Positions 1 through 64,000 of a stretch of DNA of 64,000 bases are shown in pieces. The notes beneath the pieces were generated by a model that was not told where the DNA came from, did not search any database, and worked only from the letters and a program-made list of their open reading frames with translations. The number at the start of each line of letters is the position of its first letter. The stretch's first letter is position 1. The DNA is taken from sequence record KU686213.1; one strand, 5' to 3'. The position numbers and the translations under genes were made by a program.

Positions 1-6
1 GGTAAG

Positions 7-342
7 ATGTCTGCTGTTTCTGCAGGCACATATGACGCAACATATTCCACTCAACCTATTAGTCTAAAGAACGATCCTGCATATGCTGAAAGTGCAGCAA
101 ATACTCTAACTGGTATTTCAACAATTAGAACTCAGGTTATTGCTGGCGTTTCTACAGCAGGTATTGATGCTATTGAGCCTACTGGTACTGCTGGAACTAG
201 CACAACAATTCCTGGTGGAATCCACGCTGGTTGGGTCGGCATTATGACCTACGTTGATATGCACGGTGAGCTTCGTACCAAGACTGAGACTTTTGTCGCA
301 GCATCTGGTATTGAGACTGGTAATCGCCCATTCCCTGCCTGA
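7..342 (+). CDS. Hypothetical virion-type protein; probably the 3' part of a gene that starts before the window
   Basis: The frame is open from base 1 (ggt aag atg). The sequence is Gly/Thr-rich and ends in AGWVG..TYVDMHGELRTKTETFVA, a type of C-terminus seen in cyanomyovirus structural proteins. Confidence 0.55.
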   Translation: MSAVSAGTYDATYSTQPISLKNDPAYAESAANTLTGISTIRTQVIAGVSTAGIDAIEPTGTAGTSTTIPGGIHAGWVGIMTYVDMHGELRTKTETFVAASGIETGNRPFPA

Positions 343-372
343 TAGGTAGCTTGGATATAATATAGGGGGATT

Positions 373-753
373 ATGAGATTTAACGAACTGAATGATGATA
401 ATTATCTCCTATTCGCAATCAAGTTTTACGATAATCCCCATGCGGTTACTCGTGAAGACTTTGATGACGATTTGAAAAAGATCAAATATGTGAAGCGTCT
501 ACTAAGGCGCTACATTAATACTAATACACTGAAGACACACTTGATTCTTAATCATCTGACAGTGCTCTTCAATGTATTTGGGGATGCTGCGGTTCCACTA
601 CTCTTCTATAACTTAGAAAGAGACTTGTGGTCATCTATAAAAAGCTTTCTTGTCTTCTTAAATAAACTCCCGGAGTTCCCTAGAAGCATGATTGACGATA
701 TAGAGCTGGATCAAAACTGCCTAGATCAACTGGAGATTATCGATGGAGAATAA
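373..753 (+). CDS. Conserved T4-like cyanophage hypothetical protein
   Basis: 126 aa. GGGGGA SD before the ATG. The MRFNELNDDNYLLFAIKFYDNP...HLILNHL pattern is typical of the gene upstream of primase in cyanomyoviruses. Confidence 0.75.
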   Translation: MRFNELNDDNYLLFAIKFYDNPHAVTREDFDDDLKKIKYVKRLLRRYINTNTLKTHLILNHLTVLFNVFGDAAVPLLFYNLERDLWSSIKSFLVFLNKLPEFPRSMIDDIELDQNCLDQLEIIDGE

Positions 754-1009
754 AGTAGACAAAATCCTAGAGTGCTATAGGCGTCTTAAGGAAGAGATGG
801 GTGCTGGTGCTGCCGTTGGTGGTATGACTACCCAATCTTCTCCTGGGAAACCTGGTTTTTCTGGTGCTGCTGACTCCAAAGGTCCAGTTGCTGGCTATGA
901 TGCTCCAGTAGACTTCCGCAAACGCAAATACAAGAAGCTCAATATGTTTTACCGTCAAGCTGTAAAACCTACCAAAGGAGCAAAAAATGCTAGAAAGGGA
1001 CCCCGATAA
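743..1009 (+). CDS. Hypothetical protein
   Basis: 88-aa ORF overlapping both neighbours in operon fashion. Confidence 0.6.
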   Translation: MENKVDKILECYRRLKEEMGAGAAVGGMTTQSSPGKPGFSGAADSKGPVAGYDAPVDFRKRKYKKLNMFYRQAVKPTKGAKNARKGPR

Positions 1010-1373
1010 CATTAAGTTAGCAGTCCTTGAAGAAAAGTTGGGTAACATGGTAGAGGTTATCTCTCGCTTGGATGCTACAATTGAAAAATTGAGTGATCTA
1101 AGTGTAAACGTAAGTAGAATGCTTGCTGTCCACGAGGAAAAACTAGACTTCGCTCGCGAAACTGCCGCCGAAACGGCTAAGGATATCGATGAGTTAGAAG
1201 AACGGTTGGATGAGAAGATGGAAGCTTATTCCGTCAGACTCCGATCAGTAGAACGTCGAGTTTGGGTTGGGTTAGGTGTCGCTCTTGCTGTGACACTTAT
1301 ACTACAGTCCCCCATCGTGTTCAATATGCTTCATCATACGGATAAATCTGCTATAATGGTTCCAAGGAACTAA
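987..1373 (+). CDS. Coiled-coil protein with one C-terminal transmembrane helix
   Basis: Heptad-like acidic/Leu N-terminal region, then hydrophobic VWVGLGVALAVTLILQSPIVF. AAAGGAG SD upstream. Confidence 0.65.
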   Translation: MLERDPDNIKLAVLEEKLGNMVEVISRLDATIEKLSDLSVNVSRMLAVHEEKLDFARETAAETAKDIDELEERLDEKMEAYSVRLRSVERRVWVGLGVALAVTLILQSPIVFNMLHHTDKSAIMVPRN

Positions 1374-1387
1374 GCTCTAACTTCATA

Positions 1388-2365
1388 ATGGATTTTGTTG
1401 ATTCAAAATATGTGAACTTGGTCTCCTCTCGTTTGGAAAAGTTCAAAAGAACAAAGGCGGATCTTTTTAATTTCCGCTGCCCCATCTGTGGGGACTCTTC
1501 TAAGAACAAAACCAAAGCGAGAGGCTACCTCTACACAGTAAAAAACAATACTAATTTTAAGTGTCATAACTGTCAATCCAGTATGTCACTAAACAATTTC
1601 ATTAAGAAGATGGATCCAGTCCTTCATAAGCAATATGTTATGGAGAAGTTTAAGGAAGGTCACACAGGCAAAAACTTCTCTACACCAACTCCCAAACTTG
1701 ACTTCAAGGCACCCACTTTCACTAGAAAGACAAAGATTAGATTACCTAAAGCATCCGAGAACGAGCAAGCTAAAGCCTATTTGGTAAATCGTAAGTTAGA
1801 CCCAGACAAGTTTTACTATACCGCAGGATTTAAGAAGTGGGCAAACACACTTACCAAAGCATTTAGCAATACTCAATATGATGACGCACGTATTGTAATC
1901 CCTTTATATACAGCAGATGGAGACTTGTTTGGTTTCCAAGGAAGAGCCCTTGGTCCTAGTAAGGTTAAATACATTACTATCATGCTCAATGATGACCATC
2001 CCAAAGTGTATGGGATGGATACAGTAGACACGAACAAGACTGTCTACGTGGTAGAGGGACCATTTGACTCTACTTTTATCAATAACGGTATCGCAATGTG
2101 TGGTGCTGATGTTGACCTAGATACTCTACAAATAAAAGATCTAGTATACGTTTACGATAACGAACCAAGAAACAAAGAAATCTGTGCCCGTATTGAGAAG
2201 GCAATTAAACAAGGTAAAAAGGTTGTTATTTTCCCGTCACGTATTATAGAAAAAGACTTAAACGATATGGTTCTACAAGGCATAGACGCTAATTCTATGC
2301 TAGAATCAAATACATACCAATCACTCACAGCAACAATTAAGTATAACGAATGGAAACGATTATGA
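1388..2365 (+). CDS. gp61: DNA primase (T4 gp61-like)
   Basis: Zn finger CPICGDS...CHNC, GFQGRAL, TOPRIM motif VVEGPFDS and YVYDNEPRN. Confidence 0.95.
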   Translation: MDFVDSKYVNLVSSRLEKFKRTKADLFNFRCPICGDSSKNKTKARGYLYTVKNNTNFKCHNCQSSMSLNNFIKKMDPVLHKQYVMEKFKEGHTGKNFSTPTPKLDFKAPTFTRKTKIRLPKASENEQAKAYLVNRKLDPDKFYYTAGFKKWANTLTKAFSNTQYDDARIVIPLYTADGDLFGFQGRALGPSKVKYITIMLNDDHPKVYGMDTVDTNKTVYVVEGPFDSTFINNGIAMCGADVDLDTLQIKDLVYVYDNEPRNKEICARIEKAIKQGKKVVIFPSRIIEKDLNDMVLQGIDANSMLESNTYQSLTATIKYNEWKRL

Positions 2366-4665
2366 ACAGCGACATCAAGGTAATCAAAAGATCTGGTGCT
2401 AGTGAGCCTCTTGATATCAATAAGCTACATGTAATGGTAGAAGCTGCCTGTGAAGGATTGGCTGGCGTATCTGTATCCCAAGTTGAAATGACTTCGGAGA
2501 TTCAGTTCTTTGATGGTATTACTACTGATCAGATCCAACGTATTCTTGTTAGTTCTGCCTCCAATCTAATTGACTTGGAGCACCCAAACTATCAGTTCGT
2601 AGCTGCCCGTCTAATGCTGTTTGCTCTACGTAAGCAGGTTTATGGTAAGCTTCACGAATTGATTACTGTGAAGGAGCAGGTAGAGCGCTGTGTAGAGGCT
2701 GGTGTGTATGATGAGGAGATCCTATCTCTATATTCTGATGAAGAGTTCGCTGAGTTTGATCGCATCATCGACCATGATCGTGACTATATCTTTACCTTTG
2801 CTGGTCTTCGTCAAGTAGTTGACAAGTACCTAGTCCAAGATCGTACATTTGATAAGATGTATGAGACTCCACAATTTATGTACCTTTTGGTTGCGGCGAC
2901 TATGTTCTCCCGCTATCCTAAGGCAACCCGCATGTCCTATGTAAAACGATATTATGACGCAACATCAAAGCACCGTATCAATATTCCAACGCCTATTATG
3001 GCAGGTGTTAGAACGCCCCTTAGGCAGTACGCTAGCTGCGTTCTTATTGATTCCGACGACAGTCTCGATTCTATCTTTAGCTCTGATATGGCTATTGGCA
3101 GATACGTTGCGCAAAGAGCTGGAATCGGGATCAACGCTGGCAGAATCCGTGGACTCAACAGTTCGATCCGTGGTGGCGAGGTCAGCCATACCGGGGTAAT
3201 TCCATTCCTAAAGAAGTTTGAAGCTACTGTCCGCTGCTGTACCCAGAATGGTATTCGTGGTGGATCTGCTACAGTTCACTTCCCCATCTGGCACCAAGAG
3301 ATCCACGATATTATCGTTCTTAAGAACAATAAGGGTACTTCTGATAATAGAGTACGTAAGTTGGACTACTCTATTCAGTTCAGTAAGATCTTCTATGAGC
3401 GCTTTATTCAGAATGGAGATATCACATTGTTCTCTCCTCATGATGTTCCTGGTTTATATGAGGCATTTGGTACAGAGGATTTTGATACTCTATACAGAAT
3501 GTATGAACTCAATGATATGACCCCTAAGAAGACTGTTAAAGCACAGGAGCTTATCCTAGAGCTACTCAAAGAGAGGGCAGAGACAGGTCGTATCTACATC
3601 ATGAACATTGACCACTGTAATAGTCATAGTTCTTTCCTAGATAAGGTTGAGATGTCTAACCTCTGCCAAGAGATTACACTTCCCACTCGCCCTTTAGACC
3701 ATATTGATAGTACTGAAGGTGAGATTGCCCTCTGTATCCTCTCTGCCGTCAACGTAGGCAAGCTACGTAACTTGGAAGAGATGGAAGAGTTATGTGACCT
3801 AGCAGTCCGTGGACTCGATGAACTCATTGACTTTCAGGGATACCCAATCAAAGCAGCGGAGATTGCCACCAAGAACCGCCGTAGCCTCGGTATTGGTTAC
3901 ATTGGACTAGCACACTACCTAGCCAAGCATCACGCCAACTACGCCGACCCAGAAGCCTTACAGCTAGTCCACGATCTTACAGAGCACTTCCAGTACTACC
4001 TCATCAAAGCTACAACTAATCTCGCTAAAGAGAAAGGAGCTTGTGGTTGGTCTCATCGCACCAAGTACCATCACGGTATTCTCCCCATCGACACATACAA
4101 GAGTGATGTTGATGGTCTAGTTCCTAACAATCTCTCACTGGACTGGGAAGCCCTACGAGCCGACTGTATCAAGTATGGGGTACGCAACTCCACATTAAGC
4201 GCACAGATGCCCTCTGAAAGCTCTTCAGTGGTCTGTAACGCAACTAACGGTATCGAACCACCCCGTGGATATCTATCCGTTAAGAAGAGCAAGAAAGGAC
4301 CTCTCACGCAGATCGTTCCTTCTTATCAAACTCTTAAGCAGTATTACACATTGTTGTGGGATATGAAGAGCAATGAAGGTTACATCAACATTGTAGCTGT
4401 TATGCAGAAGTTCTTCGATCAAGCTATCAGTGGGAACTGGAGCTATAACCCCAAGAACTATCCTGATGGTGAAGTTCCAGTATCCGTTATGGTAAATGAC
4501 TGGCTGAATACATATAAGTATGGTTGGAAGACTTCTTATTACCAAAATACATACGATACATCTAACGACGGCACAGAAGAAGCTCCCAAAGAGGAGACTA
4601 TGGAAGACATCCTAGCCGAAGCAGAGTATTCTGATGATGACGATTGCGACTCTTGCAAGATTTAG
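2362..4665 (+). CDS. nrdA: Ribonucleotide reductase class Ia alpha subunit
   Basis: N-terminal ATP cone (VIKRSG), TPIMAGVRTP..QYASCV, SNLCQEI, NGIEPPR and C-terminal CDSCKI. The start is placed at the ATGA overlap with the primase stop. Confidence 0.97.
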   Translation: MNSDIKVIKRSGASEPLDINKLHVMVEAACEGLAGVSVSQVEMTSEIQFFDGITTDQIQRILVSSASNLIDLEHPNYQFVAARLMLFALRKQVYGKLHELITVKEQVERCVEAGVYDEEILSLYSDEEFAEFDRIIDHDRDYIFTFAGLRQVVDKYLVQDRTFDKMYETPQFMYLLVAATMFSRYPKATRMSYVKRYYDATSKHRINIPTPIMAGVRTPLRQYASCVLIDSDDSLDSIFSSDMAIGRYVAQRAGIGINAGRIRGLNSSIRGGEVSHTGVIPFLKKFEATVRCCTQNGIRGGSATVHFPIWHQEIHDIIVLKNNKGTSDNRVRKLDYSIQFSKIFYERFIQNGDITLFSPHDVPGLYEAFGTEDFDTLYRMYELNDMTPKKTVKAQELILELLKERAETGRIYIMNIDHCNSHSSFLDKVEMSNLCQEITLPTRPLDHIDSTEGEIALCILSAVNVGKLRNLEEMEELCDLAVRGLDELIDFQGYPIKAAEIATKNRRSLGIGYIGLAHYLAKHHANYADPEALQLVHDLTEHFQYYLIKATTNLAKEKGACGWSHRTKYHHGILPIDTYKSDVDGLVPNNLSLDWEALRADCIKYGVRNSTLSAQMPSESSSVVCNATNGIEPPRGYLSVKKSKKGPLTQIVPSYQTLKQYYTLLWDMKSNEGYINIVAVMQKFFDQAISGNWSYNPKNYPDGEVPVSVMVNDWLNTYKYGWKTSYYQNTYDTSNDGTEEAPKEETMEDILAEAEYSDDDDCDSCKI

Positions 4666-4668
4666 ATC

Positions 4669-4697
4669 TTGCGGGGTCTCCCCTTTCCTGCTATAAT
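4669..4697 (+). promoter_or_regulatory. Sigma70-type promoter of nrdB
   Basis: TTGCGG-N17-TATAAT with extended -10 (TGcTATAAT). Confidence 0.6.
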
Positions 4698-4718
4698 TAA
4701 CACCTCTTGTAGAATCCT

Positions 4719-5873
4719 ATGACTGCCCATAACATCGATGGAATGACTGTATTTAATTCCAACGAAGTTGATACTAAAAAACAACCTATGTTCTTTGGAC
4801 AACCTTTGGGTGTCCAAAGATATGATTCATATAAGTATCCTATTTTTGAGAAGCTAACACAGCAACAACTAGGATTCTTTTGGAAACCCGAAGAGGTTTC
4901 TCTCCAAAAAGATCGTTCTGATTACCAGAAGCTTCGTCCAGAACAGAAGCATATCTTTACATCTAATCTAAAATATCAAATCCTCCTTGATTCTGTTCAG
5001 GGTCGTGGTCCTAGTATGGCTTTTGCTCCATATTGTTCCCTACCTGAACTAGAAGGTTGTATGAAAGCGTGGGAGTTTATGGAGATGATCCATTCACGTT
5101 CCTACACATATATTATTAAGAACATCTATTCAGATCCTTCTGAAGTATTTGATACTATCCTTAAGGATGATCGTATCCTAGAACGTGCTACTGCCGTTAC
5201 TGCTGCTTATAATGAGTTTATCAACGCAGCGCACGACTACGACTCCCGTAAAGTGTATGAGCAGGCACAGGAAGATGTGTCTGTTGCCCAGGAAGAGCGC
5301 CGTGAGCTTAAGCGTAAGCTCTATCGTGCTGTAGCAAATGTTAATATCCTAGAAGGTATTCGTTTTTACGTATCATTTGCTTGTAGTTTTGCCTTTGGTG
5401 AGCTAAAGCAGATGGAAGGTTCAGCTAAAATCATTAGTTTAATTGCTCGTGATGAGTCACAACACCTAGTAATCACCCAGAATATTCTAAAAAACTGGGA
5501 GAAAGGTGACGATCCCGAGATGGTTGATATTGCTCGGGAAGAGAAGGAGTGGGTCATCAACACATTCCGTGCTGCTGTTCAGCAAGAGAAAGAATGGGCA
5601 GAGTACCTATTCAAAGATGGTTCTATGATTGGTCTCAATGAGAAGCTTCTAGCCAACTATGTTGAGTGGGTTGCTAATCGACGTATGAAGGCAATTGGTT
5701 TAGAGCCAATCTTTGATGTACCAGCCAAGAACAATCCACTTCCTTGGACAGAGCACTGGCTCAACTCCAAGAGTGTACAGGTTGCTCCACAGGAAACAGA
5801 GATTACCTCATACATTGTTGGTGGTCTTAAACAGGATATGAAAGAAGATCAGTTCTCTGGATTCTCCTTATAA
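4719..5873 (+). CDS. nrdB: Ribonucleotide reductase class Ia beta subunit
   Basis: FFWKPEEV, di-iron ligands (EMIHSRSY, LEGIRFY, RDESQH) and C-terminal PQETEITSY. Confidence 0.97.
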   Translation: MTAHNIDGMTVFNSNEVDTKKQPMFFGQPLGVQRYDSYKYPIFEKLTQQQLGFFWKPEEVSLQKDRSDYQKLRPEQKHIFTSNLKYQILLDSVQGRGPSMAFAPYCSLPELEGCMKAWEFMEMIHSRSYTYIIKNIYSDPSEVFDTILKDDRILERATAVTAAYNEFINAAHDYDSRKVYEQAQEDVSVAQEERRELKRKLYRAVANVNILEGIRFYVSFACSFAFGELKQMEGSAKIISLIARDESQHLVITQNILKNWEKGDDPEMVDIAREEKEWVINTFRAAVQQEKEWAEYLFKDGSMIGLNEKLLANYVEWVANRRMKAIGLEPIFDVPAKNNPLPWTEHWLNSKSVQVAPQETEITSYIVGGLKQDMKEDQFSGFSL

Positions 5874-5876
5874 ATA
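5869..5876 (+). promoter_or_regulatory. T4-type late promoter
   Basis: TATAAATA overlapping the nrdB stop codon. Confidence 0.55.
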
Positions 5877-5879
5877 CAG

Positions 5880-5902
5880 GCTCCCTTAGGGGAGCTTTTT
5901 TT
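5880..5902 (+). terminator. Intrinsic terminator after nrdB
   Basis: gctccc-ttag-gggagc followed by T7. Confidence 0.85.
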
Positions 5903-5938
5903 ATGTCTAAATAGTTTTATAAAGTATTCATTAAAATA

Positions 5939-6382
5939 ATGTCTAGGGAAGAACTTATTGAATTGGCACTACAAGGTTCTGTAATTGCAGAGCAAATCGA
6001 AGAATCTGCAGACATTTACATCGATATTGCAGAGCATCTACTAGCATCTGGTCACGCATCTACAATCGGAGAGATTGACGTAATCCTTAGGGGAATGACT
6101 GTTGAGTCTGCTTCTGGTATTTTGGATGCCGTAGAGGGCACTCGGACGCTCTCTGAGGGGCACAAAAAGATTGCTGCTGGATTGGAAGCTGACCCAGAGG
6201 GATATATGGTCCTGCGCCAGATAGCCACCGCAGAGAACGCTTGCCTACGCATCAAGACTTACATTGGTGGAGACAAGATGCTCCAACTACCAGCGTGGGT
6301 TCAGGCTAAAATGTCTATCGCAGCTGCTGACCTAGATACTATTGCTGATTACTTACTATCAGATACAGAAGCTACTGAGTGA
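5939..6382 (+). CDS. Hypothetical late protein
   Basis: 147 aa. CTAAATA at 5907-5913 upstream. C-terminal LPAWVQAKMSIAAADLDTIADYL resembles a motif common in T4-like hypothetical proteins. Confidence 0.65.
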   Translation: MSREELIELALQGSVIAEQIEESADIYIDIAEHLLASGHASTIGEIDVILRGMTVESASGILDAVEGTRTLSEGHKKIAAGLEADPEGYMVLRQIATAENACLRIKTYIGGDKMLQLPAWVQAKMSIAAADLDTIADYLLSDTEATE

Positions 6383-6388
6383 TTTATT

Positions 6389-6832
6389 ATGAGCACTGTT
6401 ATTGCTGAAAACTTTATAACACCTAATGGAACAGGACTAGTCCCTATAGGTACTGTTATTATGTACTATGGTGCTACTGCTCCCACTGGGTACTTGGAAT
6501 GTGATGGACAGTCTACAGCTGCCTATGAGGATTTATTAGCACTAATTGGTCCCAACACCCCAGACCTTCGCGGTGAATTCGTAAGAGGTTGGGATAACGG
6601 TAGAGGTGTTGATACTGGTCGTGCTTTAGGTAGTACTCAAGATGATGAGTTTAAAGAACATCAACATACGATTGATGGATATCTTCTCCAAGATGGAGCG
6701 AACTATTCTCAAGCAAAAATCATAGCTGATGACGATAGAACTGATAGTGCTATAAGCAAAACCACTAATAATGAAGGTGGGACCGAGACTCGCCCACGTA
6801 ACGTAGCTCTGATGTACTGTATTAAGCATTGA
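6389..6832 (+). CDS. Stand-alone phage tail-collar domain protein
   Basis: PIGTVIMYYGATAPTGYLECDG...PDLRGEFVRGWDNGRGVD...ETRPRNVALMYCIK is the classic tail-collar signature. Confidence 0.85.
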   Translation: MSTVIAENFITPNGTGLVPIGTVIMYYGATAPTGYLECDGQSTAAYEDLLALIGPNTPDLRGEFVRGWDNGRGVDTGRALGSTQDDEFKEHQHTIDGYLLQDGANYSQAKIIADDDRTDSAISKTTNNEGGTETRPRNVALMYCIKH

Positions 6833-6838
6833 TATAGG

Positions 6839-6868
6839 GACCTCTTACTTGACAAGAGGTCTTTTTTT
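6839..6868 (+). terminator. Intrinsic terminator overlapping the next promoter
   Basis: gacctctt-acttgac-aagaggtc followed by T7. Confidence 0.8.
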
Positions 6869-6877
6869 GTGTATAAT
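6849..6877 (+). promoter_or_regulatory. Consensus sigma70 promoter
   Basis: TTGACA (6849-6854), 17 nt, TATAAT (6872-6877). Confidence 0.85.
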
Positions 6878-6913
6878 CAGCCTTGTCGAGGGTGATAAGT
6901 GACTTTAAGTACT
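6878..6913 (+). repeat. 36-nt promoter-leader element, copy 1 (copy 2 at 58085-58120)
   Basis: cagccttgtcgagggtgataagtgactttaagtact; 32/36 identical to 58085-58120. Confidence 0.85.
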
Positions 6914-6940
6914 AAATAAATGATAATAGCTCTCAATAAT

Positions 6941-7096
6941 ATGGCTTTTAGAATATGGCATTCACCTGTAAAGAGTACTGTAGTTGAGACTTGGGAAGAA
7001 GTTTTTGTTTATTATCAGGTTCAACTAGCTACTGTAGGACATCAGCCAGATTATTGGGAAGAGATTTCAGAAGAAGAATATATAAAGAAGCGGTAA
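6941..7096 (+). CDS. Small hypothetical protein (51 aa), not in the ORF track
   Basis: Hand translation MAFRIWHSPVKSTVVETWEEVFVYYQVQLATVGHQPDYWEEISEEEYIKKR; fills the gap between the promoter and the next gene. Confidence 0.6.
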   Translation: MAFRIWHSPVKSTVVETWEEVFVYYQVQLATVGHQPDYWEEISEEEYIKKR

Positions 7097-7105
7097 ACCA
7101 CTTCA

Positions 7106-7534
7106 ATGGTAGATTACGAGAATCCCTGGATGTATAAAGGGAGACCTTTTACTACCGAAAAGATAAAAGATTATTATGGGTTCTTATACCTTATTGAGAA
7201 TAAGCTCACTGGTAGAAAATACATTGGACGCAAGTACTTTGTGCAGAAGAGAAAACCGAAAGGTGGTAAGAGAAGAGTAACTTCTGAAAGTGATTGGAAA
7301 AAATATTATGGTTCTAACGACCAGTTAAAAGCTGATGCGAAGGAGTTTGGTAAAGAGAATTTTAGTAGAAAGATATTATCTCTACACGAAACTGTAGGCA
7401 AAACTAACTACGCAGAGACAGAAGCACTCTTTAAATACAATGTTTTAAGAGCAAAGTTAAAGGATGGTACTGCTGCATACTATAACGACAACATCCTCGG
7501 TAGGTATTACAGAAGGAACTATTGGGTGGACTAA
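7106..7534 (+). CDS. GIY-YIG endonuclease (T4 endonuclease II/DenA-like)
   Basis: YGFLYLIENKLTGRKYIGRK...WKKYYGS...NYAETEALF pattern. Confidence 0.8.
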   Translation: MVDYENPWMYKGRPFTTEKIKDYYGFLYLIENKLTGRKYIGRKYFVQKRKPKGGKRRVTSESDWKKYYGSNDQLKADAKEFGKENFSRKILSLHETVGKTNYAETEALFKYNVLRAKLKDGTAAYYNDNILGRYYRRNYWVD

Positions 7535-7557
7535 ATAAACCACCTGGTCTTTTTATT

Positions 7558-8265
7558 ATGAAGATTGAACTTAAAAACTTTTTTAAGTATTACAATGATG
7601 GCTTACCCCACCACAAAAATTCTGTTGATAAACTAGCTGAAAAAATTGCTAAATTAGCACCAGAACTTTTGGAAGACGATGCCGAGTGGGTTTCTATCTA
7701 CAGAAATCAATCTGTTGATAACGATGGCGACCAAGAATTAGTATTACCTGTTCTCTACTACCCGCAGACAGACAACTACACACAGCCCGAGAGGACGTGT
7801 AATTCATCCGCTTGTGCTATGGCTTTGGAATACTTCAAGCCAGGTACTCTACACGGTCCTAAAGGCGATGATGAGTATATTAGGGAGGTCTTCCAAGTAG
7901 GAGATACTACCGACCATTGGGTACAGACAGAGATTTTAAGAAATCACGGCATTGAATCTACATTCAAATATGATTTAGATTTTGATGACCTTGATAAAGA
8001 ATTAGAAAACCGTAGACCTGTTGTTATTGGTATCCTCCACAGGGGACCTCTATATGCCCCTTCAGGCGGTCATATGATTGTTGTGATTGGTAGAACCGAG
8101 AAAGGTGACTACATCGTTCACGACCCATATGGAGACCTCTACGATGGATATACAAGCACCGTATATAATGGTAGCTCTGCTGTATACGAAAGAAGAGTAT
8201 TAGAAAAGAGATGGACGTGCGACGGTAGTCGTTCAGGATGGGGTAGAGTTTTTTTTCCACAGTAG
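7558..8265 (+). CDS. C39-like cysteine peptidase (putative cell-wall hydrolase), 235 aa; N-terminal part of a possible frameshift fusion
   Basis: YYPQTDN...TCNSSACAM (catalytic Cys), GHMIVVIG (His), YIVHDPYG (Asp). ATG at 7558 follows CTAAATA at 7531-7537. Confidence 0.8.
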   Translation: MKIELKNFFKYYNDGLPHHKNSVDKLAEKIAKLAPELLEDDAEWVSIYRNQSVDNDGDQELVLPVLYYPQTDNYTQPERTCNSSACAMALEYFKPGTLHGPKGDDEYIREVFQVGDTTDHWVQTEILRNHGIESTFKYDLDFDDLDKELENRRPVVIGILHRGPLYAPSGGHMIVVIGRTEKGDYIVHDPYGDLYDGYTSTVYNGSSAVYERRVLEKRWTCDGSRSGWGRVFFPQ

Positions 8266-8295
8266 AACCACCTAACTCTATCTTAGGGGTTCTAC
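8250..8295 (+). promoter_or_regulatory. Candidate -1 programmed ribosomal frameshift signal
   Basis: In-frame heptamer T TTT TTT (8250-8256), 5-nt spacer, then stem gtagaacc-a-cctaa[ctctatc]ttagg-ggttctac (8262-8295). Confidence 0.65.
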
Positions 8296-8774
8296 CAAAT
8301 TCAGGCATACAACTAATCAAAGAATTTGAGGGGCTTCACGTCCTAAGAAACGATGGGTATATTCATGCCTATCCAGACCCACTCTCAGGAAATCTACCAA
8401 TCACTATTGGCTGGGGTTCCACTAGAAAGTTGAATGGTTATCCGTTCAAGCTTGGAGATAAAATAACCAGGTCTGATGCTGATGAATTACTAATACATCA
8501 GTTGAAGGATGAATACTTATCTACTCTAGAAAGAGAAGTACCTTACTGGAGAGAAATGAACGACAACCAGAGAGGAGCTTTGTTGAGCTTCGCATATAAT
8601 TTGGGAGCACATTTCTATGGTAGTGCTGGTTTCAGCACAATAAGCCGTGTTCTTCGGGAAAAGGAGTGGAATAAAGTCCCTGATGCGCTATACTTATACC
8701 GAAACCCAGGCACAAGCGTAGAGGTAGGCTTGACCCGCAGACGCATTGCCGAAGGTGATCTTTGGAAATCTTAA
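8256..8774 (+). CDS. GH24 phage lysozyme domain in the -1 frame, with no start codon before the catalytic motif
   Basis: The frame is open from 8247 to 8774 and reads GIQLIKEFEG...AYPDPLSGNLPITIGWGST...NQRGALLSFAYNLG...GLTRRRIAEG. There is no in-frame ATG/GTG/TTG before the TTG at 8430, which lies after the catalytic residues. Confidence 0.85.
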   Translation, partial: STVEPPNSILGVLPNSGIQLIKEFEGLHVLRNDGYIHAYPDPLSGNLPITIGWGSTRKLNGYPFKLGDKITRSDADELLIHQLKDEYLSTLEREVPYWREMNDNQRGALLSFAYNLGAHFYGSAGFSTISRVLREKEWNKVPDALYLYRNPGTSVEVGLTRRRIAEGDLWKS

Positions 8775-8775
8775 T

Positions 8776-9195
8776 ATGTTATTACCACTGTTTAAAGAAA
8801 GGTTCCAGGGCTTCTGGAACAACCAACGCCAAGCATACAATGACCCTCGGGGGCAGGCATTAGTTCATGTTATCCATGAGTTTGATGTTGATAGGTATCT
8901 ATGTTCTTATAGGTATCGTCGTCAAAAAAATCCATACAGATATTTTGAAGCAACATTACACGATAACGATGGTCAGGTTATTTTAAAAAACCCCGTCCAC
9001 GATATTATGTTTTATGTTCAGAATGGATGTTTTGTAACCAAGTCTAATTTCATTAGCCGTGGTGTGCGTTATATCAATGAAGCCTATCTAGGTGAAAACT
9101 ATTACCACGTCAAAGACCAAGGTTTTGATTTAAAAACTGGGAAGCAAATTTGGGGTCTTGAAGGTGATAACTTCTATGAGTTTGATAGGACTTAA
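8776..9195 (+). CDS. cpeT: CpcT/CpeT-family phycobilin lyase (phage type)
   Basis: FQGFWNNQRQA..DP, QKNPYRY and DQGFD....QIWG...YEFDR match T-type lyase motifs. Confidence 0.75.
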   Translation: MLLPLFKERFQGFWNNQRQAYNDPRGQALVHVIHEFDVDRYLCSYRYRRQKNPYRYFEATLHDNDGQVILKNPVHDIMFYVQNGCFVTKSNFISRGVRYINEAYLGENYYHVKDQGFDLKTGKQIWGLEGDNFYEFDRT

Positions 9196-9270
9196 TCCTC
9201 TCTTCTAAATATTTGATGCAGTCGTCTAAGTTGTTAATTCTTTTGTAATCCATAAGTAGACGCTTATAGT

Positions 9271-9314
9271 ACTGTCACACATCGCATATGATATGCGAGT
9301 TCATATGCTATTAT
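9271..9314 (+). promoter_or_regulatory. Promoter with upstream ACTGTCACAC box and an internal dyad
   Basis: actgtcacac at 9271, perfect inverted repeat tcgcatat-g-atatgcga (9282-9298), extended -10 TGcTATTAT (9306-9314). Confidence 0.5.
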
Positions 9315-9390
9315 TTATATGTTCTTTAATTGAACCGTGGTGTGTTGAGGGGGTTGTTCCCCCATCAAATGTCGAATTCTATTACTTAAC

Positions 9391-10014
9391 TTGAAATTAT
9401 TTACTCAATTTGCAGCAGTTGCAACTTCACTAACTCTGTCTAGCCTAGCTACATCAACTGTCCCTCAGCTACCCGCTATGGCAGTTGAGACCGAAGAAAA
9501 GGCTACTGTTGTTGAAGCTGAACCTGTTGTAGAAACTGAAACCCGGTGGGTTCTCCCTACAGCTAATCATGCAGAGACTAAAGTTCTCAATGCATTACAA
9601 GATCGTGGTATTGAAGACCGAAATGCTCTTGCTACTGTTATGGGAAACATCAAGCAAGAGTCAAAGTTTAACTCTAACATCTGTGAAGGTGGTGCTCGGG
9701 TGTCTTATCATGGTTGCCGTAGTGGTGGTTATGGTCTAATTCAATGGACCAGCATTGGACGCTATCGTGGTTTAGGTAGTCATGCTTATCGTATTGGGAT
9801 GGATCCGTCCACGGTAGATGCTCAAATTTCGTTTCTCTTTACCGAAAGGCAATGGAGAGGAATCGAGCCATCACTCAAAACCAATGGTCAAAGCATTGGT
9901 TTCTATATGGGAAAAACATATTACTGGCTTGGCTGGGGTATACATGGTAATCGTACTACTTACGCTTATCAATATGCTTCAAGACTTACTAGCATTGAGG
10001 TTCCCGTCACATAA
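9391..10014 (+). CDS. Exported phage-tail-lysozyme-like cell-wall hydrolase
   Basis: Signal-peptide-like N-terminus. LQDRGI..RNALATVMGNIKQES and GGYGLIQWT are lysozyme-like superfamily motifs. TTG start. Confidence 0.7.
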   Translation: MKLFTQFAAVATSLTLSSLATSTVPQLPAMAVETEEKATVVEAEPVVETETRWVLPTANHAETKVLNALQDRGIEDRNALATVMGNIKQESKFNSNICEGGARVSYHGCRSGGYGLIQWTSIGRYRGLGSHAYRIGMDPSTVDAQISFLFTERQWRGIEPSLKTNGQSIGFYMGKTYYWLGWGIHGNRTTYAYQYASRLTSIEVPVT

Positions 10015-10036
10015 ATAATGCAGCTTATGCTTTTCT

Positions 10037-10423
10037 ATGGGACCTAAGTATGATGTCGAATTCTATTTTGGAGTTCGACCTGTAAGAACAATTCATTTAT
10101 ACATAACTGCCATCTTTTTGAGCTTGGCAGTTAGTTTAATATCTCATTACACAAAAGCAGATAAAAAAAATCTATGGCTTATTATTGATGAAATAGGAAA
10201 AAAGTATAACATTAGAGTTATTAACAAACTAATCCTTTCTGTTCCTGAACTTTTATCAGGACGTATTGACAATGAGATTGATAATGCCATTGATGAATAC
10301 AATAGTGTGCTAGAATTAGAAGAACCTCATAACACACCAATCTTTACAGAAGAAAGTGAAGGTGAAACTTCTCTTGGTGGTGAAATGAGACTTCGTTCTC
10401 CCTGGAATACAACTGACGATTAA
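10037..10423 (+). CDS. Hypothetical membrane-anchored protein
   Basis: 128 aa with one hydrophobic segment and an acidic C-terminal half. Confidence 0.55.
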   Translation: MGPKYDVEFYFGVRPVRTIHLYITAIFLSLAVSLISHYTKADKKNLWLIIDEIGKKYNIRVINKLILSVPELLSGRIDNEIDNAIDEYNSVLELEEPHNTPIFTEESEGETSLGGEMRLRSPWNTTDD

Positions 10424-10428
10424 TTATT

Positions 10429-10590
10429 ATGTCACGCTACGATCAAATTTTAAAAAATCTAAAAGAAGCAATCTCCAATCCCCATCTATACAATGAGGAA
10501 GAGATTCGTTTTATGAAGACACAGCTTCGCGAACTAACAGAATCAAAGCAACAATTTCTAAGAGAAGATAAGAATGGATTTGGCTCTTAA
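10429..10590 (+). CDS. Small hypothetical protein (53 aa), not in the ORF track
   Basis: Hand translation MSRYDQILKNLKEAISNPHLYNEEEIRFMKTQLRELTESKQQFLREDKNGFGS. Confidence 0.65.
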   Translation: MSRYDQILKNLKEAISNPHLYNEEEIRFMKTQLRELTESKQQFLREDKNGFGS

Positions 10591-11011
10591 AATTGTAGGT
10601 GAAACTTGCCTTACTGAACCATCAATAGTAATTGATGAAATTACTGACGATATTATCAATCTCTCCAACAAAATGAAAGAGAAGATGGTTCAGTGGGATG
10701 GTATAGGATTAGCTGCACCTCAAGTTGGACACAACATCCGCCTTATTGTTATTCGTTTCAGCAGCGGTAAAATACAGGAAATGATTAATCCTAGGATTAG
10801 TTGGACTTCTGAAGTGCGAAAGAAAAGCCAAGAGGGATGCCTAAGCATTCCAGGAGAAACTATTTGGGTTGAAAGACCATCTAAGGTCCGTGTGAAATTT
10901 CAGACTGCCGAAGGTGAGTTTAGATACTGGTGTCTCCATAAGATGGATGCCCGAGTATTCTTACACGAGTATGATCACCTTGAAGGTATTTTAATGACTG
11001 ACCGACTATGA
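10574..11011 (+). CDS. def: Peptide deformylase
   Basis: All three PDF motifs are present: GIGLAAPQVG, EGCLS and HEYDHLEG. Confidence 0.95.
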   Translation: MDLALKIVGETCLTEPSIVIDEITDDIINLSNKMKEKMVQWDGIGLAAPQVGHNIRLIVIRFSSGKIQEMINPRISWTSEVRKKSQEGCLSIPGETIWVERPSKVRVKFQTAEGEFRYWCLHKMDARVFLHEYDHLEGILMTDRL

Positions 11012-11151
11012 GTTACTGGGAATTAGAAACAGAAGAATGGGAAACTGTCCCTGATAATTATGATGGTGCCGAGAGTATCACAGTTCGTGGTAGGCTTGAG
11101 CACCTAGAAAGATCATATTGTATTGAGTTTCGTTACGAAGAGTATGAGTAG
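11008..11151 (+). CDS. Small acidic hypothetical protein (47 aa), not in the ORF track
   Basis: ATGA overlap with the def stop; MSYWELETEEWETVPDNYDGAESITVRGRLEHLERSYCIEFRYEEYE. Confidence 0.55.
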   Translation: MSYWELETEEWETVPDNYDGAESITVRGRLEHLERSYCIEFRYEEYE

Positions 11152-11206
11152 ATACAACATTATCTATACTATACTATATAATACATACACCATTATTATT
11201 AATTAA

Positions 11207-11530
11207 ATGGAAGAACGTGAATTTAGCGACCTGAAGATGGAACGTAAGGAGTGCGGCAAGTGCGGCGCTACTTGGATCAACGGTCAGCATATGTGGCATA
11301 CCGGAAACAAAGGAAGTGAAGCAGACCTTGCCGGTCTTGTCTGTAATAAACTAGGTGACTCCCAGTGTATCAACCCACTACGTGGCGATGAGAGTGGTGA
11401 TACTTGGGAAGTCCGCGAAGGAGATCTTAGAGTTGGTTTCGATGCGAAGCGCGACCGTATGGAAGACCAGAGAGCACGTTTCAAGGAAGAGTATGGTGAA
11501 GACCCACACTTTGACGATCCACTTAAGTAA
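11207..11530 (+). CDS. Conserved cyanophage hypothetical protein, Cys-containing (possible Zn binding)
   Basis: RKECGKCGATWINGQH...LAGLVCN....CINP. Confidence 0.7.
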   Translation: MEEREFSDLKMERKECGKCGATWINGQHMWHTGNKGSEADLAGLVCNKLGDSQCINPLRGDESGDTWEVREGDLRVGFDAKRDRMEDQRARFKEEYGEDPHFDDPLK

Positions 11531-11575
11531 GTCTTAATTATGTGAAGCGATTAGCAAACGGTAACCGCTTCATAA

Positions 11576-11620
11576 ACTGGCACACCACTCTTTGCATGGG
11601 GTGGTTTTTTATTGTATGAT
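11576..11620 (+). promoter_or_regulatory. Terminator/promoter cassette with ACTGGCACAC box
   Basis: actggcacac; hairpin accactc..ggggtggt plus T6; TTGCAT-N17-TATGAT. Confidence 0.6.
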
Positions 11621-11641
11621 GACTACAGTTCAAACAAACTA

Positions 11642-11863
11642 ATGACTAATTTTATCTTGGATAAAGTTGCACCACCTGTCTTTTTTTTGGTGGTTGGTTT
11701 TGCCGCTATTTCTTCTTTATTGCACTGGATTATGGATCCTATTCAAGCTACTGATGAGTTACAAACCATTCTCAAGAATGAATGTGGTATGGAATACTCT
11801 ACACAAGAGGTTAGGAGAAACGGTAAAAATCTTTCACGCATTTGTGGACTGAAAAAGAACTGA
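11642..11863 (+). CDS. Hypothetical membrane protein
   Basis: Hydrophobic PPVFFLVVGFAAISSLLHW. The start is moved to ATG 11642 because the track's start overlaps the -10 box. Confidence 0.55.
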   Translation: MTNFILDKVAPPVFFLVVGFAAISSLLHWIMDPIQATDELQTILKNECGMEYSTQEVRRNGKNLSRICGLKKN

Positions 11864-11867
11864 CCCC

Positions 11868-11896
11868 TTCACAAACCCCCATTAACCTGCTATAAT
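11868..11896 (+). promoter_or_regulatory. Sigma70-type promoter
   Basis: TTCACA-N17-TATAAT with extended -10. Confidence 0.65.
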
Positions 11897-11918
11897 AACT
11901 AGGTAATCAATCAAGGAT

Positions 11919-12134
11919 ATGAGCCAACTCAGAACCAAGTTTCGTAAGTCTATCGGAATCTTCCAAGATGCCGTTAACCGAACCATCGAGTTAGACTACT
12001 CTCAACCCAAGCTATATAAGAAGGTAAAGCGATTTTATGAAGAAGAAGGAGTTCGCTTCACAGGCGACTCCGTTGAAGACTACCAAATCATTTTAGATTG
12101 CATTCAAGAAGACCTTACCGTAGGTGCTGTTTAA
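11919..12134 (+). CDS. Conserved cyanophage hypothetical protein
   Basis: 71 aa, AAGGA SD, ELDYSQPKLYKKVKRFYEEEGVRFTGD pattern. Confidence 0.7.
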   Translation: MSQLRTKFRKSIGIFQDAVNRTIELDYSQPKLYKKVKRFYEEEGVRFTGDSVEDYQIILDCIQEDLTVGAV

Positions 12135-12373
12135 TGAAAACATTACTAGAACGCGAAGGTTACAGGTTTGTCGAAGCTGGTATTATCGAACTAAATGGTA
12201 AGCCAGATTATCGTCTCCAAAAACAAGACTTCTATACGAAGCGTTGGAATGACGAGTATCTATTCGATAATCAAATGCAATGTAGTATTGCTATGGAAGA
12301 CATTGAATATGCTAAATGGCTCTGTGGTGATCCAGCATACGTGAGAGATGTGATAGTTAGTCCATATAACTAG
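12134..12373 (+). CDS. Conserved cyanophage hypothetical protein
   Basis: TAATG stop-start coupling; MKTLLEREGYRFVEAGIIELNGKPDYRLQK. Confidence 0.7.
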   Translation: MKTLLEREGYRFVEAGIIELNGKPDYRLQKQDFYTKRWNDEYLFDNQMQCSIAMEDIEYAKWLCGDPAYVRDVIVSPYN

Positions 12374-12425
12374 TCTCGGTAAGACTTTAAAAGAGACCTA
12401 ACCGAGTCCTCTTACTTTTACTCCA

Positions 12426-12650
12426 ATGAAAGCCACATCTTTTTTACGCTACATAGGAAATACACTACTCGTAATAGGACATTTCACACTACTCTGGGGA
12501 AGCACAGAGCCTGCATTAATTATCAAAATCATTGGCGGTGCTCTTATTCTTCCCTTTGCCGTAGGTTTAGCCTTATGGGATGTAGTTGCCTTAGAGTTAG
12601 TCTTTGGTTCTATGGACGTTACTAAATTGTATCAAGTCCTAGTTTCTTAG
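12426..12650 (+). CDS. Small multi-pass membrane protein
   Basis: 74 aa, mostly hydrophobic. Confidence 0.6.
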   Translation: MKATSFLRYIGNTLLVIGHFTLLWGSTEPALIIKIIGGALILPFAVGLALWDVVALELVFGSMDVTKLYQVLVS

Positions 12651-12835
12651 TTCTACAAAAACTAAGTGGTGGAGCCAACTTATAGTTGACCCTTATGCCC
12701 TTGTCGGATGGGCTTTATAAATGCCGACTGGCGCGTCGTAGCAAAGGTTTCTCACTCTTCCTTAAAGAGTGAGTGGTGCGGATGATTTCATCGCATGGTT
12801 TTGCGATTCCATTTAAAGATCGTATGGCGAGCATG
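12640..12835 (+). ncRNA. Structured RNA array of four hairpin-UGGYG units (wcaG/manA-motif-like)
   Basis: Stems cttagtt/aactaag, gtcgg/ccgac, ctcactct/agagtgag and tgcgat/atcgta are each followed immediately by TGGTG or TGGCG (12667, 12729, 12774, 12825). Confidence 0.7.
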
Positions 12836-12862
12836 TTAATATACCCAATCATTTTTTGATGC

Positions 12863-12885
12863 CCCCTTCGGAAAGGGGTTTTTTT
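12863..12885 (+). terminator. Intrinsic terminator closing the RNA array
   Basis: cccctt-cgga-aagggg plus T7; followed by extended -10 TGCTATAAT at 12887-12895. Confidence 0.8.
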
Positions 12886-12916
12886 ATGCTATAATATATA
12901 ATGTATTATTTGTGTA

Positions 12917-13792
12917 ATGGTAATGTATCATGAACGTATGAAGTTACGAAAAGATGCTTATTCTAAAAAGTTAGACAATGTAACATCGAGGTGCTATTTT
13001 GCAAATGGATTTGCAACTAGGATTAAAAATATTGTAAGTTGCCACAGAATTGCAAATAACGTTCAAGTTTATTGGGATGCAAATTGTAAACCATTTTACT
13101 ATAAAAAATTAAATGAATACTTCCCTGATCTAGTGGAAACCGATGAGTATGTCTCAAAGACATGGAGACAAGGATGGAGATTAGCCACTTTTCCTGGAGA
13201 AATTGGGGAAGGTTTTTCAAATAAAGACGCAATTTTTGAAGAGTTTGATAGTCCAATTGTTATCCCATCTCATGGAAAGGGTCGTTGTATTGATTATGAA
13301 TATCATAGAATTCCCCAACCAATTATCGATGACTATCTTAAAATATTCTCTGAGTTGAGAATTAAAGATTCTTTTCTTGAGACTGCGGATAAGTTTGCTA
13401 AGGAAAATTTTAATTCTGAAACTGTTTCTGTGCATATTAGAAATTGGGTTGACTTTGCACCTAGAGGAAAAATGCACACACTATCTCCCTTCATTGACTT
13501 GATGGCAGAGCATCCAACATCAAAGTTTTTTGTTTCTACGGATAGTCCCAATAATATCAAAATCCTAAAAGAAACGTTTGGTGATGATCGCATTATTAGC
13601 TATTGTGGAACAGATCCATCATTTGATGTCTTTATTGATTTACTTCTCTTATCGAAGAATCGTAATTTAATTGGTTCTGTAATGAGCACTTTTAGTGAAG
13701 TTGCTTGGTGGTTAGGTGGAGCTACGGCAAAGGTCAAAATTGCTTATGGTCCCAAGACAATGAAGTATATGTACCCAAAACATCACATTTAA
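12917..13792 (+). CDS. Fucosyltransferase-like GT-B glycosyltransferase
   Basis: SVHIRNW, FFVSTDS and DLLLLSK...IGSVMSTFSEVAWWL resemble GDP-fucose-dependent transferase motifs. Confidence 0.65.
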   Translation: MVMYHERMKLRKDAYSKKLDNVTSRCYFANGFATRIKNIVSCHRIANNVQVYWDANCKPFYYKKLNEYFPDLVETDEYVSKTWRQGWRLATFPGEIGEGFSNKDAIFEEFDSPIVIPSHGKGRCIDYEYHRIPQPIIDDYLKIFSELRIKDSFLETADKFAKENFNSETVSVHIRNWVDFAPRGKMHTLSPFIDLMAEHPTSKFFVSTDSPNNIKILKETFGDDRIISYCGTDPSFDVFIDLLLLSKNRNLIGSVMSTFSEVAWWLGGATAKVKIAYGPKTMKYMYPKHHI

Positions 13793-13832
13793 ACCATTTG
13801 TGCTATAATGTATTTGTAGCAATCCATTTGTA

Positions 13833-14834
13833 ATGAAAGTAGCACTTATTACTGGGATCACAGGGCAAGATGGATCTTACCTAGCTGAACTTCTCCTTCA
13901 GAAAGGATATACAGTTCACGGTATTATCCGTCGTGCTTCTATGATTAACACCCACAGAATTGACCATATCTTTGACCGCATCACTCTCCATTATGGAGAC
14001 CTTACCGATGCTTTGAGTATCGTATCTATTATTAAAACAGTTCAACCAGATGAAATCTATAACCTAGGGGCTCAGAGTCACGTTAAGGTTTCATTTGATC
14101 AACCCGAATACACCGCACAGACCGACGCATTAGGCACTCTAAGGGTGCTGGAAGCCGTCCGTCTTCTTGGTATGGAATCATACGTAAGAATCTACCAAGC
14201 GAGCACCAGTGAGCTTTATGGGCTAGTTCAGGAGACACCCCAGAAAGAAACCACTCCAATGTATCCACGATCCCCTTATGGAGTTGCTAAACTATATGGG
14301 TTCTGGATCATCAAAAACTACAGGGAAAGCTATGACATACATGCCTCTAGCGGTATTCTATTCAATCACGAAAGCTCACGCAGAGGAGAGACGTTCGTCA
14401 CACGCAAGATCGTCCGAGCCTTGTCCCGAATTAGTGTGGGACTCCAAAGTGATCTACAGCTTGGAAACCTCAATGCCCGACGTGACTGGGGACACGCCAA
14501 AGACTACGTAGAGGCTATGTGGTTGATGCTTCAGCAAGAGAAGCCAGATGATTATGTGATCGCAACTGGTGAGCAGTATTCTGTAAAGGACTTTGTTAAT
14601 GCTGCAGCACCATACTTTGGGTTCAATATTGAATGGAGAGGTGAAGGTCTTGATGAGTTTGGATTCTGTCTCAATACTGGTAGAACAGTTGTAAAAGTCA
14701 ATCCTAAATATTTCAGACCCGCAGAAGTAGAAACTCTTCTCGGTGATCCCACTAAAGCAAAGGAAGTTCTTGGATGGACTCCTACTTATACATTTAATGA
14801 ACTAGTTGAAGAGATGGTACTTAATGGACAATAA
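13833..14834 (+). CDS. gmd: GDP-mannose 4,6-dehydratase
   Basis: [74 protein letters not shown] promoter at 13801-13809. Confidence 0.96.
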
Positions 14835-15747
14835 TTCCACAGTTGCAATTTTTGGGTCTGGTGGTCTAGCTGGAGGAGCAATCACCAGACAGTTTATAAA
14901 CAAAAGACATAAACTACTCTTACCTCGCAGTAAAGATTTAGATTTACGAGAACAAGCTGATGTTCGTGCTTGGTTCAAAGCCAATAAAGTTGATTATGTA
15001 ATCCTAGCTGCTGCCCTAGTCGGCGGCATTATGGCTAACAAGACTCGCAAAGCGGAGTTCTTACACGACAATCTAATGATGCAGTGTAATGTAATTGACT
15101 CTGCTTACTATTCAGGTGTTAAGAAGCTCCTATTCCTAGGAACATCTTGCATCTATCCAGCCGGACGCCAACACCCACTAAAAGAAAATGAACTCCTTAC
15201 GGGGGCTCTTGAGCCTACTAACGACGCTTACGCCATCGCAAAGATCGCAGGAATCAAACAATGTGACTTCTACAGGGAGCAATATGGATTTGATGCTATC
15301 TCTATTATGCCTCCTAATCTATATGGTCCTGGAGACAATTTCCACGAGGGATCAGGTCACGTCCTCGCATCGTTGATGAACCGCTTCCACAACGCCAAGG
15401 TGGCTGGTGAAGCCACTGTAGCTTGCTGGGGTGACGGAACACCTATGAGAGAGTTTCTCTTCTCTGAAGACCTAGCAGAAGCCTGTGCGTTCTTTATGGA
15501 TAACTACAGTGACTACGGTCACGTCAATGTTGGAACTGGTGAAGACATCACCATCAAACACCTAGCAGAGAGTATTGCAAAGGTTGTTGGTTTTGAAGGA
15601 GAGATCCTATGGGACACTTCAAAACCAAATGGAAATCCTCGCAAATTACTTGACAGCACTGTGGCTAATGAGTTAGGATGGAAGCCCAAGACCAGTTTTG
15701 AAGATGGTCTACAGAAAACTTACAACTGGTATTTAAACAATGTATGA
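14824..15747 (+). CDS. fcl: GDP-4-keto-6-deoxy-sugar epimerase/reductase (Fcl/WcaG; possibly ColC)
   Basis: [65 protein letters not shown]. Confidence 0.9.
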
Positions 15748-16891
15748 TTGGAAATTAATGGATGATACGGTCACACTTCGTGATCGTATGAAGATGGCTA
15801 AGTTTGTTCTAACTACTAGCCGACTAACACAAGGACCACAAGTTCGTAAATTTGAGGAGCATTGGAGTGACTGGCTTGGAGTTAAACATTCTCTTTTTGT
15901 TAGTAGTGGTAGTACTGCCAACAGTCTTTTGGTATCTGCTTGGAAAGATCTAAATGATATTCCAGATGGTGCAAAGGTTATTGTTCCTGCCTGCACTTGG
16001 GTGACTAACATTGCACCAATCATTCAAAACAATCTAACCCCAGTATTTTGTGATATCAATCTAAAAGACTTTAGCTTTGATATTAGTTCTCTACAGACTA
16101 TTGCTTGTGATCATAAAGATATTCGGGCAATCTTCGTCACACACCTACTAGGTTTCCCTGCACGGGTAGAGGAGTTTCATAAGATCTTCCCTAACGCAGA
16201 CATCCTAGAAGACGTTTGTGAGAGCCACGGTGCCGTTATTGAAGGTGGGACTATGGCTGGTACATATGATGTAGGAGGGACATTCAGCTTCTACTTTGGT
16301 CATCATATGACTACTGTTGAGGGTGGTATGGTATCCACTAACAATAGTGATATGTATGACTTGATGCGTATGAAGCGCTCTCACGGTTTATCTCGTGAGT
16401 CGGTTCATTCTAAAGAGTATGCGAAGATGTATCCCGAGATCAATCCACAGTTCCTCTTTATGACTGATGGTTATAACTTCCGTAATAATGAGATTGGTGC
16501 TGTATTGGGTCAGTCTCAACTAAAGCGTTTGGATAATATGATCGTCAAGCGTAATGATAATTATAAGACATACTTCGAGATTGTATCTCTATACTCCCAT
16601 CTATTCCATGTTCCTGCTTACATTCCAAATCGTATTAGTAGCTTCTGCTTCCCTCTAATCTCTAGGGACAAAGCAACTCATCTAAGACTACAGGAGTTGT
16701 TGACTGAGTATCGTGTAGAGTATCGCCCAGTTGTAGGTGGAAACTTACTCAAGCAGCCTTTCTTATCTGCTTATCACGCAGACTGCCCTAACGCAGACAT
16801 CCTCCACGACCGTGGATTGTATGTTGGAAACAGTCACTTTGTTGGTATAAGCCACTTACTAATGCTTGAAGAAATTTTGGAGCAACTTTGA
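15740..16891 (+). CDS. DegT/DnrJ-family PLP enzyme with His in place of the catalytic Lys (ColD-type 3-dehydratase)
   Basis: VSSGSTAN, ILEDVCESHGA, TFSFYFGHHMTTVEGG (His at the Schiff-base Lys position), GYNFR; 383 aa. Confidence 0.8.
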   Translation: MYDWKLMDDTVTLRDRMKMAKFVLTTSRLTQGPQVRKFEEHWSDWLGVKHSLFVSSGSTANSLLVSAWKDLNDIPDGAKVIVPACTWVTNIAPIIQNNLTPVFCDINLKDFSFDISSLQTIACDHKDIRAIFVTHLLGFPARVEEFHKIFPNADILEDVCESHGAVIEGGTMAGTYDVGGTFSFYFGHHMTTVEGGMVSTNNSDMYDLMRMKRSHGLSRESVHSKEYAKMYPEINPQFLFMTDGYNFRNNEIGAVLGQSQLKRLDNMIVKRNDNYKTYFEIVSLYSHLFHVPAYIPNRISSFCFPLISRDKATHLRLQELLTEYRVEYRPVVGGNLLKQPFLSAYHADCPNADILHDRGLYVGNSHFVGISHLLMLEEILEQL

Positions 16892-16892
16892 T

Positions 16893-17687
16893 ATGACTAT
16901 TTCTTTTAATTATTTGGGTAACCTGGGACACTTGGGAAACCAAATGTTTCAGTATGCCGCATTGATGGGTCTTAGCTCCAAGTATAATAGAACCTTTTGT
17001 ATTCCACATCCCGATACATTTTCAACTGCGAGTTATCAAGAAAATAGAAGCAGTATCTATAGCGCCTTTGATATCAAACCTCCACATGTTGGGATGAGTA
17101 AATTCAACCCAGTTTCAGAGGCACACTTTCATTTTGATAACAACTTATTTGAGAACCTTCCACCCCAAGATATTGATCTTCGTGGATACTTTCAATGTGA
17201 AAAGTGGTTTAAGCATATTGAAGATGATGTGAGAAAGGCATTCACATTCAAGCCCGAGTATATGGAAGTAGCTCAGTTGATGCGAGATCAGTTAGATGGT
17301 GAAGTAATTTCTCTTCATATTAGAAGAACTGATTATATTACCAACCCAAATCATTATTGTATGCATATGGGTTACTATTTGAAAGCATTAAAAGTTATGC
17401 CTTCTGAGCCAAAGGTAATCATTTTTAGTGATGATACTGAATGGGCAATGGATCAGAAAGAGTTTCCTGATGATAGGTTCCTTGTATCCGAGACAAATTG
17501 TCCATACACAGATATGGCTCTGATGACTTTATGCGACTACCACATCAATGCAAACAGCTCCTTCTCCTGGTGGGGATCTTGGCTATCTAACAGCAAGAAA
17601 GTAACAGCTCCAAGTGATTGGTTTTCTGGTCCACTAACTAGTAATAACTTATCTGATATTTATTGTGATGGATGGGAAGTAATCTAA
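16893..17687 (+). CDS. GT11 alpha-1,2-fucosyl/colitosyltransferase family
   Basis: GHLGNQMFQYA, GYFQCEKWF, HIRRTDY, NSSFSWWG. Confidence 0.9.
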   Translation: MTISFNYLGNLGHLGNQMFQYAALMGLSSKYNRTFCIPHPDTFSTASYQENRSSIYSAFDIKPPHVGMSKFNPVSEAHFHFDNNLFENLPPQDIDLRGYFQCEKWFKHIEDDVRKAFTFKPEYMEVAQLMRDQLDGEVISLHIRRTDYITNPNHYCMHMGYYLKALKVMPSEPKVIIFSDDTEWAMDQKEFPDDRFLVSETNCPYTDMALMTLCDYHINANSSFSWWGSWLSNSKKVTAPSDWFSGPLTSNNLSDIYCDGWEVI

Positions 17688-18457
17688 TGGGAAAAAATTT
17701 AGTATGTCAGATCTTTTTTGATAAAAAATTGATTACTGATTATAAAGTTCATGAAAAAGATCAGACAAGAGGTGAGGTTGTAACATCTAAACATTTAGAT
17801 AATGAGTTGTTTCAACATTCTCAAATACTTGCTAAAAGATACGCAGAGCGTGTAGGTGCGGATTACATCCTATTTGATAAACCACATATCAATTTTTATA
17901 ATCCATCTCAAGAAAGATTTAGATTGATGGAAGAAGACCATTGGGCAGAGACATATGATAATATATTATATGTTGACTGTGATGCGTTTATCTACAACGA
18001 ATGCCCCAATATCTTTGAGGAGTATCCACAAGAAAATTTAAGGATTGCTAGGGATATGAACCCAGCTATTCCTAATCAGGAGAATGTAATTGTTAGTGAG
18101 GTTGGTCTTGATAAAGTGCGCCAATCATATTTCAATGCTGGAATTCTATTGATGCACTCATCCACACTTAGGGAATTAAAAAAGGTCATCAAATATAAGG
18201 AAAGATTTTCTCTCTTACCTTATGGTGATCAGTCCGAGTTAAATTACTGCACATTGAAGTATGACATCCCCCATACAGTAATGGACCAAAGATTCAACTC
18301 ATATGACAGAGATGCATTTATCGGTCATCTATACGGTACGCAAAAGTTTGATGGACTATTCCATAGTGCATATCACCTGAAGAAAGCTAAAGAGCAAGCA
18401 CTAGGTATCAAACCGAAGAAAAAGAAGCTACCATTCACAGTAAAAACTAATTATTAA
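17687..18457 (+). CDS. GT-A glycosyltransferase (GT8-like)
   Basis: DxD motif YVDCDA, YFNAGILL, GDQSELN, HLYG. Confidence 0.7.
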   Translation: MGKNLVCQIFFDKKLITDYKVHEKDQTRGEVVTSKHLDNELFQHSQILAKRYAERVGADYILFDKPHINFYNPSQERFRLMEEDHWAETYDNILYVDCDAFIYNECPNIFEEYPQENLRIARDMNPAIPNQENVIVSEVGLDKVRQSYFNAGILLMHSSTLRELKKVIKYKERFSLLPYGDQSELNYCTLKYDIPHTVMDQRFNSYDRDAFIGHLYGTQKFDGLFHSAYHLKKAKEQALGIKPKKKKLPFTVKTNY

Positions 18458-18461
18458 ACTA

Positions 18462-19031
18462 ATGACTGTTGATGTAAACTATTGGAGTACTTTCTACTCA
18501 TCAAATCACACTCTAGATTCCTCCAACTTCTGTAGGTTTGTATTAGAGTACTTTAAAAATCAGTCTTCACTACGCATCCTAGATGCTGGCTGTGGTAATG
18601 GTAGAGATAGCTATGCCCTATCCAAATTACACATAGTAACTGGTATAGATACTGCCGACTATGTTCCTGAGTCAACAGAGACTTGCTCATTTGAGACTGG
18701 AGATTTCTGCACACATGATAAAGATTCTTACGATATTGTGTATTCTAGATTTACTCTACACTCAATTACAGATGAGCAACAGGTAGAATTCATCAAGTCT
18801 ATTGTAAATGCTGGGACTTTCTTATGCATTGAGTGTAGAAGTGATGGAGACATTGATACTGTAAGGGAGCATGGTGATGACCACTATAGAAACTTTGTAA
18901 GCTTTGTTCGCCTTCAGAGTATATTGTTGGAGAATGGATTTATAGTGCATGTTGCTGAAGAAAGTAGGGGATTTGCACCATACAAAGCAGAAGATCCAGT
19001 TTGTGTACGATTCATTGCGGAGAAAAATTGA
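18462..19031 (+). CDS. Class I SAM-dependent methyltransferase
   Basis: ILDAGCGNGRDS motif I; YDIVYSRFTLHSI. Confidence 0.85.
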   Translation: MTVDVNYWSTFYSSNHTLDSSNFCRFVLEYFKNQSSLRILDAGCGNGRDSYALSKLHIVTGIDTADYVPESTETCSFETGDFCTHDKDSYDIVYSRFTLHSITDEQQVEFIKSIVNAGTFLCIECRSDGDIDTVREHGDDHYRNFVSFVRLQSILLENGFIVHVAEESRGFAPYKAEDPVCVRFIAEKN

Positions 19032-19561
19032 TGGCAGGTTATCCTGAAAAAGCAGAAAAGCTAAACACCACACTACTCTGGACTCTCGATCTTCTTGAGA
19101 CTAGAGGTATTGATAAGTGGTTTGTATCTTATGGTACTTTATTGGGTTTGATTCGTGATGGATCATGTATTGATGGTGATGATGATGTAGACATCTGCAT
19201 TGACAAAGATTGTTGGGATGATGTATATGATCCAATCAAAAAATTGAATAGACTCAATGAGCAGTATGTAAAAGAGAACATTATCATCACCAAAAGAACT
19301 GCGACATACTCACAAGTAGATTTTTATTGCTGTGATGTAAATGAGCAAGGTGACTTCAATGATACATGGGAAGATGTTATTTGGAGTAGATGCTATAATG
19401 AGTCTGACAAAATTCCAACCATTGAGTTTCAGGGAAGACATTTGAATGTTCCTCATAATGCAATTGAAAAACTTTCTAAGCGTTATGGTTCTACTTGGAA
19501 TCAGAGAATCAAAAGAGGAACTGAAGCCGGAGATGGTTATCGTAAAATAAAAGTATTATGA
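19031..19561 (+). CDS. LicD-family nucleotidyltransferase-fold protein
   Basis: YGTLLGLIRDG..I..DDDVDI; C-terminal VP......L...YG..W. Confidence 0.8.
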   Translation: MAGYPEKAEKLNTTLLWTLDLLETRGIDKWFVSYGTLLGLIRDGSCIDGDDDVDICIDKDCWDDVYDPIKKLNRLNEQYVKENIIITKRTATYSQVDFYCCDVNEQGDFNDTWEDVIWSRCYNESDKIPTIEFQGRHLNVPHNAIEKLSKRYGSTWNQRIKRGTEAGDGYRKIKVL

Positions 19562-20376
19562 AAAATGAAGTTATGAGACACGATCTAAAAGATACTACAT
19601 TTATTATACCTCTACGCATTGAGAGTGGAGACAGAATGCGTAATGTAATTACTTCATTATGTTATATACTATCAAACTTTGATACTCATATCATTGTAAA
19701 GGAGGGTGATACATCTTCTATATTTCTTGAGGATGTTCTTCCGCAGGTAAAAGATTTCCTGGAAGTAGATGAGATTCCTAATCTATTACATGTCTTTGAG
19801 GACACGAGTGCTTCTGAGTTCCATAGAACTAGGTATCTTAATGAGATGACTCATATGGCTACAACAAAGGTTGTGGTTAATTATGATTGTGATATCATCC
19901 TTCCCGTGGAGTCCTACATAAAAGCACAGGCAATGATTATTGATGGACCTTCTGATGTGGTCTATCCATATGGATTCGGTAACTATGCTAAAATGGTAAC
20001 CGTAGATGATTCAATTGTCTCTGAATTCCTAACTGAAGGATTCAGTATTAATCTCCTAGAAAAAACTACAAAGCTAAACAATGCTCGTTTTGGTTTCTGT
20101 CAGTTCTTTGATAGAGAGGTTTACATCAGTGGTGGCGGGGAAAACGAAAAGTTCATTGCATATGCTCCTGAAGATGAAGAGAGGGCATTTAGATTTATTA
20201 CTTTGGGATATAAAGTAGATCGTATTGATCAATTTGTATATCACCTAGAGCATTCAAGGACACCCAATTCGTGGTATAATAATCCTCATATGCAGAACAA
20301 TTTTGCCTTATGGGAAGTTTTACAGAAAATGGACAAGCATCAACTAATTGAGCACTACAACTTATACAATGGATAA
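19558..20376 (+). CDS. GT-A glycosyltransferase (GT2/GT7-C-like)
   Basis: TFIIPLRIES..RMRN, NYDCDII, GGENEKFIAYAPEDEER..RF..LG, YHLEH. Confidence 0.75.
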   Translation: MKNEVMRHDLKDTTFIIPLRIESGDRMRNVITSLCYILSNFDTHIIVKEGDTSSIFLEDVLPQVKDFLEVDEIPNLLHVFEDTSASEFHRTRYLNEMTHMATTKVVVNYDCDIILPVESYIKAQAMIIDGPSDVVYPYGFGNYAKMVTVDDSIVSEFLTEGFSINLLEKTTKLNNARFGFCQFFDREVYISGGGENEKFIAYAPEDEERAFRFITLGYKVDRIDQFVYHLEHSRTPNSWYNNPHMQNNFALWEVLQKMDKHQLIEHYNLYNG

Positions 20377-21196
20377 AAACAAAGCAATCGGAAAACTACG
20401 AGGAATCCCTAGGATCTTCTACATAAATCTGGACGACCATACAGAACGTCGTCAGTATATGGAAGACCAGTTTGAATACTGGGGTATTCCTGAGGACAAC
20501 TATACGAGAGTTCCTGCCCACGATGGTAGGGGTGATAATGATTTGGGTGATGTCCTAAAAGGTAAGTATCCAGAGCTAATGACTTCCAGTGAAGTTGGAT
20601 GTACCGTATCACACTTAAAGGCACTTAAGTACTGGGTTGATAACTATCCAGAGGAAGAGTATCTTGTGGTTATGGAAGATGATTGTGACATTTCAACAGC
20701 TGGCTACTGGGGCTTTACATGGAATGATTTTGCGCGTAAAGTACCTTATCACTTTGATGTAATTCAACTTGCCGTCATCAATCCCATTGAGATTAATGTT
20801 AAGCTTCATCTGAGATTCGTCAATGACTTCTCAACTGCCTGCTATATTATCCGTAAGCATCACGCAGAGAAGTTAGTCAAACTTCATTGTCGTGGTGATA
20901 AGTATAAGCTTGACCAGAACGTTAAGCCTCGTGCTGTTGCTGATGACTTAATCTACAACTCTGGTTTATCCTTTGCTATCCCCCTGTTCTTATATAAGAT
21001 TGCTTTGGGTTCTAGCATCCATGATATTCACGTGAATACATTCCACAAAAGTAGTCATGATGGTCTATGGCAGTTCTGGAAAGAACAAGCACCAACCATC
21101 CCAGATTGGTCACAGTTCTTTGAGTATGATCCATACTATGGGACACTTCCACCCAGCCTAGTTGCTAAACAAGCTATCGAAGACCATAATAAATAA
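20369..21196 (+). CDS. GT25-family glycosyltransferase
   Basis: FYINLDDHTERRQYM, EVGCTVSHLKA, VMEDD, STACYII. Confidence 0.8.
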   Translation: MDKNKAIGKLRGIPRIFYINLDDHTERRQYMEDQFEYWGIPEDNYTRVPAHDGRGDNDLGDVLKGKYPELMTSSEVGCTVSHLKALKYWVDNYPEEEYLVVMEDDCDISTAGYWGFTWNDFARKVPYHFDVIQLAVINPIEINVKLHLRFVNDFSTACYIIRKHHAEKLVKLHCRGDKYKLDQNVKPRAVADDLIYNSGLSFAIPLFLYKIALGSSIHDIHVNTFHKSSHDGLWQFWKEQAPTIPDWSQFFEYDPYYGTLPPSLVAKQAIEDHNK

Positions 21197-21234
21197 GGTA
21201 GCAGGAACTAAAAAAATACACTCTTCTTTATATT

Positions 21235-25434
<4,200 letters not shown>

Positions 25435-25468
25435 ATAAGATATATCAAAGTACTGATACCATTACATC

Positions 25469-27652
25469 ATGGCAGCCTTTAATTTTCCAGCAAACCCAAG
25501 TGTAGGGGACCAAGTAACCAATGGAGGAGTTACTTATACTTGGGATGGTTACAAATGGAACACCACAACCGCACCATTTAGTGTAGGTGCTACTGGTGCT
25601 ACGGGTCCATTGGGGTTTGGTATCTATGCCTTTTGTAGGACTACATCTACTGGTGTCTTACTTCCAAATTATGGTAGTGGTATTTTAGGTGTAAACAGAG
25701 TATCAACGGGTGTTTATAGATATACACTTTCTCAACCATATAATAGCGCGGATTATATGGCTCAGGTTTCATTAGTATCCTCGGGTAATATTAATCCATC
25801 CGATTGGAATGTTATTGTTGAAAATATTACACCAACAACATTTGATGTATTCACATATAGAGCAAACAATACTCCAATCAACCTAGAACACGCCGTTACT
25901 GTATATGGTGTAGATGGTCCTACAGGTACTGGTAGTGCCTATCAGTCTTGGTTGGAAGTTGGTAACTTTGGAACAGAACAGGATTTCATCAATTCACTAC
26001 AAGGTCCTACAGGAGGATCTGGTGGGCAAGGCAGCACTGGTGCTACTGGTCCCATTGGTCCCAATGGAGCCACTGGTCCCCAAGGTTTGGATGGAACATC
26101 CGTTGCTCTAAAAGGTACGGTTGATGATGCTAGTGACCTACCATCAATCCCAGGTACTGTTGAGGGTGATTTGTATGTTGTTCTTAATACTGGTGGTGGT
26201 TTTAATGCTGGTGATGGTGCTGTAAAAAATGACCTAACCACAGGCACTCTGGCTGATTGGAGTAATGTAGGTCCTCTACAAGGTCCTCAAGGAAATATCG
26301 GTCCAATAGGCGCAACTGGTCCCATAGGTTCTACTGGTCCCCAAGGTATTCCTTCTACTGATGGTGGCTTCTTTGTTCTTTCAGGTGAGAGAAGCGGACC
26401 TCCCGCTCTTAATCAATTCTTTGCGTGGGGTAATGGAGACAGTGCTGATAATGGAGTTCAAATCCAGGAAGGATGTTTCCTTGATTATGTTTCTATAACA
26501 GCAGAAAGACCATTTGGAACTATTCCAGTTGAAGTTACTGCCTATGTAAATGGATCTGCTACTATAGTTAAAGCTATTGGTACCACTGGATCAAAAACAT
26601 CAACATCATCTGGTAGCCCTGTTGAGATTTTCCCAGGAGATTATGTAAATATTAGATGTTCTCAAACTGGTAACAACTCAACTGCTGGCGGAACTGTTGG
26701 TGGTTGTGTGGGTTCACTACTATTCTCTACCGCAGGTGCGCGTGGTGCTACTGGAGAGCAAGGTCCTCCTGGTCCCCCTGATGGCGCTACTGGTGATACT
26801 GGTCCTGTAGGTCCTCTTGGTCCTGTTGGTCCTACTGGTCCTCTTGGTGCTACTGGTCCCGTTGGTCCTACTGGTATTGGTGCTCCTGGTCCTGATGGTC
26901 CCACTGGAGCTACTGGTCCTAATGGTCCTGCTGGTCCCGTTGGTACTGTTGTGTTGGGTACTGTTGCTGATATTGCTAGCCTGCCCCCATCTGCTAATGT
27001 TGGTGAAGGTTTTGTAGTAACTGCCGAAGCTAATGATGTATATGTTTGGAATGGTTCTTCCTGGAATAGTATTGGACCAGTTCAAGGTCCCGAAGGTCCT
27101 GCTGGTCCTGCTGGTCCTCAAGGTGCTACTGGTATTAAAGAGCAGTCTTATATCAAGTCAACATTCCTAACCGAGTCAACTGTAAACTCATCAACAACAT
27201 TCCAGTCATTCAACATACTCAATGATTCTGCTATCCTTGAAGCAGGTGGATATAGATATGCCGCAGAGATACCTGGAAGACAAGGTATTGGTGCTGGTGG
27301 TATTATTGTCCCAGAAACTGGGATCTATATGATTACTGCCTCACTATACTTCACAACACCTAGTGTGCAGAGAGCTAGTATTGGATTGAGATTTGCTATC
27401 GCAGAACTAGCAGATCCAGAAAATACAAATGCCGAGGGAGTTGCTTTACCAGAAACAGGAGCTATGGGATACATTAGATCTGGTTCAGGTCATAATGAAG
27501 CATCAGTCACCCTTACAACTATCGCTAGCTTGGAAGTAATTCCTGGTGTTAGGGAAGATCAGGTTCAAATACAGTTGGCTAGATTGGCTTCGAGTGGTAC
27601 TGTTAGTGTAGAAGCTAATCGTAGTATTATTACCATTACAAAAATTGCCTAA
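25469..27652 (+). CDS. Collagen-like fibre protein with C1q-like C-terminus
   Basis: N-terminal FPANPSVGD...YTWDG.KW, several Gly-X-Y tracts, and C-terminal [11 protein letters not shown]...GYIR...HNEASVTL, paralogous to the previous gene. CTAAATA at 25431. Confidence 0.85.
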
Positions 27653-27678
27653 ATATTTTATGAAGAATAAAGTATGAT

Positions 27679-28269
27679 ATGGCTATACAAATACACCGAG
27701 GGATATTGGGGTCACATTCTCCTTTGATTTTATTCACGGGAAGAGCATCAGATGGAACCACTTCCGCTAATGGGACAAATAGAATAAATGGGATAAGCGT
27801 ACAGTATAATACTGATGATGCAGACTATGTTGATGTTATTGATGATAGTTTGACCACTTCAAACAATCATACAACATTTGATGTGTATAAAGTTCATTAT
27901 AGTGAATGGTTGGATGTTGATGGTAATTCTTTTGGCTCTGCCGAGAATGTTGTTCAGTATATTGAGCAACAAATAACAGCATCCCAGGATCGGATTGCGT
28001 TTACTCAAGCAACAGCACACACACTTACTGGTATTCCAGAGACCGTCAGTGCTTCTGTTGGTGTTGCATTCACATATAATGCAAACTACTACAATGGCGT
28101 TTCATACTTCTGGGATGAGGCATCTTTCCCATCTGGTGTGGAAGTTTCTCGTTATGATCGGAGGAGGATTAGTGGTATCGTCACACAGACTGGTTCATAT
28201 ACAATCAACTTCCAAGTAGCAAATCACAATGGGACTGTCCCAACTAGCGTGATTGTTGATGTAACCTAA
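27679..28269 (+). CDS. Probable structural protein with a C-terminal Ig-like domain
   Basis: C-terminal FPSGV.V.......ISGIVTQTGSYTINFQVAN resembles putative-Ig (He_PIG) repeats. CTAAATA upstream. Confidence 0.6.
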   Translation: MAIQIHRGILGSHSPLILFTGRASDGTTSANGTNRINGISVQYNTDDADYVDVIDDSLTTSNNHTTFDVYKVHYSEWLDVDGNSFGSAENVVQYIEQQITASQDRIAFTQATAHTLTGIPETVSASVGVAFTYNANYYNGVSYFWDEASFPSGVEVSRYDRRRISGIVTQTGSYTINFQVANHNGTVPTSVIVDVT

Positions 28270-28312
28270 AAGATATGCTATAATATCCAGGTACTTAACA
28301 AAAGATCATATT

Positions 28313-28429
28313 ATGTTCGGTTTTACTCCTGAAGCAGAAATCCTTAATGCTCGTCTAGCAATGCTAGGTTTCGTCATCGCAGTCGGAACCTACGCAGTGA
28401 CCGGTCAAATTATCCCCGGCGTATTTTAA
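28313..28429 (+). CDS. hli: High-light-inducible protein (38 aa), not in the ORF track
   Basis: MFGFTPEAEILNARLAMLGFVIAVGTYAVTGQIIPGVF carries the AExxNxRxAMxG and TGQIIPG motifs. TGCTATAAT promoter at 28276-28284. Confidence 0.95.
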   Translation: MFGFTPEAEILNARLAMLGFVIAVGTYAVTGQIIPGVF

Positions 28430-28469
28430 AGACTAAATAACAACAGGATATTCAACCTGTTGTTTTTTT

Positions 28470-28829
28470 ATGGCTAATTATATTGGAAAACCAGACGGAA
28501 CTGTTTGGAGAGAGTTGAAAGACGGATCACTAAAAGAGATCAAAGGATACTTAAACAAAGGTTATAGACATTTTGATAAGTGCCTTGGTAAAAACAAAGT
28601 GAGAAAGTGTGAGTCATTCCACCGCCTAATTGCGGAACAACTCTTACCAAACCCAGACAATCTACCTGTTGTAGATCATATCAATAGGGATAAGACAGAC
28701 AACAGATTAGAAAATCTCCGTTGGGCTACTAGAAGCGACAACTGGTACAACTTTGAACTGTCTATTGAAAAGTGTATTGAAACCTTGGAGAGGGCAGGTT
28801 ATACCGTTGTAGCACCCAATACAGTCTAA
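28470..28829 (+). CDS. HNH homing-endonuclease-like protein
   Basis: HRLIAEQLLPNPDNLPVVDHINRDKTDNRLENLRW. Confidence 0.85.
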   Translation: MANYIGKPDGTVWRELKDGSLKEIKGYLNKGYRHFDKCLGKNKVRKCESFHRLIAEQLLPNPDNLPVVDHINRDKTDNRLENLRWATRSDNWYNFELSIEKCIETLERAGYTVVAPNTV

Positions 28830-28850
28830 AAAAAACTAAATAGATATAAT

Positions 28851-28877
28851 AAGAGGGATGTATACCCTCTTTTTTTG
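28851..28877 (+). terminator. Intrinsic terminator
   Basis: aagaggg-atgtata-ccctctt plus T-run. Confidence 0.75.
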
Positions 28878-28889
28878 TAGGGAAAAATA

Positions 28890-29066
28890 ATGGTCTTATT
28901 GCTTTGCTTCTTACCCCTTATAATAATCTTTATATTAATGAAGTTTATTTTATTGGTAGAAGAGTCCCATAAAGAAATTACCTATGTACGACAAGAACCA
29001 ACCAGAGAACGAACATTTTTGGAAAACGTCTATGAAGACCTTGATGGCGAGGAAGATTGTGATTGA
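28890..29066 (+). CDS. Small membrane-anchored protein (58 aa), not in the ORF track
   Basis: MVLLLCFLPLIIIFILMKFILLVEESHKEITYVRQEPTRERTFLENVYEDLDGEEDCD. Confidence 0.55.
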   Translation: MVLLLCFLPLIIIFILMKFILLVEESHKEITYVRQEPTRERTFLENVYEDLDGEEDCD

Positions 29067-29190
29067 TATTGAGGAGAAACTCCCAGGTCTCCTTGATGAG
29101 TGGTACCGTGAGCACGGACTAGATACTCCACCGTGGAGACAAAATAAGCCATACTTTGATGATGATGGAAACATCATCAGACCTGATTAG
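29044..29190 (+). CDS. Small hypothetical protein
   Basis: 3' part of track ORF 28984-29190; the start is moved to ATG 29044 to limit overlap with the upstream small gene. Confidence 0.45.
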   Translation: MARKIVIDIEEKLPGLLDEWYREHGLDTPPWRQNKPYFDDDGNIIRPD

Positions 29191-29226
29191 ATATAAATAT
29201 CTCTGAAGAGAAGATTATATCTTACA

Positions 29227-30780
29227 ATGTCTCAAATTATATTCCCGAGTAACCCATCAGTTGGTGAATTTTATAATGTGGGTGATGTTACATATAAGTG
29301 GGATGGATCTAAATGGATCTCTACCAGCGTAGCCCCAGTAAATATTGGAGCAACTGGACCATCTGGTCCTGCTGGACCTACTGGAGCTACAGGATCAACT
29401 GTTGTTGATGGTAGTGATATCTCTGCTGGTGTAGTGACCGCAACAGAATTTGACGGTAATCTCAGTGGAAATGTCGCTGGCGATACTACTGGTATCCATA
29501 ATGGGGATGTATATGCTAGAGATGGATCTAAAATTATATTAGAAACTGCTATTAATAATGGTGATACAGCACACTATACAGGCACAGTAACTGGCGACGT
29601 AACTGGAGATACAACAGGAACACATTACGGAACCAATACCGGTCAGCAGCACGGAGATGTGTACACCAATGACGGTGGTCAGCAAGTCATAGATACTGCT
29701 GCTATTCCATCTCCCCTATTCAAAGGTGATGCGGAAGGTTTAGATGGTGACCCAAATATACAAGTAACTAACCTAACAGTAGTTGGCTTAACTAATGTTG
29801 GCGTTGTAACTGCTGCCGAAATAACTACAGATGATCTTAATGCTGATAGTGTAATTGCTGGGTTTGTTACATCAGTAAACTCATATACTAGTGGAATCGC
29901 TACTGCTGGAAAGTTTTATGGTGATGGTTCAAACCTAACTGGAATAGCAACACAGTCTGGTGCTACTGGAGCCACTGGTCCCCAAGGTTCTCAAGGTGCT
30001 ACTGGTATTCCTGGTCCTTTTGGTCCATATGGAATCACAGGAGCTACTGGTGCAACTGGTGTTGATGGTCCTGTTGGTTCTACTGGAGCCACAGGTGATC
30101 CTGGTTTAGCTGCTATGTGCTTCACATATAGGTATGATAGTGATACTGATACTAACGATGAGCCATTGAGTGGTCGCATCAGCTTCAACAATTCAAACCC
30201 AGAAAATGCAACTGTTATTGCGATCAATGATACTAATGGAGATGCTGTTGATATCTCAAACTTCTTTGGTCTATTTGGTGCTGGATCTAAAGTTTATATT
30301 CAAGAGGAGAGAGATGCTAGTAGCTTTATTCTTCTCACACTAAACGCAGGAGCTTCTGATCAAGGTGGTTGGTATAAGTTCACCAACTTTACAGTCAACA
30401 TATCTGGTAATGTTACCTTTACTAACCTCAATAAGTTGATGGTTTGTGTTCAGCCACAAGGTCCAGCTGGTCCAACGGGCGCAACGGGTCTTACTGGAGC
30501 TGGAACTTCGGCAACATCATTCCAGTGGAACGATCATATCATCCCAGATTCAACGGAGTCTTATGATATAGGTTCAGCAGAATATAAAGTTCGCCACCTA
30601 TTTTTAAGTGATAACTCTGTTTATACTGATAGTGGGGAGGTTAGAGTTGGCTTCTCAACCCAAGTTGGAACATCAACCAAGATGCTAAAAGGAACAAAAC
30701 TACAAGAGATTGTGGCTAATTCTGTTGACTTCGCAGACTTTAAAGTTAAGATGGCTTCGGAGGATTTTGGTTCCTTATGA
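29227..30780 (+). CDS. Fibre/structural protein with short collagen tracts
   Basis: TATAAATA at 29192-29199. N-terminal FPSNPSVG...YKWDG.KW shared with 25469. C-terminal [23 protein letters not shown]. Confidence 0.75.
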
Positions 30781-30824
30781 ATGGAGTATAAATAACCTTA
30801 GGGAATCCATAGTATTATTACAAG

Positions 30825-33800
30825 ATGGCTTACAAGATTAATGGCGTCATTCGCTTAGCAGATAACGGAGACGCAAATTTAGGTTTAGTAACCGCAACCA
30901 ATATTAACTCCACTGGTGTAGCCACGGCTACGGAGTTTGATGGTAAGGTATCAAAGAAGGCTATAACCGAGCAGACCGAAGGTGATGATTCTAATGTTAC
31001 TGGTGCCGATGAACTTCTAATTTATGATCAACAGACCGATTCCCTATTAAGAGTGTCTGTTGATGATTTTATTAGTGCGTCTGGTATTGGTACTTTAGTT
31101 AATGATTTTAATCATATTGATAGTGACTCACTAGTCGTAACTGGACTATCAACTATTGGTGGAGTTGAGATTGGTGCTGGTATTATTACAGCATCTGCAG
31201 GGGTTGGAGTTGTAACATTCTATGGTGATGGTAGTAATTTAGAAGGAGTTATTACTACACCTTCCATTGTTTCTACCACAGAGCCAACCACTAGACCCAA
31301 TGGTGATGACCTAGAACAGGGTGACCTATGGTTCTCTAGTGCTGCTGGCGAAGGGCAATTAAGACAATATACTTATTATAATGGTGCTTGGATTGATTCC
31401 AACCCAATGAATGGTGGTACTTCTGTATATGCTGCAGTAGCTGGTGTATCTACTAATGTAAATGGAACTGGAATTGTAACTGCTAGCCAAGGTAATTTTA
31501 GTGGTATTGTAACTGCAGGTTCTTTTATTGGCGATGGGTCAGGTCTAACTGGTTTAGGTGATTTGACTGGAGCCACTGGTGCAACTGGTGCAGATTCAAT
31601 TGTTCCAGGTCCCCAAGGTTCTACTGGTGCTACTGGTCCTAAAGGTGATCAAGGTGATGCAGTAATTGGAGCCACTGGATCCACTGGTCCCCAAGGAGAT
31701 ATTGGTGCTTCTGGTGCTACTGGTCCTAAAGGAGACCAAGGTGATGCCGTAATTGGTGCTACTGGCGCTACTGGAGAAGTAGGTCCTGATGGTGCTTCTG
31801 GTGCTACTGGTCCTAAAGGTGACCAAGGTGATGCAATTATTGGTGCTACTGGCGCTACTGGTGACCAAGGTGATGAGGGTCCTGTAGGAGCTTCTGGTGC
31901 TACTGGTCCCAAAGGTGACCAAGGTGATGCAATTATTGGTGCTACTGGCGCTACTGGTGACCAAGGTGATGAGGGTCCTGTAGGAGCTTCTGGTGCTACT
32001 GGTCCCAAAGGTGACCAAGGTGATGCAGTAATCGGTGCTACCGGTCCTCAAGGTGATATTGGTGCCTCTGGTGCAACTGGTCCTCAAGGTGATATTGGTG
32101 CCTCTGGTGCTACTGGTCCTAAAGGAGACCCAGGTTCTGCTGGGGTTTCTGCTACATTAACAGCAGGTACATATCTATCCGGTGATTCATATAACGGCAG
32201 CACTAGTAGAACTTGGACAGTAGATGCTACTTCATCAAATACTGCGTCTAAAGTTGTTGCTAGAGATGCTAGTGGTAATTCTAGTTTTAAGAAAATAACA
32301 GTAGATACTGATTCCGATACTGATGGACAGGTAGCTGCACATTTCTATGGTGCGAATGGGTCTACGAATCGCGGTCTTGAAGTACGCCTTTCTTCGGCGG
32401 GTTCTATAGATAATGCTAAGGTTATTTTAGATGCCAAACAAGCTGCAGATGGTGAACTTTGGATTGCTACTAGGGGTGTAGAAAGAGCTGCATTTGATAG
32501 TGGATCTTTTAAAATGGGTGCGAATGTTGGCACTTCGCCAGAAGTTCTGATTAATAGCTCTGGTGATGCCACCTTCGCTGGCGATATCACCGCAGCTAGT
32601 TTTAGTGGTGATGGTTCTGGTCTAACCAACCTACCTGGTGGTGGTAGTCCCGGAGATCCTTCTGCTGCTTCTGCTGATAAACTAACAACATCTAGAACCT
32701 TATGGGGTCAAAGCTTTGATGGTACTGCTAATGTATCAGGTAATCTTACTGGTGTGACCAATATTACCTTATCAGGTACTGTTGATGGTCGTAATGTATT
32801 GGATGATGGTCAAGCTGGTGATAACCTAATAACATTAAGTGGTGTTGCTCGCGATGCTACTAATCTAGGAACCTTCACAGGCGCTACTATTTCTGATAAT
32901 GACACCATTAAAGGAGCTTTACAAGACCTAGAGACCGCATTGGAATCAACTCCAGGCTCTCCCAGCGGTCCTACTGGTGGTGAGGCAGATAGTCTATTGC
33001 TAGCAGCACGTAATAGTACCAATGCAACTCACTATCTAACATTCGCAACCGCACGGACTGGACAGCAGTCTCAATATACTGATACTGGATTAACATATAA
33101 CCCAAGCACAAATACTCTTAGTGCAACATTTAGTGGTAATGGTTCTAGTCTAACTTCACTCAATGCATCTAATCTTGGTTCTGGAACCATTCCCAACGAT
33201 AGATTCCCTGCTGTATTACCAACAGTTAGTGGAGAAAATCTAACTAACTTACCTGGTAGTGGATCCCCAGGCGCTCCTGGTGCCGCTACGATTGCAGTAA
33301 CTGACGAATCATCTGACACAGAAAACTTCCTAGTATTCACTAATGATGCTGTAGGTAATGAGCTTCCAAAGACTGGAAGTAATTTAACATTTAATGCATC
33401 TACAGGACGGCTAACAGCCACTAGCTTTAGTGGTAATGGTTCTAGTCTAACTTCACTCAATGCATCTAATCTTAGTTCTGGAACCATTCCCAACGATAGA
33501 TTCCCTGCTATATTACCAGTAGCTGATGGTTCTAACTTAACTAACATTAGTCGTTCTGACGTATCAACTAGTGTACAAGTAATTACAAATAATACTGCTA
33601 ACGAAACTGTATTTATTACCTTTTCTGACGGTCAATCAGGAACCCAAAGAATAGAAACTGATGTCGATCTTACTTACAATCCTTCGACAAATACTCTCAG
33701 TGCAACATTCTCTGGTAATGGTTCTAATCTAACTAACCTAACTTCAGGTAACCTAGTGGGTGCTTTGCCTGCTATTGATGGTTCTTCTCTTACTGGAATT

Positions 33801-33959
33801 AATGCAGCAAAGGATGGTATATTCTACGAAAACGGCACAAATGTTACGCAGAATTATACAATCACTTCAGGCAAAAATGCTATGAGTGCTGGTCCAATCA
33901 CTATTAATACCGGAGTAACCGTAACAGTTCCTACTGGATCTGAGTGGACAGTTGTGTAA
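30825..33959 (+). CDS. Tail-fibre-like protein with a collagen tract and internal repeats
   Basis: TATAAATA at 30787-30794, a G-A-T/G-D-Q tract, repeated FSG.GS.LT.L motifs, and C-terminal [25 protein letters not shown]. Confidence 0.85.
31818..32009 (+). repeat. Exact 96-bp tandem duplication (2 copies, 32 codons each)
   Basis: 31818-31913 equals 31914-32009, encoding [32 protein letters not shown]. Confidence 0.9.
33129..33518 (+). repeat. About 93-bp direct repeat pair (33129-33221 and 33426-33518)
   Basis: Both encode [16 protein letters not shown][GS][11 protein letters not shown][VI]LP; two mismatches seen. Confidence 0.85.
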
Positions 33960-34004
33960 TTTATGATATACTATATACTTTATAATTGAAGTATAATCAT
34001 TACA

Positions 34005-34178
34005 ATGAACAAGGACAGACGATTTTTCGTCGAAATACAAGAAGACGTTGCCTCTGGTGACCTTATTGTTAGTATTCCCCCAGAAATCCTCAACGAGTAT
34101 TGCTGGTATGAGGGTGCTGAGTTAGAATGGGCACTGGAGGGTGACGAAGTGATCCTCCGCGAATCAACTAATGACTGA
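34005..34178 (+). CDS. Small AbrB/MazE/SpoVT-like protein (57 aa), not in the ORF track
   Basis: FVEIQED..SGDLIVSIPPEILNEYCWYEGAELEWALEGDEVILR fits the swapped-hairpin pattern G.L.v.IP.e......w..G..l.......iil. Confidence 0.6.
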   Translation: MNKDRRFFVEIQEDVASGDLIVSIPPEILNEYCWYEGAELEWALEGDEVILRESTND

Positions 34179-34356
34179 TACAATCTATCACATTTACATG
34201 AACAACACTTGTATTCGGGCTTGCCTAAGTGAGTCTGAATTCAAAAAGGAAATGGTCGGCATCAAAACATATTTGGAGTTGACCAATCACAGTAAAGATG
34301 CTACACTTGAATACGTAGAGTGCGAAGCGCCTACTTATACAGATGCTTCGTACTAA
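34171..34356 (+). CDS. Hypothetical protein
   Basis: 61-aa ORF in the operon. Confidence 0.55.
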   Translation: MTDTIYHIYMNNTCIRACLSESEFKKEMVGIKTYLELTNHSKDATLEYVECEAPTYTDASY

Positions 34357-34402
34357 CTACAGTACTAGTATTAATTGAAACGTTTCATTATTATCGAATA
34401 TT

Positions 34403-35170
34403 ATGGCTAAAGGATTTACCGTCAAAGCAAAAGAACCACCCAAGGGTAAGGTTGCTGATCAAGTTGAAGAGTGGGATTATGCAAAGGCAAAGGAGATGCT
34501 CAGAGGTAAGAGCATTGTTTTCTGCCTCCCTGGTCGTGGCGTAAGCTATACCTACCTAAAGAACTTTGTTCAAATGTGTTTTGACCTAGTTCAAATGGGA
34601 GCATCTATTCAGATCTCTCAAGACTACAGTTCAATGGTCAACTTTGCACGTTGTAAGTGTCTTGGTGCTAACGTTCTACGTGGACCCGACCAGATTCCCT
34701 GGGACGGTAAGCTTAAGTATGACTACCAGCTCTGGATTGATAGCGACATCGTATTCAACACCCAGAAGCTACTCCAACTCGTTCTTATGGACAAGGACAT
34801 TGCTACTGGTTGGTACTCTACTGAAGATGGTCGCACCACTTCCGTAGCTCACTGGCTAGAAGAAGATGACTTCGCCAAGAACGGTGGTGTTATGAACCAC
34901 GAAATGGTTGAAGGAATCTCCAAGCGTAAGAAGCCTTTCACTGTTGACTATGCTGGCTTCGGTTGGATCCTACTTAAGAACGGTGTGTTTGAGCACCCCG
35001 AGATGAAGTACCCCTGGTTCGCTCCCAAGATGCAAGTCTTTGATTCAGGCGCTGTACAAGATATGTGTGGTGAAGATGTTAGCTTCTGCCTAGATGCTAT
35101 CGCTGCTGGCTTTGAGATCTGGTGTGATCCTCGCATCCGCGTAGGACACGAAAAGACCCGAGTCATCTGA
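34403..35170 (+). CDS. Conserved cyanomyovirus GT2-like glycosyltransferase-fold protein
   Basis: IVFCLPGRGVSY, ARCKCLG, LWIDSDIVF (DxD), YAGFGWILLK.GVFE, GEDVSFC...GFEIW.DP..RVGH.K. Confidence 0.8.
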   Translation: MAKGFTVKAKEPPKGKVADQVEEWDYAKAKEMLRGKSIVFCLPGRGVSYTYLKNFVQMCFDLVQMGASIQISQDYSSMVNFARCKCLGANVLRGPDQIPWDGKLKYDYQLWIDSDIVFNTQKLLQLVLMDKDIATGWYSTEDGRTTSVAHWLEEDDFAKNGGVMNHEMVEGISKRKKPFTVDYAGFGWILLKNGVFEHPEMKYPWFAPKMQVFDSGAVQDMCGEDVSFCLDAIAAGFEIWCDPRIRVGHEKTRVI

Positions 35171-35181
35171 TCACTTTATAA

Positions 35182-35225
35182 ACTGTCCACCACCTCCTAC
35201 GGGGGGTGGTTTTTTAATGTATAAT
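35182..35225 (+). promoter_or_regulatory. Terminator/promoter cassette with ACTGTCCAC box
   Basis: actgtccac; hairpin ccacctcc-tacg-gggggtgg plus T6; TATAAT at 35220-35225. Confidence 0.6.
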
Positions 35226-35247
35226 AACTCTGTTCGAGTAAATTCCT

Positions 35248-35457
35248 ATGTCTAAAGGCATCACAAATCTATTAGTTCAAGTAGATCATTCCGATGGTCA
35301 TAAATATACCTTCACAAAAGATTTTCATGGCATCAAAATTAAATATACGTCTGATCTAATTTCTGAAGATTTGCCCCGAGAGGTATTCATCCCAGATAAT
35401 TCTGTATCAGCTATTATTCATGCTTTGAGCCTCATCTCTCAAAATCCAGAATACTGA
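35248..35457 (+). CDS. Hypothetical protein
   Basis: 69-aa ORF directly after a promoter. Confidence 0.55.
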   Translation: MSKGITNLLVQVDHSDGHKYTFTKDFHGIKIKYTSDLISEDLPREVFIPDNSVSAIIHALSLISQNPEY

Positions 35458-35465
35458 AAAATATT

Positions 35466-35960
35466 ATGTATACACACAACGAACATCCTGGGTTCTACGA
35501 TAAGTGGTTTAAGATTTGGTCTGACTGCACCCCAGAAGTACTAGACGCCACTGCTATTATCCGTGTAATGGAATGCACTAATGGTTGCGTTCAGTATGGT
35601 TTTCGTGGAGAAAGCCCCAACGCACTATCGGTAGAACAGACCCGTGAGTGTATGAAGGTCTCTATGGGGGCTATAAAGAGCAAGAAGCTGCCTCTACCAA
35701 CAGGGGAGGTAATCTATATGCCCGAAGAAGCAATCCCCCTTATGAACGAAGCTAGGGACCTCTACCAGAAAATGAAGGCAAGAGACATTGATGCTTATGA
35801 TGAGTTCTTTGCTCTATCCACAGCACACTTCCATGTCCTAGGCAAGAAGATTATTGACGAGAAGTTTGCATTCTTAACAGAACATTTTGGTGATGTCTTC
35901 ACTGAGTATTGGATTGATAGGGGTAGGGAGTATATCTATGATGCTCTAAGTCCAGCCTAA
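35466..35960 (+). CDS. Hypothetical protein
   Basis: 164-aa ORF with phage-like codon use. Confidence 0.65.
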   Translation: MYTHNEHPGFYDKWFKIWSDCTPEVLDATAIIRVMECTNGCVQYGFRGESPNALSVEQTRECMKVSMGAIKSKKLPLPTGEVIYMPEEAIPLMNEARDLYQKMKARDIDAYDEFFALSTAHFHVLGKKIIDEKFAFLTEHFGDVFTEYWIDRGREYIYDALSPA

Positions 35961-35984
35961 ATAACTATAACAGCCTGTATCATC

Positions 35985-36164
35985 ATGTCTGAATCTGCCT
36001 CACGTGTTTATGATGCCGTTACTCAGGCTGGTATGAGTATCACTCCCGAAGCCATTGCTGCTGCTATTAGGTGTGCCGCAATGGAATGTCGGGATGATCA
36101 AGGCAACATTAGCCTAGCTAAGATGTACGAATTAACCTGTGAATTAGAAACTATTTTATTATGA
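35985..36164 (+). CDS. Small hypothetical protein (59 aa), not in the ORF track
   Basis: CTAAATA at 35957; MSESASRVYDAVTQAG...ELETILL; ATGA overlap with the next gene. Confidence 0.55.
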   Translation: MSESASRVYDAVTQAGMSITPEAIAAAIRCAAMECRDDQGNISLAKMYELTCELETILL

Positions 36165-36421
36165 ATCCAATTTATTATCTCGATGCCGTACTTGTTATCA
36201 TTGTAGTTATTGCTATTATGGATGCTAATGTGGCTCCTTGGTTAGGGCTACAGTTTAAGGTATTGACTGTGGAATTACGTAGGCAGTGGCTTCTTCTTAA
36301 GATGAAGCCCGATCTATGGCTAATGAAGTGGAGAATGAAAAGAGTTCTTAAGAAACTACAGCAGGATGCAGAGCTTCAGGCTATAATCAAAGAACATTAT
36401 GAACAAGAGAAAAAAGAATGA
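36161..36421 (+). CDS. Hypothetical membrane-anchored protein
   Basis: 86 aa, N-terminal hydrophobic helix, basic C-terminus. Confidence 0.6.
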   Translation: MNPIYYLDAVLVIIVVIAIMDANVAPWLGLQFKVLTVELRRQWLLLKMKPDLWLMKWRMKRVLKKLQQDAELQAIIKEHYEQEKKE

Positions 36422-36597
36422 TACTTTTAGCGGCAGCAGCCACAACAATGCTCACTTGTGCCCAAGTGCAGCACGTTGAGAAGGGTGTTTTAGTACACCC
36501 TCTCCTCACATACACCCAAAGAGCAGAGATTATATTAGAGCTTGATATCGCAACAAACGAAGAATGTGATTTGGGTTATAACAATGGGGATGTTTGA
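36418..36597 (+). CDS. Small hypothetical protein (59 aa), not in the ORF track
   Basis: ATGA overlap; MILLAAAATTMLTCAQVQH...EECDLGYNNGDV. Confidence 0.5.
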   Translation: MILLAAAATTMLTCAQVQHVEKGVLVHPLLTYTQRAEIILELDIATNEECDLGYNNGDV

Positions 36598-36940
36598 TGA
36601 GGTAAAATGCTCTGCCCCCATTGGAGAGCTTACTAATGTCTTAACACAGACAAAGGATATATCAGATGATTACTGGGAGGGGGGCACAATGTCCTTCTAC
36701 TGGATTGACCCATCTGGTCATATGTGGGCAACCGATTACTCTGGTACATATGATTTTGTCTTTGATGGGACAAGATATACTACAGTAAGAACTAAAAATA
36801 GGGGTAAATTATTTCCAATGAGCATCACTCGAAGTATAGAAATATACAATTGTAAGATGCAAGCCGATGGGTATGTTGATACTACGCTGTGTGAGCTTAG
36901 GATATGCGAAGGGAAGCTAATAAATTACAAGTATAAATAA
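36584..36940 (+). CDS. Hypothetical phage protein
   Basis: MGMFDEVKCSAP...FYWIDPSGHMW start is typical of a widespread phage family; the start is moved to ATG 36584. Confidence 0.6.
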   Translation: MGMFDEVKCSAPIGELTNVLTQTKDISDDYWEGGTMSFYWIDPSGHMWATDYSGTYDFVFDGTRYTTVRTKNRGKLFPMSITRSIEIYNCKMQADGYVDTTLCELRICEGKLINYKYK

Positions 36941-36964
36941 ACCATACGGATTTATTTTGTTACG

Positions 36965-38425
36965 ATGGACCTCAATTCTTATATTCAGCTCAAAGAGGCA
37001 TACTCTCAGGTAGGTAAGCCACAACAACTAACCGAGAATGTTGACTCTATCTGGGAAGAAGTTGAAGCATTTGCTCACGCCCTAGTAGAAGAGGAGGGGC
37101 TTGACCTAAGTGATATGACTTGGGATGAGGTCCGTGATGCATATTTACAAGAGCAGGGTAGTGGTCAAAGAGGCAGCGCAAGAAGAAATGCTGCGGCACG
37201 CGCAAACAGAGATCCAGAAGCTGGTAGGACGAGAAGCCAGCAGCAGATGGACGCCAAGATTGATAAAGAATTTGGTAGTAAGAATCCAAAAACAGGTCTA
37301 GCCAACTTAGGATCAAATTACGCTGCTCAAGAGAAAGCCGCAGCAAAAGCAGCAGAAGCATCTAGAGGATCAGGTGGATCAAGTCTTTCTTCTGCTGTTG
37401 CTGAAAAACAGGCTAAAGCTAAAGCTAAACTAGAAGCACAAAGGAATAGTGGCGGAACTGGTGCTACTAGTAATAGTAAGACAACAGCCAAGACAACAAC
37501 CAAGCCAGAAACCAAGACAACAACTCAGACAACAACCAAGACATCTACTCCAGCAGCTAAGACCCAGCCTGCTGCTCCTGCTAAAGATCGTATGGCTGGT
37601 GCTTCCAAGGCTGACCGTATGGGTGCTTGGGCGAAAGCTAATCCAAAACTAGCTGCTGCTCAAAAGCAAAGAGCTGCTACAAGAGGAACTAGTGCGACAA
37701 CTAACCCAATGATGAAGGACTTGGCTAAGCGTATGCCCAAGCCTGCTGCTCCTAATAAGCCTTCTGGTGGTGGATTGTCTGCAGTAAAACCACAGAGTTT
37801 CAATACTTCTGTTGCCGCAGGAAGCGCAATGAAGTCAGCTGCCTCTAAGCCAACACCAAAACCAGCTGCTCCTAGTTTCGGTGCTGGTATTAAGGCTGGG
37901 TCTATGCTTAAGAAAGAAGAGTTTAGTGATTTTGATATCATCCTAACCCACCTAATTGAGCAAGGTTTTGGTGATGACGAAGCTCTCACTCTTATGGTCA
38001 ATATGACCGAAGAGAAGCGTGAAGAGATCCTAGAGAACCGTCGTGCTGCTCGCGCTGCTGGTGGCTACAAAGATGACTCTAAGAAGCAAACTGATCCATC
38101 CAAGGATGGTTTCACTGGTATCTCTGGTTCTATCAAAGATATTATGAGGCAAAGTGCTGCTATGGATAAGAAGAAGAAGCAGAAAACCCAAAAGGAAGAA
38201 ACTGATTCTCTCTACCAGGCATATCTCTCTATGATGAGTGAGGAAGAGTCTGATAAGCGTAATGACAAGCACCTAGAAAGCGGCGGACACGCAGCTAAGA
38301 CCGACTACAGCAAGCCTCCTGCTACTGGTAACGACTTCGGTAAGAAGAAGCCTTTGAGTGATGAGGAGCGCAGTGCTGCTATGGCTAAGATTGTAGCTAA
38401 ACTTAAAAAGCAAGGTGGTAAGTAG
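36965..38425 (+). CDS. Low-complexity late protein (probable virion/internal protein)
   Basis: TATAAATA at 36932-36939. Ala/Lys/Thr-rich disordered centre flanked by acidic helices (KEEFSDFDIILTHL). Confidence 0.7.
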   Translation: MDLNSYIQLKEAYSQVGKPQQLTENVDSIWEEVEAFAHALVEEEGLDLSDMTWDEVRDAYLQEQGSGQRGSARRNAAARANRDPEAGRTRSQQQMDAKIDKEFGSKNPKTGLANLGSNYAAQEKAAAKAAEASRGSGGSSLSSAVAEKQAKAKAKLEAQRNSGGTGATSNSKTTAKTTTKPETKTTTQTTTKTSTPAAKTQPAAPAKDRMAGASKADRMGAWAKANPKLAAAQKQRAATRGTSATTNPMMKDLAKRMPKPAAPNKPSGGGLSAVKPQSFNTSVAAGSAMKSAASKPTPKPAAPSFGAGIKAGSMLKKEEFSDFDIILTHLIEQGFGDDEALTLMVNMTEEKREEILENRRAARAAGGYKDDSKKQTDPSKDGFTGISGSIKDIMRQSAAMDKKKKQKTQKEETDSLYQAYLSMMSEEESDKRNDKHLESGGHAAKTDYSKPPATGNDFGKKKPLSDEERSAAMAKIVAKLKKQGGK

Positions 38426-38480
38426 GACTAAATAAACTGTCCAACTGGAGTGTCTTATGACCGTTCCACGCAATTACTTA

Positions 38481-38615
38481 ATGAGATATTGTGTGATAGG
38501 TTACAAAGACGATAAAAAACGCGAAGAGTTCTTTAATTCAGGTAGAGATGCCTGGATTATGGAGAGCTACTTAAAGCGAAATGGTTACCGTGGTGTTAGA
38601 ATCTCGGTCAAATAA
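38481..38615 (+). CDS. Small hypothetical protein (44 aa), not in the ORF track
   Basis: MRYCVIGYKDDKKREEFFNSGRDAWIMESYLKRNGYRGVRISVK, followed by a terminator. Confidence 0.5.
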   Translation: MRYCVIGYKDDKKREEFFNSGRDAWIMESYLKRNGYRGVRISVK

Positions 38616-38620
38616 ATAGA

Positions 38621-38645
38621 GCCTCCCTATATGGGAGGTTTTTTT
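38621..38645 (+). terminator. Intrinsic terminator
   Basis: gcctccc-tatat-gggaggt plus T-run; extended -10 TGtTATAAT at 38649-38657. Confidence 0.8.
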
Positions 38646-38701
38646 ATGTGTTATAATGAACATAAGGGTATCCCTAAATAAAATATACGCAAGTATAACT
38701 T

Positions 38702-39103
38702 ATGAATACTTATGGTTCTCCAGAAGGTTACCTATATAACCTTCATACCTGCTCCCCATCGGAAGCAAAGAGGATGTGGAAGAAAGCTATTAAAGAACAA
38801 TGGGGTAATAAATGCGCTTACTGTGGCTCAGATACAAACCTAACATTAGATCATATAGTTCCACGTTCAAAAGGAGGTAGTAACCATACAACAAATGTAT
38901 TATGTGCATGTGAATCATGCAACGCAGACAAAGCATATACTGAATGGATCATCTGGTATATCGAACAACCATTCTTCACAGAAGAGCGCCGTGAGGCAAT
39001 CGAAAAATGGATGTTCCCTACAGAGGAAGTAAATCCAAATCTATTTGTGCAGGAGCAACCAAAGAGATACTCTTATGGTACCCGCAGAACTAGAGCTTAC
39101 TGA
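38702..39103 (+). CDS. HNH endonuclease (McrA-like, Zn-binding)
   Basis: CAYCG...LTLDHIVPRSKGG....NVLCACESCNADK. Confidence 0.9.
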   Translation: MNTYGSPEGYLYNLHTCSPSEAKRMWKKAIKEQWGNKCAYCGSDTNLTLDHIVPRSKGGSNHTTNVLCACESCNADKAYTEWIIWYIEQPFFTEERREAIEKWMFPTEEVNPNLFVQEQPKRYSYGTRRTRAY

Positions 39104-39127
39104 CTCTTATCCTTTACACACTTTTAT

Positions 39128-39241
39128 ATGGACTCCCACCCGAGTAGCTTAGAAAACGAGATAGACGAATTAAAACAGGGCTTTATGGGCTCTATTCTAG
39201 GAGCAATTATATACATACTTCCCTTTATCATACTTCTTTAA
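39128..39241 (+). CDS. Small membrane peptide (37 aa), not in the ORF track
   Basis: MDSHPSSLENEIDELKQGFMGSILGAIIYILPFIILL. Confidence 0.45.
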   Translation: MDSHPSSLENEIDELKQGFMGSILGAIIYILPFIILL

Positions 39242-39263
39242 AAAAGTCAAGTCAAATTAGGTG

Positions 39264-39271
39264 TATAAATA
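39264..39271 (+). promoter_or_regulatory. T4-type late promoter of the giant structural gene
   Basis: TATAAATA. Confidence 0.75.
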
Positions 39272-39331
39272 ATCGTAAGGAGATTATATGAATGTGATTT
39301 TCTTCTTACATTAGCCTGATCTGACGTAGCA

Positions 39332-42300
39332 ATGATTTCATCAGAAACCAAGATTTTACTTAAGCGTTCTGGCGTTCCAGGACGTATTCCATCCTTAGCG
39401 GACCTAAAACTAGGCGAGTTGGGTATCAACTATTATGACGGTAAGGTATACCTCCGTCAAGAAAATGATGTAGTTGGTTCCCGTATCATCGAGCCTGGTC
39501 AGGGTGACGATATTGGTAGGACTATTTTCGTAACCGTAAATGGTAACGACAACAACTCCGGTCTTAACGAGAGAGACTCCGTAAGAACCATCAAAAAAGC
39601 CGCTGAGTTAGCTCAGTTTGGCGATGGTATCAAGGTGTATCCTGGTCAGTATATCGAAGACAACCCCATTACATTCCGCGATTTGGTTGCGGTTGAGGGT
39701 ATGGATCTTCGTAACGTCCTAGTTACTCCTGCTAATCCAGAGAAAGATTTATATTTAGTTGGTGACGGTTTCCACGCAACTAACCATTCATTCGTATCAA
39801 ACCAAGATTCTCGCGATGCTGCCGCGATCATCTCATTCCGCCCTCTAGAAGGAACCGCATCTGATCGCTACTTTGATGCTGCCCGTCTAATCAGGGACAA
39901 CCTAAACTTCATTTCAGGCGAAGCTGTAGGTTTCTTGACTAGTGGCTATTCAGGCTTTGCTGCTGGTCAAAGATCTCAAGATGCTGCTCGTGCTATTGAA
40001 CTCAACACAAACTTTATTAGTGAAGAGTCCTTCCAGTATATCAACAGCCCAGATTATAGGGGTCCAGCATACACTAATCCAGATATCAACCAGTGTCGTA
40101 GTGACCTAAAGGATATTCTAGCTGGATGGAGATATGACTTAATCTCTGATGGTAACTCCGAGTCAACTGGTGTAGGTCTAACCTACTACGCACCAGTCAA
40201 GTTCACCAAGACTACAAATATTACTGACCTAGTTTATGATAACACAACTGGTTTGTTGGTTATTGAGACTGAACTAAGTACTCAATCACTACCTGGTGAT
40301 GAGATTAAGCTAAGAGATATTCAACTAGATTGCCCTCCTTATGGTAATTCATTCCTAATTGCTGGATTTGATTATGATAATGTAAGTGGTGTTGGTACAG
40401 TAACTCTACCTTTCATCCACGATATTCAAGCTGGTGATACAATCAAGCTAGATGATCTCAAGTTTGACTGCCCTCCATATGGCGCTCAAGCATATTCAGT
40501 ATCTGACTTTGTTTATGATGAGACTACTGGCGGAAGCACAGTAACTCTATCAAGTAACCATAACCTTAAAGTTGGTGATGCAATTGAACTCCGCGATATG
40601 CAGTTTGATTGCCCAGCTTATGGTGGTACTTTCTCCAACGTTGTAAACATTGAGTATAACAATGTAAGTGGAGAAGCAATCCTAACTTATGCGGATGCTG
40701 CTGACCTAGACGCTGGTGATGTTGTTCTTCTATATGATATCAAGCTATCCTGCCCAGCATACGGCAATGCTATTTCAATCACTGGCTTCGATTACGACAA
40801 CTTTACTGGTATAACACAAGCTTCTTTCGCATCACCTCACGGTCTACGGGTTGGTGATCTTGTTAAGTTTGAGAACCTTAAGTTTAGCTGTGAGAGCTAC
40901 TTGAGCGACACTTATAATATCGTTGGATTTGAGTACAACAATCTAACTGGTGAAGCTCTAGCATCATTCTCTTCTGATCACAATCTATCTGGTGGAAGTA
41001 ATGTTGTACTAGATAATCTAACCTTTGCTTGTAATAGCTACTTCCCAGAGGGAATCAATGTTACTGGATTTAACTACACCAATACAACTGGCGTAAGTAC
41101 AATCAGCCTAGATCACGCACATAACTTACAGATTGGTGATCGTTTCCAACTAGAAGACCTAGTATTTGCTTGTAACAGCTACTCATTCACTGATATTGAT
41201 GTTACCGCAGCAACTTACGATAACGTTACTGGCTTTGTAAACATCACTCTAGCTGCTCCTCACGGCAGTTCTGTTGGTGAGTTCGTCAAGCTAGACGGTA
41301 TTGAGTACTCTTGCCCTGGTGGTTCTGGTATCACAACTACAATCTTCCCTGATGGAACGATTGGTGATCAGTTTGAGATCCTTTCAGTACCTTCACCTAG
41401 TGCTTTGATTGTAAATGTAGGTCCTTCTGCAATCCCACACAGCTATGTTGGTGGAGGAACTGCTACGGTTGGTATTACTACAACAGTATTCCCTGATGGA
41501 ACTCAAGGTAATGAGTTTGTTGTAACCGACCTAGTTGACTCCCTAACATTGGTAACAAACGTTGGTGTATCTACTATCGCTCACACATATGCTGGTAGTG
41601 GTAAGATCTTTGTTGGCTTCACAACAACAGTATTCCCCGATGGAACACAAGGTAATGTATTCCCAGTTCTAGGAGTACCTGCTGCTAATCAAATAGCACT
41701 AAATGTTGGTACTAGCACCATCGAACATACTTATGTTGGTGGTGGTACAGCTTCTAATGAAGACACATTCCTAAATGTATCTGGCTTCACCTATAACGAT
41801 GCCGATGGAACTGGATTAGTAACATTGGGTTCCAACCACAACCTAGTTGTTGGTGATAGTTTCATCCTAGAAGACCTCAAGTTTACTTGTGATAGTTACA
41901 GAAATACCGCAAGCACATTTGATATCAGTGACTTCCAGTATGATAATGTAACTGGTCTATCCACCGTTGTTATCACATCATCTCACGATCTACGGGTCAA
42001 TGATACGATTGCTCTTTATGATATTGAGTTCTCTTGCCCCAATGGTTCTGGTATCACAACTACAATCTTCCCCGATGGAAGCGTAGATAACTTCTATGAT
42101 GTTGTTGCGGTTATTGACCCCAACACAATCATCACAAGAATTGGTACCTCCACAATCCCACACTCATATGTTCAGGGTGGTTTGCTTCAGGTTGGTATCA
42201 CTACTAACATCTTCCCAGATGGAACACGTCCAAGTGATAACTTCTTTGATGTTGTTTCAGTTCCAGCACCTAATCAGATCCTAACTAACGTTGGTTTGAG

Positions 42301-45300
42301 TTCTATTGCTCACACCTATGCTTCTGGCGGTAAGTTCTACACAGGTATCACAACTAATATCTTCCCCCAGACATTTGAAGATCCTAATGTAAAAGTTGTT
42401 AATGCCGTATATGATAATGTAACTGGTGCCGTAACAGTCACCTGTGATAAGCCCCACGGTCTATTAGCTACTAATACAGTACTTCTCCAAGGGCTAGAGT
42501 TCTCCTGTGCTTCAGGCGGTCCTGGTGGTGCTCCTGGTGTATTGCTATTCCCACGTAACCAAGAAACTTATGAGGTTGTATCTGTAGCTACTCCTACAAC
42601 TTACACCATCAATGTTGGTCCAAACAGCATCCCACATACCTATGTTAGTGGTGGTATTTCTACTCCACAAAACATCATTGATGCGGTATACAACAGAGCC
42701 AACGGAGAACTAACAGTTACTCTAAACAGACAGCACGGATATGTAGCAGGAGACACTGCTAGTGTTGTTGATTTAGTATTCTCCTGCCTATCTGGTGGAG
42801 AAGGTAATGCTCCAGGTGAACTAATCTTCCCTCGTCCTACTGATGAGTTTGTACTACTATCAATCTCTGGTAGTGAGTTTACTGTAAATGTAGGTGAGTC
42901 AAGTGGACTACCCCACACCTATGTAAATGGTGGTTCTGTAAGCTATGCTGGAACAACCGCACAAGTAACAAGTGCATTATACAATGAAGAGACTGGTGTT
43001 CTAACAGTTACAACTAGTGCTCCATTGGGTGCTGCTGTTGATAACGTAGTCACAATGCAGGGTCTAAACTTTGCTTGTAACTCCGGTGGTCCTGGTAATG
43101 ACCCAGGCACAATCATCTTCCCACGCCTAGATGTTCCTGTATTCAAAGTATCTAAAGTTATCAGTGGCGTAACTTATGTAATCAACGTCGGTACTTCCAC
43201 TCTAGCACATACTTATGTGTCTGGTGGATTCTCAAGCCTAAAGAAAAAGGTTAATGATAACAACCTATTCAGAGTATTGGGCGTACCTACTCCCAACACA
43301 GTAGTAACTAATGTTGGTGTAAGCTCCATCCCACACACATATGTAAGTGGTGGTAATGGTTTCGTAGGAATTACAACTAACATCTTCCCTGACGGTACAC
43401 GCCCTAACGGTAGCCGCTTTGAAGTGTTGAGTGTCCTATCACCTAACAAGGCAGTCATCAACGTAGGTGTCTCTACAATCCCACACTTCTATGAGAGTGG
43501 TGGTCAGGTTCAGTATGGTGAGACAAATGAGCGTCCTATCCTAGCATTTGATTACAATAATCTAACTGGTGGAGCCAGAGTCACGGTTCGTGGTCCTCAC
43601 GGTCTATCAGCTGGCGATAGCGTCAAGTTTGATGGTATGGAGTTTGAGTGTGTTAATAGCCCAGGCATTACAACTACAATCTTCCCTGACGGAACAGCAG
43701 CAAGTCTTAACCTCTTCCCTGTAACTGGTGTAGTAAACAACACCGTATTTGATTGTAATGTTGGACGGGTTCCTTTCACTCACACATATATTCAGGGTGG
43801 TTCTGCTTTCGTAGGAATTACAACTAACATCTTCCCTGACGGCACACAAGGTTATAACTACACTGTTACTGGTGTTCCTTCATCCAATAAGGTCAACGTA
43901 AACGTCGGTGTTTCAAGCATCCAACACAACTATGTTCGTGGTGGAGCACTATTTGCTGGCGAAACTAACGAGCGTGATATTGTTAACTTCAGCTATGATA
44001 ATGAGTCTGGTCTAGCTATTCTAACTCTACGTCAGCCTGAAGATTTATACACAGGCAACCTTGTTAAGTTGAAGGGGCTTGAGTTTGATTGCCCCGATAG
44101 TACTGCTATCACTACAAATATCTTCCCTGATGGTTCACAAGGCTTCCTATTCCCAGTCACCGAGAGACTAAATCCAACACAATTCCAGTTGAATATTGGT
44201 CGCTCAACAATCCAGCACAACTATGTACGGGGAACTGGCGCAGCATTCGTTGGTATCACTACTGATATCTTCCCTGACCTATCAACACAACCAACAAAAC
44301 TATTCAATGTTGTTTCTATCCCTTCACCCAACACCGTTGCGGTTCAGGTAGGAACTTCCACAATCCCACACAACTATGAGAGTGGTGGAACATTATCCGT
44401 TGGTATTAACACAGACATCTTCCCAGGTAGCAGTGTTGTGTCTCCTCTTGGCGATACATTTGTTATTGATGCCGTCACTTCTTCTGGTGAAATAGTAATT
44501 AATGTAGGAACTTCTTCTATCACTCACAACTATGAGCGTGGTGGTCAGGTTCTATACGGACAGAGTTCTGGTGGAGAGCTACAGCACATCACTGGTCCTG
44601 GTGTTATGGATGCGACTATCGCAGCTATTGACTTTGAGCGGCAGATGTCCAAGTATGTTTTGAATAACCGCCCTTGGGGTTCATTCATTGCTGCTGAAAC
44701 TGGAATCGTTAATGGTATTGATTATGATAATGTAACTGGCTTCGCTACAGTAACCGTACCTGGAATCAACGCTCAGCGTGGCGATATGGTAAGGATGAGT
44801 GATATTCAGTTCGTATGCTCTGATGAGTACGCTGGACTAACTACTACATTCTTCCCAGACAACACACGCCCAGAGGGTCAGTACTTTGAAGTTGAATCTC
44901 GTATTGATGAGAACTCATTTGAGACTTTCATTGGTATTTCTTCCATCAAGCATAACCACTTGAGAGGTGGTAATGTATATCGCTATAGACAAGGTATTGA
45001 GAATGTAATCTATGATAGAGCATCTGGTCTAGCTAGTGTAACCTCAATGGCTCACGGTTATAAGGTTGATGATATCATCGAAATGGGTGATATTAGATTT
45101 ACCTGCCCAGTATTCACACCTGACTACGACATTGAGAACTTCACATACGATAACACAACAGGTTTATCACAAGTAACTACAACAGTTGATAACGATATTC
45201 AAATTGGTGATTTGGTTCGCCTAGATGATATCCAACTTGACTGTCCTGCTTATGGTAACGAGAGAGTTATTACGGACTTTGAGTACAACAATCTAAACGG

Positions 45301-48300
45301 TTACTCTGAAATTACAGTAGCATCTCCTCACGGTCTACAACTAAATCCAAGAACACCAGTAGCAATCACCACCGCAGTTTATGATAATGTAAGTGGTATT
45401 GTTACAGTAACTACTGCTGCTCCACTCAACATTGATTTGAGTATCAATAACGGAGTTCAGCTAACGGGTCTTGGATTCACCTGTTCTAACTCAACCACAA
45501 CTACTAATGTTGTTGGTGCTGTATACGATAACACAACTGGTGTTGTAAGAATCACAACCAACGCAGCTAACAACGCTGCTGTAAGTTCCAAGGTTAAGTT
45601 ACAGAATCTAATCTTCTCTTGCGAGAGTGGTGGAGTTCCTTCCGATCAGGCATTCCCAAGTGGTGTTGATGGCTTTGACTTCCTAGTCAGTGAAGTAATC
45701 AGCGCAACCGAGTTCAATGCTATCGTTGGAGTCAGCACACTAACTCACACATATGTAACTGGCGGAACCGCACAAGTTGGTATCACTACTAACATCTTCC
45801 CTAGTGATGATACTCTTATCTACCCAATAACAAATATTGAGAGTAGCACTAAGTTCTCACTACAAGTTGGTCCTTCTGCCTTTGCCCACACCTACACGGG
45901 TGGTGGTGATGCTACCAAGGTCAATCGTTATAGTGTGAAGCTAGCGGATATTAAGTTTGATTGCCCTGCTTATGGTAATGATATTGGTGTTACTAACTTT
46001 ATTTACGATAACACATCAGGTAATTCACTAGTAACCGTAGATTCCAATCACGGATTGAATGTTGGAGATAGCATTAAGCTAGCCAACCTCAAGTTCCAGT
46101 GCCCTCCTTATGGTAATCAGTTCAATGTTATTGCTGCTGACTACGATAATGTAACTGGTATCATTACAGTAACAACTGACCGCGACCTAGATGGTATTTC
46201 TGTTGATGAAGTATTGAGACTAAGAGATTTACAGTTTGATTGTAACTCTGGTACTCCCTATGCTATTCAGCAGGTTACTTTCGACCCATTCAATGGTCGT
46301 ATCGCAACTCTATCACTCGGTCAGAACCCACAGGTCAATCCAGGTGACCTAATCAAACTAGAAGGTCTTCTATACAGAAATGCTGCTGGTGATGAAGTTC
46401 CATACCCAGACGGCAGAGACGCCAGCTACAATATTTTTGAAGCTCGTTCAGTAACCCAGGTCAATGCTAGCACTTGGGAAGTTACGGTTCAGTTCAACAA
46501 TATTACTGATAGCTTGGTAATCTTTATTCCTAATGGATCTAGCTACGGTACATTATTCACTGGCGTAACTGGTAACATCTTCCCCGAAAATGTTGGACCA
46601 GAAGGTGGCTTCTATAATGTATTGAGCCTACCATCACCTAATCAGTTCGCAATACAAGTCGGAACCTCAACGATTCCACACACATACATCCGTAACGGTG
46701 AAGCATTCTCTGGCGTAACAACCAACTTCTTCCCAAGCACAGACCCACAGAACTCACCACTAGGTAATCTCTTTGAGGTTGTAGGAGTTCCTACGCCTAA
46801 TCAGGTGAGAATCAATGTAGGCGTATCAAGTATCAGCCACATCTATGATTCTGGCGGTCAGCTATTGGTTGGTATCACTACTAACATCTTCCCTGATGGA
46901 ACACAAGGTAACTTGTTCCCTGTTGTAAGTATCGGTAGTTCCACTGAACTCCGCGTCAATGTAGGAACATCTTCTATCCCTCACAACTATATCAGTGGTG
47001 GATTGATGTTCGTTGGTATTACTACTAACATCTTCCCTGGTGACCCACAGAACTCACCACTAGGAAACATCTTTGAGGTTCTTGGTAAGGATGATGATTG
47101 TGGTAAGGATCGCTTTACTATCAACGTAGGTGTATCAACTATCCCTCATGCATATGTAGAAGGTGGTACGGTAACCACAGGCGTAACTACAAGCCGCTTC
47201 CCAGATGGAACCAACGGTTTTGAGTTCCCAGTTGAGAGTGTATTGGACGCAGACACATTCATTGTTAATGTGGGTCCTTCATCAATCTCTCACACATATG
47301 TTGATGGTGGCTATTCTCGCCGCTTGGAGAGCCCAATCAATTCATTCCTATATGATAATGTAACTGGTTTCGCTGATGTTGGAATCACTAGCCACAGACT
47401 AAACGTCGGTGATCTAGTTAAGCTACGCGATATCAAGTTTGATTGTGACCCATATGGTGGTGAGAAGTTCATCAACAATGTAGTATACAACAACCTAACT
47501 GGAAGACTAAACGTCAATACTATTGAGCCACACGGTCTATCTCTAAATGAGACCATCAAGCTCTCTGGTATTCAGATGGACTGCCCTGCTTATGGTAATC
47601 AGATTGCTATCACTGGCGCATCATACAGTAATACTACTGGTGTTATTGATGTTACAGTCACCCAGGCACACAACCTATCTATTGGCGATAGCGTCAAGCT
47701 AGATGGTTTGGATTTCGTATGCCCTGGTGGTTCTGGTATCACAACTACAATCTTCCCTGACGGAACAGCAGCAAGCTACAACATCTATGAAGTTGTATCA
47801 GTACCTGCTGCGAATAGCCTAACAGTAAATGTAGGAACCTCAACGATTCCACACACATATACAGGCGGCGGAAACATCTTCGTTGGTATCACTACCAACA
47901 TCTTCCCAGGCAGCGCACAGAACTCACCACGCGGTAGCTTCTTCGAGGTTCTAGACACTCCATCAATTACAGAGTTCACTCTAAATGTTGGCGTATCTTC
48001 CATCGCTCACGGATATATTCGCGGCGGTTTCGTTCAGACTGGTGTAACAACAGACATCTTCCCTGACGGAACACAAGGTGATTACTTCCAGGTTGGTGAG
48101 ATTATTGACGAAGATAACTTCACAATCGATGCTGGTATCTCATCAATCACTCACAGATATAACTCTGGTGGTTATGGTGCTAAGTATGTTACTTATCAGT
48201 CAAGAACACCACAGGTTGTCGATACATCAGTAATCCGCGTAAGCGGTGGCTGTAAGGCAGCTGAAGCTCGTGTAGATCAGTTGGCTGGGATTGTAACCTC

Positions 48301-51300
48301 TATCATACAGAACGGTCCTTCAGCGGCTCCTGGTGATGTCCCACTTAACGTAGTGGCTGCTTCTTATAACAAGCAGACTGGTGACCTATCAGTAACAACC
48401 TCAGGTGAGACTGGCGTTGCTCCTGTGGATACAGTTAAGATTGAGAATCTAATCTTCCAGTGTAGCAAGGTAAGCAATGTTATTGGTGCTACCTATGATA
48501 ACACAACAGGCAAAGCTATCATCACAACAGATGATGACAACGGCATCAGTATCGGCACCAAGATTAGATTGGAGGGACTAAACTTCGCTTGTAATGACGG
48601 AAGCCTAGTATATCCTTCAGATCCAAATACGGTGTTTGATGTTATTGTTGTTCTAGGAGACAATAAGTTTGAGCTTGACTTGGCTAAGTCAACAAAAGTT
48701 CATACTTGGACTGGTGGTGGTGTTTGTACTACGGTACCTACAACACGCACATTCCCAGACAATAAAGTATTCATCTACAATGTTAAGTCTGTTCTATCAC
48801 CAACAACATTTACTGTAAATGTAGGTCCTTCTGATATCGATCACTCATATATCAGTGGCGGTCACGTATCACCAGGTCTACGCTACCAGGTTGATAACGC
48901 AGAATACAATAAGATTACTGGTCTTCTAACAGTAACTACCGATGTTGATAATCAACTCGTAGCAAATACTGGAGTCAAGCTAAATGACTTACAGTTCTCC
49001 TGTACTTCAGGTGGTGCTAACAATCAGCCAGGTATTCTACCATTCCCAGATGGTCGTCCAGCTAACGTTGTGGCTGCTACTTATAATAATGTAACAGGTC
49101 TTCTTCGTGTTACTACAGATAAGCCTCATCAAGCATACGCAGATGTTAAGGTTCGCCTAGAAGGACTTGAGTTCTCCTGCCCAGGTGGTTCACTCATCTA
49201 CCCAAGCAATCCTAATCAGTTGCTTCGCGTAACTAAAGTAGAAGACTTCTATACATATGAAGTTCTACTTGAGCCATCATCAAAAGTACATACTTATGTT
49301 CAGGGTGGAACATCTAGCACAGGAACGAACCACTATTGCGTAGATTCTGTAATCAACTCACGCACATTTACAGTACAAATGGCTCCAAACAACCTAACTC
49401 ACATATATGTGAGTGGTGGTACGGTTGCTTCAGTATTCTGTGAACAGATTCTAACTGGAATCAATCTACGCACAGCCAAGTGTGCTGATGACGTGAAGAA
49501 GATTTACCTAGCAGTTGTTCACGATGTTACTCGTGGCGGTAATATGAAGTCCGTTGCGGCAGCTAGAAAGTATTACGACGCAGTTGGTCAGTATCAGCAC
49601 ATTGCTGGTGGTGAAGTCAACCAGACCGTAGCGGCACTAGACTACTCACTAAATGTCGTTCGCTGTGTAATCAATAACGTATCTTGGGGTGGCGTTCCAC
49701 GTGGCTACTTCACTTCAAGGGAGAGAGCATTCATCCCAACCAAGTCAAACCTAGACGCACCTTTGGCTAACAGGTCACTATCAAGAGACCTACTACGCCT
49801 AGCGGATATGCCTCCTTCAACAACACAATCTGTTGTTTGTATTGAGAAGCCTTTCGAGAAGGGTCAGTATACAACCAATAAGAAGTTTATTGAGGCATTT
49901 GACTACGATAACGTCACTGGTATTGCTTCAGTTACTACTACCCAGGCACACCGCCTAATCAAGTATGACGCAATCCGCCTAGATGATATCAAAATGCGTT
50001 GTGTTGGTAGTCCAAGAATCACCACAAATCTATTCCCAGATGGAACTCAAGGTGATATCTTCGAGGTCAAGCAAACCTTCCAGGATAATCCAATCTATCC
50101 AGTAAGTGATGCTACTTATAACAATACCACTGGTAATCTACTTGTCGAGTCTCTCGGTAGTAATCTAGAACTTGAAGTAGGAACTCTAGTTAACCTACGC
50201 AACTTGAGATTTGAGTGTAGTTCATCTGGTGCTCCAGGCACTATCGTCTATCCAACAAACTCAGATTATGTATATGAGGTTAAGAAGATTATCAACGGAG
50301 ATACAATCCTAGTCAACGTTGGTGTATCAACTCTGGTACATACCTTTGTCCCAACATCAACTACTTTCAATGTACCTCAGTTCCAAGAGCTTCCTAGAAA
50401 GTTCATCGCTCACGTAGGAACAGTTGGTTTCCCACATATCTACGAGCAAGGTGGAACTGTATGGAAGCAAGAGCCATTCCAAACTCCAGAAAGTGCTACC
50501 CAGTTGCGCGATGTATCAATTCAAAATGATCCGTTACAGTTTACCAATAGCACACCTAATGCTTGTGCGAATGTCTTCTCCGCCATTGAGAATACAGTTG
50601 GCGTTGTAACAACAATCATCGATGTTGGGTTTGAAGATTCTGGTATCTCTGTTAGGTATCCAGGTAATGATGGTAGGGGTGTTGATTCATTCGATCAAAT
50701 GTCCTCACAGGGTGTCGGTAACATCATCAGGGGTCCATACATCCGTAACTGCACGAACTTTGTTCCTAAGTCAATCGGTATGAGAATGGACGGTTTCGAT
50801 GCTGAACCAGGCGATGAAATCTCCAACGGTGTTCAAGGTTCATCTAACGTTGACTCATTCACCCAGTTTAACCCAGGCGGTATTGGTTGTTCCGTATCAA
50901 ATGGTACCTACCAGCAGCTCGTTTCTATCTTCACCATCTGTTGTGACCAGGCTATTGTTTGTGACTCAGGCGCACAGCTTGACCTTACAAACTCTAACAG
51001 CTCCTTCGGACGCTTAGGTCTAGTCGCTCGCGGTATTGGTGATGCTAAGTCCAAGTGTATTGACCGCTACACGGGTATCGTTGCTGAGGAAGCCCAAATT
51101 GAAGATGATACAGTCATCATCCGGGGAGTGGGCGAGAAGCGCCCTTATGACGGTCAAGGAATCTTCTTTGGAGAACTCTTCCGCGAAGTTATCCGAATCG
51201 ATGTTACTGATGGGGGTTCTGGTTATGATGACGAGAATCCACCAGTAGCAACGGTAGATCTTCCCACTGGTCCTTCAGGTATTAAAGCTGAGGTATCACC

Positions 51301-51838
51301 AACAGTCCTAGACGGTGAGGTTGTTTCCATTGAACTTATCTCAAATGGTAACCAGTACAGAGACATTAGTCCAACTGTAACTATCGCACCACCAAGAGAT
51401 CCTGAAGGCAGACAAGCTAAAGCTGTTGCGATCACAGAGCCTATCTACTATGACGTTGATAGTTCATCTGCTCCAGTAGAAGGAACTGTGAGAGTCGTAT
51501 TCAAACAGAGGCTAAATAATACAGTATCTGTAGGCACCACTGTATTCTTCTCTCGCCTAAGTCTACAAATCGCATCCTCACACTCCTTCGAGTACATCGG
51601 ATCCGGTAATGAGATCAACGGCGCGAGACCTTCACAGGGCGGTGTTCCTATTAAGGCTAATGAGATCGTTAAGCAGGAAGGCGGTTCTATCGTCTACACC
51701 TCAACCGATCAGGCAGGTAACTTTAACATCGGTGATGACTTCGTAATCAACCAGTTCACTGGTACAGTTACGGGTAGGTCCTTCGACCAATCGGTGCTAA
51801 ATAAGGTAACGCCACTAATCATCGCATTGGATAGCTAA
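39332..51838 (+). CDS. Giant (4168 aa) repeat-rich virion structural/fibre protein
   Basis: N-terminal ILLKRS..PGRIP...L..GELGINYYDGK.Y and FVTVNGNDNNSG...TIKKA. About 30 H-x-Y-x-x-GG modules and many YDNxTG modules. Late promoter upstream. Confidence 0.9.
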   Translation: MISSETKILLKRSGVPGRIPSLADLKLGELGINYYDGKVYLRQENDVVGSRIIEPGQGDDIGRTIFVTVNGNDNNSGLNERDSVRTIKKAAELAQFGDGIKVYPGQYIEDNPITFRDLVAVEGMDLRNVLVTPANPEKDLYLVGDGFHATNHSFVSNQDSRDAAAIISFRPLEGTASDRYFDAARLIRDNLNFISGEAVGFLTSGYSGFAAGQRSQDAARAIELNTNFISEESFQYINSPDYRGPAYTNPDINQCRSDLKDILAGWRYDLISDGNSESTGVGLTYYAPVKFTKTTNITDLVYDNTTGLLVIETELSTQSLPGDEIKLRDIQLDCPPYGNSFLIAGFDYDNVSGVGTVTLPFIHDIQAGDTIKLDDLKFDCPPYGAQAYSVSDFVYDETTGGSTVTLSSNHNLKVGDAIELRDMQFDCPAYGGTFSNVVNIEYNNVSGEAILTYADAADLDAGDVVLLYDIKLSCPAYGNAISITGFDYDNFTGITQASFASPHGLRVGDLVKFENLKFSCESYLSDTYNIVGFEYNNLTGEALASFSSDHNLSGGSNVVLDNLTFACNSYFPEGINVTGFNYTNTTGVSTISLDHAHNLQIGDRFQLEDLVFACNSYSFTDIDVTAATYDNVTGFVNITLAAPHGSSVGEFVKLDGIEYSCPGGSGITTTIFPDGTIGDQFEILSVPSPSALIVNVGPSAIPHSYVGGGTATVGITTTVFPDGTQGNEFVVTDLVDSLTLVTNVGVSTIAHTYAGSGKIFVGFTTTVFPDGTQGNVFPVLGVPAANQIALNVGTSTIEHTYVGGGTASNEDTFLNVSGFTYNDADGTGLVTLGSNHNLVVGDSFILEDLKFTCDSYRNTASTFDISDFQYDNVTGLSTVVITSSHDLRVNDTIALYDIEFSCPNGSGITTTIFPDGSVDNFYDVVAVIDPNTIITRIGTSTIPHSYVQGGLLQVGITTNIFPDGTRPSDNFFDVVSVPAPNQILTNVGLSSIAHTYASGGKFYTGITTNIFPQTFEDPNVKVVNAVYDNVTGAVTVTCDKPHGLLATNTVLLQGLEFSCASGGPGGAPGVLLFPRNQETYEVVSVATPTTYTINVGPNSIPHTYVSGGISTPQNIIDAVYNRANGELTVTLNRQHGYVAGDTASVVDLVFSCLSGGEGNAPGELIFPRPTDEFVLLSISGSEFTVNVGESSGLPHTYVNGGSVSYAGTTAQVTSALYNEETGVLTVTTSAPLGAAVDNVVTMQGLNFACNSGGPGNDPGTIIFPRLDVPVFKVSKVISGVTYVINVGTSTLAHTYVSGGFSSLKKKVNDNNLFRVLGVPTPNTVVTNVGVSSIPHTYVSGGNGFVGITTNIFPDGTRPNGSRFEVLSVLSPNKAVINVGVSTIPHFYESGGQVQYGETNERPILAFDYNNLTGGARVTVRGPHGLSAGDSVKFDGMEFECVNSPGITTTIFPDGTAASLNLFPVTGVVNNTVFDCNVGRVPFTHTYIQGGSAFVGITTNIFPDGTQGYNYTVTGVPSSNKVNVNVGVSSIQHNYVRGGALFAGETNERDIVNFSYDNESGLAILTLRQPEDLYTGNLVKLKGLEFDCPDSTAITTNIFPDGSQGFLFPVTERLNPTQFQLNIGRSTIQHNYVRGTGAAFVGITTDIFPDLSTQPTKLFNVVSIPSPNTVAVQVGTSTIPHNYESGGTLSVGINTDIFPGSSVVSPLGDTFVIDAVTSSGEIVINVGTSSITHNYERGGQVLYGQSSGGELQHITGPGVMDATIAAIDFERQMSKYVLNNRPWGSFIAAETGIVNGIDYDNVTGFATVTVPGINAQRGDMVRMSDIQFVCSDEYAGLTTTFFPDNTRPEGQYFEVESRIDENSFETFIGISSIKHNHLRGGNVYRYRQGIENVIYDRASGLASVTSMAHGYKVDDIIEMGDIRFTCPVFTPDYDIENFTYDNTTGLSQVTTTVDNDIQIGDLVRLDDIQLDCPAYGNERVITDFEYNNLNGYSEITVASPHGLQLNPRTPVAITTAVYDNVSGIVTVTTAAPLNIDLSINNGVQLTGLGFTCSNSTTTTNVVGAVYDNTTGVVRITTNAANNAAVSSKVKLQNLIFSCESGGVPSDQAFPSGVDGFDFLVSEVISATEFNAIVGVSTLTHTYVTGGTAQVGITTNIFPSDDTLIYPITNIESSTKFSLQVGPSAFAHTYTGGGDATKVNRYSVKLADIKFDCPAYGNDIGVTNFIYDNTSGNSLVTVDSNHGLNVGDSIKLANLKFQCPPYGNQFNVIAADYDNVTGIITVTTDRDLDGISVDEVLRLRDLQFDCNSGTPYAIQQVTFDPFNGRIATLSLGQNPQVNPGDLIKLEGLLYRNAAGDEVPYPDGRDASYNIFEARSVTQVNASTWEVTVQFNNITDSLVIFIPNGSSYGTLFTGVTGNIFPENVGPEGGFYNVLSLPSPNQFAIQVGTSTIPHTYIRNGEAFSGVTTNFFPSTDPQNSPLGNLFEVVGVPTPNQVRINVGVSSISHIYDSGGQLLVGITTNIFPDGTQGNLFPVVSIGSSTELRVNVGTSSIPHNYISGGLMFVGITTNIFPGDPQNSPLGNIFEVLGKDDDCGKDRFTINVGVSTIPHAYVEGGTVTTGVTTSRFPDGTNGFEFPVESVLDADTFIVNVGPSSISHTYVDGGYSRRLESPINSFLYDNVTGFADVGITSHRLNVGDLVKLRDIKFDCDPYGGEKFINNVVYNNLTGRLNVNTIEPHGLSLNETIKLSGIQMDCPAYGNQIAITGASYSNTTGVIDVTVTQAHNLSIGDSVKLDGLDFVCPGGSGITTTIFPDGTAASYNIYEVVSVPAANSLTVNVGTSTIPHTYTGGGNIFVGITTNIFPGSAQNSPRGSFFEVLDTPSITEFTLNVGVSSIAHGYIRGGFVQTGVTTDIFPDGTQGDYFQVGEIIDEDNFTIDAGISSITHRYNSGGYGAKYVTYQSRTPQVVDTSVIRVSGGCKAAEARVDQLAGIVTSIIQNGPSAAPGDVPLNVVAASYNKQTGDLSVTTSGETGVAPVDTVKIENLIFQCSKVSNVIGATYDNTTGKAIITTDDDNGISIGTKIRLEGLNFACNDGSLVYPSDPNTVFDVIVVLGDNKFELDLAKSTKVHTWTGGGVCTTVPTTRTFPDNKVFIYNVKSVLSPTTFTVNVGPSDIDHSYISGGHVSPGLRYQVDNAEYNKITGLLTVTTDVDNQLVANTGVKLNDLQFSCTSGGANNQPGILPFPDGRPANVVAATYNNVTGLLRVTTDKPHQAYADVKVRLEGLEFSCPGGSLIYPSNPNQLLRVTKVEDFYTYEVLLEPSSKVHTYVQGGTSSTGTNHYCVDSVINSRTFTVQMAPNNLTHIYVSGGTVASVFCEQILTGINLRTAKCADDVKKIYLAVVHDVTRGGNMKSVAAARKYYDAVGQYQHIAGGEVNQTVAALDYSLNVVRCVINNVSWGGVPRGYFTSRERAFIPTKSNLDAPLANRSLSRDLLRLADMPPSTTQSVVCIEKPFEKGQYTTNKKFIEAFDYDNVTGIASVTTTQAHRLIKYDAIRLDDIKMRCVGSPRITTNLFPDGTQGDIFEVKQTFQDNPIYPVSDATYNNTTGNLLVESLGSNLELEVGTLVNLRNLRFECSSSGAPGTIVYPTNSDYVYEVKKIINGDTILVNVGVSTLVHTFVPTSTTFNVPQFQELPRKFIAHVGTVGFPHIYEQGGTVWKQEPFQTPESATQLRDVSIQNDPLQFTNSTPNACANVFSAIENTVGVVTTIIDVGFEDSGISVRYPGNDGRGVDSFDQMSSQGVGNIIRGPYIRNCTNFVPKSIGMRMDGFDAEPGDEISNGVQGSSNVDSFTQFNPGGIGCSVSNGTYQQLVSIFTICCDQAIVCDSGAQLDLTNSNSSFGRLGLVARGIGDAKSKCIDRYTGIVAEEAQIEDDTVIIRGVGEKRPYDGQGIFFGELFREVIRIDVTDGGSGYDDENPPVATVDLPTGPSGIKAEVSPTVLDGEVVSIELISNGNQYRDISPTVTIAPPRDPEGRQAKAVAITEPIYYDVDSSSAPVEGTVRVVFKQRLNNTVSVGTTVFFSRLSLQIASSHSFEYIGSGNEINGARPSQGGVPIKANEIVKQEGGSIVYTSTDQAGNFNIGDDFVINQFTGTVTGRSFDQSVLNKVTPLIIALDS

Positions 51839-51842
51839 CACC

Positions 51843-52193
51843 ATGGCAGCAGTAGCACTAAACAAATTTCTAACGGTAAGACATTTGGTTACCGACTCCA
51901 ATGTGGGGATTTATACCTCCCCCATTGGTGTTGCTTCCATCGTTCTTTTTGCCCAGGCAACGAACGTGTCTTCCGATGGTGAAGTAAAATTCGTCACCTT
52001 TTCTCACGCCAGACCAGGTGATATACCAGTGGATTTTCAAATTATCAATGATGGTCCAGTCATCCCCAACGATGCACTGAACCTAATTATTGGTAGACTT
52101 GTCCTGGAAACAGGAGATGAGTTAATCCTTTCAGGCGATACGACCGGAGATGTGAAGGTTGTAGTCTCTATTCTCGAAACAGCTAAGAGCTAA
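51843..52193 (+). CDS. Small beta-rich structural protein
   Basis: 116 aa ending in RLVLETGDEL.......VKVVVSILET, typical of cyanomyovirus tail-region genes. Confidence 0.7.
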   Translation: MAAVALNKFLTVRHLVTDSNVGIYTSPIGVASIVLFAQATNVSSDGEVKFVTFSHARPGDIPVDFQIINDGPVIPNDALNLIIGRLVLETGDELILSGDTTGDVKVVVSILETAKS

Positions 52194-52222
52194 AACACCG
52201 TTCGCATTATTATCCTGGGTCA

Positions 52223-55200
52223 ATGGCATTATTTTATCAGTCAGGCAGAGTAAGTAGATTCGCAGTAGGTACACCTGGGTTTTCAACCAACAGGGACCTA
52301 ACTCTTAATGTGTCTGGCGCTATTGGTATTGAAACTACTAAACCTAGGGGGAGCATTGATACCCCAGAGATTAGTATTAGAGGACCAATTATTGACTCAG
52401 GAATCAATACAGGTGGTTTAGGATATTTCTTATCACAGGATGTAGAAGGTGTTAAGTGGGTTGCTGCTTCACCAGAAGACTTAACATTTATTAGAGTATT
52501 TGAAGATAATGTACAGGTTGGCGTTAGTTCCTTCAGTGGACTAAACTTCATATCAAATGACTCTTCATTATTTGATATTAAAGAAAGTCCAATTGGTCCC
52601 AATATTGCGGACATTAATTTTAATACATACTGGATTAGAACCGAGTATGGTAATAACGCAGGTATTTCAACTGGTTATGGACCAGACGGCACCTATGCTT
52701 CCCTCCCTGGTTATGGAACCAGCGAAGCAGTAGGTGTTACTTCTGTTGGTATTGGAACAGACAATCCACAAGATGACTTCCAAGTTGGTATTGGATCCAC
52801 TGGTGTTACTATCAATGGACCTGAAGGTAAGCTAGAAGCAGAAATTATTAAAGCCAAGAACCTTGAGCTTGATGGTAATATTACTGTTAGATCACTAGTT
52901 GTTGATCCAGGTATTGCTACATTCCGTGGAAATATTGATGCTCAAGGTATCTCTAGCTTCACTGGGGATGTTATAGCTGGGTTCGCTACTATACAGGAGC
53001 TATATGTAAATGATTTAGAGGTTGAATTATTCAGGGCAGGTGTATCAACATTAGGTTTTGGACAATCGGCATCTTCATTTACTATTGTAGAGAATAGTTT
53101 AGAGGTTCAGGGTGCTATTGGTACATTTATCAATGATCTATATGTCGGAAATGACCTTTATGTTGCTGGTGATACATTCTTCAACCAGATCAATGCCGAA
53201 AATATTCAAGTAACAGGCATTGCGACATTAAATAATGTTGAAGGAAACACGGGGATCTTCACTAGCTTTGAAGTAACAGGGATCACCACACTAAATCAGC
53301 TTGAGTTTAATACGGGAGTAGGTACTGATTTACAGTTAGAGTCTTCAACTATTGGTGTATTAACAGCGACTGATGTTAGTGCTGGTGTTGCTACTATTGG
53401 CTTTGCTAATATTGATGATGCTAATATCAGTGGTATCGTAACAGTAACCGAAGTTGATGTAGAAGAGATTGATATTGAGCGTGCCCAAGTAGGCATCCTA
53501 ACAATCACTGAGGGTCTATCAGTAACTGGTACCAGTACCTTTGTTGGTCTAGTAACCGTAACTGGCGACGCATTCATTGATGGTGACCTAACAGTTACTG
53601 ATCAGTTCACAGTACAAGATCTAGGAGCAGAGAACCTAGAAGTAACTGGTATTGGTACCATTGTAAATCTAGAATCTAATGTTGGTATTATCACCACATT
53701 GTTCACAGAAGGTTCTGTTAATACTGGTGTTGGTACATTCAATGTTGTTGAAGCCAATGATATTCAGTCAGGCACTGGTACTATTGGTGGTGTTGGCTTT
53801 GAGTCTGGTAGGCTAGAGGGAACTGAACTAGATTTTGATATTGGTCGCATCGGTATTCTAACTGGTGACCTACTCAGTTATGGTATTGGTACATTTAGAG
53901 ATAGGCTAGACAGCCCAGGCATCTCTAATATTGCCGTTGCTATTGGTAATACTCTAAACTATGATAGCACATCACAGATTAATGGTGTTACATTTGGTGA
54001 TGAGTTAGTAGATATATTCAATAGAGACCTAAGAGTAACTGGCATAACAACCTTTACTGGTGTGGGTACATTCGGATCAGATCTATATGTAAAAGAAGAT
54101 CTATTTGTTGGTGGTGAACTAAGTTTTGAACAACTAACAGGTACCAACCTACAGGTTCTAGGTATCGCAACAGTTAATCAACTAGATCTAAACACAGGTA
54201 TTGGTACCTTCCTAGACCTAGAGTTCCTACAAGTTGGTGTTGCTACTATCACCAACCTACTAGGAACGATCTCAACAATCACCAGAATGGACTCTGGTAC
54301 TGTTGCTGTTACTACTGATCCAGGTAAATATCCAACATCAGACGGTCAGTTCTATGCTGATAGATCATTCATTGAATTTTCTAATGCCCTTGATAGTCGC
54401 ACCACAGACTTTGTTGCTAGAGAAACAGCAGACATCCAAGGTACATTAGAAGTTGTTGGTCTATCAACATTCGATTCTGATATTAATGTAAACGCAGATA
54501 TCAATGTATCTGGTCTAACTACAACCAACTTCCTATTCGCTGGCGTAGGTACAATCCTACTATTAGATACAGACTTCATTGACTCTGATGAGATCAACGC
54601 AGGTATCATTACAACCCAAGATTTAGTTGTTACAGGTTCTGCTGACTTCCAAGGAGATGTTGTTGTAGACATCGGTGGTACAGCTAATATCACCAACGCA
54701 AACATTGGGTTCGCTAGCGTCACTGAGGAGGTCGTAGGAACCTCTACAGTAGGCTTCTTGAGTGCTACTGATGCGAACATCGGCGTAGCAACTGTCGGGC
54801 TTCTAAGCGCCACAGATGCAGAGATAGAAGACCTTGAGGTTAATACATTCCGTGCTGGTATTGCTACGGTAGGCTTCGGTTCATTCGGCACTGATCCAAA
54901 TGAAGGTTCCCTATATGTAACGGGTATCAATACATTTGTTGGCTTCACTACATTCACTGGAGAGGTTTATGTTGATGGTGACCTAACAGTATCAGGTATT
55001 ACAACATTCAAGCAGTTGGATGCGGAACAATCACAGATTGGTATCCTAACCACCAAGACTCTACTAGATTCTAATGGTCTAATCGACGCAGAGAATGTTG
55101 CTATCAGCACAAACCTAACAGTTTCTGGTCTAACAACTCTAACTGGATTCACTACTACTAGTGATGTTATCGTTGGCGGTGGACTAACAGTTGTTGGTGA

Positions 55201-56686
55201 TACAACATTCCTAGGAATTGTATCTATTACTGATACATTATTCGTCAACCAGGAAATCACTGGTATTGCTACTGTAAACAACCTCAACTTCAATGTTGGT
55301 GTTGGTTCTACGTTGTCTGTAGGCTTCCTCACTGCTACTGACCTATATGTTGCTGGGGTTTCTACCTTCGTTGGTGTAGGCACCTTCCAGAACGACCTAT
55401 ACGTCTCTAAAGACCTCTTTGTTGAGCGTAATATTGTAGCTGCTGCTATCTCCGCAGAGAACTACTTTGCTAGTGGCGTATCAACATTCAGTAATACTAT
55501 TATTGATGGGGCACTTGGCGTTACTAGCTCTGTTGGTATTGCTAAAACTCTTATTGTTGGTGGTGATGTAGTTGTTGGTGGTGGATTCTATGCTGGGGAT
55601 ACTGAAATCCTATCATTAGAAACCTTAGGTTCCACGGTAGTCAACTCATCACTAACAAGTGTTGGTACTCTAACTGACCTAACTGTTACTGGTGATATCA
55701 ATGCTAACGGCAATATCGTTGGTGATAGTGCTACTAATATCTCTGGTATTAATAGTGTAACTGCTACTGATTTCTATGGTAGTGGTGCTGGTCTAACTGG
55801 TATTAATGCTGGTTCAGTTGATCTAACTGGAACTGATCAGAACTTCAGAAGCTTGCAGCTATCTGGTGTTGGTGTTGCTCTAACAGTAACCAACGATGCT
55901 GAGATTGGTAATAATCTAACTGTTGATGGAGACATCACATTAGGTGGAGATATTCTACCAGATTCCCCAGGCACTGGTTCCGTTGGAAAAACAACTGATC
56001 GTTTCCTTGTCGTTGCTGCTACTGGCGGTGACTTCACACAAGCCGATATCGCTTCGGTTAATGTTTCAGGAGTATCCACTCTAACTGGCAATGTTGAACT
56101 AGGGGCACAGCTAACCTTCACTGGTAGTGACGCTGATGAGTTCGTTTCTGGTATCACAACCAGTCTCGATGAGTCCGCTGGTGCCAATGAGATTGCAACT
56201 GCTGAAGGCATCAAGGACTATGTTGATGCTCAGATTGGTGGTGGTGGTTCTGTCCAGGCAGCAACAATCGCAGTTGCTGATAACCAGGATAACGTAGAAT
56301 ATTCAGTGCCTTTCGCTAGTGCTACTGCTGCTAATGCAAGTCTATATTCAGACTCAACCCAACTTAAGTACAATCCTTCAACTGGTCTTCTAGTTGCACA
56401 GGATTTCAACTCACTCTCCGACATCCGCTTCAAGGATAACGTAGAGACCATTGACGGTGCAGTAGCCAAGCTACAGCAACTACGTGGTGTTGAGTTCGAT
56501 TGGAAGCACTCACCAGGTTCATCTGTTGGTGTTATCGCTCAAGAGGTTAAGGAGGTTTATCCTCAACTAGTAACCGAAGGCGAAGAGAAGATCACTGTTA
56601 ACTATAACGGTTTGGTTGGTCTACTCATTCAGGCTGTTAAGGAACAGGCTGATGAAATCGCTGCTCTAAAAGAGAAGCTAGGTTGA
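52223..56686 (+). CDS. Long tail fibre with C-terminal intramolecular chaperone (peptidase S74)
   Basis: Repetitive G[IV][AS]T beta-strand motifs; C-terminal SDIRFKDNVETI..A..KL..LRGVEFDWK...GVIAQEV..VYP.LV...V.YNGLVGLLIQAVKE. Confidence 0.9.
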   Translation: MALFYQSGRVSRFAVGTPGFSTNRDLTLNVSGAIGIETTKPRGSIDTPEISIRGPIIDSGINTGGLGYFLSQDVEGVKWVAASPEDLTFIRVFEDNVQVGVSSFSGLNFISNDSSLFDIKESPIGPNIADINFNTYWIRTEYGNNAGISTGYGPDGTYASLPGYGTSEAVGVTSVGIGTDNPQDDFQVGIGSTGVTINGPEGKLEAEIIKAKNLELDGNITVRSLVVDPGIATFRGNIDAQGISSFTGDVIAGFATIQELYVNDLEVELFRAGVSTLGFGQSASSFTIVENSLEVQGAIGTFINDLYVGNDLYVAGDTFFNQINAENIQVTGIATLNNVEGNTGIFTSFEVTGITTLNQLEFNTGVGTDLQLESSTIGVLTATDVSAGVATIGFANIDDANISGIVTVTEVDVEEIDIERAQVGILTITEGLSVTGTSTFVGLVTVTGDAFIDGDLTVTDQFTVQDLGAENLEVTGIGTIVNLESNVGIITTLFTEGSVNTGVGTFNVVEANDIQSGTGTIGGVGFESGRLEGTELDFDIGRIGILTGDLLSYGIGTFRDRLDSPGISNIAVAIGNTLNYDSTSQINGVTFGDELVDIFNRDLRVTGITTFTGVGTFGSDLYVKEDLFVGGELSFEQLTGTNLQVLGIATVNQLDLNTGIGTFLDLEFLQVGVATITNLLGTISTITRMDSGTVAVTTDPGKYPTSDGQFYADRSFIEFSNALDSRTTDFVARETADIQGTLEVVGLSTFDSDINVNADINVSGLTTTNFLFAGVGTILLLDTDFIDSDEINAGIITTQDLVVTGSADFQGDVVVDIGGTANITNANIGFASVTEEVVGTSTVGFLSATDANIGVATVGLLSATDAEIEDLEVNTFRAGIATVGFGSFGTDPNEGSLYVTGINTFVGFTTFTGEVYVDGDLTVSGITTFKQLDAEQSQIGILTTKTLLDSNGLIDAENVAISTNLTVSGLTTLTGFTTTSDVIVGGGLTVVGDTTFLGIVSITDTLFVNQEITGIATVNNLNFNVGVGSTLSVGFLTATDLYVAGVSTFVGVGTFQNDLYVSKDLFVERNIVAAAISAENYFASGVSTFSNTIIDGALGVTSSVGIAKTLIVGGDVVVGGGFYAGDTEILSLETLGSTVVNSSLTSVGTLTDLTVTGDINANGNIVGDSATNISGINSVTATDFYGSGAGLTGINAGSVDLTGTDQNFRSLQLSGVGVALTVTNDAEIGNNLTVDGDITLGGDILPDSPGTGSVGKTTDRFLVVAATGGDFTQADIASVNVSGVSTLTGNVELGAQLTFTGSDADEFVSGITTSLDESAGANEIATAEGIKDYVDAQIGGGGSVQAATIAVADNQDNVEYSVPFASATAANASLYSDSTQLKYNPSTGLLVAQDFNSLSDIRFKDNVETIDGAVAKLQQLRGVEFDWKHSPGSSVGVIAQEVKEVYPQLVTEGEEKITVNYNGLVGLLIQAVKEQADEIAALKEKLG

Positions 56687-56692
56687 TATATT

Positions 56693-56715
56693 AGGAACCT
56701 TCGGGTTCCTTTTTT
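56693..56715 (+). terminator. Intrinsic terminator with UUCG loop
   Basis: aggaacc-ttcg-ggttcct plus T-run. Confidence 0.9.
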
Positions 56716-56783
56716 ATAAATAACATTGGGTGTCTCCCACCCGTGTTGTTGGTAAGACTACAACTACCCTTAGGGGTTTTTTT
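56715..56783 (+). ncRNA. Candidate short late RNA complementary to the next gene's leader
   Basis: TATAAATA at 56715-56722. Hairpin tggg/ccca, then cccgtgtt-g-ttggtaagacta (complementary to 56856-56880), then accc-ttag-gggt plus T6. Confidence 0.5.
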
Positions 56784-56810
56784 ATGCTTAAAAATAGAAA
56801 TCTTAATGTG

Positions 56811-56818
56811 TATAAATA
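56811..56818 (+). promoter_or_regulatory. T4-type late promoter
   Basis: TATAAATA, 74 nt upstream of ATG 56892. Confidence 0.75.
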
Positions 56819-56891
56819 TAGATGAATTGAAACAAAGCTACATATAATTCTTCGTTAGTCTTACCAAAAGCAAACACGGGGAAAAAAACAC

Positions 56892-58028
56892 ATGGCTTTT
56901 CTAATTAACGGACAGGTTGTCGTTAATAATAATGAAAGCATTGATGCGTTAGGCGTATCAACATTTGTTAATATTCGTGCCACAGGTGTTGGTACGATGA
57001 GTGAGCTAAGATTGGGTACCGACACTGATGGCTATGGTGGCGTCAGTACTGATATTTCTTCTGATTCTCCATCAACCAAGCTAGCATCTGCGTCAGCAAT
57101 CAAAACTTACGTAGATGATAGAGTAACTGGGGGCACAGGTGCTGTCAGCTTGAATATTATTGGTGATACTGGAACTGATTCAGTAAACCTATCCAGTGGC
57201 AATCTAACTTTCAGTGGTACTACCAATGAAATTGAGACAGCAGTAACAAACGACGTAGTAACATTTAGTTTACCTGATGATGTTACTATTGGTAATAATC
57301 TAACTGTAACCACAGACTTGGATGTTAGTGGGAGCTTCAGCTTCGACGGTGGTGGTCAGTCTGTAGATGCTATCTCTGATGACATCACATCAGCCGCTCT
57401 ATCAACCGAGATACCTACAGCTAACGCTGTTAAGAGCTACGTTGACTCAACCATAGACGGTTCTAACAACCTAGCTTTCAGTGGAGACAGTGGAACTAAT
57501 GGTGACATCGACCTAGCTGCCAGTGAAGTTCTTGACTTCCAAGGTACAACTAACCAGATCGAAACCGTTTCTGATGGTGCCCAGCAAATCACCTTTAGCC
57601 TAGCTAACGACACCGACATTGTAACCAGCCTAACCGTTGGTGCGACTCTTGGTGCTGCTGGTGGAGACATCCTAGAAGCATCTGCTACTGCTGCTGGTGG
57701 TGGCATCGGTGTAGCTATTGCTGGTGATCTAAACGTCACTGGTAACGTAGACTCCGCTTCTGACCGCAAGCTTAAGGAAAACATCGAAGTTATCCCTAAC
57801 GCTCTAGAGAAGATCGAAGCCCTACGTGGTGTTGAGTACACCTGGAAGAGCAACGGTGCATACTCTGCTGGTATCATCGCTCAGGAAGTCCAAGCTGTAA
57901 TGCCTGGTCTAGTCACTGAAAACGAGACTCACCTCTCTGTTCAGTACAACGGTCTAATCGGTCTATTGATCGAAGGTATGAAGGAGCAGCAAGCTCAAAT
58001 TGAAGAGCTAAAAGCTCAACTTTCTTGA
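56892..58028 (+). CDS. Tail-fibre protein with C-terminal S74 chaperone
   Basis: Repeated l.f.Gd.G...iDL....l.F.GT.NqIET modules; SDRKLKENIEVI.NALEKI..LRGVEYTWK...GIIAQEV...V.YNGLIGLLIEGMKE. Confidence 0.88.
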   Translation: MAFLINGQVVVNNNESIDALGVSTFVNIRATGVGTMSELRLGTDTDGYGGVSTDISSDSPSTKLASASAIKTYVDDRVTGGTGAVSLNIIGDTGTDSVNLSSGNLTFSGTTNEIETAVTNDVVTFSLPDDVTIGNNLTVTTDLDVSGSFSFDGGGQSVDAISDDITSAALSTEIPTANAVKSYVDSTIDGSNNLAFSGDSGTNGDIDLAASEVLDFQGTTNQIETVSDGAQQITFSLANDTDIVTSLTVGATLGAAGGDILEASATAAGGGIGVAIAGDLNVTGNVDSASDRKLKENIEVIPNALEKIEALRGVEYTWKSNGAYSAGIIAQEVQAVMPGLVTENETHLSVQYNGLIGLLIEGMKEQQAQIEELKAQLS

Positions 58029-58055
58029 TATTTCTATTATAGCACAGATTGGGAC

Positions 58056-58084
58056 TTGACAAAGGTCTCTAAATCGACTACAAT
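58056..58084 (+). promoter_or_regulatory. Sigma70 promoter
   Basis: TTGACA-N17-TACAAT. Confidence 0.8.
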
Positions 58085-58120
58085 CAGCCTTGTCGAGGTT
58101 GATAAGACACTCTAAGTACT
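58085..58120 (+). repeat. 36-nt promoter-leader element, copy 2
   Basis: cagccttgtcgaggttgataagacactctaagtact; 32/36 identical to 6878-6913. Overlaps the perfect palindrome ctctaagtacttagag (58110-58125). Confidence 0.85.
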
Positions 58121-58133
58121 TAGAGATTAATAG

Positions 58134-58158
58134 AGGGACCTCTTTAGGTCCCTTTTTT
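58134..58158 (+). terminator. Intrinsic terminator about 50 nt after the promoter
   Basis: agggacc-tcttta-ggtccct plus T-run. Confidence 0.8.
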
Positions 58159-58194
58159 ATTAGCCTAATAAATAACAGTAGCTATTCCTTTATT

Positions 58195-58431
58195 ATGTTC
58201 ACAGTGTATTCTAAAGTCAATTGTAAATATTGCGAAGCAATTGAAAAAGTATTCTCAATGAAGAATATAGAGTATAAGAAGAACTTATTGAATGTAGATT
58301 ACACCAGAGAAGATTTTATTGAGAAATTTGGAGAGCAGGGAACGTTTCCCAAAGTCCTTAATGAGAATGGAGATTTGATTGGAGGAGCCAAAGAAACAGT
58401 TCAGTATTTAAGAGATAATCATCTAGTATAA
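58195..58431 (+). CDS. nrdC: Glutaredoxin
   Basis: FTVYSK.NCKYC (CxxC), GTFP.V, LIGG..ET. True start ATG 58195; TAAATA upstream. Confidence 0.88.
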   Translation: MFTVYSKVNCKYCEAIEKVFSMKNIEYKKNLLNVDYTREDFIEKFGEQGTFPKVLNENGDLIGGAKETVQYLRDNHLV

Positions 58432-58460
58432 ATACAAGAAAGATACCGGAGGAGAGTAAA

Positions 58461-58691
58461 ATGCTCACCCTTTCTATTGTATTTGGTGTTATAATGCTCC
58501 AAATGTTTCTTTTATTAGGAGGAGTCATTGGGTATCTAACCTACGGATATCTTTCAGCCCAAGCCTCAGCATTACCATCCCACCCAGAGTTTTACGATGA
58601 AGAGGGTAACGTATTACCAGATGAAATTCTTGCTATTCGTTTTGAGAATAGCTATGATAACTTGGGTGACTGGGAAGAAGAAGACCTTTAA
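58461..58691 (+). CDS. Conserved cyanomyovirus membrane protein
   Basis: GGAGGAG SD, N-terminal TM helix, HPEFYDEEGNVLPDEILAIRFEN. TATAAATA at 58427-58434. Confidence 0.75.
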   Translation: MLTLSIVFGVIMLQMFLLLGGVIGYLTYGYLSAQASALPSHPEFYDEEGNVLPDEILAIRFENSYDNLGDWEEEDL

Positions 58692-58711
58692 AACTTTATT
58701 TTGTAATTATC

Positions 58712-59335
58712 ATGGCAGAAGCGACAACCAAAAAGACACGCACAAGGAAGCCTTCCGCTTCCAAAGTAACTACTACAGCTAAAAAGAAAGCTCCAGTATC
58801 ACTAGAGCTTCCTAGAAATCCTCTTATGTTTGAGATTCTAGACCTAGTTTCCAAGCAGCGTACTAAGGCTAAGAAGATTGAAGCACTCAAAAAGCATGAG
58901 TGCCTAACTCTCAAGTCCTTATTCATTTGGAACTTTGATGAGACTGTAGTCAGCCAACTCCCAGAAGGTGATGTGCCTTACGGTGATCCCGAAGACCAGT
59001 TGAAGTATAACGGAACTCTATCCGAGAACCTAGCAGATAAGTCTCGTCAAATGTATACTGACGGTAACTTCTCATTAGGTAGTGCTGATACTAACGGCAG
59101 AACAACTCTCCGTGCTCAGACTCGTAACTTCTATCACTTCGTTCAAGGTGGTAATCCAGGTCTCTCTGGTATGCGCCGTGAGTCTATGTTTATCAACCTC
59201 CTTCAATCGGTTCACCCTCTTGAAGCAGAGATTATGGTCCTCGTAAAAGACGGACTGCTCTCTGACTCATACTCAATCACCCAAGAGGTAGTTGCTGAGG
59301 CATATCCCGACATCACTTGGGGAGGAAGGGGTTGA
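58712..59335 (+). CDS. Conserved T4-like hypothetical protein
   Basis: EIL..VSKQRTKAKKIEAL...IWNFD..V.S.LPEG.VPY...RESMFINLLQSVHPLEAEI..LVKD. Confidence 0.8.
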   Translation: MAEATTKKTRTRKPSASKVTTTAKKKAPVSLELPRNPLMFEILDLVSKQRTKAKKIEALKKHECLTLKSLFIWNFDETVVSQLPEGDVPYGDPEDQLKYNGTLSENLADKSRQMYTDGNFSLGSADTNGRTTLRAQTRNFYHFVQGGNPGLSGMRRESMFINLLQSVHPLEAEIMVLVKDGLLSDSYSITQEVVAEAYPDITWGGRG

Positions 59336-59420
59336 TTTTCTCCACCCAAAATCTTCCATAAACATTAAGAAAATATAAAGCTCCCTAAATAAATCTAGGG
59401 AGTATGTTATACTCTTTATA

Positions 59421-59526
59421 CGTTCATCACACAGAAGGCTGTGTGACGCAAGTAGGATGACGCGGAACGGATTTCGTTCATTTCACACAAGAGTGTGAAA
59501 CGCAAACGCCACCCGAAAGGAACGGG
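59421..59526 (+). ncRNA. Tandem glutamine-riboswitch-like aptamers (glnA/Downstream-peptide family)
   Basis: Two units of CGTTCA-[8-bp stem, 4-nt loop]-CGCAA...GGAACGG (59421-59470 and 59475-59525). Extended -10 TGtTATACT at 59405-59413. A YRG-motif peptide follows. Confidence 0.75.
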
Positions 59527-59558
59527 ATTTAACCATCTCATTTCTTAGGAGCAAACAA

Positions 59559-59693
59559 ATGCTAGCAGTATATCGTGGTGTCGCTTATGACACAGATCGT
59601 AACTTAACGAAAGAAGCAGATTACAAAAAAGTAACTGAAACTTATCGTGGTATTCAGCACACCGAAACCGTTAAGGTAGAGGTATCAAAATGA
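59559..59693 (+). CDS. DUF4278-like micropeptide (44 aa, two YRG motifs), not in the ORF track
   Basis: AGGAG SD; MLAVYRGVAYDTDRNLTKEADYKKVTETYRGIQHTETVKVEVSK. Confidence 0.8.
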   Translation: MLAVYRGVAYDTDRNLTKEADYKKVTETYRGIQHTETVKVEVSK

Positions 59694-59794
59694 ATACACT
59701 AGACATCATCCGTCAAAAAGAGCTAAAAGCAAGAAAGCTTCACGAAGCTCGGTTGCTTATGGCAAGACTAAATCAAAGAGCGAATAACGCTTGA
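59690..59794 (+). CDS. Basic helical micropeptide (34 aa), not in the ORF track
   Basis: ATGA overlap; AGAGG SD; MNTLDIIRQKELKARKLHEARLLMARLNQRANNA. Confidence 0.7.
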   Translation: MNTLDIIRQKELKARKLHEARLLMARLNQRANNA

Positions 59795-59798
59795 TACT

Positions 59799-59822
59799 AG
59801 GAGCCGCAAGGCTCCTTTTTTT
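59799..59822 (+). terminator. Intrinsic terminator with GNRA loop
   Basis: aggagcc-gcaa-ggctcct plus T-run; TGCTATAAT follows at 59824-59832. Confidence 0.9.
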
Positions 59823-59852
59823 ATGCTATAATACCCTTGAATACATAATACT

Positions 59853-60044
59853 ATGGACCGAGACAAGGTAAAGTTCTTAATTCAATCAATTGAAGTTCTT
59901 ATTGAAGAACTAAAAGCAGAGGTCTACACCGACTCCGAGACCCATAAGGTTTCCGAGACTGCTTATAGCGACGAGGAGGAACCAATTTCCACCGATGATC
60001 TAATCCAAACAATGTTCAACCAAGTGATTGACGATACACTATGA
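59853..60044 (+). CDS. Conserved cyanophage hypothetical protein
   Basis: MDRDKVKFLIQSIEVLIEELKAEVY.D; ATGA overlap with thyX. Confidence 0.7.
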   Translation: MDRDKVKFLIQSIEVLIEELKAEVYTDSETHKVSETAYSDEEEPISTDDLIQTMFNQVIDDTL

Positions 60045-60793
60045 AACCAGTAAAAGCCGCAGACCTACTCCGCCTTGACCCACTACAAAAGGTAGAGATG
60101 CTTCGCAACACCCCCAATCCACAACAAATGGTTTATATGGGTGGTAAGAATGATTACAGTGAGCTTCCAATTGAAGATACTAACATTCCCTTTGAGAAAG
60201 ACGCTGGTGAATGGGTAATCAAACAGCTTCTAGCAAATGAGCGAGGACATTGGGGTCCATTAGAGCACCCAGCAATCTCATTCAGTTGCTCTGGTTTCGT
60301 ACATAATGTAATTGTTCAGGCACGCACTCATCGTGTAGGTATTAGCTTTGATGTTCAATCACAACGCTATACCTGTAAGCGTGTTCTCAAAGTAGCATCA
60401 GGCGAGCTTCTACCCCAGAAGGTCTTCTATGTACGCCCTCCTGGCTTCTACACCAATCGAAAGGGTAAGAAGTATGAATGGACCTCTGATGACTATCAGA
60501 CCCAGCTAGGGCTCTGTCGGGCTGCCTCACAGCGCTTCGCTACACAGTTTGAGAATGGCGTATCAGAAGAGCACGCTAGGGATTATCTTCCCCAGAACAT
60601 CCGTCAAAACTTCGTGGTTACATTCAGTCTCCGCGCACTACTTCACTTCCTTGATCTACGAGCCAAGCTTGACGCACAGCTAGAAATCCAGGCACTATGT
60701 GAAGCAATGGTTGAGCCAACAAAGGTATGGGTTCCCCAGATCTTTGAGTATTATGAAGAGAAGCGTCTTCATAGAGCGCGTCTTGCCCCCTAA
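60041..60793 (+). CDS. thyX: FAD-dependent thymidylate synthase
   Basis: GHWGPLEH, QARTHRVGISFDVQSQRY (RHR-x7-S-x-R type motif), EEHARDYLPQ, HFLDLRAK..AQLEI. Confidence 0.92.
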   Translation: MKPVKAADLLRLDPLQKVEMLRNTPNPQQMVYMGGKNDYSELPIEDTNIPFEKDAGEWVIKQLLANERGHWGPLEHPAISFSCSGFVHNVIVQARTHRVGISFDVQSQRYTCKRVLKVASGELLPQKVFYVRPPGFYTNRKGKKYEWTSDDYQTQLGLCRAASQRFATQFENGVSEEHARDYLPQNIRQNFVVTFSLRALLHFLDLRAKLDAQLEIQALCEAMVEPTKVWVPQIFEYYEEKRLHRARLAP

Positions 60794-60820
60794 ATAACCT
60801 TAAGACATGGAGTTTAATCT

Positions 60821-61066
60821 ATGGCGACATATCATGTAATTCACAAAGAGACCAGCGAAACACAAATTGTGGAGTGTAGTGTCCACGATATTATGGATTG
60901 GTACGCAGCTAATCCAGAATGGGAACGAGATTGGTCTTATGGATGCGCGACTACCGCATCAGAAGTCGGTGAGTGGAGAGAAAAATTAGTAGCAAGAAAT
61001 CCTGGCTGGAACGATGTTCTAGACCAAGCTTCTCGCGCTCCAGGTTCGAGGGTCAAAAAGATCTAA
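60821..61066 (+). CDS. Conserved cyanomyovirus hypothetical protein
   Basis: GGAG SD; NP.WERDWS.G...GEWREKL....PGWNDVL. Confidence 0.75.
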   Translation: MATYHVIHKETSETQIVECSVHDIMDWYAANPEWERDWSYGCATTASEVGEWREKLVARNPGWNDVLDQASRAPGSRVKKI

Positions 61067-61112
61067 GAGCCCATTTTTTTGCTTTTCATACTGTTGTTAC
61101 TACTTAATAAAA

Positions 61113-61901
61113 ATGCCAACTAAAAGAAGTCGTAAGTCTGCTAACCCCATTGGGGTCGGTTTAACCGCAAAGCAGATGAGAAGGAAGAAGCCTATTGACC
61201 GGAATCTTCTAGCCAATGTTGAGGCTATTACAGAAAATCAGCAATTATTGTTTGATGAGTATGATAAAGGACAAAACATTGTAGCTTATGGATGTGCCGG
61301 TACTGGTAAAACATTTGTTACTTTATTCAAAGCATTAGAGGAAGTATTAGACGATAATAGCCCATATGAGAGAGTTTACATTGTAAGGTCACTTGTAGCC
61401 ACTAGAGAAATTGGTTTCCTACCAGGAGACCACGATGATAAATCAGCACTTTATCAGATTCCATATAAGAATATGGTTAAGTATATGTTTGATTTGGATT
61501 TAGAAACTATCAACTCTACTGGTCAAACCTCACCATTCGAGATGCTCTACGGCAACCTAATGGCTCAAGAGACTCTCAAATTCTGGTCAACTTCATTCTT
61601 AAGAGGAACAACATTAGATAAAGCAATCATCATTGTAGATGAATTCCAAAACCTAAACGCACACGAACTTGATTCTATTATGACTCGTGTTGGTGAAGAC
61701 TCCAAGATTCACTTCTGTGGAGATGCTACACAATCTGACCTAGTAAAGGCTTCAGAGCGTAGTGGTATTATGGACTTTATGTCTATCCTAGAGCGTATGC
61801 CTTCCGTAAGCAAGGTTGAGTTTGGTCTAAACGACATCGTTCGTTCTGGTCTATGTAAGGAATACTTAGTAGCCAAGCACGAATCTGGCATAGAAATCTA
61901 A
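61113..61901 (+). CDS. phoH: PhoH-family ATPase
   Basis: Walker A GCAGTGKT, REIGFLPG, TSFLRGTT, IVDEFQNL, DIVRSG. Confidence 0.95.
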   Translation: MPTKRSRKSANPIGVGLTAKQMRRKKPIDRNLLANVEAITENQQLLFDEYDKGQNIVAYGCAGTGKTFVTLFKALEEVLDDNSPYERVYIVRSLVATREIGFLPGDHDDKSALYQIPYKNMVKYMFDLDLETINSTGQTSPFEMLYGNLMAQETLKFWSTSFLRGTTLDKAIIIVDEFQNLNAHELDSIMTRVGEDSKIHFCGDATQSDLVKASERSGIMDFMSILERMPSVSKVEFGLNDIVRSGLCKEYLVAKHESGIEI

Positions 61902-61936
61902 TCCGTGCTATAATAAGGGTATCTTATTATTGATAG

Positions 61937-62617
61937 ATGCCTTTTACTCATAACCCAGTTGAGATACCAGAATTAACCAGAGAAACCATTGATGGGGTCA
62001 GGTACTATACTGCCCCTGATTCTGATGGTGAACTGATTAAGCTAGTATCAATTACTTCAGTGACTTCTCACTGGAGTAGAGAAGGCATTATGAAGTGGAG
62101 AGCACGTGTTGGTGAAGAAGAAGCCAACCGTGTATCTAAACGAGCAACGACCAGAGGTACAGATATGCACCTCTTAACTGAGCATTATTTACAGAATGAG
62201 CCGTTGCCTAAAGCGAAGGTTCCTATCTCACAAATCTTATTCAATACTGCAAAGCCAGCACTTAATAAGATTGATAATATTATTGTCCAAGAACAAGCAA
62301 TGTATAGCTTGCGTCTTGGTATTGCAGGAACACCTGACTGTATCGGTGATTATGATGGGGAACTTTCCATTATTGACTTTAAGACTTCTAAGTCTCCCAA
62401 GCCATTAAAGTGGGTTGAAGGATATTTTGTTCAAGCATCAGCATACGCTTGTATGTTGTATGAACTAACAGGTATCAAAGCCAAAAAACTTGTTATTATT
62501 ATGGCTTGCGAAGATGGTGAGCTTAAAGTCTATGAAGAAAGAGATGTATACAAGTGGGTTAAAAAACTTGATACTTACATTCGTAAATTTGTAAACGACA
62601 AACTAGAAAACCTATGA
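61937..62617 (+). CDS. PD-(D/E)XK exonuclease
   Basis: SITSV, RGTDMH, AGTPDCI......IIDFKTS, YFVQASAY..M. TGCTATAAT promoter just upstream. Confidence 0.88.
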   Translation: MPFTHNPVEIPELTRETIDGVRYYTAPDSDGELIKLVSITSVTSHWSREGIMKWRARVGEEEANRVSKRATTRGTDMHLLTEHYLQNEPLPKAKVPISQILFNTAKPALNKIDNIIVQEQAMYSLRLGIAGTPDCIGDYDGELSIIDFKTSKSPKPLKWVEGYFVQASAYACMLYELTGIKAKKLVIIMACEDGELKVYEERDVYKWVKKLDTYIRKFVNDKLENL

Positions 62618-62880
62618 CTACCCAAAATGAATTAGAGAAGGTCTTGGATGAAAAGTTTCTCACCCCAATCAAATTTTCATATATCATTGAAAAAATCGTT
62701 CTCAGCGAAAAACTTAATTATATTGACGCAATTATTCACTATTGCGAAAAAGAGAACATTGAGGTAGAATCAGTCTCCAAGCTTATGACAAAGCCCCTCA
62801 AAGAGAAGCTTAAAGTTGATGCAACCAACCTAAACTTTATGAAGAACCTTGGTGCGAGCAAAGCTAAACTACCACTATAA
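62614..62880 (+). CDS. gp33: Late-promoter transcription co-activator gp33
   Basis: FS..IEK.V....LNYIDAI.HYCE...IE.E...KL..KPLKEKLK.DA..LNF; expected T4-like synteny. Confidence 0.88.
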   Translation: MTTQNELEKVLDEKFLTPIKFSYIIEKIVLSEKLNYIDAIIHYCEKENIEVESVSKLMTKPLKEKLKVDATNLNFMKNLGASKAKLPL

Positions 62881-62915
62881 CTTACAGAATGAATAGCAGA
62901 TTACGCAGAGGAATT

Positions 62916-63506
62916 ATGTCACCGTATGATGTCTACACAACATACCTAGCAATGAAAAAGCACTTTACTGATGCTAAATTTGACTTCTTTAGATACAATG
63001 GTAAGACACGAGCCTCTGTAACTGCATTCAATAAAAGAAAAGACAAGTACTTCTTTGAACGTATGAGTCGCAAACTATCAGACGATGAAGTCAAAATGTA
63101 CTTCATCGCAAATTTTGTAGCTACTGAGAACCCATCAGCAGTTTGGGTCGGTGAAATTATGCAGAGTGGTGAGAGACACTATAAAAATCTCTCAAAAAAA
63201 TATCAAAGTATTACATACACATTCAGTCAAGAGTGCTCTACATTATTTGACGAATACACATTACCCCAACTATTTGATTCAAGTAAAGGTCACCCACCTA
63301 TAATTAAGAGGTACTTAGGAGGAGATATATCAATAGAGACTCTCACTATATTGGATATGATTTTTGGTTTCTGTGCTAAAATAGATACTAAGCTGAGTGA
63401 TCCAGTTTGGGAGACCGTCAGCTTTAAGGTAAAAAAGTACCGCCCGTTTATAAATATCGATATCACTAAATGTAAATCAATCCTAAGAGACATTATTCAT
63501 GCCTGA
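62916..63506 (+). CDS. gp59: Helicase loader gp59
   Basis: Y..YLAMKKHFT..K.DFFRY.GK...F.KRKDKYFFE; HPPIIKRYLGG.IS.ET. Start placed at ATG 62916. Confidence 0.9.
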   Translation: MSPYDVYTTYLAMKKHFTDAKFDFFRYNGKTRASVTAFNKRKDKYFFERMSRKLSDDEVKMYFIANFVATENPSAVWVGEIMQSGERHYKNLSKKYQSITYTFSQECSTLFDEYTLPQLFDSSKGHPPIIKRYLGGDISIETLTILDMIFGFCAKIDTKLSDPVWETVSFKVKKYRPFINIDITKCKSILRDIIHA

Positions 63507-63909
63507 AGACACTTTTTTCTCATCACAAGCAGTTCTTGATTCAATTGAAGAGATTGTAGATCTTCAAAATCAGGTATTGTTATTCTCTCAATATGCTGAG
63601 TTTGCTACTATTAATGAACAGCAAGATAATCTAGACATTCTTCGTCGTCTTATGTCTAAGCAGAAGAATATGTGCTTTAGATGTACAATGACAGACTCAC
63701 CCGATGCAAAAAAACTATTAAATGAGGTCTTATCTCACTTTGAAGATTACGGACATACGGTCGATAGAGACAATCCTATGTTGGTATTTGATGAAGTTAG
63801 TGATAATCTGGACGATATTGAGTTTGAGTTAGACTTCTTCAGTAAGTATGGTAGATATCCAGATGATGAAGAACCTGGTGGCGAAACTCCACCAACAACT
63901 ATGTTTTAA
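63499..63909 (+). CDS. Conserved cyanomyovirus hypothetical protein following gp59
   Basis: FFSS..V...IEEI..LQ...L..KQK.MCFR...TD.PDA. Confidence 0.7.
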   Translation: MPEDTFFSSQAVLDSIEEIVDLQNQVLLFSQYAEFATINEQQDNLDILRRLMSKQKNMCFRCTMTDSPDAKKLLNEVLSHFEDYGHTVDRDNPMLVFDEVSDNLDDIEFELDFFSKYGRYPDDEEPGGETPPTTMF

Positions 63910-63916
63910 TTAACAA

Positions 63917-63959
63917 ACTGTCCACTAGGCTTGGCATCCTATCTATTATCTAGTATAAT
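63917..63959 (+). promoter_or_regulatory. Sigma70 promoter with ACTGTCCAC box, for a gene beyond the window (gp32 expected by synteny)
   Basis: actgtccac; TTGGCA-N17-TATAAT. Confidence 0.7.
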
Positions 63960-64000
63960 AAACAAGTTCAGCCAGTTATCCAATCAATCCGAACAATCCT

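Follow-up and report, generated by a model that had tools for sequence, protein, structure and literature searches.

A predicted GDP-6-deoxyhexose cassette with a putative 3,6-dideoxyhexose branch in Synechococcus phage S-CAM7

Which sugar might a cyanophage make with a run of coupled nucleotide-sugar genes? The DNA analyzed here (the window, 64,000 nt) is 100% identical to record KU686213.1, Synechococcus phage S-CAM7, a common kind of marine cyanobacterial virus; window position 13,833 is record position 164,047. A sequence-only reading had proposed that four contiguous, coupled genes at 13,833–17,687, encoding Gmd, an Fcl-like reductase, a 383-aa PLP enzyme, and a GT11 glycosyltransferase, make and transfer colitose, or fucose plus colitose. 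Profile searches and the gene junctions (in this order, an 11-nt overlap, an 8-nt overlap, and a 1-nt gap) confirmed the arrangement, including the physical coupling of the PLP gene to gmd. The coupled block is in fact larger: nine genes lie at 13,833–21,196, and a tenth related gene at 12,917–13,792, all on the + strand.

The first gene (13,833–14,834) encodes a GDP-mannose 4,6-dehydratase, Gmd, whose product scores 540 bits against TIGR01472 (cutoff 415), matches PF16363 over its full length, and shares 63% identity with E. coli O55 Gmd. At the 40-bp gap upstream of gmd, there is a promoter-like site of the extended −10 type (TGCTATAAT, 13,782–13,809; +), with TG preceding the −10 hexamer and 10 of 12 matches; the S-CAM7 block region shows no excess of such sites over shuffles, and this one is a lead only. 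Downstream of the GT11 gene are genes for a possible GT8-like glycosyltransferase (17,672–18,457; PF01501, E = 2e-4, below cutoff), with homologues on related contigs; a SAM-dependent methyltransferase (18,462–19,031; several Methyltransf Pfam families above cutoff); a LicD-like protein of the phospho-substituent transferase family (19,031–19,561; PF04991, 28 bits, cutoff 22.6; NF045866, E = 1e-12); a candidate GT-A glycosyltransferase-like protein of the GT2/Glyco_transf_7C type (19,558–20,376), a lead from PHROG 1721 "galactosyl transferase" (E = 5e-6) and Atlas matches of 0.98–0.99 to viral GT2/GT7C clusters; and a GT25 glycosyltransferase (20,459–21,196; PF01755, 46 bits, cutoff 24; phrog_2835). 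The methyltransferase gene is named "adenylylsulfate kinase" in GenBank. The neighboring gene (21,235–25,434; +) encodes a 1,399-aa tail fibre protein (phrog_28263 full length; GenBank annotation) and opens a long series of fibre genes. Contigs from sea RNA libraries match the gmd, fcl, PLP, and methyltransferase genes, a weak indication of expression.

The PLP enzyme (15,740–16,891; PF01041, 192 bits) is central to the question. Its gene starts at 15,758 in GenBank; we favor 15,740 because a conserved W-x-L-M lies upstream of the GenBank start. RefSeq and PHROGs (phrog_3139) label it an aminotransferase, as had been anticipated of automated annotation, but the GenBank depositors already had a 3-dehydrase, though of the CDP/E1 type. 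PGAP applies the aminotransferase label even to authentic E. coli O55 ColD. Residues 184–196, FYFGHHMTTVEGG (encoded at 16,289–16,327), carry His at the column where aminotransferases carry the Schiff-base Lys (codon at 16,301–16,303), as the sequence-only reading had noticed. In the alignment to PDB chains, the first His of the pair falls on ColD His188, a register set by the mutant chains 3b8x (H188N), 2r0t (H188K), and 3gr9 (S187N/H188K); at the columns where the phage enzyme has G-H, GDP-perosamine synthase has N-K. Within the tree set this column is His in 67/67 His-type and Lys in 26/26 Lys-type sequences. Every one of the 26 phage-type viral homologues in a first sample reads G-H-H, and this invariance argues against a chance substitution. 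In a second, PLP-centred sample, 75 of the 80 viral contigs have the G-H-H pattern. Equivalents of ColD D159, S183, H188, R219, N248, R250, and R331 are conserved, of which R219 is missing from the E1-like and Lys-type groups. The Cys-rich insert of E1 is a gap in the phage enzyme, which has no Fe-S cysteines; according to a review, the 4-Cys [2Fe-2S] motif is present in E1 and SpnQ and absent in ColD (PMC8987622). ColD Ser187 is replaced by Gly, and N160V, M164H, W217L, and S87T are four more differences at invariant or near-invariant classical ColD positions. The features shared with ColD support the prediction that the protein is a nucleotide-sugar 3-dehydratase of the His type and no Lys-type aminotransferase.

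The nearest solved structure is ColD (32% identity), matched over the full length with 174 bits (single sequence) and 412 bits (family profile), compared with 118 and 242 bits for E1 and 84 and 174 bits for perosamine synthase. In a careful tree (support given as ultrafast bootstrap/SH-aLRT), all His-type enzymes group together (100/97), apart from the Lys-type; classical ColD and a G/A-H-H clade are sisters (100/95), and the phage-type sequences form their own clade (100/100). The enzyme is thus placed with ColD and not with Per or E1/RfbH in the phylogeny that the sequence-only reading had suggested as a check. Its equation with ColD, in contrast, holds only to the extent that it lies on the ColD side of the tree, since it belongs to the sister clade of classical ColD, outside ColD proper. 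Its nearest cellular kin, the A-H-H group, have SIS-domain and GHMP-kinase genes for neighbors, in a very different setting of branched or heptose-type sugars; hence the phylogeny does not bracket GDP-6-deoxymannose as the substrate.

Phylogenetically, the reductase is not a ColC homologue; it groups with genuine Fcl, outside the ColC clade. It (14,824–15,747) is an SDR of the GDP-4-keto-6-deoxymannose 3,5-epimerase/4-reductase type that scores 423 bits against NF047922, short of the 500-bit cutoff, is closer to E. coli Fcl (48% identity) than to ColC (39%), and retains Thr107/Ser108/Cys109, Tyr136, Lys140, and His179. Reductases of PLP-bearing and PLP-less cassettes interleave in the viral Fcl radiation, and those of contigs L153 (PLP+) and L151 (PLP−) are near-identical sisters. 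The S-CAM7 lineage has 14 specific changes, including S107T and K65L, at sites conserved among other viral Fcl. We propose that this reductase may also act on a 3-deoxy intermediate, doing ColC's job, and found no literature report of an Fcl accepting a 3-deoxy substrate.

In 17 bacterial loci, gmd-colC-colD shows the order and the overlapping stop and start codons of the phage gmd-reductase-PLP run; in E. coli O55, colC and colD overlap likewise. In the PLP-centred sample, where 74 contigs had room upstream, Gmd is beside the PLP gene in 68, with an Fcl-type reductase too in 59; six of nine Gmd-only contigs have a different SDR immediately 3′ of the PLP gene. Viral gmd-fcl-GT11 cassettes that lack the PLP gene are common, with 52 in a reductase-centred sample.

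The GT11 protein (16,893–17,687; PF01531, 84 bits, cutoff 23.9; HIRRTDY motif) is a candidate colitosyl/fucosyl transferase. PLP-adjacent GT11 copies make up one 14-row clade (100/97), marked by His13 (Arg in the sister clade), and 14 of 14 adjoin the PLP gene; a single clade of the reductases from PLP-bearing cassettes, on the other hand, was rejected (AU p = 2e-102). With a GT11 subclade confined to the side of the PLP gene and reductases that interleave, the PLP and GT11 genes together behave as a plug-in, and look like a two-gene module inserted into an ordinary gmd-fcl fucose cassette. Among 76 contigs of the PLP-centred sample, only 12 place a GT11 gene next to the PLP gene, and a second PLP-bearing lineage has a GT10 fucosyltransferase-family gene in its place. 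The family does include the colitosyltransferase WbgN, as had been pointed out, and both WbgN and human FUT2, another GT11 enzyme, use GDP-Col as well as GDP-Fuc (PMC11987014). The S-CAM7 protein is 27% identical to WbgN and 28% identical to the fucosyltransferase WbsJ, and a colitose preference is beyond what such comparisons can tell. The protein encoded at 12,917–13,792 (291 aa, annotated as hypothetical) has no Pfam match at E ≤ 0.01, but its family (A3) aligns with GT11 in hhalign (probability 96.7%, E = 4.5e-10, 116 columns) across the HxRR region and the C-terminal SxFS..WW motif; Atlas gives leads to FUT8/NodZ/O-FucT/GT11, and homologues flank gmd in contigs L092, L100, and L105. It belongs, as a divergent member, to the GT11-like fucosyltransferase superfamily and is thus a second candidate GDP-6-deoxyhexose transferase.

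From what was shown here, namely which enzymes the genes encode, their catalytic residues, their place in the trees, their conserved order, and their co-inheritance, we infer a substrate, a product, an acceptor, and use of a 3-deoxy substrate by the Fcl-type enzyme. The reading that we favor, with some reserve, is a virus-encoded GDP-6-deoxyhexose cassette that branches to a 3,6-dideoxyhexose, giving GDP-L-colitose alongside GDP-fucose. The 64,000-nt window contains neither manC nor manB, so GDP-mannose must be supplied by the host. Phage Gmd would oxidize and dehydrate it to GDP-4-keto-6-deoxy-D-mannose. The His-type enzyme would form a ketimine at C4, with His188 as the acid/base expelling the 3-OH; hydrolysis would release GDP-4-keto-3,6-dideoxy-D-mannose. 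As in ColD, glutamate would restore PMP, and neither an Fe-S cluster nor a reductase partner would take part. The single Fcl-type SDR would epimerize and reduce either 4-keto sugar, the 3-deoxy intermediate to GDP-L-colitose and the Gmd product to GDP-L-fucose. The PLP-linked GT11, and possibly the upstream GT11-like protein, may then move these L-sugars onto a glycan built with the help of the other four transferase-like proteins, the methyltransferase, and the LicD-like protein. A ColD homologue has a kcat of 0.17 per s (PMC10440746); if Fcl outcompetes a slow 3-dehydratase, fucose could dominate. The earlier interpretation is therefore supported in part, and of its versions "fucose plus colitose" suits the evidence best as a presumed product. 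We found no paper tying cyanophages to colitose, a rare dideoxy sugar.

A less probable alternative is that the enzyme makes GDP-4-keto-3,6-dideoxymannose but the end product is another 3,6-dideoxyhexose, in which C4 has been reduced and C5 not inverted, or a sugar modified further, for example O-methylated by the cluster methyltransferase. Sister cassettes also carry methyl- or sulfotransferases, some viral cassettes swap Fcl for an unrelated SDR of about 355–364 aa, the S-CAM7-lineage reductase has its 14 changes, and in C. jejuni the same 3-dehydratase chemistry leads to several end products (PMC10440746). However, the only SDR of the cluster retains the Fcl epimerization pair Cys109/His179 and the Tyr-Lys reduction residues, so its default chemistry on a 3-deoxy substrate would give colitose, and the presence of GT11 or GT10 as partner implies that the donor resembles GDP-beta-L-fucose, in which changed hydroxyl stereochemistry is not tolerated (PMC11987014).

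That fucose alone is made, as by the GDP-fucose/fucosyltransferase cassettes of many cyanophages, with the PLP enzyme having another substrate or little role, appears improbable. The 52 PLP-less cassettes, the genuine Fcl type of the reductase, and near-identical sisters such as L153 and L151 fit this view. It does not explain why the active site is intact in 26/26 homologues and the G-H-H pattern kept in 75/80, or why the PLP gene is translationally coupled between fcl and GT11 and travels with its own GT11 subtype; moreover, the only substrate type for this chemistry is a 4-keto sugar, which Gmd provides.

Three other possibilities are very unlikely. An aminotransferase yielding a perosamine-type GDP-4-amino sugar would agree with the DegT/DnrJ/EryC1 Pfam family and the RefSeq and phrog_3139 names, but not with His in place of the Schiff-base Lys, the preceding Gly (Asn in Per), the 100/97 split of the His-type clade from the Lys-type, or a cluster that has no N-acyl- or formyl-transferase. 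Cook et al. in 2009 reportedly needed S187N and H188K together to convert ColD to an aminotransferase, and in our alignment the 3gr9 chain has N-K at ColD positions 187–188. Hardly more credible is a CDP-linked E1/RfbH-type 3-dehydrase feeding an abequose/paratose/tyvelose-type pathway, as implied by the depositors' annotation, UniRef, KEGG-style JGI names, and RfbH as best NCBIfam match: the RfbH score is 176 bits (cutoff 423), below ColD's own 263 and the 335–398 of basal E1-like branches, the [2Fe-2S] Cys insert is missing, the adjoining dehydratase is a Gmd equivalog, and profile searches of the cluster gave no E3 reductase, CDP-glucose 4,6-dehydratase, or cytidylyltransferase. Equally doubtful is a GDP-heptose pathway to a 3,6-dideoxyheptose such as those of Campylobacter jejuni capsules, despite the SIS-domain and GHMP-kinase neighbors of the A-H-H sister group and the use of GDP-6-deoxy-4-keto-heptose by classical-clade ColD homologues (PMC10440746). 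The phage dehydratase scores above the cutoff for a Gmd equivalog, the cluster has no GmhA/HddA/HddC-type genes, and a single bifunctional enzyme of Fcl type stands in place of a cupin epimerase plus a separate reductase. Heptose is reportedly absent from marine Synechococcus LPS.

Several known systems come close to the favored GDP-L-colitose/GDP-fucose cassette. With the GDP-L-colitose pathway of E. coli O55:H7 (Gmd, ColC/WbdJ, ColD/WbdK, and the GT11 colitosyltransferase WbgN), it shares the three-step logic, the reductase-to-PLP order with overlapping codons, the GT11 partner, and, in ColD, His188, the six other active-site equivalents, and the absence of an Fe-S motif; gmd comes directly first in the gmd-colC-colD bacterial loci, as in S-CAM7. 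It differs in having G-H-H instead of S-H-H in a sister-clade enzyme, a reductase of Fcl and not ColC type, and no manB/manC, wzx, or wzy, and in belonging to a lytic virus. Cyanophage gmd-fcl-fucosyltransferase cassettes (S-SCSM1, PMC9602691; many IMG/VR contigs) share Gmd, the viral Fcl radiation, the GT11 sister clade, and a position after peptide deformylase, near glycosyltransferases, but have neither the PLP 3-dehydratase nor the PLP-linked GT11 subtype. The GDP-3,6-dideoxyheptose pathway of Campylobacter jejuni HS:5/HS:11 likewise runs from a GDP-linked 4,6-dehydratase through a ColD-type, glutamate-dependent C3-dehydratase to reduction (PMC10440746); unlike the phage system, it uses a heptose and divides epimerization and C4 reduction between a cupin enzyme and a second, separate one, and its C3-dehydratase is of the classical ColD group (62–67% identity to ColD). 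The CDP-4-keto-6-deoxyglucose 3-dehydrase E1 (RfbH/DdhC), working with E3, likewise has His for Lys and deoxygenates C3 through PMP chemistry at C4 (PMC8987622), but has a 4-Cys [2Fe-2S] insert and about 437 aa, needs E3, and acts on a CDP sugar. GDP-perosamine synthase (Per/RfbE, E. coli O157) shares fold, family, and the GDP-4-keto-6-deoxymannose substrate, and its gene likewise lies next to gmd and fcl; with N-K where the phage enzyme has G-H, it belongs to the Lys-type outgroup.

The four contiguous, coupled genes described in the sequence-only reading were all found in S-CAM7, a T4-like cyanomyovirus (Kyanoviridae, Mazuvirus). The window matches record KU686213.1 with 100% identity, and record position 164047 corresponds to window position 13833. 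The gmd product (13833-14834) scored 540 bits against TIGR01472, above the equivalog cutoff of 415, and shares 63% identity with its E. coli counterpart. The Fcl-like SDR (14824-15747), hereafter the reductase, scored 423 bits against NF047922, below the equivalog cutoff of 500. It is followed by the gene for a 383-aa DegT-family PLP enzyme (15740-16891) and by a GT11 gene (16893-17687), whose product matched PF01531 with 84 bits (cutoff 23.9) and carries the sequence HIRRTDY, an HxRRxD donor motif, at residues 142-148. Neighbouring genes overlap by 11 nt and 8 nt at the first two junctions and lie 1 nt apart at the third. The coupled block exceeds these four genes: it also includes GT8-like, SAM methyltransferase, LicD-like, GT-A glycosyltransferase-like, and GT25 genes and ends at 21196, immediately 5' of the gene for a 1399-aa tail fibre. 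Just upstream of gmd, a 291-aa protein annotated as hypothetical (12917-13792) could be assigned, as a divergent member, to the GT11-like fucosyltransferase superfamily (hhalign probability 96.7%, E 4.5e-10). Neither manB nor manC is present within the window, and GDP-mannose must therefore be supplied by the host. The functions assigned to the cluster genes are all read from sequence. The gene at 18462-19031 is labelled "adenylylsulfate kinase" in GenBank KU686213; since its matches are to several SAM-methyltransferase Pfam families, with none to a kinase model, this label is probably wrong.

The PLP enzyme belongs to the DegT/DnrJ/EryC1 fold-type I family (PF01041, 192 bits, residues 15-360), and its motif FYFGHHMTTVEGG (residues 184-196, translated from 16289-16327) is as previously reported. 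When the single sequence was compared with solved structures, the top match, over the full length, was E. coli O55 ColD (174 bits), followed by E1 (118 bits) and then by aminotransferases, with perosamine synthase at 84 bits. A family profile, which takes in a few cellular ColD-like rows, produced the same ranking with larger gaps (412, 242, and at most 178 bits). The first His of the phage G-H-H aligns on ColD His188, a register fixed by the H188N, H188K, and S187N/H188K mutant PDB chains that align there. The His188 column contains Lys in 26 of 26 Lys-type sequences and His in all His-type sequences; perosamine synthase has N-K at the G-H columns. The phage enzyme also keeps ColD residues D159, S183, R219, N248, R250, and R331 in addition to H188. 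Asp159, Arg219, Arg331, and others presumably have functional roles in ColD, backed here by their conservation. The His-for-Lys swap noticed earlier is thus confirmed, and a review gives such a replacement as the hallmark of nucleotide-sugar 3-dehydratases (PMC8987622).

To place the enzyme phylogenetically, we anchored trees with ColD, ColC (the colitose-pathway reductase), and WbgN (the GT11 colitosyltransferase) from E. coli O55:H7 CB9615, with Per and Fcl from O157, with Fcl and WbsJ from fucose O-antigens, and with 80 cellular loci. The phage gmd used as bait in E. coli recovered fucose-type O-antigen clusters only; the O55 cluster was reached by walking from the CB9615 colanic-acid genes. 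In the PLP tree, obtained by careful search, all 67 His-type rows formed one clade (ultrafast bootstrap/SH-aLRT 100/97) apart from Lys-type aminotransferases, with E1-like sequences basal within it. Classical ColD enzymes formed one clade of 26 rows (100/99). Their sister (100/95) was a G-H-H/A-H-H clade (100/99), named for the residues starting at ColD position 187, in which phage-type enzymes are nested (100/100). The expected grouping with ColD thus stood in part: the phage enzyme falls with His-type enzymes, in the sister lineage of ColD and outside classical ColD itself. It is 32% identical to ColD. The position of ColD Ser187 is Gly in 15/15 phage-type rows and Ser in 26/26 classical ColD rows, and the phage enzyme differs at four more positions that vary little or not at all among classical ColD enzymes. 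Its position as sister to ColD and not among the Lys-type aminotransferases argues in favour of a ColD-like 3-dehydratase; the low identity, the Gly, and the four other changed positions place it outside ColD proper.

The phage-type clade is not exclusively viral. One real bacterial contig, from a Pyrinomonadaceae MAG (L009:6753-7715), contains a 320-aa, C-terminally short member of this otherwise viral clade. It lies beside Wza/Wzc-type export genes and a GT2 gene, with no gmd or fcl nearby. This copy suggests gene transfer between virus and bacterium.

The depositors' GenBank label for the PLP gene is "putative CDP-4-keto-6-deoxy-D-glucose-3-dehydrase", and JGI and UniRef names follow it. 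Unlike ColD, E1 and SpnQ depend on a reductase and contain a four-Cys [2Fe-2S] motif (PMC8987622). The Cys-rich [2Fe-2S] insert of E1 is a gap in the phage protein (alignment to 3bcx), as expected of the reductase-independent, glutamate-regenerated ColD type, and protein lengths are 383 aa for the phage enzyme, 388 for ColD, and 437 for E1. Against the RfbH model NF011936 (cutoff 423), the phage enzyme scored 176 bits, ColD 263 bits, and basal E1-like rows 335-398 bits, and no CDP-glucose pathway or E3 genes were found in the cluster. The E1/RfbH, CDP-type reading of the enzyme thus fails its defining tests. RefSeq and PHROGs call the gene "aminotransferase", the mislabelling that had been predicted. 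RefSeq/PGAP gives even the characterised ColD of O55:H7 CB9615 (L008:10702-11868) as "DegT/DnrJ/EryC1/StrS family aminotransferase"; in the same genome, colitosyltransferase WbgN (L008:18228-19100) appears as "alpha-1,2-fucosyltransferase".

We next considered the substrate. At classical ColD loci, the gene order is strictly gmd-colC-colD. The nearest cellular relatives of the phage clade are the A-H-H group, and bracketing the GDP-mannose specificity phylogenetically was abandoned, as this group belongs to a different sugar pathway. Two A-H-H loci, from a Pelagibacteraceae SAG and a cyanobacterial MAG (L010:7014-11523 and L013:1393-12133), encode a SIS-domain isomerase, a GHMP kinase, an Fcl-like SDR, and a methyltransferase, together with a fused thiamine-dependent E1/transketolase, a B12-binding radical SAM enzyme, and an FAD oxidoreductase. 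These clusters look like an undescribed pathway to a branched, C-methylated, or higher-carbon deoxysugar, a context that a 3-dehydratase would fit too. Because the A-H-H relatives sit in this different context, a GDP-6-deoxymannose substrate has to be argued from the phage's own gene neighbourhood.

That neighbourhood is strongly indicative. IMG/VR holds at least ~590 stretches that encode relatives of the PLP enzyme. Viral samples were the best 80 matches of pattern-based scans; IMG/VR contigs can include cellular DNA, ORFs of fetched loci were taken stop-to-stop with heuristic trimming, and presence or absence was scored within 5-8 kb flanks. Among the best 80 matches, centred on the PLP gene, 74 viral contigs had enough upstream sequence to score; Gmd adjoins the PLP gene in 68 of them, and 59 have both Gmd and an Fcl-type reductase. 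Directly 3' of the PLP gene, six of nine Gmd-only contigs have a different SDR of ~355-364 aa. Hence the logic of 4,6-dehydratase, 3-dehydratase, and reductase recurs, with reductases interchangeable. The Gmd-PLP-SDR cassette is seen in L195, L199, L204, L205, L207, and L258 (~3900-7300), where the 355-364-aa SDR, unrelated to Fcl (~25% identity), takes the place of the Fcl-type reductase; the product of this viral variant may be a different 3,6-dideoxyhexose. For S-CAM7, this context makes the PLP enzyme a putative catalyst of ColD-type C3 deoxygenation of GDP-4-keto-6-deoxymannose.

The reductase had been proposed as a homologue of ColC, and this was not borne out. Its identity is 48% with E. 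coli Fcl and 39% with ColC. In a quick-search tree of 124 rows, authentic ColC-type enzymes formed a separate clade (21 rows, SH-aLRT 100, stem 0.84) seen only beside classical ColD. The S-CAM7 reductase lies outside it, on the Fcl side, within an 88-row viral Fcl radiation where cassettes with (PLP+) and without (PLP-) the PLP gene interleave. A single origin of PLP-associated reductases was rejected (AU p 4e-7, with groups named after the trees had been seen). The S-CAM7 lineage has a long stem (0.56) and substitutions of its own at 14 sites that are conserved elsewhere, S107T and K65L among them. Convergence on ColC was considered and discarded: only 3 trivial residues are shared among the 14 lineage-specific changes. 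The catalytic residues T107, S108, C109, Y136, K140, and H179, common to Fcl and ColC, are present. Acting on a 3-deoxy substrate, Fcl chemistry would give 3-deoxy-L-fucose, that is, colitose, so that the simplest reading is of one Fcl-type enzyme that would serve both the fucose and colitose branches. A literature search found no published test of an Fcl-type enzyme on a 3-deoxy substrate.

The GT11 family includes colitosyltransferase WbgN, as had been stated (PMC11987014). The S-CAM7 GT11 is 27% identical to WbgN and 28% to fucosyltransferase WbsJ; with identities so nearly equal, and with both E. coli enzymes pairing on long branches, similarity could not be used to call the donor. GT11 trees were built first by quick and then by careful search. 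GT11 genes directly 3' of the PLP gene formed one clade (n = 14, 100/97), sister to a clade of GT11s from PLP- fucose cassettes and second GT11 copies of three PLP+ contigs. The reductases of the same 14 contigs refuse a single clade (AU p 2e-102, groups again named after the trees had been seen). PLP and GT11 thus behave as a two-gene module in varied gmd-fcl backgrounds. The two GT11 clades differ at just two fixed positions, one of which is His13 versus Arg in the N-terminal G-x-LGNQMFQY motif. The co-inheritance of this GT11 with the PLP gene hints at a link to a GDP-colitose donor; the S-CAM7 enzyme is a candidate colitosyl/fucosyl transferase. WbgN and human FUT2 each accept GDP-Col and GDP-Fuc, and donor supply therefore decides which sugar is transferred (PMC11987014).

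Transferase content of these islands varies widely among relatives. Of 76 PLP-centred contigs, 12 have GT11 beside the PLP gene. Three contigs (L142, L149, and L152) have both GT11 subtypes in tandem 3' of the PLP gene, the PLP-linked type followed by the fucose-cassette type, an arrangement expected if GDP-colitose and GDP-fucose are both used. In a second PLP+ lineage (L123, L143, L148, L150, L167, L170, and L185; ~7000-10900), GT10 (FucT_N + Glyco_transf_10) replaces GT11, and the PLP gene is followed by a small DUF-like ORF and unknown proteins of 240-335 aa. The closest S-CAM7 relatives (L089 and L091) have a sulfotransferase, a methyltransferase, and GT61. A gmd-fcl-PLP-GT11 block also occurs after pdf in cyanomyovirus-like DNA (L186, a 341-kb ENA contig, and L187); 3' of it lie GT6, two sulfotransferases, another SDR, GT25, and then psbA.

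Expression signals were also searched for. The T4-type late-promoter motif TATAAATA occurs 10 times in the window, where chance predicts 4.3. It sits 27-63 nt 5' of five fibre-type ORFs, at 29192, 30787, 36932, 39264, and 56811 on the + strand (ORF starts 29227, 30825, 36965, 39332, and 56892, respectively); an extra copy at 56715 precedes the 56811 site. The ORF starting at 39332 (39332-51838) encodes 4168 aa with no Pfam match at E<=1e-4. Its neighbours on either side are collagen-repeat, fibre-like proteins (29227-30780 and 30825-33959) and two proteins with a C-terminal Peptidase_S74 intramolecular-chaperone domain (52223-56686 and 56892-58028). No copy of the late motif was found in 12400-21300, which spans the sugar cluster. 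Promoter-like sites showed no excess in the scanned region (33 versus 28 +/- 5 in shuffles), the sole good one in an intergenic gap being an extended -10 before gmd, which is a lead only. The absence of the late motif, with only this -10 before gmd, weakly argues against reading the cluster as a late structural operon. A clean terminator-like hairpin (CCCCTT-CGGA-AAGGGG plus a T run, 12863-12878) just 5' of the 291-aa GT11-like gene may mark the 5' boundary of the sugar-island transcription unit. Metatranscriptome contigs match several cluster genes, which is not proof of expression because the libraries may hold DNA.

No cluster protein has a predicted membrane segment, and no flippase, polymerase, or priming transferase was found in the cluster. 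GT25, GT8, GT11, and LicD are families that build out the outer core of lipooligosaccharide on the cytoplasmic side of the inner membrane, and the enzyme set of the cluster would suit modification of host LPS. Cytoplasmic glycosylation of virion proteins, which occurs in chloroviruses and mycobacteriophages, would be an equally possible alternative mechanistically. A recent preprint reports that WH7803 became resistant to S-CAM7 via galE mutations in every replicate, and that evolved S-CAM7 lines often drop strain-variable regions (bioRxiv 10.64898/2026.10.08.757702). Since loss of galE confers resistance, a galactose-containing glycan may be the phage's own receptor, and its capping by a phage-made L-sugar is an attractive hypothesis.

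A reading that would join all these parts is tentative and, on balance, unlikely. The 3-dehydratase and its own GT11 subtype would be a mobile two-gene plug-in by which the widespread gmd-fcl-GT11 fucosylation cassette of cyanophages also makes and transfers colitose, the role of colitose synthase falling to an ordinary Fcl. During infection, the soluble, LOS-type enzymes would cap a host surface glycan that contains galactose. With its receptor hidden in this way, the phage would limit superinfection and would lose fewer progeny to infected cells and debris.

Cyanomyoviruses of the S-CAM7 kind are abundant in the sea. If colitose is made, viruses would be shown to encode dideoxyhexose biosynthesis, so far deemed a bacterial O-antigen speciality; the large uncharacterised G/A-H-H sister clade of ColD would gain a function; and hundreds of viral and cellular genes now called "aminotransferase" or "CDP-...-3-dehydrase" could be relabelled correctly. 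Because GT11 enzymes accept either donor, the modular insertion of PLP+GT11 into fucose cassettes would also be a clean natural example of one added enzyme re-coding a surface glycan. The cassette offers a testable handle on the old question of the role of cyanophage "LPS genes": S-CAM7 and Synechococcus WH7803 are both cultured, resistance that depends on galE is on record, and deletion lines have been evolved in the laboratory.

Cyanophage gmd, fcl, and fucosyltransferase genes have previously been described as cell-wall/LPS-modification genes (PMC9602691), and we found no papers in the searchable literature linking cyanophages with colitose, dideoxy sugars, or 3-dehydratases. Under the joint reading, the S-CAM7 cluster would rank as the first 3,6-dideoxyhexose pathway encoded by a virus and would add a second, non-classical way of making GDP-colitose. 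The cluster can be described as a variant of a known pathway, in which a ColD-sister enzyme is combined with an Fcl-type reductase, in a virus and in modular form.
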